Shown here: one piece after another, positions 1 to 64,000 of the stretch
Layout of the letters: each line of letters opens with the position of its first letter
How positions within the stretch are numbered: the first letter of the stretch is position 1
NCBI GenBank assembly: GCA_965263045.1
Contig: CBDHGK010000025.1
Span: forward strand, 14,368-78,367
Source: Terriglobia bacterium
GTDB lineage: Bacteria; Acidobacteriota; Terriglobia; 20CM-2-55-15
DNA: 64,000 nt
Direction: 5' to 3'
Position numbers and translations under genes: made by a program
Notes under the pieces: model-generated
What the model was told of the DNA's origin: nothing
Databases searched by the model: none
The model's input: the letters and a program-made list of their open reading frames with translations, nothing else

Positions 1-384
1 CCCTACCGTGGACTCGCTGACGCCGGTTGCCCTGGCCATCAAGGACCGGCTCCAGTGCGTGGCGTTCGGAGGCTTCCCTTCGACCGTCTTCTTCACGATC
101 CGGGCCCGCTTCCGGCGGCCGATCGAGGGAATCCGTCCACTGCGGGAAGCGTCCTTTTCGATTCCCCCGAGGCCATCTTCAACGAAACGATCGCGCCAAC
201 GTCCGGCCTTTTGACGAGTGATGTCCAACTTGGCAGCGATCTCCTGATTGTCCAGACCCCCGGCGGCCAGCAAGACAATTCGAGATCGTTCCGCCAACCG
301 GACCGCCACACTGCGGCTTCGGCTCAGTCGCTCCAGTTCCTTCCGCACAGGAATGTCCAATTTAATCGTCGGTGCTCTCCTCAT
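1..384 (-). CDS. IS630-family transposase, 5' part (runs off window)
   Basis: Manual minus-strand translation from ATG at 384: MRRAPTIKLDIPVRKELERLSRSRSVAVRLAERSRIVLLAAGGLDNQEIAAKL...RWRDRFVEDGLGGIEKDASRSGR...ATHWSRSLMARATGVSESTVG, a typical IS630 N-terminal HTH region. Confidence 0.85.
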   Translation of the reverse strand, partial: MRRAPTIKLDIPVRKELERLSRSRSVAVRLAERSRIVLLAAGGLDNQEIAAKLDITRQKAGRWRDRFVEDGLGGIEKDASRSGRIPSIGRRKRARIVKKTVEGKPPNATHWSRSLMARATGVSESTVG

Positions 385-441
385 ATATACTCAGACGTAG
401 GAAAGCTGAATACGTTACATTAACTGTGACGGACTACACTA
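1..441 (-). mobile_element. IS630-family element, left end
   Basis: Transposase start at 384; terminus reads CTAGTGTAGTCCGTCAC on the minus strand at a TA/CTAG site (439-442). Confidence 0.7.
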
Positions 442-714
442 GCGTACCACAAGGACGGCACCACGACGCTAAAGGTCCAATTGAAGTCCCGGGTGGGAAT
501 CCACAAGAAGTACCAAGGCAAGGATCTCTACCTCGCTTTCCCGACCGGTGGCCGTTGGCACCTCCTGCCGCACGACACTCTCGTCCAGATTGCAAAGGAG
601 ACGACCAACTGGCTACAGACGCGTTCGTGGCTGGCTGAGAGCGAGTACAACGCAGGTGAGCCACCTAAGCAAATGCTCAGCCGACTCTCGCAATATTGTC
701 TTGAGGACAAGTAG
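439..714 (+). pseudogene. 3' remnant of a small restriction-endonuclease-like gene truncated by IS630
   Basis: The frame of ORF 481..714 extends upstream as LAYHKDGTTTLKVQLKSR to the IS junction; QxK motif resembles PD-(D/E)XK nucleases. Confidence 0.5.
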
Positions 715-722
715 CAGGTGTT

Positions 723-1646
723 TTATTCGCTGCTCACGCCGCGAGGCAAACGCTTCCCGAGGCGGCGGATTGCCTTGAGAGCATCCTGGAATGTCGGTGT
801 CTCGTTCTCGTTGCCGTAGCACAGGGAGCGGACGAAGTCTTTGTAGTTGGTCGCGTGCTCGCGATCTGAAAGGATATCGAGCGCAGCAGCAAGGCGCTCG
901 GTGGGGGTCATCTCGAACTGCTCCGGAGTTAGAGTACCTCGCATGGCGTCGGCATTCAGCAATTGACGCAGCAATTCGGAAAAGCCCTCGTGTTCCATTG
1001 CATGGGGTTCAAGAAACGCTACATCATGCACGTGTCGAACCAGTGTGCGGTCCCAACGGGTACTCTGATCGAGAACCCGCCAAGTGAGGGCGCTGATCTT
1101 GTCCGCCGCAGTCTCGGCAGGGGCAACGCAACTGATTTGAGGAACCTCAGGATGTTCCTGCCGCGCTTCGGCGACGAAAGACCGCAGGGAGCGATCCTCT
1201 GGCACAAACTCTGGACGACGCAACGTCACTTCGAGCTTGAGCTCGGACCGCAGAGCAGTAGCAACGTCAAAGGTCGTCGGATAGCGGACGTGGCAACAGA
1301 AGAAGCGGCTCTCGTTCCCTGCCTCCACCCCGTCGTCGGGAAGCGTCCAGGTTCCATCGGCGCGGATCGCCTCGACGACCGTGCTTCGGTAGTTCCGACA
1401 AGCGTTGCGCCCGATACCAGCTTCAGGGAGGAGGACCTTGAAGTCCAGATCCTCGGAAAAGCGCCGGATCAGACCATACCCCTTGGAGAGGCTGGTACCG
1501 CCGGAAAAGACGGGAGTGAGACAGCCATCCTTAATGTTGACGACGGTGGCGATGAGCTGGATCGCGTACCAGTCCTTCTCCACGAACGAGGGATGGACAC
1601 CGAGATCCGTGGCGACTGCCTCGATCAGCTCAGGACCGGGAGGCAC
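723..1646 (-). CDS. AbiEii/AbiGii-family nucleotidyltransferase toxin (type IV TA)
   Basis: VEKDW, FSGGTSLSKGYGLIRRFSEDLDF, ETAADK, RHVHD motifs; likely GTG start at 1646 overlapping the upstream gene (ORF track begins at 1709). Confidence 0.9.
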   Translation of the reverse strand: MPPGPELIEAVATDLGVHPSFVEKDWYAIQLIATVVNIKDGCLTPVFSGGTSLSKGYGLIRRFSEDLDFKVLLPEAGIGRNACRNYRSTVVEAIRADGTWTLPDDGVEAGNESRFFCCHVRYPTTFDVATALRSELKLEVTLRRPEFVPEDRSLRSFVAEARQEHPEVPQISCVAPAETAADKISALTWRVLDQSTRWDRTLVRHVHDVAFLEPHAMEHEGFSELLRQLLNADAMRGTLTPEQFEMTPTERLAAALDILSDREHATNYKDFVRSLCYGNENETPTFQDALKAIRRLGKRLPRGVSSE

Positions 1647-2052
1647 GCTCGAAAACGGCGTAGTTGCCGCCGTAACCAATCTTTCGAGAGAAGCGGCCTT
1701 TGACCGCAATCACGCGACCAGTCGGCACCTGGGTCGTCGCACCCGCGTTGTAAGCCCGAGAGAAGGTCGATGGCGCAGTTTCGACAGCGAGACGCGACAG
1801 GGCCTCGACGGCAAGCACGGGCAGGGGCTTCGCAGGGATGGTCTTGCCGGAAATCGGCGACTGGACCGCACGTGCATAGACGCCGTAGCCGATTCTGACG
1901 AGCTGGCCCTTCGCCGTCAGGCTCCGCAAGCTCCGACCTACCTGATCGTAACCACCCAGATCCTTGAAATCACCGCGCAGGAAGATATTCGTCTTCCTGC
2001 GTGCGACACGCACAGCAATGCGGCGCTCCAGCGTTTTCTTGTCCGCTTTCAT
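1630..2052 (-). CDS. AbiEi-like (DUF6088-type) winged-helix antitoxin
   Basis: FLRGDFKDLGGYDQVGRSLRSLTAKGQLVRIGYGVYAR and TTQVP; directly upstream of and overlapping the toxin; ATG 2052 with GGAG RBS. Confidence 0.8.
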   Translation of the reverse strand: MKADKKTLERRIAVRVARRKTNIFLRGDFKDLGGYDQVGRSLRSLTAKGQLVRIGYGVYARAVQSPISGKTIPAKPLPVLAVEALSRLAVETAPSTFSRAYNAGATTQVPTGRVIAVKGRFSRKIGYGGNYAVFERASRS

Positions 2053-2137
2053 TGGTTCTCCGGATTCTGCAAAAATACGACACTGCAACATTGCAAACAT
2101 ACGACATCATAAGAGTGAACGTCAAACCGCTCCACTA

Positions 2138-2175
2138 AGAGTACCAACCAGATTCGCACAAAAATACACGCTAAG
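2138..2175 (+). repeat. Degenerate 38-bp Tn3-type terminal inverted repeat
   Basis: AGAGTACCAACCAGATTCGCACAAAAATACACGCTAAG; ends in ACGCTAAG like the intact Tn3 IR at 24269; similar copy at 5124-5161. Confidence 0.55.
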
Positions 2176-2522
2176 GGCACGGCTTCCATGCTACTAAACT
2201 CTTCGGTCAGAACGTCCGTTTGTTCCTGACAGAACCCTGACGGTCTCCGATCCCGGCGTCTCGACAACGCATCCTTCGGCATGGCTTCTCCTACTACTTA
2301 AATCAGGTCCGGACAGCAGCCCGAAGATTGGCCGTCCGGGTTTTCGATAGGATGGTCGCGGGGTTCAACGCCTTTTTGCTGAGCGAGCGGATCGGTCGCG
2401 GGAACAGGAGCCGTAGCGCGGGGGACCGGAACGGGATTATGGACCCTCGCGGTAAGATGTCCCCCGCCCCACGATTTCTTTGGACAGTGATTTGAGAAAC
2501 TACAACGCAGGAGGATCACGAT

Positions 2523-2912
2523 ATGTCCAGAGAAACGAAGGAGGAATCCGGAATCGCGAAGGGAGCCCGTAGGGCGACCGAAGCGGGGCCGGATGTTCGA
2601 AGCCGCGGGAAGGGCCGGTGGTCGGCTCGGCGTAAGGTCACGGTAGTGCTGGAGTTGTTGCGTGGAGAAGATCTTGAAGCGATGAGCCGGCAGTATGGCG
2701 TGACGGCGGCGGCGCTGACCCGTTGGCGGGAGGCGTTCCTGCAGGGAGGCGAGGACGGCCTGAAGAGCCGGATCGTGGATGTGGTTGACGAAGAGAGGAA
2801 GACGCTGAAGTCAGCGGTGACCAGTCTGGTGATGGACAAGGAACTGTTGCGGGAACGGATCCGACATCTGGAGGACGAGAAGCCTTTTCTACGGTGGAGG
2901 TCGAAGCGATGA
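2523..2912 (+). CDS. IS3-family transposase OrfA (HTH)
   Basis: RWSARRKVTVVLELLRGEDLEAMSRQYGVTAAALTRWREAFL HTH plus C-terminal coiled segment. Confidence 0.85.
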   Translation: MSRETKEESGIAKGARRATEAGPDVRSRGKGRWSARRKVTVVLELLRGEDLEAMSRQYGVTAAALTRWREAFLQGGEDGLKSRIVDVVDEERKTLKSAVTSLVMDKELLRERIRHLEDEKPFLRWRSKR

Positions 2913-3799
2913 GCCGGACCCTGTCGCCCTCCACACACCAACTGTATGGTCTGGCCCGTGTCGCAGCGGCCTGGGGGTTGCCCCGGTCGACGTACGATGC
3001 TCGACGGGATCGACGGAACCATCCGGGCGAGCCGCGTAAACGGGGGCCCAAGACACCGTTTACCGACGCGGAGTTGACCGGACGGACTCGGCAAGAAATT
3101 GCGGCCTCGCCGTTTACTGGGGAAGGACACCGGAAATTCTGGGCGCGGCTCCGGGTCGCCGGCGTCCGCACCTCCAAGGCTCGGGTCTTGCGCCTGATGC
3201 GGGAAGCTCAACTTCTGGCGCCCCAACGCCAGGCCGCACCCGTTGCGCGCAAGGCGCATACCGGAACCATCACCACCGATCGCCCAAACCAGATGTGGGG
3301 CATCGATGCCACCGCCACGGTGACCCTCGACGATGGTGCGGTCACTGTATTCGCCGCCATCGATCACTGCACGGCCGATTGTGTCGGCATTCACGCCGCC
3401 AAACGGGCGACGCGTTTTGAAGCCCTCGATCCCATCCGGCAAGGCCTCAAAGAGTACTTCGCCGGCTTTCACGCCGACGCGGCCGCCGGGCTTCGACTCC
3501 GTCATGATCGTGGGTCCCAATTCATGAGCGACGATTTTCAAAACGAGATCCGATTCCTTGGCATCGTCTCCTCACCGGCGTTTGTCCGGGAACCGGAAGG
3601 CAATGGCTGTATCGAACGCTTCTTCAAGACCCTGAAAGCGCAGTTGCTCTGGGTGCGTCACTTTCGCTCTATTCCGGAACTGGTTCGAGCTCTTCAGGAC
3701 TTTCGCGCTCTCTATAATCAGCACTGGTTGATCGAGCGCCTCGGCTTTCAATCTCCGACTCAGGCTCGACAACGTCTTGCAATTGAGTCAGCGGCTTGA
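2909..3799 (+). CDS. IS3-family transposase OrfB (rve DDE)
   Basis: WGIDAT, RHDRGSQF, EGNGCIERFFKTLK motifs; ATGA overlap with orfA. Confidence 0.9.
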   Translation: MSRTLSPSTHQLYGLARVAAAWGLPRSTYDARRDRRNHPGEPRKRGPKTPFTDAELTGRTRQEIAASPFTGEGHRKFWARLRVAGVRTSKARVLRLMREAQLLAPQRQAAPVARKAHTGTITTDRPNQMWGIDATATVTLDDGAVTVFAAIDHCTADCVGIHAAKRATRFEALDPIRQGLKEYFAGFHADAAAGLRLRHDRGSQFMSDDFQNEIRFLGIVSSPAFVREPEGNGCIERFFKTLKAQLLWVRHFRSIPELVRALQDFRALYNQHWLIERLGFQSPTQARQRLAIESAA

Positions 3800-3969
3800 T
3801 TACGGTGGGTTCACTCTGTCCAGGAAATCAGGGGCGGTACAGTGATTGCCACGTGAAGCCCGACGCCACCAGGCTGCGGCTTGTTCGCCTCGGGTCACAT
3901 TCGGAACTCGGGTTTGACTTCCTCGGCAGCCCCCTGTGGTGTTGTCTGAGGATCATGGGAGAATAAAGT

Positions 3970-4141
3970 ATGAAGCGCAAACAAGCTGGGTTGGTTCCGA
4001 TCGGTGGTGCTCTCTCCGAACTGGCCGTCACGTCTCGGACGATCTTCGAAGCTTTGCCCCTGGTGCTGGCCCCACTTCACCCTTGCCGATCAGGTGAACC
4101 AGCTTGTCGGCGCCAGCGAAGCTGAGAGGCCTAGCTCTTGA
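3970..4141 (+). pseudogene. Frameshifted 5' relic of a repA gene
   Basis: MKRKQAGLVPIGGALSEL... then, in another frame, HFTLADQVNQLVGASEA; aligns with the RepA2 N-terminus MERRQGKLLPIGEAFGEL...HYGLVDQVDALVRASE. Confidence 0.7.
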
Positions 4142-5031
4142 CCAACTTCGACGGAATCAACGCAAAGATCAAGCGGGCGGGCGATCAAATAAACTCACTC
4201 AAGGCCGATATGGAGAGGTTTTGCGCAGACATACGAGAGTCAATCGACCATGAGGTCCACGAAGACGTCGACGAACAAGTATGGGTATTTCGTGGCGCGA
4301 CGCCCTATGCCCCTGTCGAGTGGTCCATCAGAATTGGGGAGATTCTCTACAACCTACGATCTGCGCTTGATCACCTTGTCTGGCAAATGGTTCTCGCCAA
4401 CGGACAGACACCGACGCGTAAAAACGCGTTCCCTATCGTTAGGGACGAGAAAGACTGGAAGAAAGAGAAAAGCAAACTCAAGGGCGTGACGTCAAGAGTC
4501 GAGGAGATGGTCCACCGTTTGCAACCATATACCGGAGGCATAAATCTTCCGTTTGACGTTTCGGCGTTCGGGACACTCCATTCTCTCGGCAACATCGACA
4601 AACACAGACACCTAAACTTAACTGCCATCGCTTCCTATGGACCCAATAGAATCTCGGTCAAAGAACGAGACAGCAGTCCGAAGCGTGAAACTGAAATCCG
4701 GTCTCCAGCCAAGACTTCCGATCTCCTCCCGGTTAGCCATATTGGAATGTCTCTCCCTTCCCAGTTCGCCACAGGTCTTGAAGATACGGAGGATATACGC
4801 CTCCGCCCATGGGCGATTGCTCCCATAGGGAAGATCGAGAAAGACAAGGTTCTATTGCATCTCAACAACGCAGCAGAAGGAATTAACCCCTTTTTCCAAC
4901 TAGACTTATGTTTTGAGGATATACGGAGCCTCGGAGTACCCACCTACAAGCTTCTGGACATTCTCGACGAATGCCTTGTAGCCGTTCGAGGGGCATTTGA
5001 GTTACTCACCGAGGGGCGCTGTCGAACATAG
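4138..5031 (+). CDS. Hypothetical protein, possibly HEPN-like
   Basis: 297-aa ORF with YNLRSALDHLVW and LGNIDKHR motifs; less GC-rich than neighbours. Confidence 0.7.
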   Translation: MTNFDGINAKIKRAGDQINSLKADMERFCADIRESIDHEVHEDVDEQVWVFRGATPYAPVEWSIRIGEILYNLRSALDHLVWQMVLANGQTPTRKNAFPIVRDEKDWKKEKSKLKGVTSRVEEMVHRLQPYTGGINLPFDVSAFGTLHSLGNIDKHRHLNLTAIASYGPNRISVKERDSSPKRETEIRSPAKTSDLLPVSHIGMSLPSQFATGLEDTEDIRLRPWAIAPIGKIEKDKVLLHLNNAAEGINPFFQLDLCFEDIRSLGVPTYKLLDILDECLVAVRGAFELLTEGRCRT

Positions 5032-5123
5032 CGAGGGGTGGCCTAATCCCCCGTTGCCGGCGAATTGGCAAATCGCCGCGGGAGAACTAGCGGCTGGGGC
5101 CATAGTCTCGCTCCGGCCCATAG

Positions 5124-5275
5124 AGGGTACTGACAAGATTCGTGTTGAAATACACGCTAAGAGCCGCGCATCTTGAGCTTGGTGGGGTCGAACGGGAAGT
5201 CCGGCGCAGCGGCCAGCCGTGAGATCTCACTGGCCTGCCAGCAGACGATGCAGGCAAGGATCAGGGTCAGAGACC
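5124..5275 (-). mobile_element. Tn3-family remnant: 38-bp IR plus internally deleted tnpA 3' end
   Basis: IR AGGGTACTGACAAGATTCGTGTTGAAATACACGCTAAG (5124-5161); minus strand reads LTLILACIVCWQASEISRLAAAPDFPFDPTKLKMRGS* with the stop inside the IR, as for Tn3 tnpA. Confidence 0.65.
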
Positions 5276-5869
5276 CCGACGTTGCGTCACCGCATCCTTC
5301 GGCATGATTTTTCTGCCCACTCGATCTTCATTCCAGGTCAGATCCGCCCGTTCCCTGCCCGCCTTCCCCACCCTCGCCGTCCGCGGGAGGCAGACCGCGC
5401 ATTTGGCCAAGCCTAATTATCCCGTAGGGCAAATATATCTATGTTTTACAGGCCGGCAGAGTCTCGCTTAAGCTAGACGGGAGCGGGGTGGGGCTGACCC
5501 CGAACGCCGAAGTCCAAGACGCTGTGCCCCTTCACCCGCTTCGACCCAGTGAACGCTCTGGTCGGAGCCCGCGGAGGTACCCCGAAAAGGGACCCCACCA
5601 ACCTGCACTTAAATCGTTCTCAAGGGATCAACACATGCGAAGCGGTACAGCCGACATGAACGACTCGACAAACGACTTGACATCCAGCGCGCGTTTTGAC
5701 GCGGCTATTCTAAGCCGAGCCGAGGCCATGACGGCGCCTCGGTTACGGGAGCGACGCCGCCCGCCATCGCCGCCTGACCGCCGGCCGCCCCGCCGGGGCG
5801 GCTCTCCTTCCTCAAAGACCGCATCCGGCGCTGCTCGCGCTCTTCGGCGGCCTCGCCCTGCCTGCCACG

Positions 5870-8800
5870 GTGCAGGCACAGGACACCACCGCGCCAACGC
5901 TCACAAGTGCGAGCGTTGCGGCCCGTTCCGGAGGTACCACGACCCTTTCGTTCAGCGAGGATTTGGACCTGTCGTTCGTGGCGGCTCTCTCTCCGGCGGC
6001 TCGAGGCGCCTTCTCGCTCACCGTCAACGGCGCCGCGCAAAATATCCATGGTATTAACGGGAACTTTCTTGGTACCAACGCGTTGGATGTCATCCACTCA
6101 ACGATCTACACCGGCCAGACCGTCGTCGTGAGCTACGACCAGTCCGCGGCCGGCACCGATGCCATCGCCGACGCCGCCGGCAACGAGGTCGTCGATTTCA
6201 CCACCGGTTCCGGTGGAGTGCCCGCCGTGACGAACAGTTCCACGCAGGTGGCGCCGCCCTCGACGCTGAGCGCTCTGGTCGTCAACGACGGCACTGTGGA
6301 CCTGACGCTGACGCCGACCTTCGTGTCGGGCACCACCACCTACACGGCGATGGTGGCGAGCACCGTCGCCGAGGTGACGGTGACGGCTATGACGACCACT
6401 TCCGGGGAGTTGATTGAATATCTGGACGGGGACGACGCGACGCTCGCCGACGCAGGCACGGCGGACGGCCACCAGGTGGTGGTGGCGGAGGGCGACAACG
6501 TCATCAAGGTGAAGGTGACGGCATCGAACGGCTTGACGACCAAGACCTACACGGTGACGGTGAACCGGGCCGCGGCCACCGACACCACCGCGCCAACGCT
6601 CACAAGTGCGAGCGTTTTCCGTACCGGAGTGCCCACGACCCTTTGGTTCAGCGAGGATTTGGACCTGCCGAGCGGGACTGTCTCTGCGACGGTTTACGGC
6701 GCCTTCTCGCTCACCGCCGACGGCGTCCAGCAAGAGATCCAAGACCTATTGAGGGGGTTTGGAACGACGGGTGCCCGCTCCTTGATTGTCCACCACCCAA
6801 ATATCTACAGCGGCCAGACCGTCGTCGTGAGCTACGACCAGTCCGCGGCCAGCGCCGATGCCATCGCCGACGCCGCCGGCAACGAGGTCGCCGATTTCAC
6901 CACCGGTTCCGGTGGAGTGCCCGCCGTGGTGAACAATTCCACGCTGCCGGCGCCCTCGACGGACGCGACGCTGAGCCGGCTGACGGTGACCGGCGACAGG
7001 TTTCACCTGGTGACCTTCGTGTCGGGCACCACCACCTACACGGCGATGGTGGCGAGCACCGTCGCCGAGGTGACGGTGACGCCGACGAAGAACAACACCG
7101 GCGCGACGATCGAATATCTGGACGGGAACGACATGACGCTCGCCGACGCAGGCACGGCGGCCGGCCACCAGGTGACGGTGGCGAAGGGCGACAACGTCAT
7201 CAAGGTGAAGGTGACGGCATCGAACGGCTCGACGACCAAGACCTACACGGTGACGGTGAACCGGGCCGCGGCCACCGACACCACCGCGCCCTACGACCCC
7301 AATGCCGGGATCACTATGATCGATACCCATGGCGCTCCGCTCATGGGCGACCCGATCCGGCTGACGATTCGCGAGGGCTACCGGGGGCGCTACGGGTTCA
7401 AGCTCAACACCCGGCCGATAAGCGCGGTGTGGTTGGCGGGGTTCCACCTGTCCATCGACCACGACCCCGACGGCGACCCGGATGTGCTGGTGTTGCCGTC
7501 GACCGAAAACGTAAAGGCGATCCTGCCGGACGAGTGGGAGACCCCGTTCTACGTGCACATCTTTGCGGCGTTCGACGACGATGAGGAGAACGGGGAGCGG
7601 TACTTCTTGAACCGCGTGAACAGCCGCGACCGGAACTATCACGGCCTCATTCTTCCCGATGTCATTGTGGTCGAGGACGACCGCGACGACGACGCGGGGG
7701 CGCTGTCGGTGGCGGACGCGAACGCGACCGAGGGCGAGGACGACACGCTCGACTTCGTGGTGAAGCTCAACCGGAGGCCGTCCCAGGGATTGGGACGGGA
7801 GGTGACGGTCTACTACCGGACCCAGGACGGGACCGCGACGGCGGGGTCCGACTACACGTCGACGAGCGGCACGCTGACCTTCGCGCCGGGCGAGGAGAAG
7901 AAGACGGTGTCGGTGCCGATCATGAACAACACGGTGGAGGACAACGGGGAGACGGAGACGTTCATGCTGATGCTGAGCAACGCCTCCGACGCGGGCTTCG
8001 CGAGCTTCGGCCAGGGGGCGGGCCAGGGGGCGGTGGGCACGATCCGGAACACCGAGCCGCTGACGGCGACGTTCCCGGAGAGTGTCTACGCGTCGGCACA
8101 GCACAAGGGACCCAGCGACCGCCCGCAGGTGGTGGTGGCGTTCAGCGCACCGGTGGCAGCGTTCGGGGCGAAGATGCCATCGGTGTCGGTGACCGGCGCG
8201 ACGGTGGATGTCGTGCAGCGGCTCGACAAGGAGGGACTGGAGAACGCGTACGTGTTCTTCCTCATCCCCGAGGGCCAGCAGGCGATCGTCTTCCAGCTTC
8301 ACGCGAACCGGGCCTGTACCGGCGGCGGCATCTGCAGGGCGGACCGGCGGCGGCTGAGCAACAGCCCCTCGACGACGATCCCCGGTCCGTCGGAGGATTC
8401 GTCACAGGGCGGGGCGGCGGAGCCGCTGACGGCGGCGTTCGAGGGGCTGCCGGAGGCGCACGACGGGGAGAGCGCGTTCACCTTCCGCATCGTGTTCAGC
8501 GAGGCGGTCTCGGTCACGCCCGAGGCCATGCGTACGCGCGTCCTGACGGTGGCGGGCGGCGCCGTGACCGGCGCGGCCCGCGTCGACGGGGAGAGCGGCG
8601 CGTGGGCGGTCTCGGTCACGCCGGACACCCGCGAGGAGCTATCGATCTCTCTGGCCCCGGCGGCGGATTGCGCGGCGGACGGCGCGGTCTGCACAGCGGA
8701 CGGCATAGCCCTGTCGATCGGGGCGGCGGCCATCGTGATCGGCCCGGGTCCCGAGACCCAGACGCAGCCGGACCTGACGGCGGCATTCGAGGGGGTGCCG

Positions 8801-11578
8801 GCGTCGCATGACGGGGAGAGCGCGTTCAGCTTCCGGGTGGCATTCAGCGAGGGGATCGATGTCAGTTACAAGACGGTGCGCGACGCGTCGTTCACGGTGA
8901 CGGGCGGTGACGTCACGCAGGCGAGCCGGGTCGACCGCCGCCGCGATCTGTGGAAGATCACCATCGAGCCGGCGTCGGACGAGGCGGTAACCGTCCGGCT
9001 GCCGGAGACGACCGACTGCGCCGCGAGCGGGGCGATCTGCACCGGCGATGGCCGGCCGCTGGCACACGTCTTGTCGGCGACGGTCGCCGGCCCGGCGGAT
9101 GAGTCGGACAGAAATACTGCGGCGGCGGGGGCGCCGACGATCAGCGGGACGCCGCAGGTCGGGGAGGCGCTGACCACCTCGACGTCGGACATCTCCGACG
9201 CCGACGGGCTGGACAATGCGAGCTTCGCCTACCAGTGGATCCGCGCGGGCGCCGACATTGGCGGGGCGACCGGATCGACCTACACGCCGGTGGCGGCCGA
9301 CGAGGGCACGAGGCTGAAAGTCCGGGTCCGCTTCACCGACGACGACGGCCACGAGGAGAGTCTCACCAGCGCGGCGACCGATGCCGTCGCCGCGCGGCCG
9401 GAGCCGCTGACGGCGACCTTCGAGGGCATGCCGGCCGAGCACAACGGCCAGGGGTCGTTCAGCTTCCGGATGGCGTTCAGTGAGGGGATCAGTATCAGCT
9501 ACAAGACGGTGCGCGACGCGTCGTTCAGGGTGACGGGCGGTGACGTCACGCAGGCGAGCCGGGTCGACGGCCGCCGCGACCTGTGGAAGATCACCATCAA
9601 GCCGGACTCGGACGAGGCGGTGACCGTCCGGCTGCCGGAGACGACCGACTGCGACGCGAGCGGGGCGATCTGCACCGGCGACGGCCGGGGGCTGTCGCAT
9701 TCGCTGTCGGCGACGGTCTCTGGACCGGTGGGCATCGCGGTGGCCGATGCGCGGGTGGACGAAGACGGCGGCGCGCGGCTGGCCTTCGCGGTGACGCTGA
9801 GCCGCGCGGCGAGCGGCACTGTGACGGTCGACTACGCGACGGCGAACGGCACGGCGACGGCGGGCACGGACTATACCGCCACCAGCGGCACGCTCCGCTT
9901 CGCGGCGGGCGAGCGGTCGAAGACGATCGATGTGACGGTGCTCGACGACGATCACGACGAGGGCGAAGAAACGTTGACCCTCCGGCTCTCGAACGCCTCC
10001 GGCGCACGGATCGCGGACGGCACGGCGACGGGGACGATCGAGAACACCGACCCGTTGCCGCGGGGGCTGATGGCGCGGTTCGGACGGGCGGTGGCCGTAC
10101 AGGTGGTCGAGCACGTCGAGGAACGCTTGCAGGCCGCGCGCGAGCCGGGCTTCCGGGGCCGGGTCGCCGGGCGGGAGCTGCGGCCGGGCATGGAGCGCGA
10201 CCTGGCGCTCGACTTTCTCCGCCAGCTCGGCGGGATGGCCGGCGCGCATCCGGGGGGCGCGAGTGTTCACGATCCGGTCACGGGCGCCTCGACCGGGGGA
10301 GCGGCCTCGCTCCGGACGCCGGGCCTCGCTCCGGACGCCGGGATGGCCACCATGCCCGATGGCGCTCTGAACCGTGGTGGATTCCCCGGTCTGGGACTCG
10401 GGGGGGACATGCTGACCGGGTCGGCCTTCACCCTGGACCGGGAAACGGGAACGGGCGGCGTCTTCTCGGTGTGGGGCCGGGGGGCGCGGTCGCACTTCAT
10501 GGGACGCGAGGGGCCACTGTCCCTCAACGGCGATGTGCGCACGACGATGGTCGGGGCGGACTACGCGAAGGGACCGCTGGTGACGGGCCTGTCGCTCGCG
10601 CATAGCCGCGGCCGGGGTGGCTACAACGGTGCCGACATCGGCGCGGTGGCCTCCTCGGTGACCGGCCTCTATCCCTGGCTGGGCTACCAGGCGACCGACC
10701 GCGTCACGGTCTGGGGCGTCACCGGTTACGGCAAGGGCGCCCTGAGCCTGACGCCGGAAGGCGCTTCGGCTCTTGAAAGCGGCCTGTCGATGGCGATGGC
10801 GGCGGCCGGCACACGCGGCGAGCTGCTCGGTGACGGCGGCGCGGACGGCTTCGGTCTGGCCTTCAAGGCGGACGCGCTCTGGGTGGGCACGGCCAGCGAT
10901 GGCATCGAGGGGCCGGATGGAAATCTGGCGGCGACCGCAGCGGCGGTGACCCGCTTCCGCACCGGGCTGGAAGGCTCCCGCGGCTTCAACTTCAGCGGGC
11001 TGGCGCTCAGGCCGAGTGTCGAGGTCGGGTTGCGGCACGACGGCGGGGACGCCGAGACGGGCGCGGGCATGGACATGGGCGGCGGGCTGGTGGTGTCGCA
11101 CCCGTTGCTGGGCCTGTCGGCTGACGTGCGGGTGCGGATGTTGCTGGTCCACCAGGCCGAAGGGTTCTCCGACCGGGGCGTGTCGATGGCGTTCAGCTTC
11201 GACCCGACACCGTCGACGCCGCTCGGGTTCATGGCGAAGCTGACCCCGTCCTGGGGCGGGCAGGCCGAAAGCGGCGCTGAAGCGCTCTGGGGCCGGGACA
11301 CCATGACCGGGATGGCGAACCGCGGCCATGCGGCCGGCGGGAGCCTGGCCGCCGATCTCAGCTACGGGATGGCGGTCGGGAGCCGCCTTGTCGGCACCCC
11401 GCGGATCGGCATCGGCACGTCCGAGTACGGGCGGGACTACCGGTTCGGTTACGGCCTCTCTGTATTGCAGGGCGGCGCCATGAGCTTCGAGTTGGGGCTA
11501 GATGGCCAACGGCGGGAGAGCCCGAGCGCCAACGGCGCGGATCACGCCATCGTCGCCCGCTTCACGGCGCGCTGGTAG
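5870..11578 (+). CDS. Giant repeat surface adhesin/autotransporter (2 SwmB-like + cadherin-like beta-sandwich units, 2 Calx-beta, Cys-pair repeats, C-terminal beta-barrel)
   Basis: DTTAPTLTSASV..FSEDLD..DAAGNEV repeats; TTTYTAMVASTVAEVTVT..TKTYTVTVNRAA; Calx-beta TATAGSDYTSTSGTLTFAPGE and TATAGTDYTATSGTLRFAAGE; amphipathic beta C-terminus ending in W. The true start lies upstream (see findings). Confidence 0.85.
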   Translation: MQAQDTTAPTLTSASVAARSGGTTTLSFSEDLDLSFVAALSPAARGAFSLTVNGAAQNIHGINGNFLGTNALDVIHSTIYTGQTVVVSYDQSAAGTDAIADAAGNEVVDFTTGSGGVPAVTNSSTQVAPPSTLSALVVNDGTVDLTLTPTFVSGTTTYTAMVASTVAEVTVTAMTTTSGELIEYLDGDDATLADAGTADGHQVVVAEGDNVIKVKVTASNGLTTKTYTVTVNRAAATDTTAPTLTSASVFRTGVPTTLWFSEDLDLPSGTVSATVYGAFSLTADGVQQEIQDLLRGFGTTGARSLIVHHPNIYSGQTVVVSYDQSAASADAIADAAGNEVADFTTGSGGVPAVVNNSTLPAPSTDATLSRLTVTGDRFHLVTFVSGTTTYTAMVASTVAEVTVTPTKNNTGATIEYLDGNDMTLADAGTAAGHQVTVAKGDNVIKVKVTASNGSTTKTYTVTVNRAAATDTTAPYDPNAGITMIDTHGAPLMGDPIRLTIREGYRGRYGFKLNTRPISAVWLAGFHLSIDHDPDGDPDVLVLPSTENVKAILPDEWETPFYVHIFAAFDDDEENGERYFLNRVNSRDRNYHGLILPDVIVVEDDRDDDAGALSVADANATEGEDDTLDFVVKLNRRPSQGLGREVTVYYRTQDGTATAGSDYTSTSGTLTFAPGEEKKTVSVPIMNNTVEDNGETETFMLMLSNASDAGFASFGQGAGQGAVGTIRNTEPLTATFPESVYASAQHKGPSDRPQVVVAFSAPVAAFGAKMPSVSVTGATVDVVQRLDKEGLENAYVFFLIPEGQQAIVFQLHANRACTGGGICRADRRRLSNSPSTTIPGPSEDSSQGGAAEPLTAAFEGLPEAHDGESAFTFRIVFSEAVSVTPEAMRTRVLTVAGGAVTGAARVDGESGAWAVSVTPDTREELSISLAPAADCAADGAVCTADGIALSIGAAAIVIGPGPETQTQPDLTAAFEGVPASHDGESAFSFRVAFSEGIDVSYKTVRDASFTVTGGDVTQASRVDRRRDLWKITIEPASDEAVTVRLPETTDCAASGAICTGDGRPLAHVLSATVAGPADESDRNTAAAGAPTISGTPQVGEALTTSTSDISDADGLDNASFAYQWIRAGADIGGATGSTYTPVAADEGTRLKVRVRFTDDDGHEESLTSAATDAVAARPEPLTATFEGMPAEHNGQGSFSFRMAFSEGISISYKTVRDASFRVTGGDVTQASRVDGRRDLWKITIKPDSDEAVTVRLPETTDCDASGAICTGDGRGLSHSLSATVSGPVGIAVADARVDEDGGARLAFAVTLSRAASGTVTVDYATANGTATAGTDYTATSGTLRFAAGERSKTIDVTVLDDDHDEGEETLTLRLSNASGARIADGTATGTIENTDPLPRGLMARFGRAVAVQVVEHVEERLQAAREPGFRGRVAGRELRPGMERDLALDFLRQLGGMAGAHPGGASVHDPVTGASTGGAASLRTPGLAPDAGMATMPDGALNRGGFPGLGLGGDMLTGSAFTLDRETGTGGVFSVWGRGARSHFMGREGPLSLNGDVRTTMVGADYAKGPLVTGLSLAHSRGRGGYNGADIGAVASSVTGLYPWLGYQATDRVTVWGVTGYGKGALSLTPEGASALESGLSMAMAAAGTRGELLGDGGADGFGLAFKADALWVGTASDGIEGPDGNLAATAAAVTRFRTGLEGSRGFNFSGLALRPSVEVGLRHDGGDAETGAGMDMGGGLVVSHPLLGLSADVRVRMLLVHQAEGFSDRGVSMAFSFDPTPSTPLGFMAKLTPSWGGQAESGAEALWGRDTMTGMANRGHAAGGSLAADLSYGMAVGSRLVGTPRIGIGTSEYGRDYRFGYGLSVLQGGAMSFELGLDGQRRESPSANGADHAIVARFTARW
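5882..7290 (+). repeat. Intragenic tandem duplication, ~697-bp unit x2
   Basis: GACACCACCGCGCC at 5882, 6581 and 7277; long near-identical blocks between units. Confidence 0.9.
8770..9725 (+). repeat. Two near-identical ~310-bp Cys-pair domain repeats
   Basis: SYKTVRDASF.VTGGDVTQASRVD.RRDLWKITI.P.SDEAVTVRLPETTDC.ASGAICTGDGR at ~8770-9090 and ~9405-9725. Confidence 0.9.
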
Positions 11579-11732
11579 GGCCGGCTTCAGGGCGGTGACC
11601 CGAGTGGACGGCGGTGCTGGGAAGGTCCTCCGGCCGACTGTTTCCCGTACCGTTCCGAGGCGGCCTGTCCACGCCCTGAACGCTTTCAATCCTGCAAGAC
11701 CCGCAAGAGGGCGACAGCTCCGGGGATGAACG

Positions 11733-12935
11733 ATGGTGCGTCACTACTCGACCCGGAGCTTCTTCCGGCAGATGCCGGCCGACTTGCTGGCGCGCTACTT
11801 CAAGCGCCGGGGGGTGCTGGCGGATTTCAACTTTGCGGGCCTGGAGGAAACCCCACCCGAAGCGTTGTTCGCGGCCTGGCTGGAGTTGCCCGAAGAGGAC
11901 CGCAACTCGATGGAGGCCGAGTTTCGCGAGATCTTCGAGTTGAGCTGCGAGAAGGGAGTCCTGGCCATTGTCGACGAAGCGCGCTGGCAGTGGCGGAACG
12001 ATCCCGGCCGGGTGAGGGCTTTCCTCGAAGCATCGTCCGCCCTGCCGGGCCACTACGACCGGGCCATGGTCACCTACCTCGATCACCCGGAATGCTGGAC
12101 CGGGGCCACCCGCTTCTATCATGCCGACGCCCTGCCCTACTGGCGCAAGCGCAAGAACCTGGGACACCGGACGGCGCTGGTGGACGCCGGCAGTCTCGAG
12201 CATCTGGCTGAGCTGATCCGAACCTACTTCCACTCGAGCGAGGGCCGGGGGAAGCACTGCGTGGTGGAATCCTACCGGCGCGGTGCGCTGGATTACTTCT
12301 TCGCCTATCCGGAGGACTACTCCCGGCAACAGATCGAATGGGTGGATGGCGCCTTCGGCCGGCGGCCCCACAATCCCGCCTTCGAGGTCGTCTTCGTCTA
12401 CTCGCGCGAGGAGGGCACGCTGGACCTCAACTTCGATGGACCGTACCGGTCCGTGGAGCCGCTCCACGGCATGTTCGCGACGGCGATTCTCAACCTGGAA
12501 CGGCCCCCGCCCGATCCCACCGACCAGAGCGTCTACGACCTGGGGCCGCTCGGAGGGCGGGGCTTTGGGTTCGTCTACGACATCGGCAGCAGGATCGAGA
12601 AGGTGAGGGTCATGAAACTGGGGTTGTCCTCCCTCGAGAGAGCGGGCGACCGGATCACGCTGGAAGCCGATGCGTCGGAGAATCCCGAGGCGGTCTACGA
12701 CCTGCTGGAACAGGTCGCCCCGGCGATGCCGTTCAATCGGTACCGCGTCTCCGCGGTGGAGCTGGCGGCCTGGATCGCGACGGACGCGGCGAAAACGGCC
12801 ACCCAGGTGCCAATCCGTATCGCCCACCCGAATTCCTGCTCGCTCAAATACGACGAGCGGGACCTGAAGCTGCGGGCGATGCTGGAAGCCTCCGGCATCG
12901 AACTCGAGGAACCGTCCGGGGAGGCTCCGGCATGA
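11733..12935 (+). CDS. Hypothetical protein (mobile-element associated)
   Basis: 400-aa ORF with strong GC3 codon bias; ATGA-coupled to the next gene. Confidence 0.8.
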   Translation: MVRHYSTRSFFRQMPADLLARYFKRRGVLADFNFAGLEETPPEALFAAWLELPEEDRNSMEAEFREIFELSCEKGVLAIVDEARWQWRNDPGRVRAFLEASSALPGHYDRAMVTYLDHPECWTGATRFYHADALPYWRKRKNLGHRTALVDAGSLEHLAELIRTYFHSSEGRGKHCVVESYRRGALDYFFAYPEDYSRQQIEWVDGAFGRRPHNPAFEVVFVYSREEGTLDLNFDGPYRSVEPLHGMFATAILNLERPPPDPTDQSVYDLGPLGGRGFGFVYDIGSRIEKVRVMKLGLSSLERAGDRITLEADASENPEAVYDLLEQVAPAMPFNRYRVSAVELAAWIATDAAKTATQVPIRIAHPNSCSLKYDERDLKLRAMLEASGIELEEPSGEAPA

Positions 12936-13744
12936 GACCCCGTGCCACGAGTCCGGAGGCCGTCCTGATCGAGGTGCTCGACCGGGTCGCCGGTTCCCGG
13001 GATTACACAATCCGGATCAGCGCCCGTGAACTGGCCGGCTGGCCGGCCGATGCGGTGGCGGCCCTGAAGTCCCAGCGGCTCCTGCGCCGGTCGCGCCCCG
13101 CCACCAGCGTCGTATGTCCGGGATGCGAGCAGCAGTGCGGCATGCCGGTGTACACGGTGGTGGGTCCGGGCGCATCGGCCGGGCAGACCGACCGATGGAG
13201 CTTCATCGTCTGCGACAAGCGCGACGATATCAACCGGGTCACTGTGGAACCGGATCGACTGACCCAGTGGCAATCCAGCCCCGATGCCGTCTGCGATTTC
13301 GTGGCCGGCTGTCTCGGGTTGCGGGCGGGCGGCAAACGCATCGGCCGGGCCGGACTGATGGAAATCGGCATGGCCAGCGGCCGGAAGCGTCGCCAGATGC
13401 TCTGCCTCCGCGCAGACCGGGAATTGGAACTGGTAGCGGGAGACGGCGCCGTCGCCCTGGCCGAGGTGGTCGAATTCAACCGAGGCCGCTACGGATTGAA
13501 GAAGGCCCGGCTCCGCCGGCTCGTCGACACCGCCGCCCTGGCCGACGCCCGCTACACGCCGAGCCGGGCCGGGTGGGCCGCCCGCAAGCGGGCCACCCAG
13601 GCCCGGGATCAAGCCTTGAGAGAAGCCTGCCTGCAGCTGAAACGGGAACGCCCGGGCATGACCGGCGCCTGGTACGCCCAGCAGATCGCCAAGCGCGACG
13701 TTGCTGGTGGCCTCAGCCCGGAAACCATCCGCAAGAAGATATAA
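12932..13744 (+). CDS. Hypothetical protein with CxxCxxxC..C motif and C-terminal HTH-like segment
   Basis: Start MRPRATSPE at the ATGA overlap; CPGCEQQC...CDKRD; C-terminal WYAQQIAKRDVAGGLSPETIRKKI. Confidence 0.75.
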   Translation: MRPRATSPEAVLIEVLDRVAGSRDYTIRISARELAGWPADAVAALKSQRLLRRSRPATSVVCPGCEQQCGMPVYTVVGPGASAGQTDRWSFIVCDKRDDINRVTVEPDRLTQWQSSPDAVCDFVAGCLGLRAGGKRIGRAGLMEIGMASGRKRRQMLCLRADRELELVAGDGAVALAEVVEFNRGRYGLKKARLRRLVDTAALADARYTPSRAGWAARKRATQARDQALREACLQLKRERPGMTGAWYAQQIAKRDVAGGLSPETIRKKI

Positions 13745-13799
13745 CAACAGTAACAAATAGAAATACAGCTATAAATAATGGAATAAGAGTCGAAAAAAG

Positions 13800-13822
13800 T
13801 TGGGCGGAAACTTTCCGCCCAA
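13800..13822. promoter_or_regulatory. Perfect 11-bp-arm palindrome, candidate operator
   Basis: TTGGGCGGAAA-C-TTTCCGCCCAA in the AT-rich intergenic region upstream of the alpA-like gene. Confidence 0.45.
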
Positions 13823-13998
13823 ACGGCACCTTCTGTAACGCCCTCCTTTTAAAAGACTTAAATGCCCCTTTTTCTGCCGGAACGGGTTTTTCCGCCCGTC
13901 TGTAATTTCATAGTCTGTTGATCCCATTGAAGTTACCGGAATCCTACATGTCGTTTTTCGCACTTTAATCGCCCAAATCGCCCAGCTAAGCTCGGGTC

Positions 13999-14202
13999 GT
14001 GATGAAGGAAATCCGCGACTCAGGTATCCGCCTACCGACCCGCATTCTGAGACTGCAGCCCGTCCGGGCCCGCACGGGCCTGGCGCGCAACACGATCTTC
14101 CCGCGCATTGCCCAGGGCCGTTTCCCAAGGCTCATTTCCCTGGGCGAGCGGGCCTTGGCTTCGCTTACGCGGGAGTTACCGGCTCAGGAGATTGAACGGT
14201 GA
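13999..14202 (+). CDS. alpA: AlpA-family regulator/excisionase-like, possibly degenerate
   Basis: RILRLQPVRARTGLARNTIFPRIAQGRFPRLISLGERA; the usual C-terminal W..SE motif is absent. Confidence 0.7.
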   Translation: MMKEIRDSGIRLPTRILRLQPVRARTGLARNTIFPRIAQGRFPRLISLGERALASLTRELPAQEIER

Positions 14203-14741
14203 GGGATGACGCGGGACTGCGGGCCGCACTCCGAAAGCTCATCGAAGACGAGGTGCAGCAACAGCTCACTCAATATCGCGGTGTGGTGAATGCCGAGCTG
14301 TCGGTCATCGGCAAGAAATTGAAAACCGATATGGAAAAGGTCAATGGCCATTTCACATCCCTGGCAAACGACATCCTTACATCAAACAAATTGAGAGTCG
14401 CACAGGGGATTGAGCAAGCCCAGGGCATCGTCGGAACGTGGGTCCGGGCCATTCTCTTCGGCGCTTTCATTCTCGCCGGAGTGGTCGCCGCCGCGTGGTT
14501 CGCTATCGCCTGGACCGAACAGCAATTCAGATGGCAGGTGGCGAAAAGCGCGGAGATCGCCGAACGGATCGCCGCTCAAGAGGACACCCTGGACCGCCTC
14601 AATCGTAGGACCGGCGGCCTTCTACTGACCGACAGAGACAGCGACGGTCACTGCTTCGTCCTGTTTCCATCCGACGCCGATGTGACAACCATTGGGCGCG
14701 CACAGGACCGCCCCGCTGTGGAAGTTGCATGCGATGAGTGA
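14199..14741 (+). CDS. MbeB/MobB-like membrane-anchored mobilisation accessory protein
   Basis: Coiled N-terminus, one TM segment, then IAAQEDTLDRLNRRTGGLLL...GHCFVLFP resembling the MbeB C-terminal motif. Confidence 0.5.
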   Translation: MRDDAGLRAALRKLIEDEVQQQLTQYRGVVNAELSVIGKKLKTDMEKVNGHFTSLANDILTSNKLRVAQGIEQAQGIVGTWVRAILFGAFILAGVVAAAWFAIAWTEQQFRWQVAKSAEIAERIAAQEDTLDRLNRRTGGLLLTDRDSDGHCFVLFPSDADVTTIGRAQDRPAVEVACDE

Positions 14742-15504
14742 GCGAGAGAGCAACGCCCGGCGCGAGATCAAGGAAGCCTCCATTGGGGGTCTGGCGCACA
14801 AGCTCAAGGACACGGCCCCTCAACAGGCCGACGCTTCCGAGGAAGGCCAGGGACCGGCAGGTGAGGCGCCGGATCGAGACGTGCCCGCGGATAACGCGGC
14901 CCCTCAACAGGCCGACGCTTCCGAGGAAGGCCAGGGACCGGCGGGTGAGGCACCGGATCGGAAGCAAGAGATTTTCCAATTGCTACAGCGCGCGATCGAG
15001 GGAAACGAAGACGCCGAGGCGGTGGCCCAGAAATTGGGCGCCAGGCGGAATGCTCAACTGATGGAGGCGGCGGTTGAAATTGATCTGTTTGAACGCAAGA
15101 GCGCAACGGCCATACGCGAGCTGATGCAATCGTTGACCGCGGCGCAAACGCTGCTCAACCGCGCGTTTGAGGATTCCCAGGGAAAGAACAATTTTCAAGA
15201 AGCGATCACGGCATACGAGCGGATCAAATCCCGTTTTTGGGACAGCCTGGCGGAGTTCTTTAACGACGAACTGGAACAGATCCAGGACGAATTGCACTAC
15301 GAGCTGCACACCCTCAAAGAAAACTACCGCGACGAGATCCGCGCCTTGATGTCGGGGAAGACCGCGCCGGTGTCTTTTCAGCAGCGTGTCGTCCGCGAAA
15401 AGTGGCTCCTTGTCGCCGCGTTGATTGCCGGCGTGGCCCTGGGGAGCGCCCTTGTCTCGATCGAAGCATTTTGGGGAAGCATGGCGAGTCTTTTGCATCC
15501 CTAA
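14734..15504 (+). CDS. Hypothetical coiled-coil protein with C-terminal TM segment
   Basis: ATG 14734 overlaps the previous gene; helical composition; KWLLVAALIAGVALGSALV TM. Confidence 0.65.
   Translation: MSERESNARREIKEASIGGLAHKLKDTAPQQADASEEGQGPAGEAPDRDVPADNAAPQQADASEEGQGPAGEAPDRKQEIFQLLQRAIEGNEDAEAVAQKLGARRNAQLMEAAVEIDLFERKSATAIRELMQSLTAAQTLLNRAFEDSQGKNNFQEAITAYERIKSRFWDSLAEFFNDELEQIQDELHYELHTLKENYRDEIRALMSGKTAPVSFQQRVVREKWLLVAALIAGVALGSALVSIEAFWGSMASLLHP
14813..14960 (+). repeat. 64-bp direct repeat, 84-bp period, in frame
   Basis: 14813-14876 and 14897-14960 both encode APQQADASEEGQGPAGEAPDR. Confidence 0.95.
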
Positions 15505-15532
15505 ACGTGACGACGCACATAGGAGGAAGCCC

Positions 15533-15733
15533 ATGCCAGGCAGCAGTGAATCCCGGGTTCGACGTATCCGGGTGGCCACGACGCCGGAGGAATTCAACGC
15601 ATGCTTCGCCAGCGGCGAGGCGTTCGAGGCATCCCACGAGCTGGCCGCACAGATGGGGTTTTCCCCCACCACCGGGGACGTTGTCAGCAACGAAGAGTTC
15701 TTCGGGCCGCCCGATGACGGGGAGGGCGATTAA
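15533..15733 (+). CDS. Small acidic hypothetical protein
   Basis: AGGAGG RBS at ~15521, ATG 15533; stop abuts the ATG of the ankyrin gene. Confidence 0.6.
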   Translation: MPGSSESRVRRIRVATTPEEFNACFASGEAFEASHELAAQMGFSPTTGDVVSNEEFFGPPDDGEGD

Positions 15734-35598: not shown

Positions 35599-37674
35599 AT
35601 GAAATGGAGTCATGTTTTCCTCTTCTTCGTGGCGCTTGACGTCTCGGTCGCGCGCTATATTCTGAGTCCATTTCCGGACGGATCGGAGAACCCCGTTGTG
35701 GCGCTGATGGCCCTCGATGCACCCGTGCTTCTCGGGCTCGCGCATGGTTGGTATGCCGCCATGCCCGGTGTCATGGTGGTGATCGGCGTGACGCTCTTTT
35801 CCGGCGTATGGCGGGTCTGGTTCGAGGCGGCTCCACGGAAGAAACAGGGCAAGGGCGGGCTTCCGCCGTGGCCGGTTGCCGACACGGATGAGAACCCGGC
35901 CCTTGTCGTCGGGGAGACGCATCACCCGGTCGAGGCGCGGGAGGTGCCGAACCCGGACTGGCTCGTGATCCCGGAGCGCGGCCTCTATACCGGAATCGCC
36001 ATCTTCGGGGCGGTCGGATCCGGAAAGACCTCGGCTTGCATGCATCCGTTTGCCCGGCAACTGCTCGGCTGGCAAGCCACGAATCCGGAACGCCGGGCGG
36101 CCGCCTTGGTCCTCGAAGTCAAAGGAGATTTCTGTTACGACATCCGGGAGATTCTGGAAAAGGCGGGCCGGGAAGGCGATTACATGGAACTGAGCTTGAA
36201 CGGCGAATATCAGTGGAACCCCCTGGGCGCGCACTGGCTCGATTCCTACTCCCTGGCCTATACGGTTTCCTCGCTCCTGAATCAGTTGTTCGGCAAGGGG
36301 AAAGACCCATTCTGGCAGCAATCCTACACGAACCTGGTGCGGTGGATTATCGAGCTGCACCGGATCTTTCCCGACCGTTGGGTCACCTTGCGGGATGTTT
36401 ATCGATGCGCGATCGACCCCGAGCTGTTCAAACAAAAGATCAGGGAGGCGGCCATTGTCGTGGAGACACAAGCGAATGGAGCGATCGTGGTTTCGGCTGA
36501 TGAGTGGGCCAAGCGTGAAGAGGATTTGCTTGCGCTCGGCCCCTGGGTCGAACTTCCCGGCGGGCAATTCCAAACCCCATGGCGGGGAGCCGCCGCGAAG
36601 TGGTTGAACGCGGAAGGTGCGAGCTACAGCAGCCGGGCCGTGAAGGCCCACACTGACACCGACGAATTGGGGGCACGGCTGGAAAGCGTCAACACCTGGT
36701 ACGAGAAGGATTGGATGAATCTAGACCCGAAACTGCGAACCTCGTGTGTCGAGGGCATTTCCAGTTTCCTGTCCCTGTTCGACATGGCCGATATCGCCGC
36801 AATTTTCTGTCCGAAGGCCCCGCCGGTGAAGGACGAGGACGGCACGGCACGGAAACCCCGTGAGTCGGGGGAAGACGGCGGCCAGGAGGACGAGAAACCC
36901 GACGGGCGGCCGCCGACCGATAAGGCCAGGATGCGGCAGCACCTTCCACCCCTGGACGAGCTGATCGAGAGCGGAAAGGTCCTGGCTCTCAACATGCCCT
37001 CTGGCTCGAATCCGGCGCTCGCTCGCGCCATCGGCGTGTTCCTCAAAAACGCCTGGCTCCAGACCCTGCTCCGGCGGCCGGCACAGATGAAAGCGGACTC
37101 TGAGCGTTACTTCCGGCCCGCCGTCTTCATCTGTGACGAGTACCAGTCCTTCGCCTCGGTCGGCGAGGACGACCCCTCGGGGGACGAGAAGGCGTTTGCC
37201 CTCACCCGGCAGTGCCGCGTCATCCCGATCGTTGCCACCCAATCCATATCCTCGCTCCGCTCCGTGCTGGGCACCTCCGAAGCCTGGCGGGCGCTGTTGC
37301 AGACGCTCCGCACCCGGATCTTCCTTTCCCTCAGCGACGACGCGAGCGCCGACATCGCCTCGAAACTCTGCGGGCAGGTGGCCCGGATCAAGCCGAGCTG
37401 GACCGTCACCGAATCCGCACAACAGGCCCAGGTGTCCCTGCTCTCGGGACGGGCCGGTGGAACCAAGGGCTCAGTGGGCACGAGTAAATCATTCCGGGAG
37501 CAGCGGGAGGCTTTGTTTCAGCCGAGGGAGTTTGGATTGCTGCCCAATTGCCAGGCCATTTGCTTGCCCTATGACGGCACCAACGCGACCAGTGCCGTTC
37601 GGGTTTATCTCAAACCCTACTACCTTCCCGAAACGACGCCCTACTGGCGCGCGGTCGAGGCAGGGAAGATATGA
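35599..37674 (+). CDS. virD4: VirD4-like type IV coupling protein
   Basis: N-terminal TMs, GAVGSGKT Walker A, KGD, WNPL, DPFW, FICDEYQ, VATQS. Confidence 0.9.
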   Translation: MKWSHVFLFFVALDVSVARYILSPFPDGSENPVVALMALDAPVLLGLAHGWYAAMPGVMVVIGVTLFSGVWRVWFEAAPRKKQGKGGLPPWPVADTDENPALVVGETHHPVEAREVPNPDWLVIPERGLYTGIAIFGAVGSGKTSACMHPFARQLLGWQATNPERRAAALVLEVKGDFCYDIREILEKAGREGDYMELSLNGEYQWNPLGAHWLDSYSLAYTVSSLLNQLFGKGKDPFWQQSYTNLVRWIIELHRIFPDRWVTLRDVYRCAIDPELFKQKIREAAIVVETQANGAIVVSADEWAKREEDLLALGPWVELPGGQFQTPWRGAAAKWLNAEGASYSSRAVKAHTDTDELGARLESVNTWYEKDWMNLDPKLRTSCVEGISSFLSLFDMADIAAIFCPKAPPVKDEDGTARKPRESGEDGGQEDEKPDGRPPTDKARMRQHLPPLDELIESGKVLALNMPSGSNPALARAIGVFLKNAWLQTLLRRPAQMKADSERYFRPAVFICDEYQSFASVGEDDPSGDEKAFALTRQCRVIPIVATQSISSLRSVLGTSEAWRALLQTLRTRIFLSLSDDASADIASKLCGQVARIKPSWTVTESAQQAQVSLLSGRAGGTKGSVGTSKSFREQREALFQPREFGLLPNCQAICLPYDGTNATSAVRVYLKPYYLPETTPYWRAVEAGKI

Positions 37675-38654
37675 GCGACAAACGCGGCATGGACTACCTG
37701 CGCCCGTTTTTGCCGGGCCTCGAATCGGTCCTCGAAGATGAGGACGTCAGCGAGATCATGATTAACGGACCTCGTAACGTCTGGATCGAAAGCCGCGGTG
37801 AAATCCGGCCCCATCCCGCGCCCGGCCTCGATGAGGCCGCGCTGGAACGAGCGGCCATTCAAATCGCGCGGCCCCTCGGCCTCGATCCGGCCACCGCGCC
37901 CATTATCGATGCGCGCCTCGACGATGGCTCCCGCGTGGCGATCTGTGTGCCCCCGGCCGCGCCGCATGTTGCCATCACCATCCGGCGATTCGGCAAGCGG
38001 AGCTATTCGCCCGAGGATCTTGTGCGCTTCGGCTCACTGCCCCAAGAAGTCCTGGACGCGGCGCGGACCGCGCTACTGGGCCGGCGAAATATCCTCGTGT
38101 CGGGCGGAACGGGCTCGGGTAAGACCACCTTGCTCAATGCCCTGGTCGAGTTGCTCCCCGCCGACGACCGCATTGTTTCCATCGAGGACACCCTGGAACT
38201 CCGGATCGACCGGAAAAACTGTGTCCGCTTCGAAGCGCGTGGGATTGACGGCGCATCGGTGACGATCCGTGACCTCGTCAAGCACGCGCTCCGGCACCGG
38301 CCCGACCACATTGTGGTCGGCGAGGTCCGGGGCGGCGAGGCCGCCGATCTCTTGCAGGCGCTCAATACCGGACACGGTGGGAGCCTGACCACAATCCACG
38401 CCAACAATGCCGAGTCAGCCCTGTCCCGGCTGGCGACTTGCGCCATGCAAGGCGAGACGGACTTGCCGTGGGAAGTCACTTGCCGGGGCGTGGTGGACGG
38501 GATCTCCATGGTGATTCACATGACGCGGCGCGAGGGGAAGCGGTACGTCGAAGAAGCCCTTCACGTGAGCGATTACGACGCCGCAAAGCGGCGCTGGCAC
38601 TACAGGCCCGTTGCGTTCGCCGACCCCCAACTCGAACTGAAGCAGGTGCGGTGA
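37671..38654 (+). CDS. virB11: VirB11/TrbB-family ATPase
   Basis: SEIMING, GGTGSGKTTLLNAL, IEDTLEL, LRHRPD.IVVGEVRG, NTGH.GS.TTIHAN. Confidence 0.93.
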   Translation: MSDKRGMDYLRPFLPGLESVLEDEDVSEIMINGPRNVWIESRGEIRPHPAPGLDEAALERAAIQIARPLGLDPATAPIIDARLDDGSRVAICVPPAAPHVAITIRRFGKRSYSPEDLVRFGSLPQEVLDAARTALLGRRNILVSGGTGSGKTTLLNALVELLPADDRIVSIEDTLELRIDRKNCVRFEARGIDGASVTIRDLVKHALRHRPDHIVVGEVRGGEAADLLQALNTGHGGSLTTIHANNAESALSRLATCAMQGETDLPWEVTCRGVVDGISMVIHMTRREGKRYVEEALHVSDYDAAKRRWHYRPVAFADPQLELKQVR

Positions 38655-38812
38655 TGCCCGACAACGCTGCCAGGAGGATGAAACAGAGGCGGGCCGGGAT
38701 TGTCAGGGCGATGCTTCTACTGGTTCGCGGATACAACGCGGCAAAGAATCTCTGCTTAACGGCCCCGATCTGGCCGGTAAAATGTGATAAGGATATGGAG
38801 GTTTGCGAGGAC

Positions 38813-39727
38813 ATGAACGATAAATCAAAACCTACACTCTCTCTGGTAACGCCTCAAGCGCGGCGCCACTACACCCGATTAGATCAGGTGGATCGGCTTG
38901 TCAGGGCCGGGGAGTCGGATTCGGACATTGGGTATATGGGACGGTTGATGGCGCTGTGCAACCTGCCTCGCACCAACCTTGGCAACCAGCTTCAATACGA
39001 ACGCGACAACGGCCCATACTCGCTGGTCATGGTCGCGGGGGCTAAGAACAAGCTGCCATACGGTAATATTCCCCGCCTGCTGATGACTTGGGTTTGCACC
39101 GAAGCGGTGCGGACTCAAAGCCGAAGATTATTTTTGGGAAATTCTCTTTCCAATTTCGTGCGGCTGGTGGGTGTTGCAGAGGGCGGTGGGCCTCGGACCC
39201 GTCTTCGGGAGCAAATAGAACGCCTGTTTCGCTGTTCTATCTCGCTGATCTACAGAGACGCGGAAGGTTCATCAAGCGTGAGTTCTCAGATCGCCGACGT
39301 GACAGAATTTTGGTGGGACCGGAAGCCCGATGGTGTGCTGTGGCAGAGCAACATCGAACTCGGTGAGAAGTTTTTCAACGAGATCATCCGCCATGCGGTG
39401 CCTGTGGACATGAACATCCTGAAGGCCATCATGCGGTCCTCTATGGGGTTGGACCTGTACCAGTGGCTCAACTACCGGACGTTCGGGATTCAACAGTCTA
39501 TTCGGTTGACTTGGCCCCAACTCTACCGCCAATTCGGTGCGGACCCTTCCAGAGCTGCCGAGAAGAACCCTGTTGATAACTTTCGGAAAGACTGTATCCG
39601 GGAGTTGAAGAAGATCAAGGTAGCTTGGCCCGGGCTAGACTACACAACTCCAAAGGGAGCCCTTGTGCTGCTTCCCACAACTACCCCATCCGTTCCGCCG
39701 CTTCAGTTCCCGCTACTCTCCCGCTAA
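38813..39727 (+). CDS. repA: Plasmid replication initiator RepA (RepA_C-like), copy 1
   Basis: LCNLPR, LPYGNIPRLLMTWVCTEAVRT, LGNSLSNF, HAVPVD, LDLYQWLNYRT; iterons downstream. Confidence 0.85.
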   Translation: MNDKSKPTLSLVTPQARRHYTRLDQVDRLVRAGESDSDIGYMGRLMALCNLPRTNLGNQLQYERDNGPYSLVMVAGAKNKLPYGNIPRLLMTWVCTEAVRTQSRRLFLGNSLSNFVRLVGVAEGGGPRTRLREQIERLFRCSISLIYRDAEGSSSVSSQIADVTEFWWDRKPDGVLWQSNIELGEKFFNEIIRHAVPVDMNILKAIMRSSMGLDLYQWLNYRTFGIQQSIRLTWPQLYRQFGADPSRAAEKNPVDNFRKDCIRELKKIKVAWPGLDYTTPKGALVLLPTTTPSVPPLQFPLLSR

Positions 39728-39779
39728 TCTGGGTACGCACAGACTCCCCAGCGCTGGTGTAATGGAGCGGAAAAGGAAT

Positions 39780-40040
39780 CTATATAATAGGGACACTGCT
39801 GTTTTGTAACCATATTCCTTTTTTCCACAACTTCCTGTCTTTTCAGCGAGTTTTCCTGCCCCAAACACCACGCCTAACGCAAAAGATTATTGTCCCAAAC
39901 ACCACGCGTAACTGAAGGCTCATCGCCCCAAACACCACGCCATACATATATAAAGACAAATATAAGATTCGGACATTTAGTAGGCACTACGATTCTGTGA
40001 AAAACAATCAAATCTAAGAATAAGCTCGGGGGAAATTCAA
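39780..40040. other. Candidate oriV1: DnaA box, three iterons, AT-rich tract
   Basis: TTTTCCACA at 39821; CCCAAACACCACGC at 39860, 39894, 39927; AT-rich 39941-40040. Confidence 0.75.
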
Positions 40041-40589
40041 AAAATCAGCCTCACACCACCGAAGGCCGCACACGCTACTCCGTCATCTTCTCCTGCCCCT
40101 ACAAGAACGGTAAACACTCGATGACGACACAGACCTTCGGTCCTAGCGAGCTCCGGGTCCTCGCGAAAGTGGCTATCATGCGCACACGTGCCTCTTCGAA
40201 CCTCAGCAGGGTGGGGCGGCCCCCAGGAAGAGTAACGGGCGCCTAGCCTTAGCGTGCAAAATCGCACCGATCTGCCTGATACCTTTACTACGACCTAGTC
40301 AACATCGATCGATGCACCGGATGCTCGGGTTTGTACCTGGACAAAGGGGAGTTGGCAATCATCCTCAAGGCCCAGTCGAAACGATCCCTTGGAGAGGGCT
40401 GATACGGACCTGGCGTTGTCGGGGTTCGTCGGCGTGCGCTTCTTGAACGCCTTCGCCGCATCATCAGTCGCGGGGAGCCGGACGTTTCGGAAGCCGGCGA
40501 TCAACTCGTCCGCCCACTCGCCCCACTCGTCTGCGACTCCTGGAATCAAGGCAGGGTTCTCATGACGCTGTCTGCACCAGAACCCAACA

Positions 40590-40695
40590 GGTCGCGCGCA
40601 AGAGCGTGCATCTGCTCGACCTTCAGGAGGCCGCGTCGGATGCGCATCCGGAGCGCAGGCCCGGACAGGTATTGGAGGATGAACTCCTTGAGCAT
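40590..40695 (-). pseudogene. Tn3-family tnpA internal fragment
   Basis: KEFILQYLSGPALRMRIRRGLLKVEQMHALARD resembles the Tn3 catalytic-E region. Confidence 0.65.
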
Positions 40696-40778
40696 CCGTC
40701 CGGACCGGATCGTTGCGTAACCGCCTTGACGCAATCCCGCCATGGAAGGGAAACAAAACTGAGATAATCTGTGAGGCG

Positions 40779-41075
40779 ATGAAGGACGATGCCCATTATC
40801 GGCACTTGCGCGTGGACTGGGTCGGCGAGAGAGCCACCGAGTCGATCACGCTGTGCGGCATCAAGAATGAAGACAGCGGAAGCGAATCGGCGCTCTGTCC
40901 CAGTTGTGCCCGGGTCCGCGATGCCCTGAAGGTTTGCGGGTTCGGCCCGGAGAGCCTGCGAGAGGTATTTGATACGCTCCGGGAGATCGGCGCTTCCGAG
41001 GTGGCTGCGAAGATGGAGGTGCTTCGAGATCTGGGGAGGCAGCTGGATATGCAGGATCGGTCGCATCTCAACTAA
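40779..41075 (+). CDS. Small Cys-containing hypothetical protein
   Basis: GAGG RBS before MKDDAH; H...TLCG...CPSC pattern. Confidence 0.4.
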   Translation: MKDDAHYRHLRVDWVGERATESITLCGIKNEDSGSESALCPSCARVRDALKVCGFGPESLREVFDTLREIGASEVAAKMEVLRDLGRQLDMQDRSHLN

Positions 41076-41489
41076 AACCGTCTCCGGGAAACCCGGGGGC
41101 GGTTCAATCGTTGACGATTTCGAAGATCAACCGTGTGGACCCCGGTGAAATCCGTTCCCTCAAAGCCCGACTGGCCAAAAGGTGCTGACGATCGGGGAAT
41201 CAACCACGGAGTGGCGGGGCAGGGAGGCGGGCCGGTGAAATGAGCGCCTACCTTGCAGTGCCTTTTCATCGGGCTGTATTCTCTGATACCGCTCCCAGGA
41301 AGCTGCCTGCGAACACTGCGTTCCACACGAGTCGACACGCAAAGACGAGCCGGAAAGGCGAGAGCACCCTCCACTGCGAGAGGCCAGTGCATCAAGTCCC
41401 GGCCAGGATGGATGCACAACAGCCAGGATCAAGGATGGGGCGTTGTTCCAGCGGTTCGACAAGCCATCCGCGAGGCCACCTGGGCGCAC

Positions 41490-41541
41490 CCTCCATCCGG
41501 CTCATCATCAAGCGTCGGGCGGCCGCTGCGGGCGTTGAGGC
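41490..41541 (+). pseudogene. Tyrosine recombinase fragment
   Basis: SIRLIIKRRAAAAGVE, the helix that precedes the GHSLR motif of Cre-like integrases; very short. Confidence 0.45.
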
Positions 41542-41921
41542 TCAGCGACCAGTTCGTATTCGGGTGGAACCTCGTTGAGTTCTTCCTGCATCGTGCCCGT
41601 GCGGTTGGTCGCCAGGAGGATGTAGCGGAACCGCCGGCCTTCGGGGTCCAGCGCCATGATGACGACGGCTTCGTTGCCGCCGAAGGCTGTCTCGCCACCT
41701 TGGGCGCCTGCCACACGGTAGCCCCGCGCGCCCGCCTCGTTGATCTCGTCCTCCATGGTGCCGGTGCGGTTGGTGGCCAGGATCAGATACTTGTCGGACT
41801 GCTCCGCCTGTTGAGCCGTTGCGGGCAGGGTGAAGGCGAACAGCGCCAAACCGATAGCGAGGCCGGTGAGCGTGGTGGTCAAGACGTTGTTTCCCCGAAG
41901 TGTCCGTAGCCGTCCTGTCAT
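41541..41921 (-). pseudogene. Truncated secreted repeat protein
   Basis: Signal peptide ...LPATAQQ; repeat Y.lLATNRTGTM..E.NE twice; cut off by the recombinase fragment. Confidence 0.6.
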
Positions 41922-42271
41922 TTCTCTCCCTCGTTGACTGGCCCCGGGCCGTGCGGCTAAGGTTTCCTCGATCGGAACCAGCCTGTTTCGTTTACGTTCC
42001 ATGGTTTATTCTTCAATGTGCCTTACACAAGGCAGGAACAGCCCTGCCGGCGTCTATTCCGGATCCATCTACTCTGGGACCTAACTTGTGCCGTCGCGCT
42101 GAACTTATGCCATCTACATTATTCCCAGTGTTGAAAAACCGGATGATAGGCCATCCTTACGGAATGATCCATGCAACAAGGCCGCAAGTTGGCGGTCAAA
42201 GTTTTGTCCAATTGCCGAAGAACTATACTGAGATAAATGTCCCCTCGGGCGGGGAATGAAGGAGTGATGCG

Positions 42272-43609
42272 ATGTCTGACCGTTTATTGGATCGATTCCT
42301 TGAAAAAGGTCTATTGGATCTGAAAGGCAATGATGAATGGTATGGGCGCATCAGCTCGACGGCGAAGTCGCTGTCCACTTATCTGCGGGCCAATCCCGAA
42401 GATATGGTCCCTTTCACCTATGCTGCGCTTTTATCTGATGTAGGCGACGAAGATCCGGCCATCGAAAAAACACTAAGTCTTCTAAAAGCTGAATGGAGGA
42501 CCTATTCCTCGGTGTCGATGGCGTCACCAAAAGCCATGCTGCGCGCGATCGTTTTAGATGCCTTGCTGGCGAATGCCGAGTCGGACGATGCGACGAAGTC
42601 GGCGCTGGCGCTGTTGCTAGAAAGTGCCCTACCACATCTTTCTGTAGGAAAAGAAGAAGAAGTCTGGAAGACGGTACTTGATGACCTGCTCTGCGCTGTC
42701 GAACGTAAAGCTGAAGTAGCGTGGACGGTTCCAAGCCGGATAAGCGTGCCGGCTTTCCCGAAGATCGATGTGCCGACAATACGCTTTTCCATGAAAGACG
42801 GAAAGTTTGATAGACAAGTACTTGAAAAGGGTATGTATGCTGCTGCCGGCCCTACAAATGCGCAGAACGAACAGACCAAAGGCAACCAATACTCGTCGAA
42901 CCAAGGACAAGCCTGGAGCAACGAATTCGTACCCCTGGCCACCTCAGCGATCAGCGAAGCCATTTCCGCTGCTACAGGTACCAAAACAGCCTCAGCGAAT
43001 ACCGAAGCTTTCGCCGAGGCGCTGACTGGTGCAATCGTTGATCGCTTGGAAGCCTTCGTCGATCAGATAGTATCGACCACGCACGGCGTTGAAATGCGCT
43101 CGCGACTGTTGTGGTGGAAAGAGGCGCTTGTGTCGCCCTCGTCGCTTGTCAGCTACCGCGACATCGACAGCAAAGCCGCTCCTGGCCTCATGGCATACGA
43201 CTATCAAGCTGTGTTGCCGTCCCTCGCGCCAGCAAGTGTATCGGCGTTCCTGCTTGAGACTGTGCGAACGCTGAAACCTGATAACGAAGAGGCCCCGCTC
43301 GTCGAATGGCTGCAAGCCTTGGCCGAGGAACCGCATGCCGAAGCGCTTAGGGAAGAGATCCGTGAACGCGCGTTTGCAAATGGGTATCGACCCTTGGTGT
43401 CGCTCGTAATCTTGGATGAGCCAGGCGCAAAGTCAATCAAAGATCGGACGGTGTTCGCCCCCGAACTGTTGCTGACCGCTGGTCAATTCGGGTTACTCAT
43501 TTTTCTCGAGCTTCAGGCGATGAAAGCCACAAAAGAGGTCGTCTCTTTCGCGGTAGAGGAAACTTCCGAGAGCACCGATGTCGATGCGGATCAGGAGGAG
43601 CAAGCATGA
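42272..43609 (+). CDS. GTPase-associated system all-helical protein (GASH-like)
   Basis: AAGGAG RBS; helical protein with MYAAAGP and RSRLLWWKEALVSPS; first gene of a coupled operon before two GTPases. Confidence 0.8.
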   Translation: MSDRLLDRFLEKGLLDLKGNDEWYGRISSTAKSLSTYLRANPEDMVPFTYAALLSDVGDEDPAIEKTLSLLKAEWRTYSSVSMASPKAMLRAIVLDALLANAESDDATKSALALLLESALPHLSVGKEEEVWKTVLDDLLCAVERKAEVAWTVPSRISVPAFPKIDVPTIRFSMKDGKFDRQVLEKGMYAAAGPTNAQNEQTKGNQYSSNQGQAWSNEFVPLATSAISEAISAATGTKTASANTEAFAEALTGAIVDRLEAFVDQIVSTTHGVEMRSRLLWWKEALVSPSSLVSYRDIDSKAAPGLMAYDYQAVLPSLAPASVSAFLLETVRTLKPDNEEAPLVEWLQALAEEPHAEALREEIRERAFANGYRPLVSLVILDEPGAKSIKDRTVFAPELLLTAGQFGLLIFLELQAMKATKEVVSFAVEETSESTDVDADQEEQA

Positions 43610-44574
43610 GCACCGCGCGGCTGGACAGATGCCAACTCGAGGACTGCTTTTTCCCAAGTACTAACTGCGGGGCAGGCTTTATGGATGTCGCTCAGTGTTC
43701 TCATTATCAGGGGGACACCGGTCAAAGTCTAGCTGATCTCGCCGCAGACGATGAGCGGTTTCCATGGACCGGCCGACCATTTGGCCTGAAAGATCTCCGG
43801 TTTCTATCGTCCGTCAGGAGACCGCATGTAGTTGGTGTCGCAGGTCTAGCGGATGCGGGCAAGACCACCCTCTTGGGCATGCTTTTCCTGGCGATCTATC
43901 GTGGGCATCAAATCATGGACGGCGCAGTGTTCGCTGGCTCCTTCACCCTTCAAGGTTGGGAGAACATCACCCGTTATCTTCAGCTCAATTCTGACGGTCC
44001 GATCCAGTTTCCGCCGCACACCACACGGTCAGGGCGATTTCCAGGGTTGTTGCATCTGAGGTTTTCGGTGGACGGGGGAAGTGATCGGGATTTTCTACTT
44101 AGCGACGCGCCAGGCGAATGGTTCTCTCATTGGACTGACAATGCCGAAGCAGAGAATGCCGCGGGGGCGCGCTGGATCGCCACCAACGCCGATAATCTGG
44201 TGATCGTTGCGGATACAGAGGCGCTGATAGGGTCAGAGAAGGGGCCAGCTCGGACAAATTTAGAATTCTTGATTCGACGTGTGCAGAACAACTTCCGGAA
44301 GGATGCCGTTGCGCTTCTTTGGTCGAAGACTGACCTTCCACGTCCGAAGGAGTTAGTTGCGACTGTTGAACGCCATTTCAATGACTGTTTCCCGATGGCG
44401 CCGGTGTTTTCAGTTCAAGTCCCTGACAAAGACGAAAAGGCGGATGAGACGACTTTGGGAGCTTTGAGAGAACTGTTTCAGTGGGCGTTCGCTACGGTGC
44501 CCGAAAGGGTAATTGTGGATTGGCCGGCACCGAAGGACGTGGATCCGTTCTTGTCGTATCGAGGCTGGCGATGA
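43606..44574 (+). CDS. TRAFAC-class GTPase 1 of a double-GTPase system
   Basis: Cys-rich N-terminus; G1 GLADAGKTT, G2 PPHT, G3 DAPGE, G4 SKTD. Confidence 0.88.
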   Translation: MSTARLDRCQLEDCFFPSTNCGAGFMDVAQCSHYQGDTGQSLADLAADDERFPWTGRPFGLKDLRFLSSVRRPHVVGVAGLADAGKTTLLGMLFLAIYRGHQIMDGAVFAGSFTLQGWENITRYLQLNSDGPIQFPPHTTRSGRFPGLLHLRFSVDGGSDRDFLLSDAPGEWFSHWTDNAEAENAAGARWIATNADNLVIVADTEALIGSEKGPARTNLEFLIRRVQNNFRKDAVALLWSKTDLPRPKELVATVERHFNDCFPMAPVFSVQVPDKDEKADETTLGALRELFQWAFATVPERVIVDWPAPKDVDPFLSYRGWR

Positions 44575-45410
44575 AAAACACGCCAAGATCGATTCTCCTT
44601 CTCGGTGAGTCCGATGTCGGCAAGACGCACTATGGCGCACAGATTTTGCGGCGGCTGAATGCAGGGCCCGGCGCGTTTGAACTTGTCGACGGGGCAAACT
44701 TGAAACCATTCAAGACGGCCCTCGATAAGATCAGTCAGGGCTTGTCAGCGCCTCATACGCCACGCGCCGAATACAGCGAAAGCATCTGGACGCTCCGGCG
44801 GCGGTCCAGCGGTTCCAGCATTGATCTCGTTTGGCCCGATTATGGCGGTGAACAGGTAAGCGGAATGATCGATGGCAAATCCCTGCCTGCCGCATGGCGC
44901 GACAAAATCGTCAAGGCATCGGGTTGGATATTTATGGTGCGCCCGAGCCAAGTTCCGTTGCCCGAGGACATCCTCACACGGGACGTGTCGCTTCCCGCGG
45001 TCGCCGACCCGGCGAACTCGACGCTGTCGCCACAATCGAAACTGATCGAGGTTCTGCAAATGCTGCAGTATAAGAAACGTTCTTATCTGGACCATAAAGG
45101 GATGTTGCCCCCCTTAGCTGTACTTTTGTCATGTTATGACGAATTAGCCACCAAGGAACCGCCCGGGGCTTATTGCCGTGCCCATCTACCGATGTTCGAT
45201 CAATACTTGTCGTCAAACTGGTCAAAGGACCGCCGGCGGATTTTTGGTGTTTCGCCCTTGGGACAGCCGCTGAGCCAGACAAATCGGGACGAGGATTACG
45301 TCGTATCCGGACCGGAAAAGAGAGGATTTATTGTCGATGAACAAGGGGACAAGAAGGTAGATCTGCTCGCCCCCATTGAATGGCTTCTTTCTGTTTCGGA
45401 TGCGCCTTGA
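44571..45410 (+). CDS. TRAFAC-class GTPase 2 of a double-GTPase system
   Basis: G1 GESDVGKT, PHT, G3 DYGGE, variant G4 SCYD; ATGA overlap. Confidence 0.85.
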   Translation: MKNTPRSILLLGESDVGKTHYGAQILRRLNAGPGAFELVDGANLKPFKTALDKISQGLSAPHTPRAEYSESIWTLRRRSSGSSIDLVWPDYGGEQVSGMIDGKSLPAAWRDKIVKASGWIFMVRPSQVPLPEDILTRDVSLPAVADPANSTLSPQSKLIEVLQMLQYKKRSYLDHKGMLPPLAVLLSCYDELATKEPPGAYCRAHLPMFDQYLSSNWSKDRRRIFGVSPLGQPLSQTNRDEDYVVSGPEKRGFIVDEQGDKKVDLLAPIEWLLSVSDAP

Positions 45411-45419
45411 GCTACCTGA

Positions 45420-47906
45420 ATGGAGATCGCGTTCGAAGAAATCATGGTGGGCGAACGGGGCCGTGCGCATGCCGTGCTGGCGTCGAGCCTGCCGGGCGAC
45501 ATTGCACGGTCCCTGGCCCACCACCTTGACTTGCCTGGACAATTGCCGCCGGGTTTTCAATTGGAGAACTATGTTTCCGGGTTCCCCCATGGAGGCCGAT
45601 ATGTGGTGGCGCGAACGAGTCTCGACCGTAGCGCCGCTCGACAGGGGATGGTGTTCAGTCATGCGCTAGTCGCTGATTTAGGGACGATCGGTGAATTGAT
45701 CGACATCGCTGCCGTGTTCGAACGCCTTGAAGGATCCCGCCCTGAAAGACCATTCACATCAAAAACGACGGTCAACGCTGCTGAAAGCAAGATAAGGGCG
45801 CGGCCTTCACCAGCGCTCTGCGACATGCTCGCGACAAGTTCGGATCGTCCAGTCGTCATTGGAGACCCTTCGGCGCTGGAGGGGGTAATCAGCACCCTAT
45901 GGCCGAGATTGTTACCAGGCATGCGCCGCGAAATGCGATTTCGATTGAGTTTCGGGCCAGAAGAAAGCGACATCGCAAAAGTCCACATCGTGGGTGTCCC
46001 CCGGGTCACCGTGACGCGCTGGCCTGCCGCACGCGTGATTGATCTTAAACAGGGCCTGGAAATGCCGAAAACGGCGGCCGGGAGATTCCTGAGCGGTGAA
46101 TTCAAAGGAGATTTAAGCGCGTTTCTCGCAAAACTATCGATTGACTGCAGAAGCTACGAAACCCTTGATCTTGCCTCGCGCGCCCTTGAACTCTCAAAAG
46201 TTAAACCGGCGTTTGAGAAAACTCTGCCTGCCCTACGGCTCATTGGCAGCTTGCAACCTGATCCAAGTAAGGGTGCGGCCATCAAGGCGTCGCTGTTGGG
46301 TCAACTCCCGAATCGCCCCGGTCCGAACAGTGTCCAAGAGTTCCTTTCCCTTCGAAACCTCGATCTTGCGCCGTTTCTGGAAAAGGACACGTTTCTAGAC
46401 AAGATTACGGAACGGTTCAGCCGCCTCTTTGAGACCGACGTAAACGTGGACGCATTGTCTCCTGTCGTGCAATCGGCATTCGATCCGTCCCAAGCGGCGG
46501 AAGACTGGCGCAACGCCTGCTGCACTGCGCTTGGTCGGCTGTCGCCCGTCGGAGCGCTTTCCGTGGCGCCTCTGGTTTGGACGATGTTGTCGACACGCCC
46601 CGAAGTCGGACGGTTTCTTCTTGATCAGGTCGCCGGCGTAGAGTCCATGGACCGCGCCATGGCTGCTTGCCTGGACAAAACGGGGCAATCGCACAATTCC
46701 GACCTCTCGCATGCGTTGATAGCTGCGGGGTTCGTCCAGACTGAGACTGCAACCCTGATAAATCGTCACGATGGCGACTTGGCTGAGGCGCTAAAGGAGG
46801 CCTGCGAGCGAGATCGGCAGCGATACGGAAATGGTGCGATCGGACATATTCTTGGACTGATGGAGCCAGACAGACAGGTGGCTGCGGCTCTTGTCGTCGA
46901 TGACCAGATCGTCACGACCACAGCCGCAGCCGCGGTTGCATCAGCACCAATGCTTTTGGCTGAGCTATCGCTCCGCAAGCCTCAGGTTCAGAAAGTGTGG
47001 ATTGAAGCATTGAAACGTGAAAACAGCGCCTGGCGAATCAGGACAAATGTCGTTGCGTTGCGCAATGAGGTGTTCGACAGTCTCTTGGATGACGAACTGG
47101 CATCGGACTTGATCGAACACCTGGTGTCGAGCCCCTTAGGGAATGTTTTGGACTATCCACGACGTGCGGCTATTTGGCGAGCACTTCCCGACCGTTGCCG
47201 CAACGTATGTTTGGCGTCGACGGCCGAAGCCTGGGCCAGATCGCTTCCGGATAGAGTTTTCCACGCTGAATATCTTGCTCCTGAGTATGAGCTGTCCATC
47301 GTCCTCGCTTCGCCGAAGATGCGGCAGGAGATGAAAACCGCACTGGAACACCTTGCGTTCGACGGTGTACTAAATGTGTTCACACGAAACGCTCAGCTAC
47401 CGGATGCACTCTTGACGGAGGTCTTCGCAACCTTCTACGGGTCCAACCGGCATCCTTCCGGTGAAGAATTCGCCCGCGCCGCACGATTGGTAACAGCGAG
47501 GGACTGGAGCCACTTCACCCGCAGCCTATTGAAGCGCTATGGCCTGACTGACGATTTGCGCGGGTTTTTCCAGATTTGCGCTAATCATTTGGACCTGTGG
47601 GATCGAGTATGGTATCGGTTGCGGCGTCCGTCGACGAACGACCTGCACGACCTTTTTGTCGAAACCGCCTGCGAACTTTATGCCTCGGGCCCGATGGATG
47701 GCGAGATTTGGGCTCGAGCCGGCGGTAATCCATCCCAACTCGACGTCTCCGGGACCGGAAAGCGACAATGGGACGCGGCCATCCGGAAAATCCGCAATGG
47801 TAACCGAGTGCGCGCATCATCTTTGATCGCTGCAATGCGCGCCGACTACCCTTCGAACAATCGACTGGACTATTTGGCCAAGGAATACCGTGACGAAACA
47901 TTTTAG
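45420..47906 (+). CDS. GAP1-N1-like protein with C-terminal EAD1 adaptor domain
   Basis: N-terminal H..LASS..YVSGFP..YVVART.D..RQGMVFSHAL; C-terminal ELYASGP..IWARAGG.PS.L...W..A...L...DYPSN. Confidence 0.8.
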   Translation: MEIAFEEIMVGERGRAHAVLASSLPGDIARSLAHHLDLPGQLPPGFQLENYVSGFPHGGRYVVARTSLDRSAARQGMVFSHALVADLGTIGELIDIAAVFERLEGSRPERPFTSKTTVNAAESKIRARPSPALCDMLATSSDRPVVIGDPSALEGVISTLWPRLLPGMRREMRFRLSFGPEESDIAKVHIVGVPRVTVTRWPAARVIDLKQGLEMPKTAAGRFLSGEFKGDLSAFLAKLSIDCRSYETLDLASRALELSKVKPAFEKTLPALRLIGSLQPDPSKGAAIKASLLGQLPNRPGPNSVQEFLSLRNLDLAPFLEKDTFLDKITERFSRLFETDVNVDALSPVVQSAFDPSQAAEDWRNACCTALGRLSPVGALSVAPLVWTMLSTRPEVGRFLLDQVAGVESMDRAMAACLDKTGQSHNSDLSHALIAAGFVQTETATLINRHDGDLAEALKEACERDRQRYGNGAIGHILGLMEPDRQVAAALVVDDQIVTTTAAAAVASAPMLLAELSLRKPQVQKVWIEALKRENSAWRIRTNVVALRNEVFDSLLDDELASDLIEHLVSSPLGNVLDYPRRAAIWRALPDRCRNVCLASTAEAWARSLPDRVFHAEYLAPEYELSIVLASPKMRQEMKTALEHLAFDGVLNVFTRNAQLPDALLTEVFATFYGSNRHPSGEEFARAARLVTARDWSHFTRSLLKRYGLTDDLRGFFQICANHLDLWDRVWYRLRRPSTNDLHDLFVETACELYASGPMDGEIWARAGGNPSQLDVSGTGKRQWDAAIRKIRNGNRVRASSLIAAMRADYPSNNRLDYLAKEYRDETF

Positions 47907-48954
47907 GGGATATGCCTTGATCGTGACAGTCGAGCAGAACACGCATGATCGACTTCCCGACCTTGGTGAAAGCGTTCGTGCTGACGGCGATCTCATCGAA
48001 CGTGTCCTGTTGGATGAAGAGGTTTGCGGTTATGGCTCAGACCGCGTCGTACGCCTCAAAGGAACAAGTGCGACGGCTGAGAACATACGCGCCGCACTGG
48101 ACGCGCTACTCAGAACCGTCGCTCCCGAGGATCCGGTTTTCTTTTATTTCTCAGGCCACGGCGATGCGTGTTCATGCGACGGATCCGACGGGGCTTCATT
48201 ATTTCCATGGGATGCCGATATTGGCCGGTGTGAGAATGTTCTGACGTCTGGCGTGTTGGCACAGGCCTGGGGCGGCATCCCCTCGAAACGTAAACTCGCC
48301 GTGGTCGATGCCTGCTATTCGGGTGGCCTCAGAATGACAAAGTCTACAGTGGCACCGGAGAAACGTCTCTCAAGACCTCAATTGAACGCACTGTCAGACG
48401 GAGAAGGATCGGTTCTGATCTCATCGAGCCGATCTGTCGAGCCGTCTCTGATCCTGTGGCGAGACTCCACGAGCCTTTTCACAAAACATTTGGCAAACGG
48501 ATTGCTGGGGCACGGTGGTCACGACGGAGGCGGTTTTGTTCGGGTGTTCGACCTCTTTAATTACGTGGCGATCGAGGTCCGGCATGAAGCGCCGGGGCAA
48601 TCCCCGGTCTACGCCGCCTATCATCAAGACCAGAACTTCGCGGTCGCCTGTTGCGTGGATGCAGCACGTCGAAAGACGCGTACGCCCCTTACAGAGATGG
48701 CGGCCAATGGCGACCGGCTACAGGCGATCACGGCGGTGTTCTCCTCCCTCTATCCTTTAGGGCCGACGGACCAGGCGATTTGGGAACGCGCTGGAGGTGA
48801 TCTTTCGCGGCTGACACTAAGCGGGCAGGGGCGGGCAGATTGGTTTAGGGCCATCCAGTTGCTGGACCGCGGCGGCGGATCGCTCACGATTGAAGGGCTT
48901 TGCCGAGAGGCATTGTCAGACTACCCGCGAAATCACGATCTTGAGCACCTGTAA
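47890..48954 (+). CDS. Caspase-family (C14) peptidase with C-terminal EAD1 domain
   Basis: YFSGHG (His) and VVDACYSG (Cys) dyad, SLFTKHL, QSP; C-terminal LYPLGP..IWERAGGDLSRL...W...DYPRN. Confidence 0.9.
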   Translation: MTKHFRGYALIVTVEQNTHDRLPDLGESVRADGDLIERVLLDEEVCGYGSDRVVRLKGTSATAENIRAALDALLRTVAPEDPVFFYFSGHGDACSCDGSDGASLFPWDADIGRCENVLTSGVLAQAWGGIPSKRKLAVVDACYSGGLRMTKSTVAPEKRLSRPQLNALSDGEGSVLISSSRSVEPSLILWRDSTSLFTKHLANGLLGHGGHDGGGFVRVFDLFNYVAIEVRHEAPGQSPVYAAYHQDQNFAVACCVDAARRKTRTPLTEMAANGDRLQAITAVFSSLYPLGPTDQAIWERAGGDLSRLTLSGQGRADWFRAIQLLDRGGGSLTIEGLCREALSDYPRNHDLEHL

Positions 48955-49016
48955 CATTATCTTAGAAGGACTGCATGAATACACGCTAAGGACGCTTTTT
49001 CACAGAGCGGGGTCGC

Positions 49017-49624
49017 CTAGCAGCCCGAGGTAGAACTACCTTTAGCTGAGCGGCAGTTCATCCGTGTCCGAAGCGAGCGACGGGCCGGGAATCCGCTCCA
49101 ATCGCGGTTCAGGGTCGATGAGAAGCCCTTCATAGTCGTTGCAGAGCAGAATCAGGAGCAGGAGGGCCGCCACACACTGGCCCTGGGGCCCCCGGGGCGT
49201 GCCCTTTCCGTGACTGTGACGCAACAGAAGGCTGAGATTCAGAGCGGCGTACTGAATCAGGATACGTTTGAGAATATTGTCCCTGTGCCGGAGGTGTACC
49301 CGTTGCATGCCGCCCGTTTCCAATGTGTGAGCGAACGGCCGTTCCAGCATGAGGCCCCGCTGACGGAGCAGGTGTTTGCCGCGTTCGCCATGGATCCGCC
49401 GCCGGTTAGCGTAAACCGCCTCCTTCTCTTCGGTCTTGTTCTTCCAGTTGCGCCGCCCGCGGCTCGGTTCCGAACTGTAGGTCCGGATTCCCACTTCTCG
49501 GAACACCGTCATCGTGTCGTTGCTGTGATAGCCCTTGTCGGTCACCAGTTCACTGAAGAAGTTGTCGCGGAGTTTCAGCCCGGGGTCGGCGGCCAGCCGT
49601 TCCATCTGGCGGGCCGCTTCGGTG
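49017..49624 (-). mobile_element. IS1182-like transposase 3' remnant and element end
   Basis: VTDKGYHSN, RG..LERPFAH.LETGGM.RVHLR...NL; terminus GGGCTGCTAG on the minus strand near 49017; 5' part missing. Confidence 0.7.
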
Positions 49625-50262
49625 AGCGTTGTTGCATGGATCATCCCGAAGGATGTCTTATCATTGTGTTTTTCAACACAGGGGATAACCTAGATGCCAC
49701 ATAAGTTCAACGCAGCGCGACGGCACAAGTTTGATAAGGCGCAGTACCGGGTGATCAACTGGGCAGAATATAACGAGAGCCTGCGCCAGCGGGGTGATCT
49801 GACGGTTTGGGTCAGTGATGAGGCTCAAAGTGTGTGGCGCGCGCCGCACCGCACGTCACGGGGTGGCCAGCGGAGATACTCGGATCTGGCGATCGAGACA
49901 TGCCTGACGCTGCGCACGGCGTATCGGCTGGGGTTGCGACAAACGCAGGGGCTGATGGGTTCCATCGGCACGCTCATGGGGCTGGATATACCGGTGCCGG
50001 ATTACTCCACACTGTCGCGTCGCGCAAACGGCTTGAGCATCGCTCAGGTGATGAGGCAATCCGGATCTGTGCCTGTCCATCCGGTGGTGGACAGTACCGC
50101 CTTGCCCGGGCTCCTGGATCAACTCGATGCCCCGGTCACGGGCTTTCTGGCTGACGGCGCCTAATGACCGCACTCGGACGGCCTGTGTTCGAACGCATCG
50201 CCTGAGCTACGGCTTGGGGAAAGGGGGAATTCCATCCCCGCCCCAATCCATGCAACAACGCT
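49625..50262 (+). mobile_element. Internally deleted IS5-family element (638 bp)
   Basis: Perfect 17-bp IR AGCGTTGTTGCATGGAT at both ends; ORF 49694..50164 YRVINWAEYNESLRQRGDLTVW, PDYSTLSRR, VDST joined directly to LPGLLDQ...LADGA*. Confidence 0.85.
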
Positions 50263-50620
50263 GCGGGGAACCGAGTCTCCCTTCTCCACATAGCACACAG
50301 CGGCTCCAATCCCGACGCAGTCCGGCTTTTCCAGTTGCGGCACGTTCGGGAATGGACCTAAAGCCAGAATCAAACACCTCCACGGGGAACTGCAATTATC
50401 ATGCATCTATTACCGCCGGTCCGCATCGAAAATGTGCACCCTGCCGCCGGGTATGTCGGCCGTCATCCCGGACCCGGCGTCACCTCCACCTTTCGCCGTC
50501 GACCGTGGCGGGGAGGCGTGAGGCGACGTTTCCGCTCGTTCCTTGAGTCGACTTCGCCAGCGGAACCGTTACACGGATCGCCATCGGCCACAAAGATGCG
50601 TGCGGTGAACGGATCGGCTA

Positions 50621-51811
50621 TCACGGACGCAAATCGAGAGATGCTGTTTTTGTGTCATATGAATACTGGGTGATCGTTCCCTCCCTAATCTTCTCGACGG
50701 CATCGTCGATCGCGCCGAGGGGCACCAGAAACCATTCGCGCGGCACGACCGGGTTACCGAAACGATCCTTGATCTCGATCTCAAGGCGTGCGGGGGCAAA
50801 GATGCGGTGGATCAGGTTTTCCAGCTTGCTGCGGTTGATGTTGTAGAGCTTGTAAGTGGCGACGACCTCGACATCCGCCATAAGGAATGTTGGTTCCAGC
50901 CTTGCACCTGCGATGCGCTCTTCAACGCTTGCATTCGTGACGCCTATCTTGTGGACTAGATCGCGGTTCCCTGCGACAAACGGAAGATTGGATTTACTCC
51001 GCAGGACATAGATCGTGCCGCGGGCCTCGTCGCCGTCCTCAGTCTGGCCGGCAAACAGGGGGCCGGCCGTGGCATCGGTAATCCGTCTGCCTGCGGCATC
51101 CTTGTGGAGCGAGCGCTGAAGCGAGCGCCTGAGCATGTTGTTTTCGGTGCCATTGTCGAAGATCACCCGCAGCCGGGCGTCCTTGTCGCCATATTGTTGC
51201 GTGAACAGCTTTCCCATTTCGGCCACATAGGCTTTCTGGCCACCGACGATGAAGAACCGGCCCGGCTTGATTTCCGCCTTGAGTTCGACCGGACGGGTCT
51301 CGCGGACACCCTTATTGAGTTCCTTCTGAACCTGCTCGAAGAGCGGCCGGAACGTCTCGAAGTCCTCGCATTTCCGGCGAGTGGCGACTTCCTCCGCCGC
51401 GCGCTTTTCTGCAGTTGATCGCACATGGCGAAGCTCGGTGATGTCCGCCTCCACAGCCTCGATGCCGAGTTCGGCCAGAAGTACATCGTCGTCCATGTTT
51501 TCCGGAAACGACAATGCCGTTGCAGGTTCTCCTGTCAGAAGCGCCTGACGGTCGATCGGCGCGATCAGCCCGCGAGATTCTTCCTGTTTGCGGATACGAT
51601 CCAGCCTGACGGCATAGAGTTGCTCGAAGATGTCACGACGCTCGCCGCGTTGCGGCGCGCGGCCATGCGTCTCGACGAAGCGCTGAATCTCCTCAAAGCC
51701 TGCAATTATCCGTTCATCGCGAGGCGTGCGGCGGGCAGCCTTCGTGGGTTCGACCTCGACGCCGAGTTCGGCGAGAAGGGCGTCGTCCTGTTCCGTGAAG
51801 TCCTTAGACAT
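50621..51811 (-). CDS. YeeC-like GIY-YIG/T5orf172-domain nuclease
   Basis: GTIYVLRS, HKIGVT, ERI, LENLIHRIF, PREWFLV. Confidence 0.88.
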   Translation of the reverse strand: MSKDFTEQDDALLAELGVEVEPTKAARRTPRDERIIAGFEEIQRFVETHGRAPQRGERRDIFEQLYAVRLDRIRKQEESRGLIAPIDRQALLTGEPATALSFPENMDDDVLLAELGIEAVEADITELRHVRSTAEKRAAEEVATRRKCEDFETFRPLFEQVQKELNKGVRETRPVELKAEIKPGRFFIVGGQKAYVAEMGKLFTQQYGDKDARLRVIFDNGTENNMLRRSLQRSLHKDAAGRRITDATAGPLFAGQTEDGDEARGTIYVLRSKSNLPFVAGNRDLVHKIGVTNASVEERIAGARLEPTFLMADVEVVATYKLYNINRSKLENLIHRIFAPARLEIEIKDRFGNPVVPREWFLVPLGAIDDAVEKIREGTITQYSYDTKTASLDLRP

Positions 51812-53855
51812 CGGCGGCCGCGGCTCTCATCCGGGCAAGGAAGGCCACTCCTTCGGCCATGCGCTTCTCCCAGGCATCAGGCGATGTGATCGAAGGCAGC
51901 CGGCCGCGCTCCTGCTTGAACTTCAAGGCACGACTTGCGAGGTCGCGGGCCTCCTCGGGCGTAAGCTGGACCTTCTTCGCAGAAATGACGGCGGCAACCT
52001 GCTTTAGCCTCTCTTCGCTCATCGTCTTGGCGAGGATGGCATAGGCTTCGCCAAACGGATTGATCCGGTCAATCAGGTCAATATTGAGATCGCGCACATC
52101 CATCGCGAATCGCCGCACGCCGTCGATCAGGGCCGTACTGCTACTGTTCTCCGGATCGGCGTCACCAACCGCGATCTCTTTCGCCTTTTGGGTCAGGTTC
52201 AGGGCGGCAATGGCATGCTGGCGCACGGCTTCCCGATTCTCTTCGTTGAGTCCGGGGTACCTGTCCTTGATGATCTTGCCCATCCGCACCTGGGTCAGTT
52301 CCTCAGGCACAAGCTCATCATCGAAAATCCCACGCTCGACCGCGGTCTTGTCCTGCACAAAGGCGGTAATCACCTCGTTCAGGTCTTTCTGGCAAATGCG
52401 CCCGGCCTCCTTGCTCTTCGGCTCTGCCAAGCCCTTGATCTCGATCTGGAACTGGCCGGTCTTCTCATTGAAGCCGACATTGCATTTGCCGGAGTCGTAG
52501 CCCCCTTCGCCATAGTCGAAGCCTTCGACCGGCCCGCTAGCCTGCACCTTGGGCGCGAAGTTAAAGCGCGGAGCCAGCACCTGTTCCATGAGCAAGCTTG
52601 CCGCGATGGCCTTCAGCGTGTCATTCACGGCCTCGGTGACAGCGTCTTCGGAGGCATCCGGTTCCGCAATCAGGTTGGTGAAGCGGGACCGGGTCTTTCC
52701 GGGCGCGTCGCGCGTGGCGCGGCCGATGATCTGCACGATCTCCGTCAGGCTGGACCGGTAGCCGACCGTGAGCGCATGATCGCACCAGATCCAGTCGAAT
52801 CCTTCCTTGGCCATGCCAAGGGCGACGATGATGTCCACGTGGTCGCGGTTGTGTTTTTGCGCCGGGTCCCTGAGCGCCGCCGCGACCCGGTCTCGACGGG
52901 CCGGATTGTCATCGACCAGGTCGGCGATCCGGAGGACACGGCCTCCGGGCGTCTTAACGAGCTGGAAGCCGCTTGCAGGATCGGTTCCCTGCCACTCGCC
53001 CAGTTCCTCGATGATGTGCTCGACCTCCCGGACCTTGTCCTTGGTGCTCTCCCGCGAATTGACGCTCGGGATGTGAATGATCGTCTTCTCGTCCGGATCA
53101 AGCACCTCCAGGATGTCGTCGGCATAACTCCCGGTGTAGAAGAAATAGCCGATGTCGAGCCGCTTCAGATGCTCATAGCCGTTGAGTTGCTCGTAGTAGG
53201 TGTAGGTAACGGTTTCGAACTTCGCCTCGTCATCGGGCATCAGCACGGGCTCGGCATCCCCGCGGAAGTACGACCCCGTCATCGCCACGATATGCGTCTT
53301 GTCGCGTGCAACGAACTGGCCGAGATGCATGCCCAGCTTGTTGTCGGGATTGACCGAGACGTGATGAAACTCGTCCACGGCGATCAGGCGGTCGTCAAAG
53401 GCTTCCACTCCGAACTTGTCCACGGCGAAACGGAAGGTGGCGTGGGTGCACACCATAAACTCATCGCTGCTGTCGAGAAACGCCTTGACGGACTTGACCT
53501 TGCCGCCCTCGGTACCCGGCGCGCTGCAGAGGTTCCATTGCGGCCGAACGGTCCAGTCGGACCAGAAGCCGAATTGACTCAACGGCTCATCATTGAAGCT
53601 GGCCCCGATCGTCATCTCGGGCACGACGATGATGGCTTGGCGCAGATCCTGGCTGTGGACCTTGTCCAACGCAATGAACATCAGCGCCCGGCTCTTGCCG
53701 GAGGCTGGGGGCGATTTGATCAGGAGATACTGCTCCCCGCGCTTCGCCCAGGCCCGCTCCTGCATCGGGCGCATGCCCATCTCATTGGATCTGGTGGAGA
53801 CGCCGTTCCGCGCGTAGGTGACCGAGACCGAGGGGATGCTCCTGCTGGTGGTCAT
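51804..53855 (-). CDS. YeeB-like superfamily II DEAD/DEAH helicase
   Basis: PPASGKS, DEFHH, MTGS, KEGFD, QIIGRATR. Confidence 0.92.
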   Translation of the reverse strand: MTTSRSIPSVSVTYARNGVSTRSNEMGMRPMQERAWAKRGEQYLLIKSPPASGKSRALMFIALDKVHSQDLRQAIIVVPEMTIGASFNDEPLSQFGFWSDWTVRPQWNLCSAPGTEGGKVKSVKAFLDSSDEFMVCTHATFRFAVDKFGVEAFDDRLIAVDEFHHVSVNPDNKLGMHLGQFVARDKTHIVAMTGSYFRGDAEPVLMPDDEAKFETVTYTYYEQLNGYEHLKRLDIGYFFYTGSYADDILEVLDPDEKTIIHIPSVNSRESTKDKVREVEHIIEELGEWQGTDPASGFQLVKTPGGRVLRIADLVDDNPARRDRVAAALRDPAQKHNRDHVDIIVALGMAKEGFDWIWCDHALTVGYRSSLTEIVQIIGRATRDAPGKTRSRFTNLIAEPDASEDAVTEAVNDTLKAIAASLLMEQVLAPRFNFAPKVQASGPVEGFDYGEGGYDSGKCNVGFNEKTGQFQIEIKGLAEPKSKEAGRICQKDLNEVITAFVQDKTAVERGIFDDELVPEELTQVRMGKIIKDRYPGLNEENREAVRQHAIAALNLTQKAKEIAVGDADPENSSSTALIDGVRRFAMDVRDLNIDLIDRINPFGEAYAILAKTMSEERLKQVAAVISAKKVQLTPEEARDLASRALKFKQERGRLPSITSPDAWEKRMAEGVAFLARMRAAAADV

Positions 53856-54178
53856 TGGAACAAATCGGCATGGGTGCCGACACGGACGAAGTTGATCGAA
53901 CCGCCCGGGCCGACCGAATCATCAACCTGATAAATCAGCAGGAAGTCGCCACCCACATGACATTCCCGGTGGTTCGCCCAAACCCCCTTCAGCGCGTGAT
54001 CCCTCCGTTCGGGACCGAGCGGGGCGTCGTTTGCAATGAGAAGCAGCATGACCGCCTTCAGCCGCTTCATATCATATCGGCCGGAACGCGACAGTCGCTC
54101 CCAGTCCTTGACAAAATCCCGGGTATAGTCCGCCCGGCGCGGCGGTCGGGTTCTTTTATTCGCGGCTGGATTCTTCAA
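53852..54178 (-). CDS. yafQ: YafQ-family mRNA interferase toxin
   Basis: DHALKGVWANHRECHVGGDFLLIY, RVGTHADLF. Confidence 0.92.
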   Translation of the reverse strand: MKNPAANKRTRPPRRADYTRDFVKDWERLSRSGRYDMKRLKAVMLLLIANDAPLGPERRDHALKGVWANHRECHVGGDFLLIYQVDDSVGPGGSINFVRVGTHADLFQ

Positions 54179-54437
54179 GTTCCGTAAACATCTCGTTCGC
54201 GCTTGCGAATCGCGCTTTGCCCCGCTTCATCATTTCTTCCGACTCGGCCATGGCCCTTTGGGTTTGCGCGTTGGGAACTTTGAGTTCGAGGGGGAAGGCC
54301 TGATCGGCCGCGATCCGGTGGAACAGCAGGCGCACGGCATCAGAAGCCGACAGTCCCATTGCCGCCAGCGTCTCGGTCGCCTTCTGTTTCAACTCGCTGT
54401 CCATCCGGACGTGGAGCATGGAACTCGGTGTGCTCAT
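54156..54437 (-). CDS. dinJ: RelB/DinJ-family antitoxin
   Basis: VRMDSELKQKA..L..MGLS.SDAVRL...FPLELKVPNAQT. Confidence 0.92.
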   Translation of the reverse strand: MSTPSSMLHVRMDSELKQKATETLAAMGLSASDAVRLLFHRIAADQAFPLELKVPNAQTQRAMAESEEMMKRGKARFASANEMFTELEESSRE

Positions 54438-54500
54438 TCATGTCTCCTGTATCTCAATTGAGTTATGACAGATTGACCCGATCCAGTCAACTGGACGTGG

Positions 54501-57254
54501 TCAGGCAGCCGTCCCGTTGCCCGCCATCGTCGTGTACATCTCAAACAGCTTTTCAAGACGCTCCGTATCGTTCCTGAAGCGGCGACCGATGTAGATGCGC
54601 TCCAACACCTCGTCGTTCCGGTCATGGGCGCCGCGGAGATTGTCCGGCATCCCCTCGGCGTTGTAGAGATCGGCGATCGTCGCGGGGAAATGCGCCTCGC
54701 GCGCCAGCAAGATATCTTCGGCACAGCGGGTCAGGTCGGCGTTGTTCTTTTCGGTTAGCGCCGGCACGGGAAACGTGTTCCAGCCAAGGGTGTTGGAGTA
54801 GGAAAACCTCATTTCCAAACGAACACAAACCGTTCCGATCCAGACCCAATGAAGCCGCGACGCGATCAGCGCCATGTTCCAGAGCGGAGCGTCGTAGAGT
54901 GCGAAGGCCCTATCTTGAACTATGCTTTCCGGACCCAACAGACCGACAGGTAAGTAAGGCCTATTTTCTGAACTGACTCGTGGCACAATCACGACGTGGC
55001 GCTGGGCAATAAGCTGATCCCGGAACCTGTAGGGCGTTTCAGCCAGTTTTTGGGCGGCTTTGTCTTTTTTTGCTTTTCTGCGAGCGGAGGCGACCGTTGC
55101 AGTTCTCGAAGCGATTACCGGTATCCGTTGCGCTCTCATGGCATCTTCTTGTTTTATCCAAAAGCACGCCCGAGGTGCGGACGAAATAAATTCCTTTGAT
55201 CCGAAAAATGGTCGAATAAACGGTGCTATCGACGGGTCGTCATCAATCATCCGTCTCGCTTCATCTGACGAGAAGACCAAAGCAGTGCCATAGTATGGAT
55301 GGTTGCCGAATTGCATTGTTCCACGATCCGACAGCGGGGTTGCGCGGGGCTGAACCTCCACATTCGGTCCGGCAATCAAATACGCGTTGATATTGTCGAC
55401 ATCCTTGGCGATCTCTTCCCCTGTCTTATGAGTTGAAAAAAGGCGTCTTATCCTGCTAACTCCGCTGGAGATCCCGACAATCACCACTGTCACCCCCGCG
55501 TTGTGGCTGGCGAGATTCGCCCATTTGAAGCTGGTATGAGCAAACGCTATCTGGTGACCGGTCGAAAAAATCAGAGGCCACAAAATATAGACTTGTTGTC
55601 CCTGACAGATTGAATTCGTGGAAACGAAGGCGGAGACGGTCTTGGTATGAGTGCCGTAATCGGCGGCCTTCAAGAACCACCCAGCAACGTAGTCTAGAGA
55701 TTTCCAATTCTTCGCACGCACTTCGAAGAGCGCACCAAGATCGGATTTCTGTTCTGCCGATTGCCACTTACTCCCCAAATAGGGTGGATTTCCACAGATG
55801 TACGTCTCGCCACCTTCGTTTTCGAAATCGATCTCGGCCTGATCGATCGGCGTGTGAAAGAGGTCATCGGCGTGGTGCTTTACTCCGGACCCTGTGGGTG
55901 GACAGATGCTCTGCCAGTCAATCCGCAGGGCGTTGCCGCACGTGATCCAGTTCATGGCGTCGAGCGGCAAAAACTCGGCCAGCGCCTTTCTCTGCCCGCG
56001 ATAGAGCACGTCGCACTGATACTCGGCGATGATCAGAGCAAGACGTGCGATCTCGGCTGGGAAATCCCTCATCTCGATCCCGCGAAAGTTGGTCAGTGGG
56101 ATGTCGGACCGGCGCTCACTCTCTTGTCGGCGATTGTTGATCTCCGCCTCGATCGCACGCATTTCCTTGTAGGCGATCACCAGGAAATTACCTGACCCGC
56201 AAGCTGGATCGAAGACCCTGATCTTTGCCATGCGGTTGCGCAGGTTCAGCAGCTTCCGGCTGCTATCTCCGGTCTCTTCGAGCTTGTCCCGCAGATCATC
56301 AAGGAAAAGCGGGTTGAGGACCTTCAAAATGTTCGGCACGCTCGTGTAGTGCATCCCCAAGGCGCCGCGTTCTTCATCATCAGCGACTGCCTGGATCATC
56401 GAGCCGAAGATGTCGGGGTTGATCTTCTTCCAGTCAAGATTGCCCATGTGGAGCAGGTAGGACCGCGCGATCCTGCTGAAATGCGGCACGTCCGTCGAGT
56501 CCAGGAAGAGCCCGCCATTCACGTAGGGGAACACCTCGGCCCAACGGGGGATGTTTGCCGCCTCGCGGTTCTCTGCGTCGGTGTTCATGGCCCGGAAGTT
56601 CTCGCGGATTACCTCGGCGGTGTTCGAGCCGTCCCCGGAACTCATTTGCTCGATCGTCCGAGTGAACAGGCTGTTGCCGGTGAAGATATCCGTATCCTCG
56701 GCGAAGAAGCAGAAGATGAGGCGCGCCATGAAATGGTTCATCTCGTGCCGGCGATCCTGGGCTTCCCAATCGGGGTTGTCCTTTAGCAACTCGACATAGA
56801 GCCGGTTCAGCCGGCCGGTTGCCTTGATGTCGAAGGCACTCTCGCGGATTTGCTTGACGGTCGTGATTCCGGCAAGTGGCAGGAAAAATCCGAAATGATC
56901 GGGAAAATTGACATAGTCGCAGACGACGACCTCACCGCTGTTCATATCTTCGGCCTGAAAGTCCTTCCCATCGGTGGCGAGCACGAATTTCGCCTTGGAG
57001 CGGGTTGTCGCCGGACTGGCTTTCAGCGCGGTCAGCGTGGTCGCCGCTTCGCCTTCTGGGGATACTTTGATGTGAACGTTGCTGCGCTGCAGAACGCCGC
57101 CAAGGTCGGAGTTATTGGTTGCTCCGGAGCGCAGGCGCTTGATAGTTGTCGCCTTATTCCCGAAGGCTTCAAGGAACGCGAAAGGGAAATCGGCCGGGTC
57201 GAAAGGCTTTCGCGCGAGATCCGAAATGGCTTCTTCAATCTCAACGGCATTCAT
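54501..57254 (-). CDS. YeeA/MmeI-like N6-adenine DNA methyltransferase
   Basis: FPYVNGGLF, PDIFGSM, GMHYTS, FDPACGSGNF (motif I), GNPPY (motif IV), TNSICQGQQV, RFSYSNTLGWNTFP. Confidence 0.93.
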   Translation of the reverse strand: MNAVEIEEAISDLARKPFDPADFPFAFLEAFGNKATTIKRLRSGATNNSDLGGVLQRSNVHIKVSPEGEAATTLTALKASPATTRSKAKFVLATDGKDFQAEDMNSGEVVVCDYVNFPDHFGFFLPLAGITTVKQIRESAFDIKATGRLNRLYVELLKDNPDWEAQDRRHEMNHFMARLIFCFFAEDTDIFTGNSLFTRTIEQMSSGDGSNTAEVIRENFRAMNTDAENREAANIPRWAEVFPYVNGGLFLDSTDVPHFSRIARSYLLHMGNLDWKKINPDIFGSMIQAVADDEERGALGMHYTSVPNILKVLNPLFLDDLRDKLEETGDSSRKLLNLRNRMAKIRVFDPACGSGNFLVIAYKEMRAIEAEINNRRQESERRSDIPLTNFRGIEMRDFPAEIARLALIIAEYQCDVLYRGQRKALAEFLPLDAMNWITCGNALRIDWQSICPPTGSGVKHHADDLFHTPIDQAEIDFENEGGETYICGNPPYLGSKWQSAEQKSDLGALFEVRAKNWKSLDYVAGWFLKAADYGTHTKTVSAFVSTNSICQGQQVYILWPLIFSTGHQIAFAHTSFKWANLASHNAGVTVVIVGISSGVSRIRRLFSTHKTGEEIAKDVDNINAYLIAGPNVEVQPRATPLSDRGTMQFGNHPYYGTALVFSSDEARRMIDDDPSIAPFIRPFFGSKEFISSAPRACFWIKQEDAMRAQRIPVIASRTATVASARRKAKKDKAAQKLAETPYRFRDQLIAQRHVVIVPRVSSENRPYLPVGLLGPESIVQDRAFALYDAPLWNMALIASRLHWVWIGTVCVRLEMRFSYSNTLGWNTFPVPALTEKNNADLTRCAEDILLAREAHFPATIADLYNAEGMPDNLRGAHDRNDEVLERIYIGRRFRNDTERLEKLFEMYTTMAGNGTAA

Positions 57255-57454
57255 CGGTCATCCTATAGCGCGGCTTCGTCGGCCGTGAGCTTCAACTTCC
57301 GGATAGGCGCCCTCGCGCCGCGGTCCGGAGGTCACATCGCGGTAATGAGGCCGCGTCGGGACTCGAACAGCCCCGGGTTGAGGTTCGCTACCAATGGTGT
57401 TGCAACACAAAGTCAGTCCTCGAGGTGGTTGCGCCGTTGGCGGGGGCGACGCGG

Positions 57455-57503
57455 GTTCCACCGCTGGATCTCTTCGTTGAGCCGTTCGAGCGTGTTGGTC
57501 GAG
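57455..57503 (-). pseudogene. IS256-family transposase micro-fragment
   Basis: STNTLERLNEEIQR matches the IS256 catalytic-E helix. Confidence 0.5.
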
Positions 57504-57579
57504 TCCGCCCGGCTCTGCATCCGTTCCGGAACGTGGTGCCGGCTGCCAGGCACCGCGTTGGCCCATTCTAAAGCCGCCC

Positions 57580-57837
57580 CTAAATGACCGGTCTTCCCTG
57601 CTCCCGCTCGTAGGCCTCCACGGCCAACCTCAGGAACTGCACGTTCTTCAGCCGTGCGTCGAGAGCGAGCTGCTTGAACCGGTGTCGGAATTCGGGCGGG
57701 ACCTTGAAGTTCAGGTCGACCAGCGTCTCGGTGGCCGTCTGCCCGCGCTGTAGCATGCCCGGCGCCGTTGGCGCACGCACCGTTTCCTTCGTCGCAAGAA
57801 CGGTGCTGGCGTCGATCGCGGATGGTTTCTTAGGCAT
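57580..57837 (-). CDS. Small ParG-like (RHH) partition partner
   Basis: Unstructured N-terminus then LNFKVPPEFRHRFKQLA; follows parA with GGAGG RBS. Confidence 0.75.
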   Translation of the reverse strand: MPKKPSAIDASTVLATKETVRAPTAPGMLQRGQTATETLVDLNFKVPPEFRHRFKQLALDARLKNVQFLRLAVEAYEREQGRPVI

Positions 57838-57843
57838 GGATTT

Positions 57844-58503
57844 TCACCTCCTTACGGGTTTCGCTAATTCGCTAACTTGAGCTAATTCGCTAATTCGGTT
57901 TCGTAACAGGTCCCAAAGCTGACTCACTTCCGCCGCGGCACGTCCGGAAGACGCAATCTCAAGAGCCGTGCGGCCGTCCGTCATCGAAGCCGCGTAGTCG
58001 ACGCGGTCATGGATGACGGTCTCGAAGATCTGGCCGTGTCTTGATAGCGCGGTCATGGTCTGCGCGGTGATGCGGGCGTTGCCCTTCGCCTGGGTCAGCA
58101 CGAAGACAAACGGCGTGTCGGATTCCCGCACGAGTTCCAGAGTCGCGCCGAGCGACCACAGATCGTTCGGGCTGGGCCGGGTCGGGATCAGGACCAGGTC
58201 GGCCACGCCGATGACCTGCTTGTTCTGTTTGGTGAGCGCCGGCGGCGTGTCGATGAAGCACCAAGCGAACCCCATTTCCCGCAAGGCGGCCAGTTTTTTC
58301 GGCAACTCCGGAAGGGTGACGGGCGCGAGCGCCGGCATTTCGGCTTCCCTCGTTCGCCACCATGTGGCCAGCGTCTGCTGCGGGTCGGTGTCGACCAGGA
58401 CGGCGGGGCCGTGACCGGCCTTTTCAGAGGCGACAGCCAGATGTGCCGCCATCGTTGTCTTTCCACTGCCGCCCTTTTGCGAGGTGATGACGACCGTTTT
58501 CAT
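57844..58503 (-). CDS. parA: ParA-family (type Ib) ATPase
   Basis: QKGGSGKTT, DTDPQ, FIDTPP, ADLVLIP. Confidence 0.95.
   Translation of the reverse strand: MKTVVITSQKGGSGKTTMAAHLAVASEKAGHGPAVLVDTDPQQTLATWWRTREAEMPALAPVTLPELPKKLAALREMGFAWCFIDTPPALTKQNKQVIGVADLVLIPTRPSPNDLWSLGATLELVRESDTPFVFVLTQAKGNARITAQTMTALSRHGQIFETVIHDRVDYAASMTDGRTALEIASSGRAAAEVSQLWDLLRNRISELAQVSELAKPVRR
57860..57897. repeat. Tandem GCTAATTC-like repeats, candidate parS
   Basis: TTCGCTAATTCGCTAACTTGAGCTAATTCGCTAATTCG; related motifs at 58540-58580. Confidence 0.55.
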
Positions 58504-58722
58504 GTAGAAGCCCTTGTATCCTCAGTTCGAACGATTTTATCTAATTCGCTCTTTCGCGAATTATAGCGAAAACGCTAAAACATGTGCGAGCGGAAAAGAG
58601 AAAACGATCCTGGCGATCGGCGAACGATTGTTTTGTTTCAGACACAACCTAAACAAACGCGTATCGCTTTGTGTTTCTGATCTGGACCTGATCTGGAATG
58701 AAGAGCGAGTAAAGGGAAAGCG

Positions 58723-59703
58723 ATGGAACGTAGACAAGGCAAACTCCTTCCCATCGGCGAAGCCTTCGGCGAACTGGACGGGCTGATGCAGGCGCTCCGC
58801 GAAGCGTCGCCCCAGGCGCGGCGCCACTACGGCCTCGTCGATCAGGTCGACGCCCTGGTCCGGGCCAGCGAAACCGACCCCGAACCGGGCTTCATGGCGC
58901 GGTGGCTGATGTTGTGTTCGTTGCCGCGGTCCAACCCCGGCAGCCGGGAGAAGTACATCCGGCGGTACGGGCCATACACGCTCTACATGACGGCCGGGGA
59001 TCCACACAGGCTCCCGTTCGGGAACATCCCCCGGCTGCTGGCCGCGTGGGTGTGCACCGAAGCGGTCCGGACGCAAAGCCGGAATCTGGTCCTCGGGCAC
59101 TCGCTCTCTGATTTCATGCGGAAACTGGATATCTATTCCAGCAGTGGTGACACCTACGCCCGGCTACAGAATCAGATGAAGCGGTTCTTCAACGCGCATA
59201 TCCGGGTGGTCTACCAAGCCGAGGGACACGAGGCGAGCGTCAGCTCGCCGATTGCCAGCCAGACAGACCTGTGGTGGAACGCGCGGCACCCGGACGCGCC
59301 GATGTTGTGGCAAAGCAAGATCGAGTTGGGCGAGAAGTTCTTCGAGGAGATCATGAAGCATCCCGTGCCGCTCGATCTGAACACGCTGAAGGCGCTGAAG
59401 CGGTCATCCCTCGGGCTCGACCTGTACGTGTGGCTGGTCTACCGAACATTCAAACTCGATGCCCCACTGCGGCTGTCCTGGCCGATGCTCTACCGGCAGT
59501 TCGGGGTCGATCCGGACCGTGCCGGTGACAACGTGACGGTTCAGAAATTCCGCAAGAACTGCCTCCGGGAGTTGAAGAAGATCCAGTCGGCCTGGCCGGG
59601 CCTGAAATACCAGATCGCGCGCGGCAGCCGAGGGGAAAAGACCGGCGCGTTGGTTCTGCTGCCGTCCACGCCACAGATTCCGCCCGTCAAACTCATCCAG
59701 TAG
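58723..59703 (+). CDS. repA: Plasmid replication initiator RepA (RepA_C-like), copy 2
   Basis: Clear paralogue of 38813..39727 (LPFGNIPRLLAAWVCTEAVRTQSR, IELGEKFF, LDLYVWLVYRTF); divergent from parA. Confidence 0.87.
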   Translation: MERRQGKLLPIGEAFGELDGLMQALREASPQARRHYGLVDQVDALVRASETDPEPGFMARWLMLCSLPRSNPGSREKYIRRYGPYTLYMTAGDPHRLPFGNIPRLLAAWVCTEAVRTQSRNLVLGHSLSDFMRKLDIYSSSGDTYARLQNQMKRFFNAHIRVVYQAEGHEASVSSPIASQTDLWWNARHPDAPMLWQSKIELGEKFFEEIMKHPVPLDLNTLKALKRSSLGLDLYVWLVYRTFKLDAPLRLSWPMLYRQFGVDPDRAGDNVTVQKFRKNCLRELKKIQSAWPGLKYQIARGSRGEKTGALVLLPSTPQIPPVKLIQ

Positions 59704-59718
59704 CGCATCGTTGGGACC

Positions 59719-59885
59719 TTCGACGTTTCAGGACACATAACACAGCCCCTTAGCCGTTTCCACAGGCGAGGCGTGATTCCGGGGAGTTTTCCACGACGTT
59801 ACGGGTCACTTAAAACGGCAGCATCTTCGACGTTACGGGTCACATATCAAGTATTAAGAGGCAAGTAATAAGAGTGCATGTATTA
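59719..59885. other. Candidate oriV2 iterons
   Basis: CGACGTTACGGGTCAC at 59794 and 59828, variant at 59721; TTTCCACA at ~59757; AT-rich tract follows. Confidence 0.7.
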
Positions 59886-59932
59886 GGAGCGGCGGGGGGC
59901 TGTGAAAATCTTTAGTCGGTGGCCCTGGGAAC

Positions 59933-60874
59933 TGGACTTCCCCGGGTTTAGTGGACACCGCAGATAGGGCGACAATGCCCGATGGAGGTGTCCCATGACG
60001 AGAAAAAGACGAGCGTTCACGCCGGAGTACAAGGCTGAGGTTGTTTGCCTGGTGCGTGACGGTGGAAAGGGTATCGCAGCAGTAGCCCGAGCTCTGGGAT
60101 TGACTGAATCAGCGGTGCGTAATTGGGTGTCACGAAGCGAGGCCGATGCGGGGCGCGGCGGCGGCAAGGTCTTGAGCACCGCCGAGCGCGAGGAAATATC
60201 GCAACTTCGTCGTGAGGATCGGCAACTGCGGATGGAGCGCGACATATTAAAAAAAGCAACGGCCTTCTTTGCCAGGGAATCGCAGTGAGATACCGATTCG
60301 TATGGGCAGAGAAGGCCGAATTTCCGGTGGTGTTGATCTGCCGGATGCTGGCGGTATCGACGTCGGGCTTCTACAGATGGACCAAACGCACCGAAAGCAC
60401 GCGTGCACGATCGGAGCGGGCGGTGACGCTCGACATCAAGGCGGCGCATCGTGCCTCTCGTGGAACCTATGGAAGCCCCCGGATACACCGTGAGCTGGCA
60501 GCGCAGGGCCACAAGGTGGGGCGCCATCGCGTGACGCGGCTGATGCGTGAGAATGGCCTGCGGGGCAAGCAACGACGGCGCTTTCGCACCACGACCCCGT
60601 CCAATCACCGCTGGCCGGTGGCGCCCAACACCCTCGACCGTCAGTTCGCAGTCACACGTCCCAATGTGGCTTGGGTCGGGGATATTACGTACGTGTGGTC
60701 CCTGGAGGGCTGGCTGTATCTGTGCGTCATTCTCGATCTATACTCGAGGCGTGTCGTGGGTTGGGCGATGAGTGCGCGTATTGACCAGGCGTTGACAGTG
60801 CGTGCCCTGAGCATGGCCCTTGAGGCGTGTGATCCAGGGCCCGGACTGATTCATCACTCCGACCGAGGCAGTCT
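59933..60874 (+). mobile_element. IS3-family element, truncated in orfB
   Basis: Left end TGGACTTCCCCGGGTTTAGTGGACA; orfA 59995..60288 with an A7G run; orfB from 60285 (WVGDITY, LDLYSRRVVGW) ends at HHSDRGS. Confidence 0.88.
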
Positions 60875-62323
60875 GCCCAGGTTCAAGGGGTCGTCGCAAC
60901 ACTACTCTCGGGGTAAGCGTAGGTAGGCGTCAAGGACTTCAGTAGGTGTCTTCCATCCGAGAGTCTTGCGGGGGCGACTGTTCAGAGCAGAGGCGACAGC
61001 CTCGAGGTCGTCGCGGGAGTGCCTCGACAGGTCGGTGCCCTTCGGGAAGTACTGGCGCAGCAAACCGTTGGTGTTCTCGTTCGTGCCGCGCTGCCACGGA
61101 CTATGGGGGTGGCAGAAGAAGATCCCCAGGCCGGTGTCGACGCGAAGTTGGGTGTGTTGCGCCATCTCGGCACCCTGGTCCCAGGTCAGTGTTCGGCGAA
61201 GCTGTTCTGGGAGCTTAGTGATCGATGACACGATGGCATCTCGGACAGCTTTGGCGCCGTGCCCGGCCAGAGCCGGACCGTTCTTGACCGGCGGCCCGCC
61301 GTGTCCGGCCATACGGGGCAGGTGTAGCAGGATCGTGAACCGGGTCGTGCGCTCGACCAGGGTTCCGATAGCGGAGCTGCCCAGCCCGAGGATCAAGTCT
61401 CCTTCCCAGTGCCCGGGTACCGCCCGATCTTCTGCTTCTGCCGGCCGCTCACGGATCATGATCTCGGGGCTGACGAACTTCTGGCCGCGGCCCCGGGTAC
61501 GCGCCCTTGGAACTCGAAGCGCCCGCCCCGTGCGCAGACACGCGACCAGTTCCCGCCGCAGTGCCCCCCGGCCTTGCACGTAGAGCGCCTGGTAGATGGC
61601 CTCGTGGGAGATCCGCATCGAATGATCCTCGGGGAAATCGACCCGGAGCCTGTGAGTAATCTGCTCCGGACTCCACGAACTCGCCCAGCGTCGCGTCTGC
61701 CGGTGCCCGTGCCGCCGACCGATCCAGCGCACATCTGGTCCAGGCACACTGATCCCGTCAGCGGCGGTGATGACGCCTGCGAGTCGGTCTTGCACATATT
61801 GGCGCAGTTTGTTGTTCGCGGCCAGCTTCGCGACTTTCGGACGACTGGCGCGCCGGTCGGCGTGCCACTGGGCCGTTGTGGCTCGATACTGCAGGTCGCC
61901 ACTGCGGGTCGCAGCGTTCCGACGCAGTTCCCGCGAAATCGTTGATGGACATCGGCCGATCCGACGCGCGATCTCACGAATCCCGAAGCCCTGAGCGTGT
62001 AAGATCGCGATCTCTTCTCGTTCGGCAAACGACAGATAGCGCCCCGAAAGCGAGGCCAAATTGCTTGACGGCATGCCGCCATTCTCGCGGAACCACCTCG
62101 TTCCGACCGCCGGCGACACGCCGGCCACCACCCCCGCTTCCTCACTCGACAACCCGCGGGCAATCGCCTCCCAGAATCGCTGCCGATGCTCACGCCGCCC
62201 CACCGGCGGACGACCCGGCGACGGCATCGGAAGACGTCCAGCTCGATCACTTCGTCGACGCTTGCTCGTTCCCATCGCAACTCCTCACTTTCGAGATGTT
62301 GCGACGACCGATTGAATTCACCC
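60875..62323 (-). mobile_element. IS30-family insertion sequence
   Basis: 27-bp imperfect IRs ending GGTCGTCGCAACA at 60875-60901 and 62297-62323. Confidence 0.9.
60902..62275 (-). CDS. IS30-family transposase
   Basis: PSTISRELRRN, PGHWEGDLI, TLTWDQGAEM, PWQRGTNENTNGLLRQYFPKG. Confidence 0.95.
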   Translation of the reverse strand: MGTSKRRRSDRAGRLPMPSPGRPPVGRREHRQRFWEAIARGLSSEEAGVVAGVSPAVGTRWFRENGGMPSSNLASLSGRYLSFAEREEIAILHAQGFGIREIARRIGRCPSTISRELRRNAATRSGDLQYRATTAQWHADRRASRPKVAKLAANNKLRQYVQDRLAGVITAADGISVPGPDVRWIGRRHGHRQTRRWASSWSPEQITHRLRVDFPEDHSMRISHEAIYQALYVQGRGALRRELVACLRTGRALRVPRARTRGRGQKFVSPEIMIRERPAEAEDRAVPGHWEGDLILGLGSSAIGTLVERTTRFTILLHLPRMAGHGGPPVKNGPALAGHGAKAVRDAIVSSITKLPEQLRRTLTWDQGAEMAQHTQLRVDTGLGIFFCHPHSPWQRGTNENTNGLLRQYFPKGTDLSRHSRDDLEAVASALNSRPRKTLGWKTPTEVLDAYLRLPRE

Positions 62324-63221
62324 TGCACGCCCCGATCTGAATGATGGATGCAGCCCCGGGTGTCGAGACGCGCTGCGATGGCCATCTGTAACGCCTCGAT
62401 GCAGAGCTGGCGGTCGATCCGTTTCGAGATCGCCCAACCGATGACCTTGCGAGAGTGGAGATCCAGGATGGCGGCCAGGAACACGAATCCGGTGCGTATC
62501 CGGATGTAAGTGATATCGGCTGCCCACGCTTGATTCAGACCGGTGACCGTGTGCCTCTTCAGCAGATTGGGGTAGATGCGGAACCGGTGATTGGAATCGG
62601 TCGTGTGGACGAAACTCCGCCAGGTGATCGGCTTCAACCCGTACCGCTTCATCACGCGCCGAAGCCGTTTCGTGTTGACGATCTCGCCCTGGCGTTCCAG
62701 TTCCCGACACACCCGGCGGTATCCGTAGCCGGGAAATTCGGCCTGGATCCGCTCGATGCGATCGCGCAGATCGGCGTCCTGTTGCGCTTTCAGTTTGGGA
62801 TCGACCTTCGGCCTGTAGTAATACGTGCTACGTGCCAGGCCCGTCATTTCGCACCCTTTCGATATCGATCCCAGTTTTTCCCGGTGATTACGGCAGTATC
62901 GACGTTTCGATTCCGCTTCATCCAGCTCTGCAGTGTTTTTTGATGATCGATCTGCATCACCAGATCCCCAACCTTCGCCTTCAGGCGTTCATTCTCGGCC
63001 TCCAACGCCCGTTCCCGGATCGAAGGCCTATCCATCAGTTGATTCGCCTCGTACTGCGTCCGCCAACGCTGAATCACGCTGGGCGAGATCTGGTACTGCC
63101 GCGCTGCCGCGCTCAGCGTCATCTGGCCTATTTCAATCTGCTCGACCAAGCGTCGCTTGAATTCCACTTCAAACTTCCGTCGGATCTTTCCCATCGGTGT
63201 CGGACTCCCTGGCCCACTGCT
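62324..63221 (-). mobile_element. Second IS3-family element, truncated in orfB
   Basis: orfA 63194..62844 (MGKIRRKFEVEFKRRLVEQ); orfB from 62847 (GYGYRR, WAADITYI, LDLHSRKVIGW) ends at HHSDRGVQ. Confidence 0.88.
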
Positions 63222-63241
63222 GAAAAATCGGCGCGCGTCAC

Positions 63242-63306
63242 GCGCTGTGGGAACCGTGGGAAAGCTCCGCACAATACGCTCCGCTTTCCCACCGTTCCCA
63301 CAGCGC
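63242..63306. repeat. 24-bp-arm inverted repeat (stem-loop)
   Basis: GCGCTGTGGGAACCGTGGGAAAGC ... GCTTTCCCACCGTTCCCACAGCGC, one mismatch. Confidence 0.85.
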
Positions 63307-63683
63307 CGGCGGGGGGATAATATTCCCCCTTCCAGCAGCAGGACCGGCTAAGCCGATCACCTATTCTCTAATTCTTGGGAAAAATGTCCAATGAAGGGGC
63401 GCAGTCGGCTATGTCGAACAGCGTGACGTTGGCAGTGGGCGAGTAGGACCGTGCGTGCGAGAGGAACGGTGTACTGACATAAGGCGTTGCGAAAGTCCTA
63501 TTCGGAATCTGGGGCACGCAGAGGTCGGAGCTGTGCGCGCGCGAGCCCAAGAAGCGCGTCGGCATTCGCAGATCTCCAGAGAATTGCGAAGGGTAATCGC
63601 AGGATATGGAAACAAGGGCTTATCGTTCGCATAATATATCTGCGAAATGTACGTCTTTTGCAATAAGATTTGCAGCGCTATGG

Positions 63684-64000
63684 ATCCCGTCGAACCTGTA
63701 TTACCGATGGAGCAAGGAGTTTCTCGAGGCCGGAAAGAAGCGCCTGGCCGGGGGCGGCGCCGCCCAACACTACGACGCCGCCCTGGAGCAGGAAGCCCAA
63801 CGCATCGCGGCCCAGTTGATCGCCCGCGAAGCCGATCTCTCCGGCCCCGCCCCCGGCGCCGCCCCCGAGACGCGGACCGTGACCGTGGAGGTGGATTCGC
63901 TAGAACTGACGCGCCCGCGTTCGGTGGGCGTGGAGCAGGCCGGCCTGTGGGCGATGGACCGGTTGGGGCTGCGGGAACTGTTCCAACGTCTGGGCATCAA
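63684..64000 (+). mobile_element. Fused transposase fragments: IS3 orfA piece then IS1634-like piece
   Basis: IPSNLYYRWSKEFLEAGKKRLAG followed in frame by ALEQEAQRIAAQLIAR...VDSLELTRPRSVGVEQAGLWAMDRLGL, running off the window. Confidence 0.7.

Follow-up and report, generated by a model that had tools for sequence, protein, structure and literature searches.

GAP1-N1 systems are 'GTPase-centric' bacterial conflict systems that were predicted computationally by Kaur, Burroughs, Iyer and Aravind (eLife 2020, PMC7159879). In the layout described there, they consist of GASH, two DO-GTPases, one of which carries a zinc ribbon, a GAP1 protein with a C-terminal EAD1 domain and a separate EAD1 effector. 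Caspases are among the effectors listed, and the systems are mainly reported from proteobacteria, bacteroidetes and spirochaetes. The variable effector is tied to GAP1 by fusion, by an EAD1 pair or by GAAD. Our literature search for genetic, biochemical or structural studies of the GAP1-N1 type returned computational papers only. The PDB yielded no solved relative of the four core proteins, by sequence or by profile, and PADLOC-DB 2.0 gave 0 matches for GASH, both GTPases and GAP1, its sole match being a generic caspase model (1.2e-6). A first-pass annotation of the DNA analysed here knew of no experimental mechanism for this type, with which these three negatives agree. The dynamin-like Eleos/LeoABC system is a validated GTPase-containing anti-phage defence that PADLOC-DB covers. 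GTPases are common to both systems, whereas family, partners and effector differ, and no such PADLOC model was matched.

Here, we analysed a stretch of 64,000 nucleotides from a Terriglobia bacterium (the window), in which five full-length, translationally coupled genes occupy 6.7 kb of the plus strand at 42272-48954 (ORF list, Pfam). All five products pass the Pfam gathering scores, namely those of GASH, DO-GTPase2, DO-GTPase1, GAP1-N1/EAD1 and Peptidase_C14/EAD1, so that every family the first-pass annotation had named for an HMM check was matched. Judged by its proteins, the operon is a member of the GAP1-N1 'GTPase-centric' conflict systems. All components match the published layout (PMC7159879) in kind, we found no architectural difference from what is described there, and the effector is coupled by an EAD1 pair. 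The earlier assignment to GTPase-centred ternary conflict systems was thus borne out by five Pfam families and by the architecture. We consider it very probable that the locus represents an intact GAP1-N1 DO-GTPase system in its EAD1-coupled caspase variant, carried as a low-GC, IS-bracketed import on a plasmid-like replicon. The coordinates of all features are compiled in Table 1.

Table 1 Features of the operon and its flanks (positions in the window).
Feature	Position	Strand	Evidence
Left repeat arm, solo IS5-family end	42083..42185	.	Repeat pairs; alignment with 49610-49770
Operon leader	42186..42271	+	AGGAG at 42260-42264, 7 nt 5' of the GASH ATG (sequence read)
GASH, all-helical GTPase-associated system protein, 445 aa	42272..43609	+	Pfam PF19994 2.9e-65
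DO-GTPase2, 322 aa	43606..44574	+	Pfam PF19993 1.1e-48
DO-GTPase1, 279 aa from ATG 44571	44571..45410	+	Pfam PF19975 1.5e-62
GAP1 scaffold, 828 aa	45420..47906	+	Pfam PF20012 9.1e-21, PF19955 7.8e-8
Caspase-family (Peptidase C14) effector, 354 aa	47890..48954	+	Pfam PF00656 4.4e-11, PF19955 3.9e-6
DDE transposase C-terminal fragment, 200-aa ORF	49042..49644	-	tblastn
Shortened IS5-family element, 638 bp	49625..50262	+	Repeats; Pfam DDE_Tnp_1_5 3.4e-29; blastn

The five genes are tightly coupled and intact, as had been claimed in the first-pass annotation. An ATGA overlap (43606-43609) with the ribosome binding site aggagga upstream joins GASH to DO-GTPase2, and a second one (44571-44574) joins DO-GTPase2 to DO-GTPase1 if the latter starts at ATG 44571. 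This is most likely the true start, and not GTG 44481, at which the listed ORF begins, as the homologues begin at the ATG in our alignment. The stop codon of DO-GTPase1 and the GAP1 ATG are separated by a 9-nt gap, while the GAP1 stop codon TAG (47904-47906) and the caspase start codon GTG, which is preceded by aaggaa, overlap by 17 nt. All ORFs are full length compared to their homologues and each checked invariant family residue is kept, including the P-loop Lys, the Walker-B Glu and the His/Cys dyad of the caspase. A promoter scan upstream of the operon yielded no plus-strand site and did not rise above shuffled sequences. Since the other flanking genes are not conserved across 17 reference-genome loci, the unit consists of five genes.

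A helical protein and two GTPases, one with a Cys-rich N-terminus, had already been recognised in the first-pass annotation and were confirmed by Pfam. The match of GASH to PF19994 spans nearly the whole profile (positions 1-397 of 398). The four N-terminal cysteines of DO-GTPase2 (C9, C14, C21 and C31; nt 43630-43698) form a zinc-ribbon-like motif, putatively a zinc ribbon, and are invariant in 16/16 aligned sequences. The same applies to the columns of its Walker A GKT (K86), HT (H138, T139), Walker B DAPGE (E171) and SKTD (K241, D243) motifs, except for E171, which is conserved in at least 90%. In DO-GTPase1, Walker A GKTH (K18), HT (H62, T63) and Walker B DYGGEQ (E94) are likewise invariant (16/16). 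A profile-profile comparison with hhalign identified the two GTPases, each with its Walker-B Glu (E171/E94), as paralogues (87.6% probability, E 3.5e-6, over the stretch from P-loop to Walker B). At the position expected for NKxD, DO-GTPase1 has SCYD (C188, D190). The motif had been singled out as a variant G4, and its presence was confirmed. C188 and D190 do not vary among the 16 sequences, and SCWD is the consensus of the family; SC[WY]D therefore characterises the family as a whole and is no peculiarity of this copy. The motifs are split between the two GTPases, one keeping [ST]KxD and the other having SC[WY]D instead. As DO-GTPase1 lacks the canonical NKxD, the term 'GTP-gated' may not apply to this subunit.

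The scaffold and the caspase named in the first-pass annotation could be assigned to families as well. In GAP1, the GAP1-N1 domain (PF20012; residues 7-102, nt 45438-45725), with D37, G54, Y61, D69, R74, G76 and V78 invariant in 23/23 sequences, is followed by a fast-evolving middle region (approximately residues 106-735) and a C-terminal EAD1 domain (residues 735-824, nt 47622-47891; custom EAD1 HMM, 4.6e-35). Nearly all of 100 GAP1 homologues are approximately 824 aa long and have the same two domains. PF20014 (GAP1-M) and PF20052 (GAP1-C) were unmatched at E ≤ 0.1; these models may not reach N1-type proteins, because GAP1-M is found on only 10-13% of the members of N1-type clusters in the Atlas. 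The caspase carries the Peptidase C14 catalytic His and Cys in SGHG and DxCxSG contexts and is predicted to be an active enzyme. Its predicted dyad, H90 (FSGHG) and C142 (DACYSG), is invariant in 32/32 sequences and aligns with the SGHG and DxCHSG motifs of metacaspases (structures 7qp0 and 4afr). The residue following the catalytic Cys is Tyr in 13/32 and His in 18/32 sequences of the clade. Two positions ahead of the catalytic Cys stands a conserved Asp, much as in metacaspases, which we take to suggest specificity for Arg/Lys rather than Asp. In six-frame translation, the window holds exactly two EAD1 domains (custom HMM), that of GAP1 and that at the C-terminus of the caspase (residues 271-352, nt 48700-48945), which share 41% identity across 68 aa (E 1e-15). 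Across 13 pairs, cognate EAD1 domains were slightly more similar than non-cognate ones (35.7% versus 32.2% identity, permutation p = 5e-4), a small difference for which relatedness and amino-acid composition are confounding factors.

How does this copy compare to its relatives? The gene order is conserved across the 17 reference-genome loci, for which 84 of the 198 listed plus-strand ORFs were run through Pfam, and nine loci have the same caspase-EAD1 effector. DO-GTPase2 was found in 17/17 loci. GASH was found in 16/17 at the same position (L008 is cut by the contig end), DO-GTPase1 in 16/17 (the L001 copy was recognised by translation only) and GAP1-N1 in 16/17 (the GAP1 ORF of L017, whose match runs to the contig end, was left out of the Pfam run). 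The effector is a caspase in 9/17 loci and a PNP_UDP_1 phosphorylase in 6/17, of which three are fused to GAP1 and three are separate; one locus combines trypsin-EAD1 with Endonuclease_NS and one is cut by the contig end. In two relatives, L005 and, as annotated, L018, GAP1 is split in two pieces. In the GTPase tree, the operon falls within a clade (100/99 support) of 10 caspase operons and one PNP operon. As a single GTPase clade mixes both kinds, effectors are swapped on a conserved core. Mean pairwise identities across seven operons amount to 0.48 for both GTPases, with the caspase at 0.46 and GASH at 0.40, whereas GAP1 drops from 0.44 in N1 to 0.29-0.35 in its middle region, with 0.415 in EAD1: a constant switch with a variable scaffold.

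The copy itself represents a divergent lineage: its GAP1 is 20-33% identical to those of the 17 loci, and it sits on a long branch of the GTPase tree. Its closest relatives in other assemblies reach 90% (GAP1) and 99% (caspase) identity, and close relatives derive almost only from metagenome assemblies. DO-GTPase1 homologues occur on 9 of 72,556 PLSDB plasmids, five of the nine being conjugative. Judged by annotated products and CDS lengths, an IncHI2A conjugative plasmid carries the same five-gene order with a caspase and a Leptospira phage record the same order with a phosphorylase. One reference locus (L007) adjoins a VirB11-like gene.

The operon was described in the first-pass annotation as less GC-rich than its backbone and flanked by decayed mobile DNA, and both statements hold. 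Its GC content is 0.559 compared to 0.621 in the remaining window, the lowest among 287 sliding 6.7-kb windows, and GC3 of its genes is 0.57-0.61 compared to 0.62-0.89 in 16 other window genes. The flanks can be described more sharply as an inverted repeat of approximately 105 bp (42083-42185 and 49625-49731; repeat search and pairwise alignment) together with transposase fragments. The left arm, inverted relative to the right copy and with its tip facing the operon, comprises the terminal repeat, the leader and the beginning of the transposase as a frameshifted stub, and is cut after approximately 105 bp. The right arm is the beginning of a shortened element with perfect 17-nt terminal inverted repeats (49625-49641 and 50246-50262) and an N-terminal transposase fragment (49694-50164), for which blastn finds similarity to transposase genes of the IS5 family along no more than approximately 412 bp. 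The 5' end of the C-terminal transposase fragment on the minus strand reaches into this IS end at 49625. That fragment, for which Pfam gave no match at 1e-3, is 42% identical (tblastn, residues 5-159) to annotated IS5-family/DDE transposases and has matches on 12 plasmid records, none covering 80% of the query or more. We rejected a composite transposon, with the left copy cut at approximately 105 bp and the right one reduced to 638 bp with a truncated transposase. The two inner IS ends are there, inverted relative to each other; outer ends and target-site duplications are not recoverable, and the flanks are a decayed bracket only.

The remaining window contains T4SS, coupling-protein and ParA genes as well as two copies of RepA_C, one of which lies with its three 26-nt iteron-like repeats approximately 2.5 kb upstream of the operon. 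The mobile element postulated in the first-pass annotation is supported by these genes, although a Tn3-family transposon splits the T4SS cluster and no relaxase was found among the 56 non-operon window ORFs scanned. The operon itself, we are fairly confident, reached this plasmid-like T4SS/RepA replicon from elsewhere, as low-GC cargo flanked by two inverted IS5-family ends. The proposed spread by conjugation is only partly supported, as an IS-bracketed cassette seems to be its immediate vehicle and DO-GTPase1 homologues are rare on PLSDB plasmids. Further genes of the window encode a type IIG restriction-modification enzyme (PADLOC 7e-283) and an AbiEii toxin. This context and the carriage on mobile genetic elements would fit a system of the anti-phage class.

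In animal inflammasomes and apoptosomes, a nucleotide-dependent switch and a scaffold recruit a caspase via a small non-catalytic domain present on both partners. By analogy, we propose the same recruitment logic here, although the switch would be a TRAFAC-class GTPase pair and not a STAND ATPase, the adaptor EAD1 and not CARD, PYD or Death, and the protease metacaspase-like. The analogy was also made by Kaur et al. (2020/2021). DO-GTPase1 and DO-GTPase2, as co-inherited paralogues, may form a heterodimeric nucleotide switch, to which GAP1 would bind through its conserved N1 domain. The fast-evolving middle region of GAP1, perhaps together with GASH, would sense the invader, while an EAD1-EAD1 contact would hold the caspase at the GAP1 C-terminus. 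A trigger would then alter nucleotide state and complex assembly and license the caspase, e.g. by induced proximity, and cleavage of cellular or invader proteins would lead to growth arrest or abortive infection. Based on sequence, we thus infer a GTP-gated scaffold that recruits a caspase through EAD1-EAD1 pairing, and its inflammasome-like mechanism and anti-phage role are put forward in the same conditional sense. A bolder and decidedly tentative extension pictures a non-STAND caspase-recruitment platform on a GTPase heterodimer as bacterial inflammasome analogue, in which EAD1 would correspond to CARD, and GAP1 middle region and GASH would read the invader. Its subunits might read different nucleotides, which would make the pair a coincidence detector for invader binding and nucleotide-pool change, with proximity activating a metacaspase-like protease of broad target range.

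The caspase might instead be no killer at all, and act as a site-specific processing protease for one target, such as GASH, GAP1 or a host factor, which executes or signals the response. The prokaryotic caspase-like proteases studied by Evans et al. (bioRxiv 2025, 10.1101/2025.11.14.688446) point in this direction. In the modules described there, the protease site-specifically cleaves a dedicated latent effector; an EACC1-caspase fused to a STAND (Avs) sensor cleaves the neighbouring EACC1, and the catalytic Cys is required in that system. Both cases share a caspase-family protease under an NTPase-containing sensor, which in those modules converts a phage signal into cell death. In the operon, however, the protease is separate, predicted to be EAD1-tethered to a GTPase-associated scaffold, and comes without a substrate gene; GTPases are nowhere named in the preprint (0 occurrences). 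Our caspase does score 71.6 bits on NCBIfam NF047832 ('caspase, EACC1-associated type'), yet the cutoff is 140. In the operon, we found no gene for a known substrate, be it EACC1, gasdermin, Pepco or another (Pfam, NCBIfam), nor was EACC1 found in its flanks, and we rejected an EACC1-caspase module. Moreover, sister operons replace the caspase with PNP_UDP_1 or trypsin plus nuclease while GASH and GAP1 stay, so that a terminal, interchangeable effector fits better than GASH- or GAP1-specific processing. We therefore regard a dedicated processing protease as rather unlikely.

Following the argument from genomic location, the cassette could serve the mobile element rather than its host, as a module for addiction or exclusion: cells that lose the element would be killed or arrested, or rival plasmids rather than phages would be blocked. 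The nearby RepA_C gene and iteron-like repeats on a T4SS replicon, the IS ends, the relatives on nine plasmids (five conjugative) and one phage record and the VirB11-like neighbour of L007 would all agree with this. Still, most relatives lie on large contigs (up to 1.55 Mb) with unrelated flanks and no conserved neighbours, nine among 72,556 plasmids is a small number, no antitoxin-like short-lived partner is evident, and plasmids commonly carry defence genes, so location does not discriminate; we hold such a module to be improbable. Even less credit is due to the idea that the operon is inert and decays as a passenger of dead insertion sequences, having lost expression or function. Truncation of both flanking IS copies, the missing promoter-like plus-strand site and the split GAP1 of L005 and L018 speak for it, whereas full-length ORFs with preserved start/stop coupling, intact family residues and relatives in other assemblies with identities as high as 90% (GAP1) and 99% (caspase) make it highly improbable.

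Among predicted bacterial conflict systems, those with DO-GTPases are a class of considerable size, with 957 representative clusters at E ≤ 1e-3 for GAP1 relatives alone, and Pfam and RefSeq already name their parts. Among members of this known type, the copy presented here is unremarkable yet usable: compact (6.7 kb), complete and motif-intact, with effector coupling in its simplest form, through a single EAD1 pair to a single protease. It is a reasonable template for first tests of whether a GTPase pair gates a bacterial caspase, and for asking whether EAD domains act as homotypic adaptors and what a prokaryotic effector of the caspase type cleaves if no substrate gene accompanies it. Its IS bracket illustrates, in one concrete case, how such cassettes move among replicons.

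The five plus-strand ORFs of the operon, opposite which there is no comparable ORF, match five Pfam families, all above gathering scores, and thereby bear out the arrangement of GASH, double GTPase, GAP1-N1, EAD1 and Peptidase_C14 that the first-pass annotation had proposed from the sequence. Dedicated defence models recognise little of it: GASH, both GTPases and GAP1 had no match in PADLOC-DB 2.0, where the caspase matched the generic caspase model only, and the sole NCBIfam match, 'caspase, EACC1-associated type', lies below its cutoff (71.6 bits vs 140). The genes are tightly arranged. AGGAG stands 7 nt 5' of the GASH ATG, GASH and GTPase2 share an ATGA overlap (43606–43609) preceded by aggagga, and 9 nt separate the GTPase1 stop from the GAP1 start. 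The caspase GTG (47890) lies 17 nt within GAP1, is preceded by aaggaa and makes the N-terminus as long as those of the homologues. As listed, the GTPase1 ORF starts at GTG 44481; since the alignment of 15 homologues begins at the Met equivalent to ATG 44571, and a start there makes the gene overlap the GTPase2 stop by ATGA, we take 44571 as its start (279 aa). Each of the five proteins matches its homologues in length. Promoter and terminator scans gave nothing convincing, with scores not above those of shuffled sequences, and over the whole window Rfam at gathering score returned no match and a tRNA scan no gene. A transmembrane component was considered and rejected, as the highest 19-residue hydropathy was a borderline 1.76 at the C-terminus of GASH.

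Coordinates and matches of the features in the window
Feature	Position	Strand	Length	Match or location
AbiEii-family nucleotidyltransferase toxin	723-1709	-		Pfam 3.7e-31; upstream of operon
VirB4-like	20266-22695			upstream of operon
CagX/VirB9-like ORF			187 aa	upstream of operon, before Tn3 resolvase
Tn3 resolvase + transposase	24472-27998			upstream of operon
Tn3 resolvase	24472-25032
Tn3 transposase	25035-27998		987 aa	intact
TrbI/VirB10-like	28414-29817			upstream of operon, after Tn3 transposase
TrbL/VirB6, VirB8, TraG/VirD4-like coupling protein, VirB11				upstream of operon
RepA_C	38438-39727			upstream of operon
Inverted repeat, left arm	42083-42185
Five-gene operon	42272-48954	+
P0001, GASH		+	445 aa	Pfam 2.9e-65; profile positions 1-397 of 398
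P0002, DO-GTPase2		+	322 aa	Pfam 1.1e-48
P0003, DO-GTPase1		+		Pfam 1.5e-62
P0004, GAP1 scaffold		+	828 aa	GAP1-N1 9.1e-21, residues 7-102; EAD1 7.8e-8, residues 747-823 (Pfam)
P0005, caspase		+	354 aa	Peptidase_C14 4.4e-11; EAD1 3.9e-6, residues 271-352 (Pfam)
Second transposase, C-terminal fragment	49042-49644	-		between caspase and right arm
Inverted repeat, right arm	49625-49731			left end of IS5-family remnant
IS5-family remnant (positions: its terminal repeats)	49625-49641 and 50246-50262		638 bp
IS5-family transposase fragment	49694-50164			Pfam DDE_Tnp_1_5 3.4e-29
T5orf172/GIY-YIG protein, DEAD-box helicase with pseudomurein-binding repeat, MmeI-family type IIG RM enzyme	50621-57254	-		downstream of operon
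ParA, second RepA_C, IS30- and IS3-like transposases				downstream of operon

The catalytic motifs of the GTPases and the caspase are intact. In an alignment of 16 DO-GTPase1 sequences, the P-loop (G12...G17 K18), H62 T63, C188/D190 and P89/Y91/G93 E94 Q95, a Walker B with Glu, are invariant. The G4 motif SCYD, initially read as a variant, is indeed present in GTPase1; it is no peculiarity of this copy, as the invariance of C188 and D190 makes it the family rule SC[WY]D. In classical GTPases the Asp of the G4 motif reads the guanine base, and SC[WY]D keeps the equivalent Asp. The Cys-rich N-terminus noted for one of the GTPases was recovered in 16 aligned DO-GTPase2 sequences as four invariant, zinc-ribbon-like cysteines (C9, C14, C21, C31), alongside invariant G85 K86 T87, H138 T139, D167 A168 P169 G170 and K241/D243 ([ST]KxD), with E171 at ≥90%. 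Paralogy of the two GTPases is still detectable (hhalign, 87.6% probability, E 3.5e-6). All 32 aligned caspase sequences share S88 G89 H90 G91 and D140 A141 C142, which align to SGHG and DxCHSG of solved metacaspases. In metacaspases, the basic-P1 pocket includes the Asp that stands two positions ahead of the catalytic Cys. The position after the catalytic Cys holds Y (13/32), H (18/32) or F (1/32), Tyr being the residue in the clade of the window caspase. Neither GASH nor the two GTPases nor GAP1 had a related PDB chain by sequence or profile, profile matches being P-loop-level or insignificant.

Relatives of these proteins are abundant. Against 1.84 billion representatives, GAP1 matched 957 clusters at E<=1e-3, a number that falls to 570 at 1e-10 and to 243 at 1e-30. 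Among the 100 matches listed, GAP1 homologues reach 90% identity, and nearly all are about 824 aa long, have the GAP1-N1 plus EAD1 architecture and come from metagenome assemblies, one named source being a Candidatus Dadabacteria MAG (70%). An Atlas query with a stored GAP1 homologue (P0099, Afipia) retrieved GAP1 clusters only, and one with Tropicibacter GASH nothing above 0.83, i.e. beyond the chance range. Caspase relatives reach 99% identity. A further metagenomic relative, P0170 (302 aa), is 91% identical to residues 155–354 of the window caspase, while its first ~94 residues are unrelated and include a 35-residue SNase fragment. We considered it as a recent effector swap and rejected this reading, since the protein is chimeric, truncated and devoid of the catalytic dyad, probably a copy that has been rearranged or broken.

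When a single genome was scanned for each species, 17 loci emerged at 20–33% identity in Acidobacteriota, Alpha- and Betaproteobacteria and Bacteroidota, for which 84 of 198 plus-strand ORFs, those at core positions, were submitted to Pfam. The order GASH, DO-GTPase2, DO-GTPase1, GAP1 is kept at every locus where the contig permits. DO-GTPase2 matched in all 17 loci and each of the other three families in 16: a contig end cuts GASH in L008, the DO-GTPase1 copy of L001 was found by translation, and the GAP1 ORF of L017 was outside the Pfam set, its scan match reaching the contig end; L005 carries GAP1 in split form. The effector, by comparison, is interchangeable: nine loci have a caspase (eight with Pfam EAD1, L006 with a partial EAD1 seen by a custom HMM only), three a PNP_UDP_1 domain fused to GAP1, three a separate PNP_UDP_1 gene and one a set of an unknown protein, trypsin-EAD1 and Endonuclease_NS, and in one the position is missing on a cut contig. 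No further flanking gene is common to the 17 loci, which defines the unit as five genes. In a tree of the concatenated GTPases (18 rows; L006 and L008, which have no complete GTPase2, omitted), the clade that holds the window (support 100/99) comprises 10 caspase operons and the PNP-type L011; the exact position of the window is unsure because its branch is long (2.3). The Bacteroidota clade is of PNP type plus one trypsin-type operon, so that effector type has changed at least twice on the conserved core. L003 (Komagataeibacter melomenusus), L004 (Tropicibacter naphthalenivorans) and L007 (a proteobacterial MAG) are tree neighbours on branches of 0.06–0.31 (median 0.59), although the hosts of L003 and L004 belong to different families, which argues for horizontal transfer. 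Downstream of the L007 operon lies a VirB11-like gene.

A custom EAD1 HMM was made from the C-termini of 23 GAP1s and nine caspases. Run on the six-frame translation of the window, it picked out just two EAD1 domains, one in GAP1 and one in the caspase (41% identity over 68 residues, E 1e-15), and it found GAP1/effector pairs in 12 loci. Over 13 pairs, cognate domains were 35.7% identical vs 32.2% for those of other operons (permutation p 5e-4, relatedness and composition ignored), and the cognate domain was the best match in only 4 of 13 rows; a GAP1 EAD1 thus resembles that of its own effector slightly more than those of other operons, a weak tendency. Rates, taken as the mean identity between pairs of sequences from seven caspase-type operons, were 0.48 for each GTPase, 0.46 for the caspase, 0.40 for GASH and 0.345 for whole GAP1. 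Within GAP1 the N1 domain (0.44) and EAD1 (0.415) enclose a variable middle (0.29–0.35), a pattern that fits a scaffold with two docking ends, one for a constant switch and the opposite one for a constant adaptor.

The operon differs from its surroundings in composition and sits in decayed mobile DNA. As noted initially, it is less GC-rich than the backbone (0.559 vs 0.621 in the remaining window); it is the lowest-GC 6.7-kb stretch among 287 tested, and its GC3 is 0.57–0.61 vs 0.62–0.89 in 16 other genes. A stretch of ~70% GC (GC3 0.89), far higher than the remaining window, contains an ORF of 1902 aa (5870–11578) whose product has Calx-beta and cadherin-like domains. An inverted repeat of ~105 bp flanks the operon. 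Its right arm belongs to the IS5-family remnant, which is similar to full IS5-family transposase genes over ~412 bp only, and its left arm is the same IS end, inverted and cut. The tips of both arms point to the operon, much as the inner ends would in a composite transposon that had decayed. The decayed flanks claimed earlier are hence a cut IS end on the left and, on the right, the remnant together with the transposase C-terminal fragment. Two overlapping ORFs (41253–41909, plus strand; 41508–42002, minus strand) enclose a 48-nt direct repeat (41570–41617 and 41735–41782; 85% identity, spacing 165 nt). These ORFs had no match in Pfam, PADLOC or PLSDB, the latter ORF also none by tblastn.

The gene content of the outer window is of plasmid type. 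Directly downstream of RepA_C are three 26-nt direct repeats (39848–39940, spacing 33–34 nt, core CCCCAAACACCACGC), probably the iterons of a replication origin. No relaxase was found among 56 non-operon ORFs scanned. A Tn3-family transposon sits within the T4SS cluster (23789–29817), between a short VirB9-like ORF and a VirB10-like one, so that the transfer apparatus may be disrupted. Parts of the helicase, GIY-YIG and methyltransferase block downstream recur at ~75% identity on plasmids of Roseomonas, Sulfitobacter, Pseudosulfitobacter and other Alphaproteobacteria, and the block may serve as a conserved module for defence or plasmid establishment. Its MmeI-family enzyme was matched by PADLOC at 7e-283. 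In PLSDB, neither the operon nor the upstream 14 kb (megablast) nor 39700–42271 (blastn) had a nucleotide match. An unusual fusion is seen in a 793-aa protein (15734–18115), in which some six ankyrin-repeat units are combined with an anti-restriction module of ArdC type (ArdcN plus zincin-like MPTase-PolyVal).

Elsewhere, relatives occur on a few mobile elements. By tblastn, DO-GTPase1 had matches in 9 of 72,556 plasmid records (five conjugative, two mobilizable, two non-mobilizable) and in 1 of 50,697 phage records. The IncHI2A conjugative plasmid of Enterobacter kobei (NZ_CP110879.1, 263354–269977) carries GASH, two GTPases, GAP1 and caspase in the order of the window operon, GAP1 being annotated as two CDS (655 aa and a 158-aa EAD1 protein); its RefSeq annotation already names GASH, EAD1 and caspase, and an integrase and an IS3 element adjoin the operon. 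The Leptospira phage (LE1-like) record (KF114878.1, 13374–19959) has five CDS of matching order and length; the only products named in it are a GTPase and, for the final CDS, a phosphorylase-family protein. A phage integrase adjoins them.

The study of Kaur et al. 2020 (PMC7159879) describes this system point by point, proposing that DO-GTPases dimerise, co-evolve with GAP1 and serve as a switch, and that homotypic EAD1 contact recruits the effector; it also tested GAP1-N1 systems for a link with multicellularity and found none (48/262 organisms, P 0.9998). The GTPases are assigned to a septin/GIMAP-like clade by Kaur et al. 2021. A full-text literature search turned up no experimental work on DO-GTPase, GAP1, GASH or EAD1, and a 2026 ParA preprint terms DO-GTPases 'recently characterized'. 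Other caspase-like modules cleave a linked latent effector site-specifically according to Evans et al. 2025 (bioRxiv 10.1101/2025.11.14.688446); that preprint makes no mention of GTPases.

How might such an operon work? Its parts, intact motifs, conserved order, EAD1 pair, interchangeable effector and variable scaffold middle are observed. On the model we favour, the GTPase pair would form a heterodimeric switch bound by GAP1-N1, the GAP1 middle region and GASH would sense the invader, and the caspase would be tethered via EAD1-EAD1 contact. A trigger-dependent shift of nucleotide state or assembly would then activate the protease. As no gene for a partner substrate is present, its targets are probably proteins of the cell or of the invader, and their cleavage would stop the infected cell. 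Overall, the operon first read from the sequence is real and its interpretation was correct. It is a divergent, intact member of a kind known computationally and experimentally untouched, to which our analysis adds a corrected GTPase1 start, a family-wide SCxD motif, an effector census, a rate pattern and an IS bracket.
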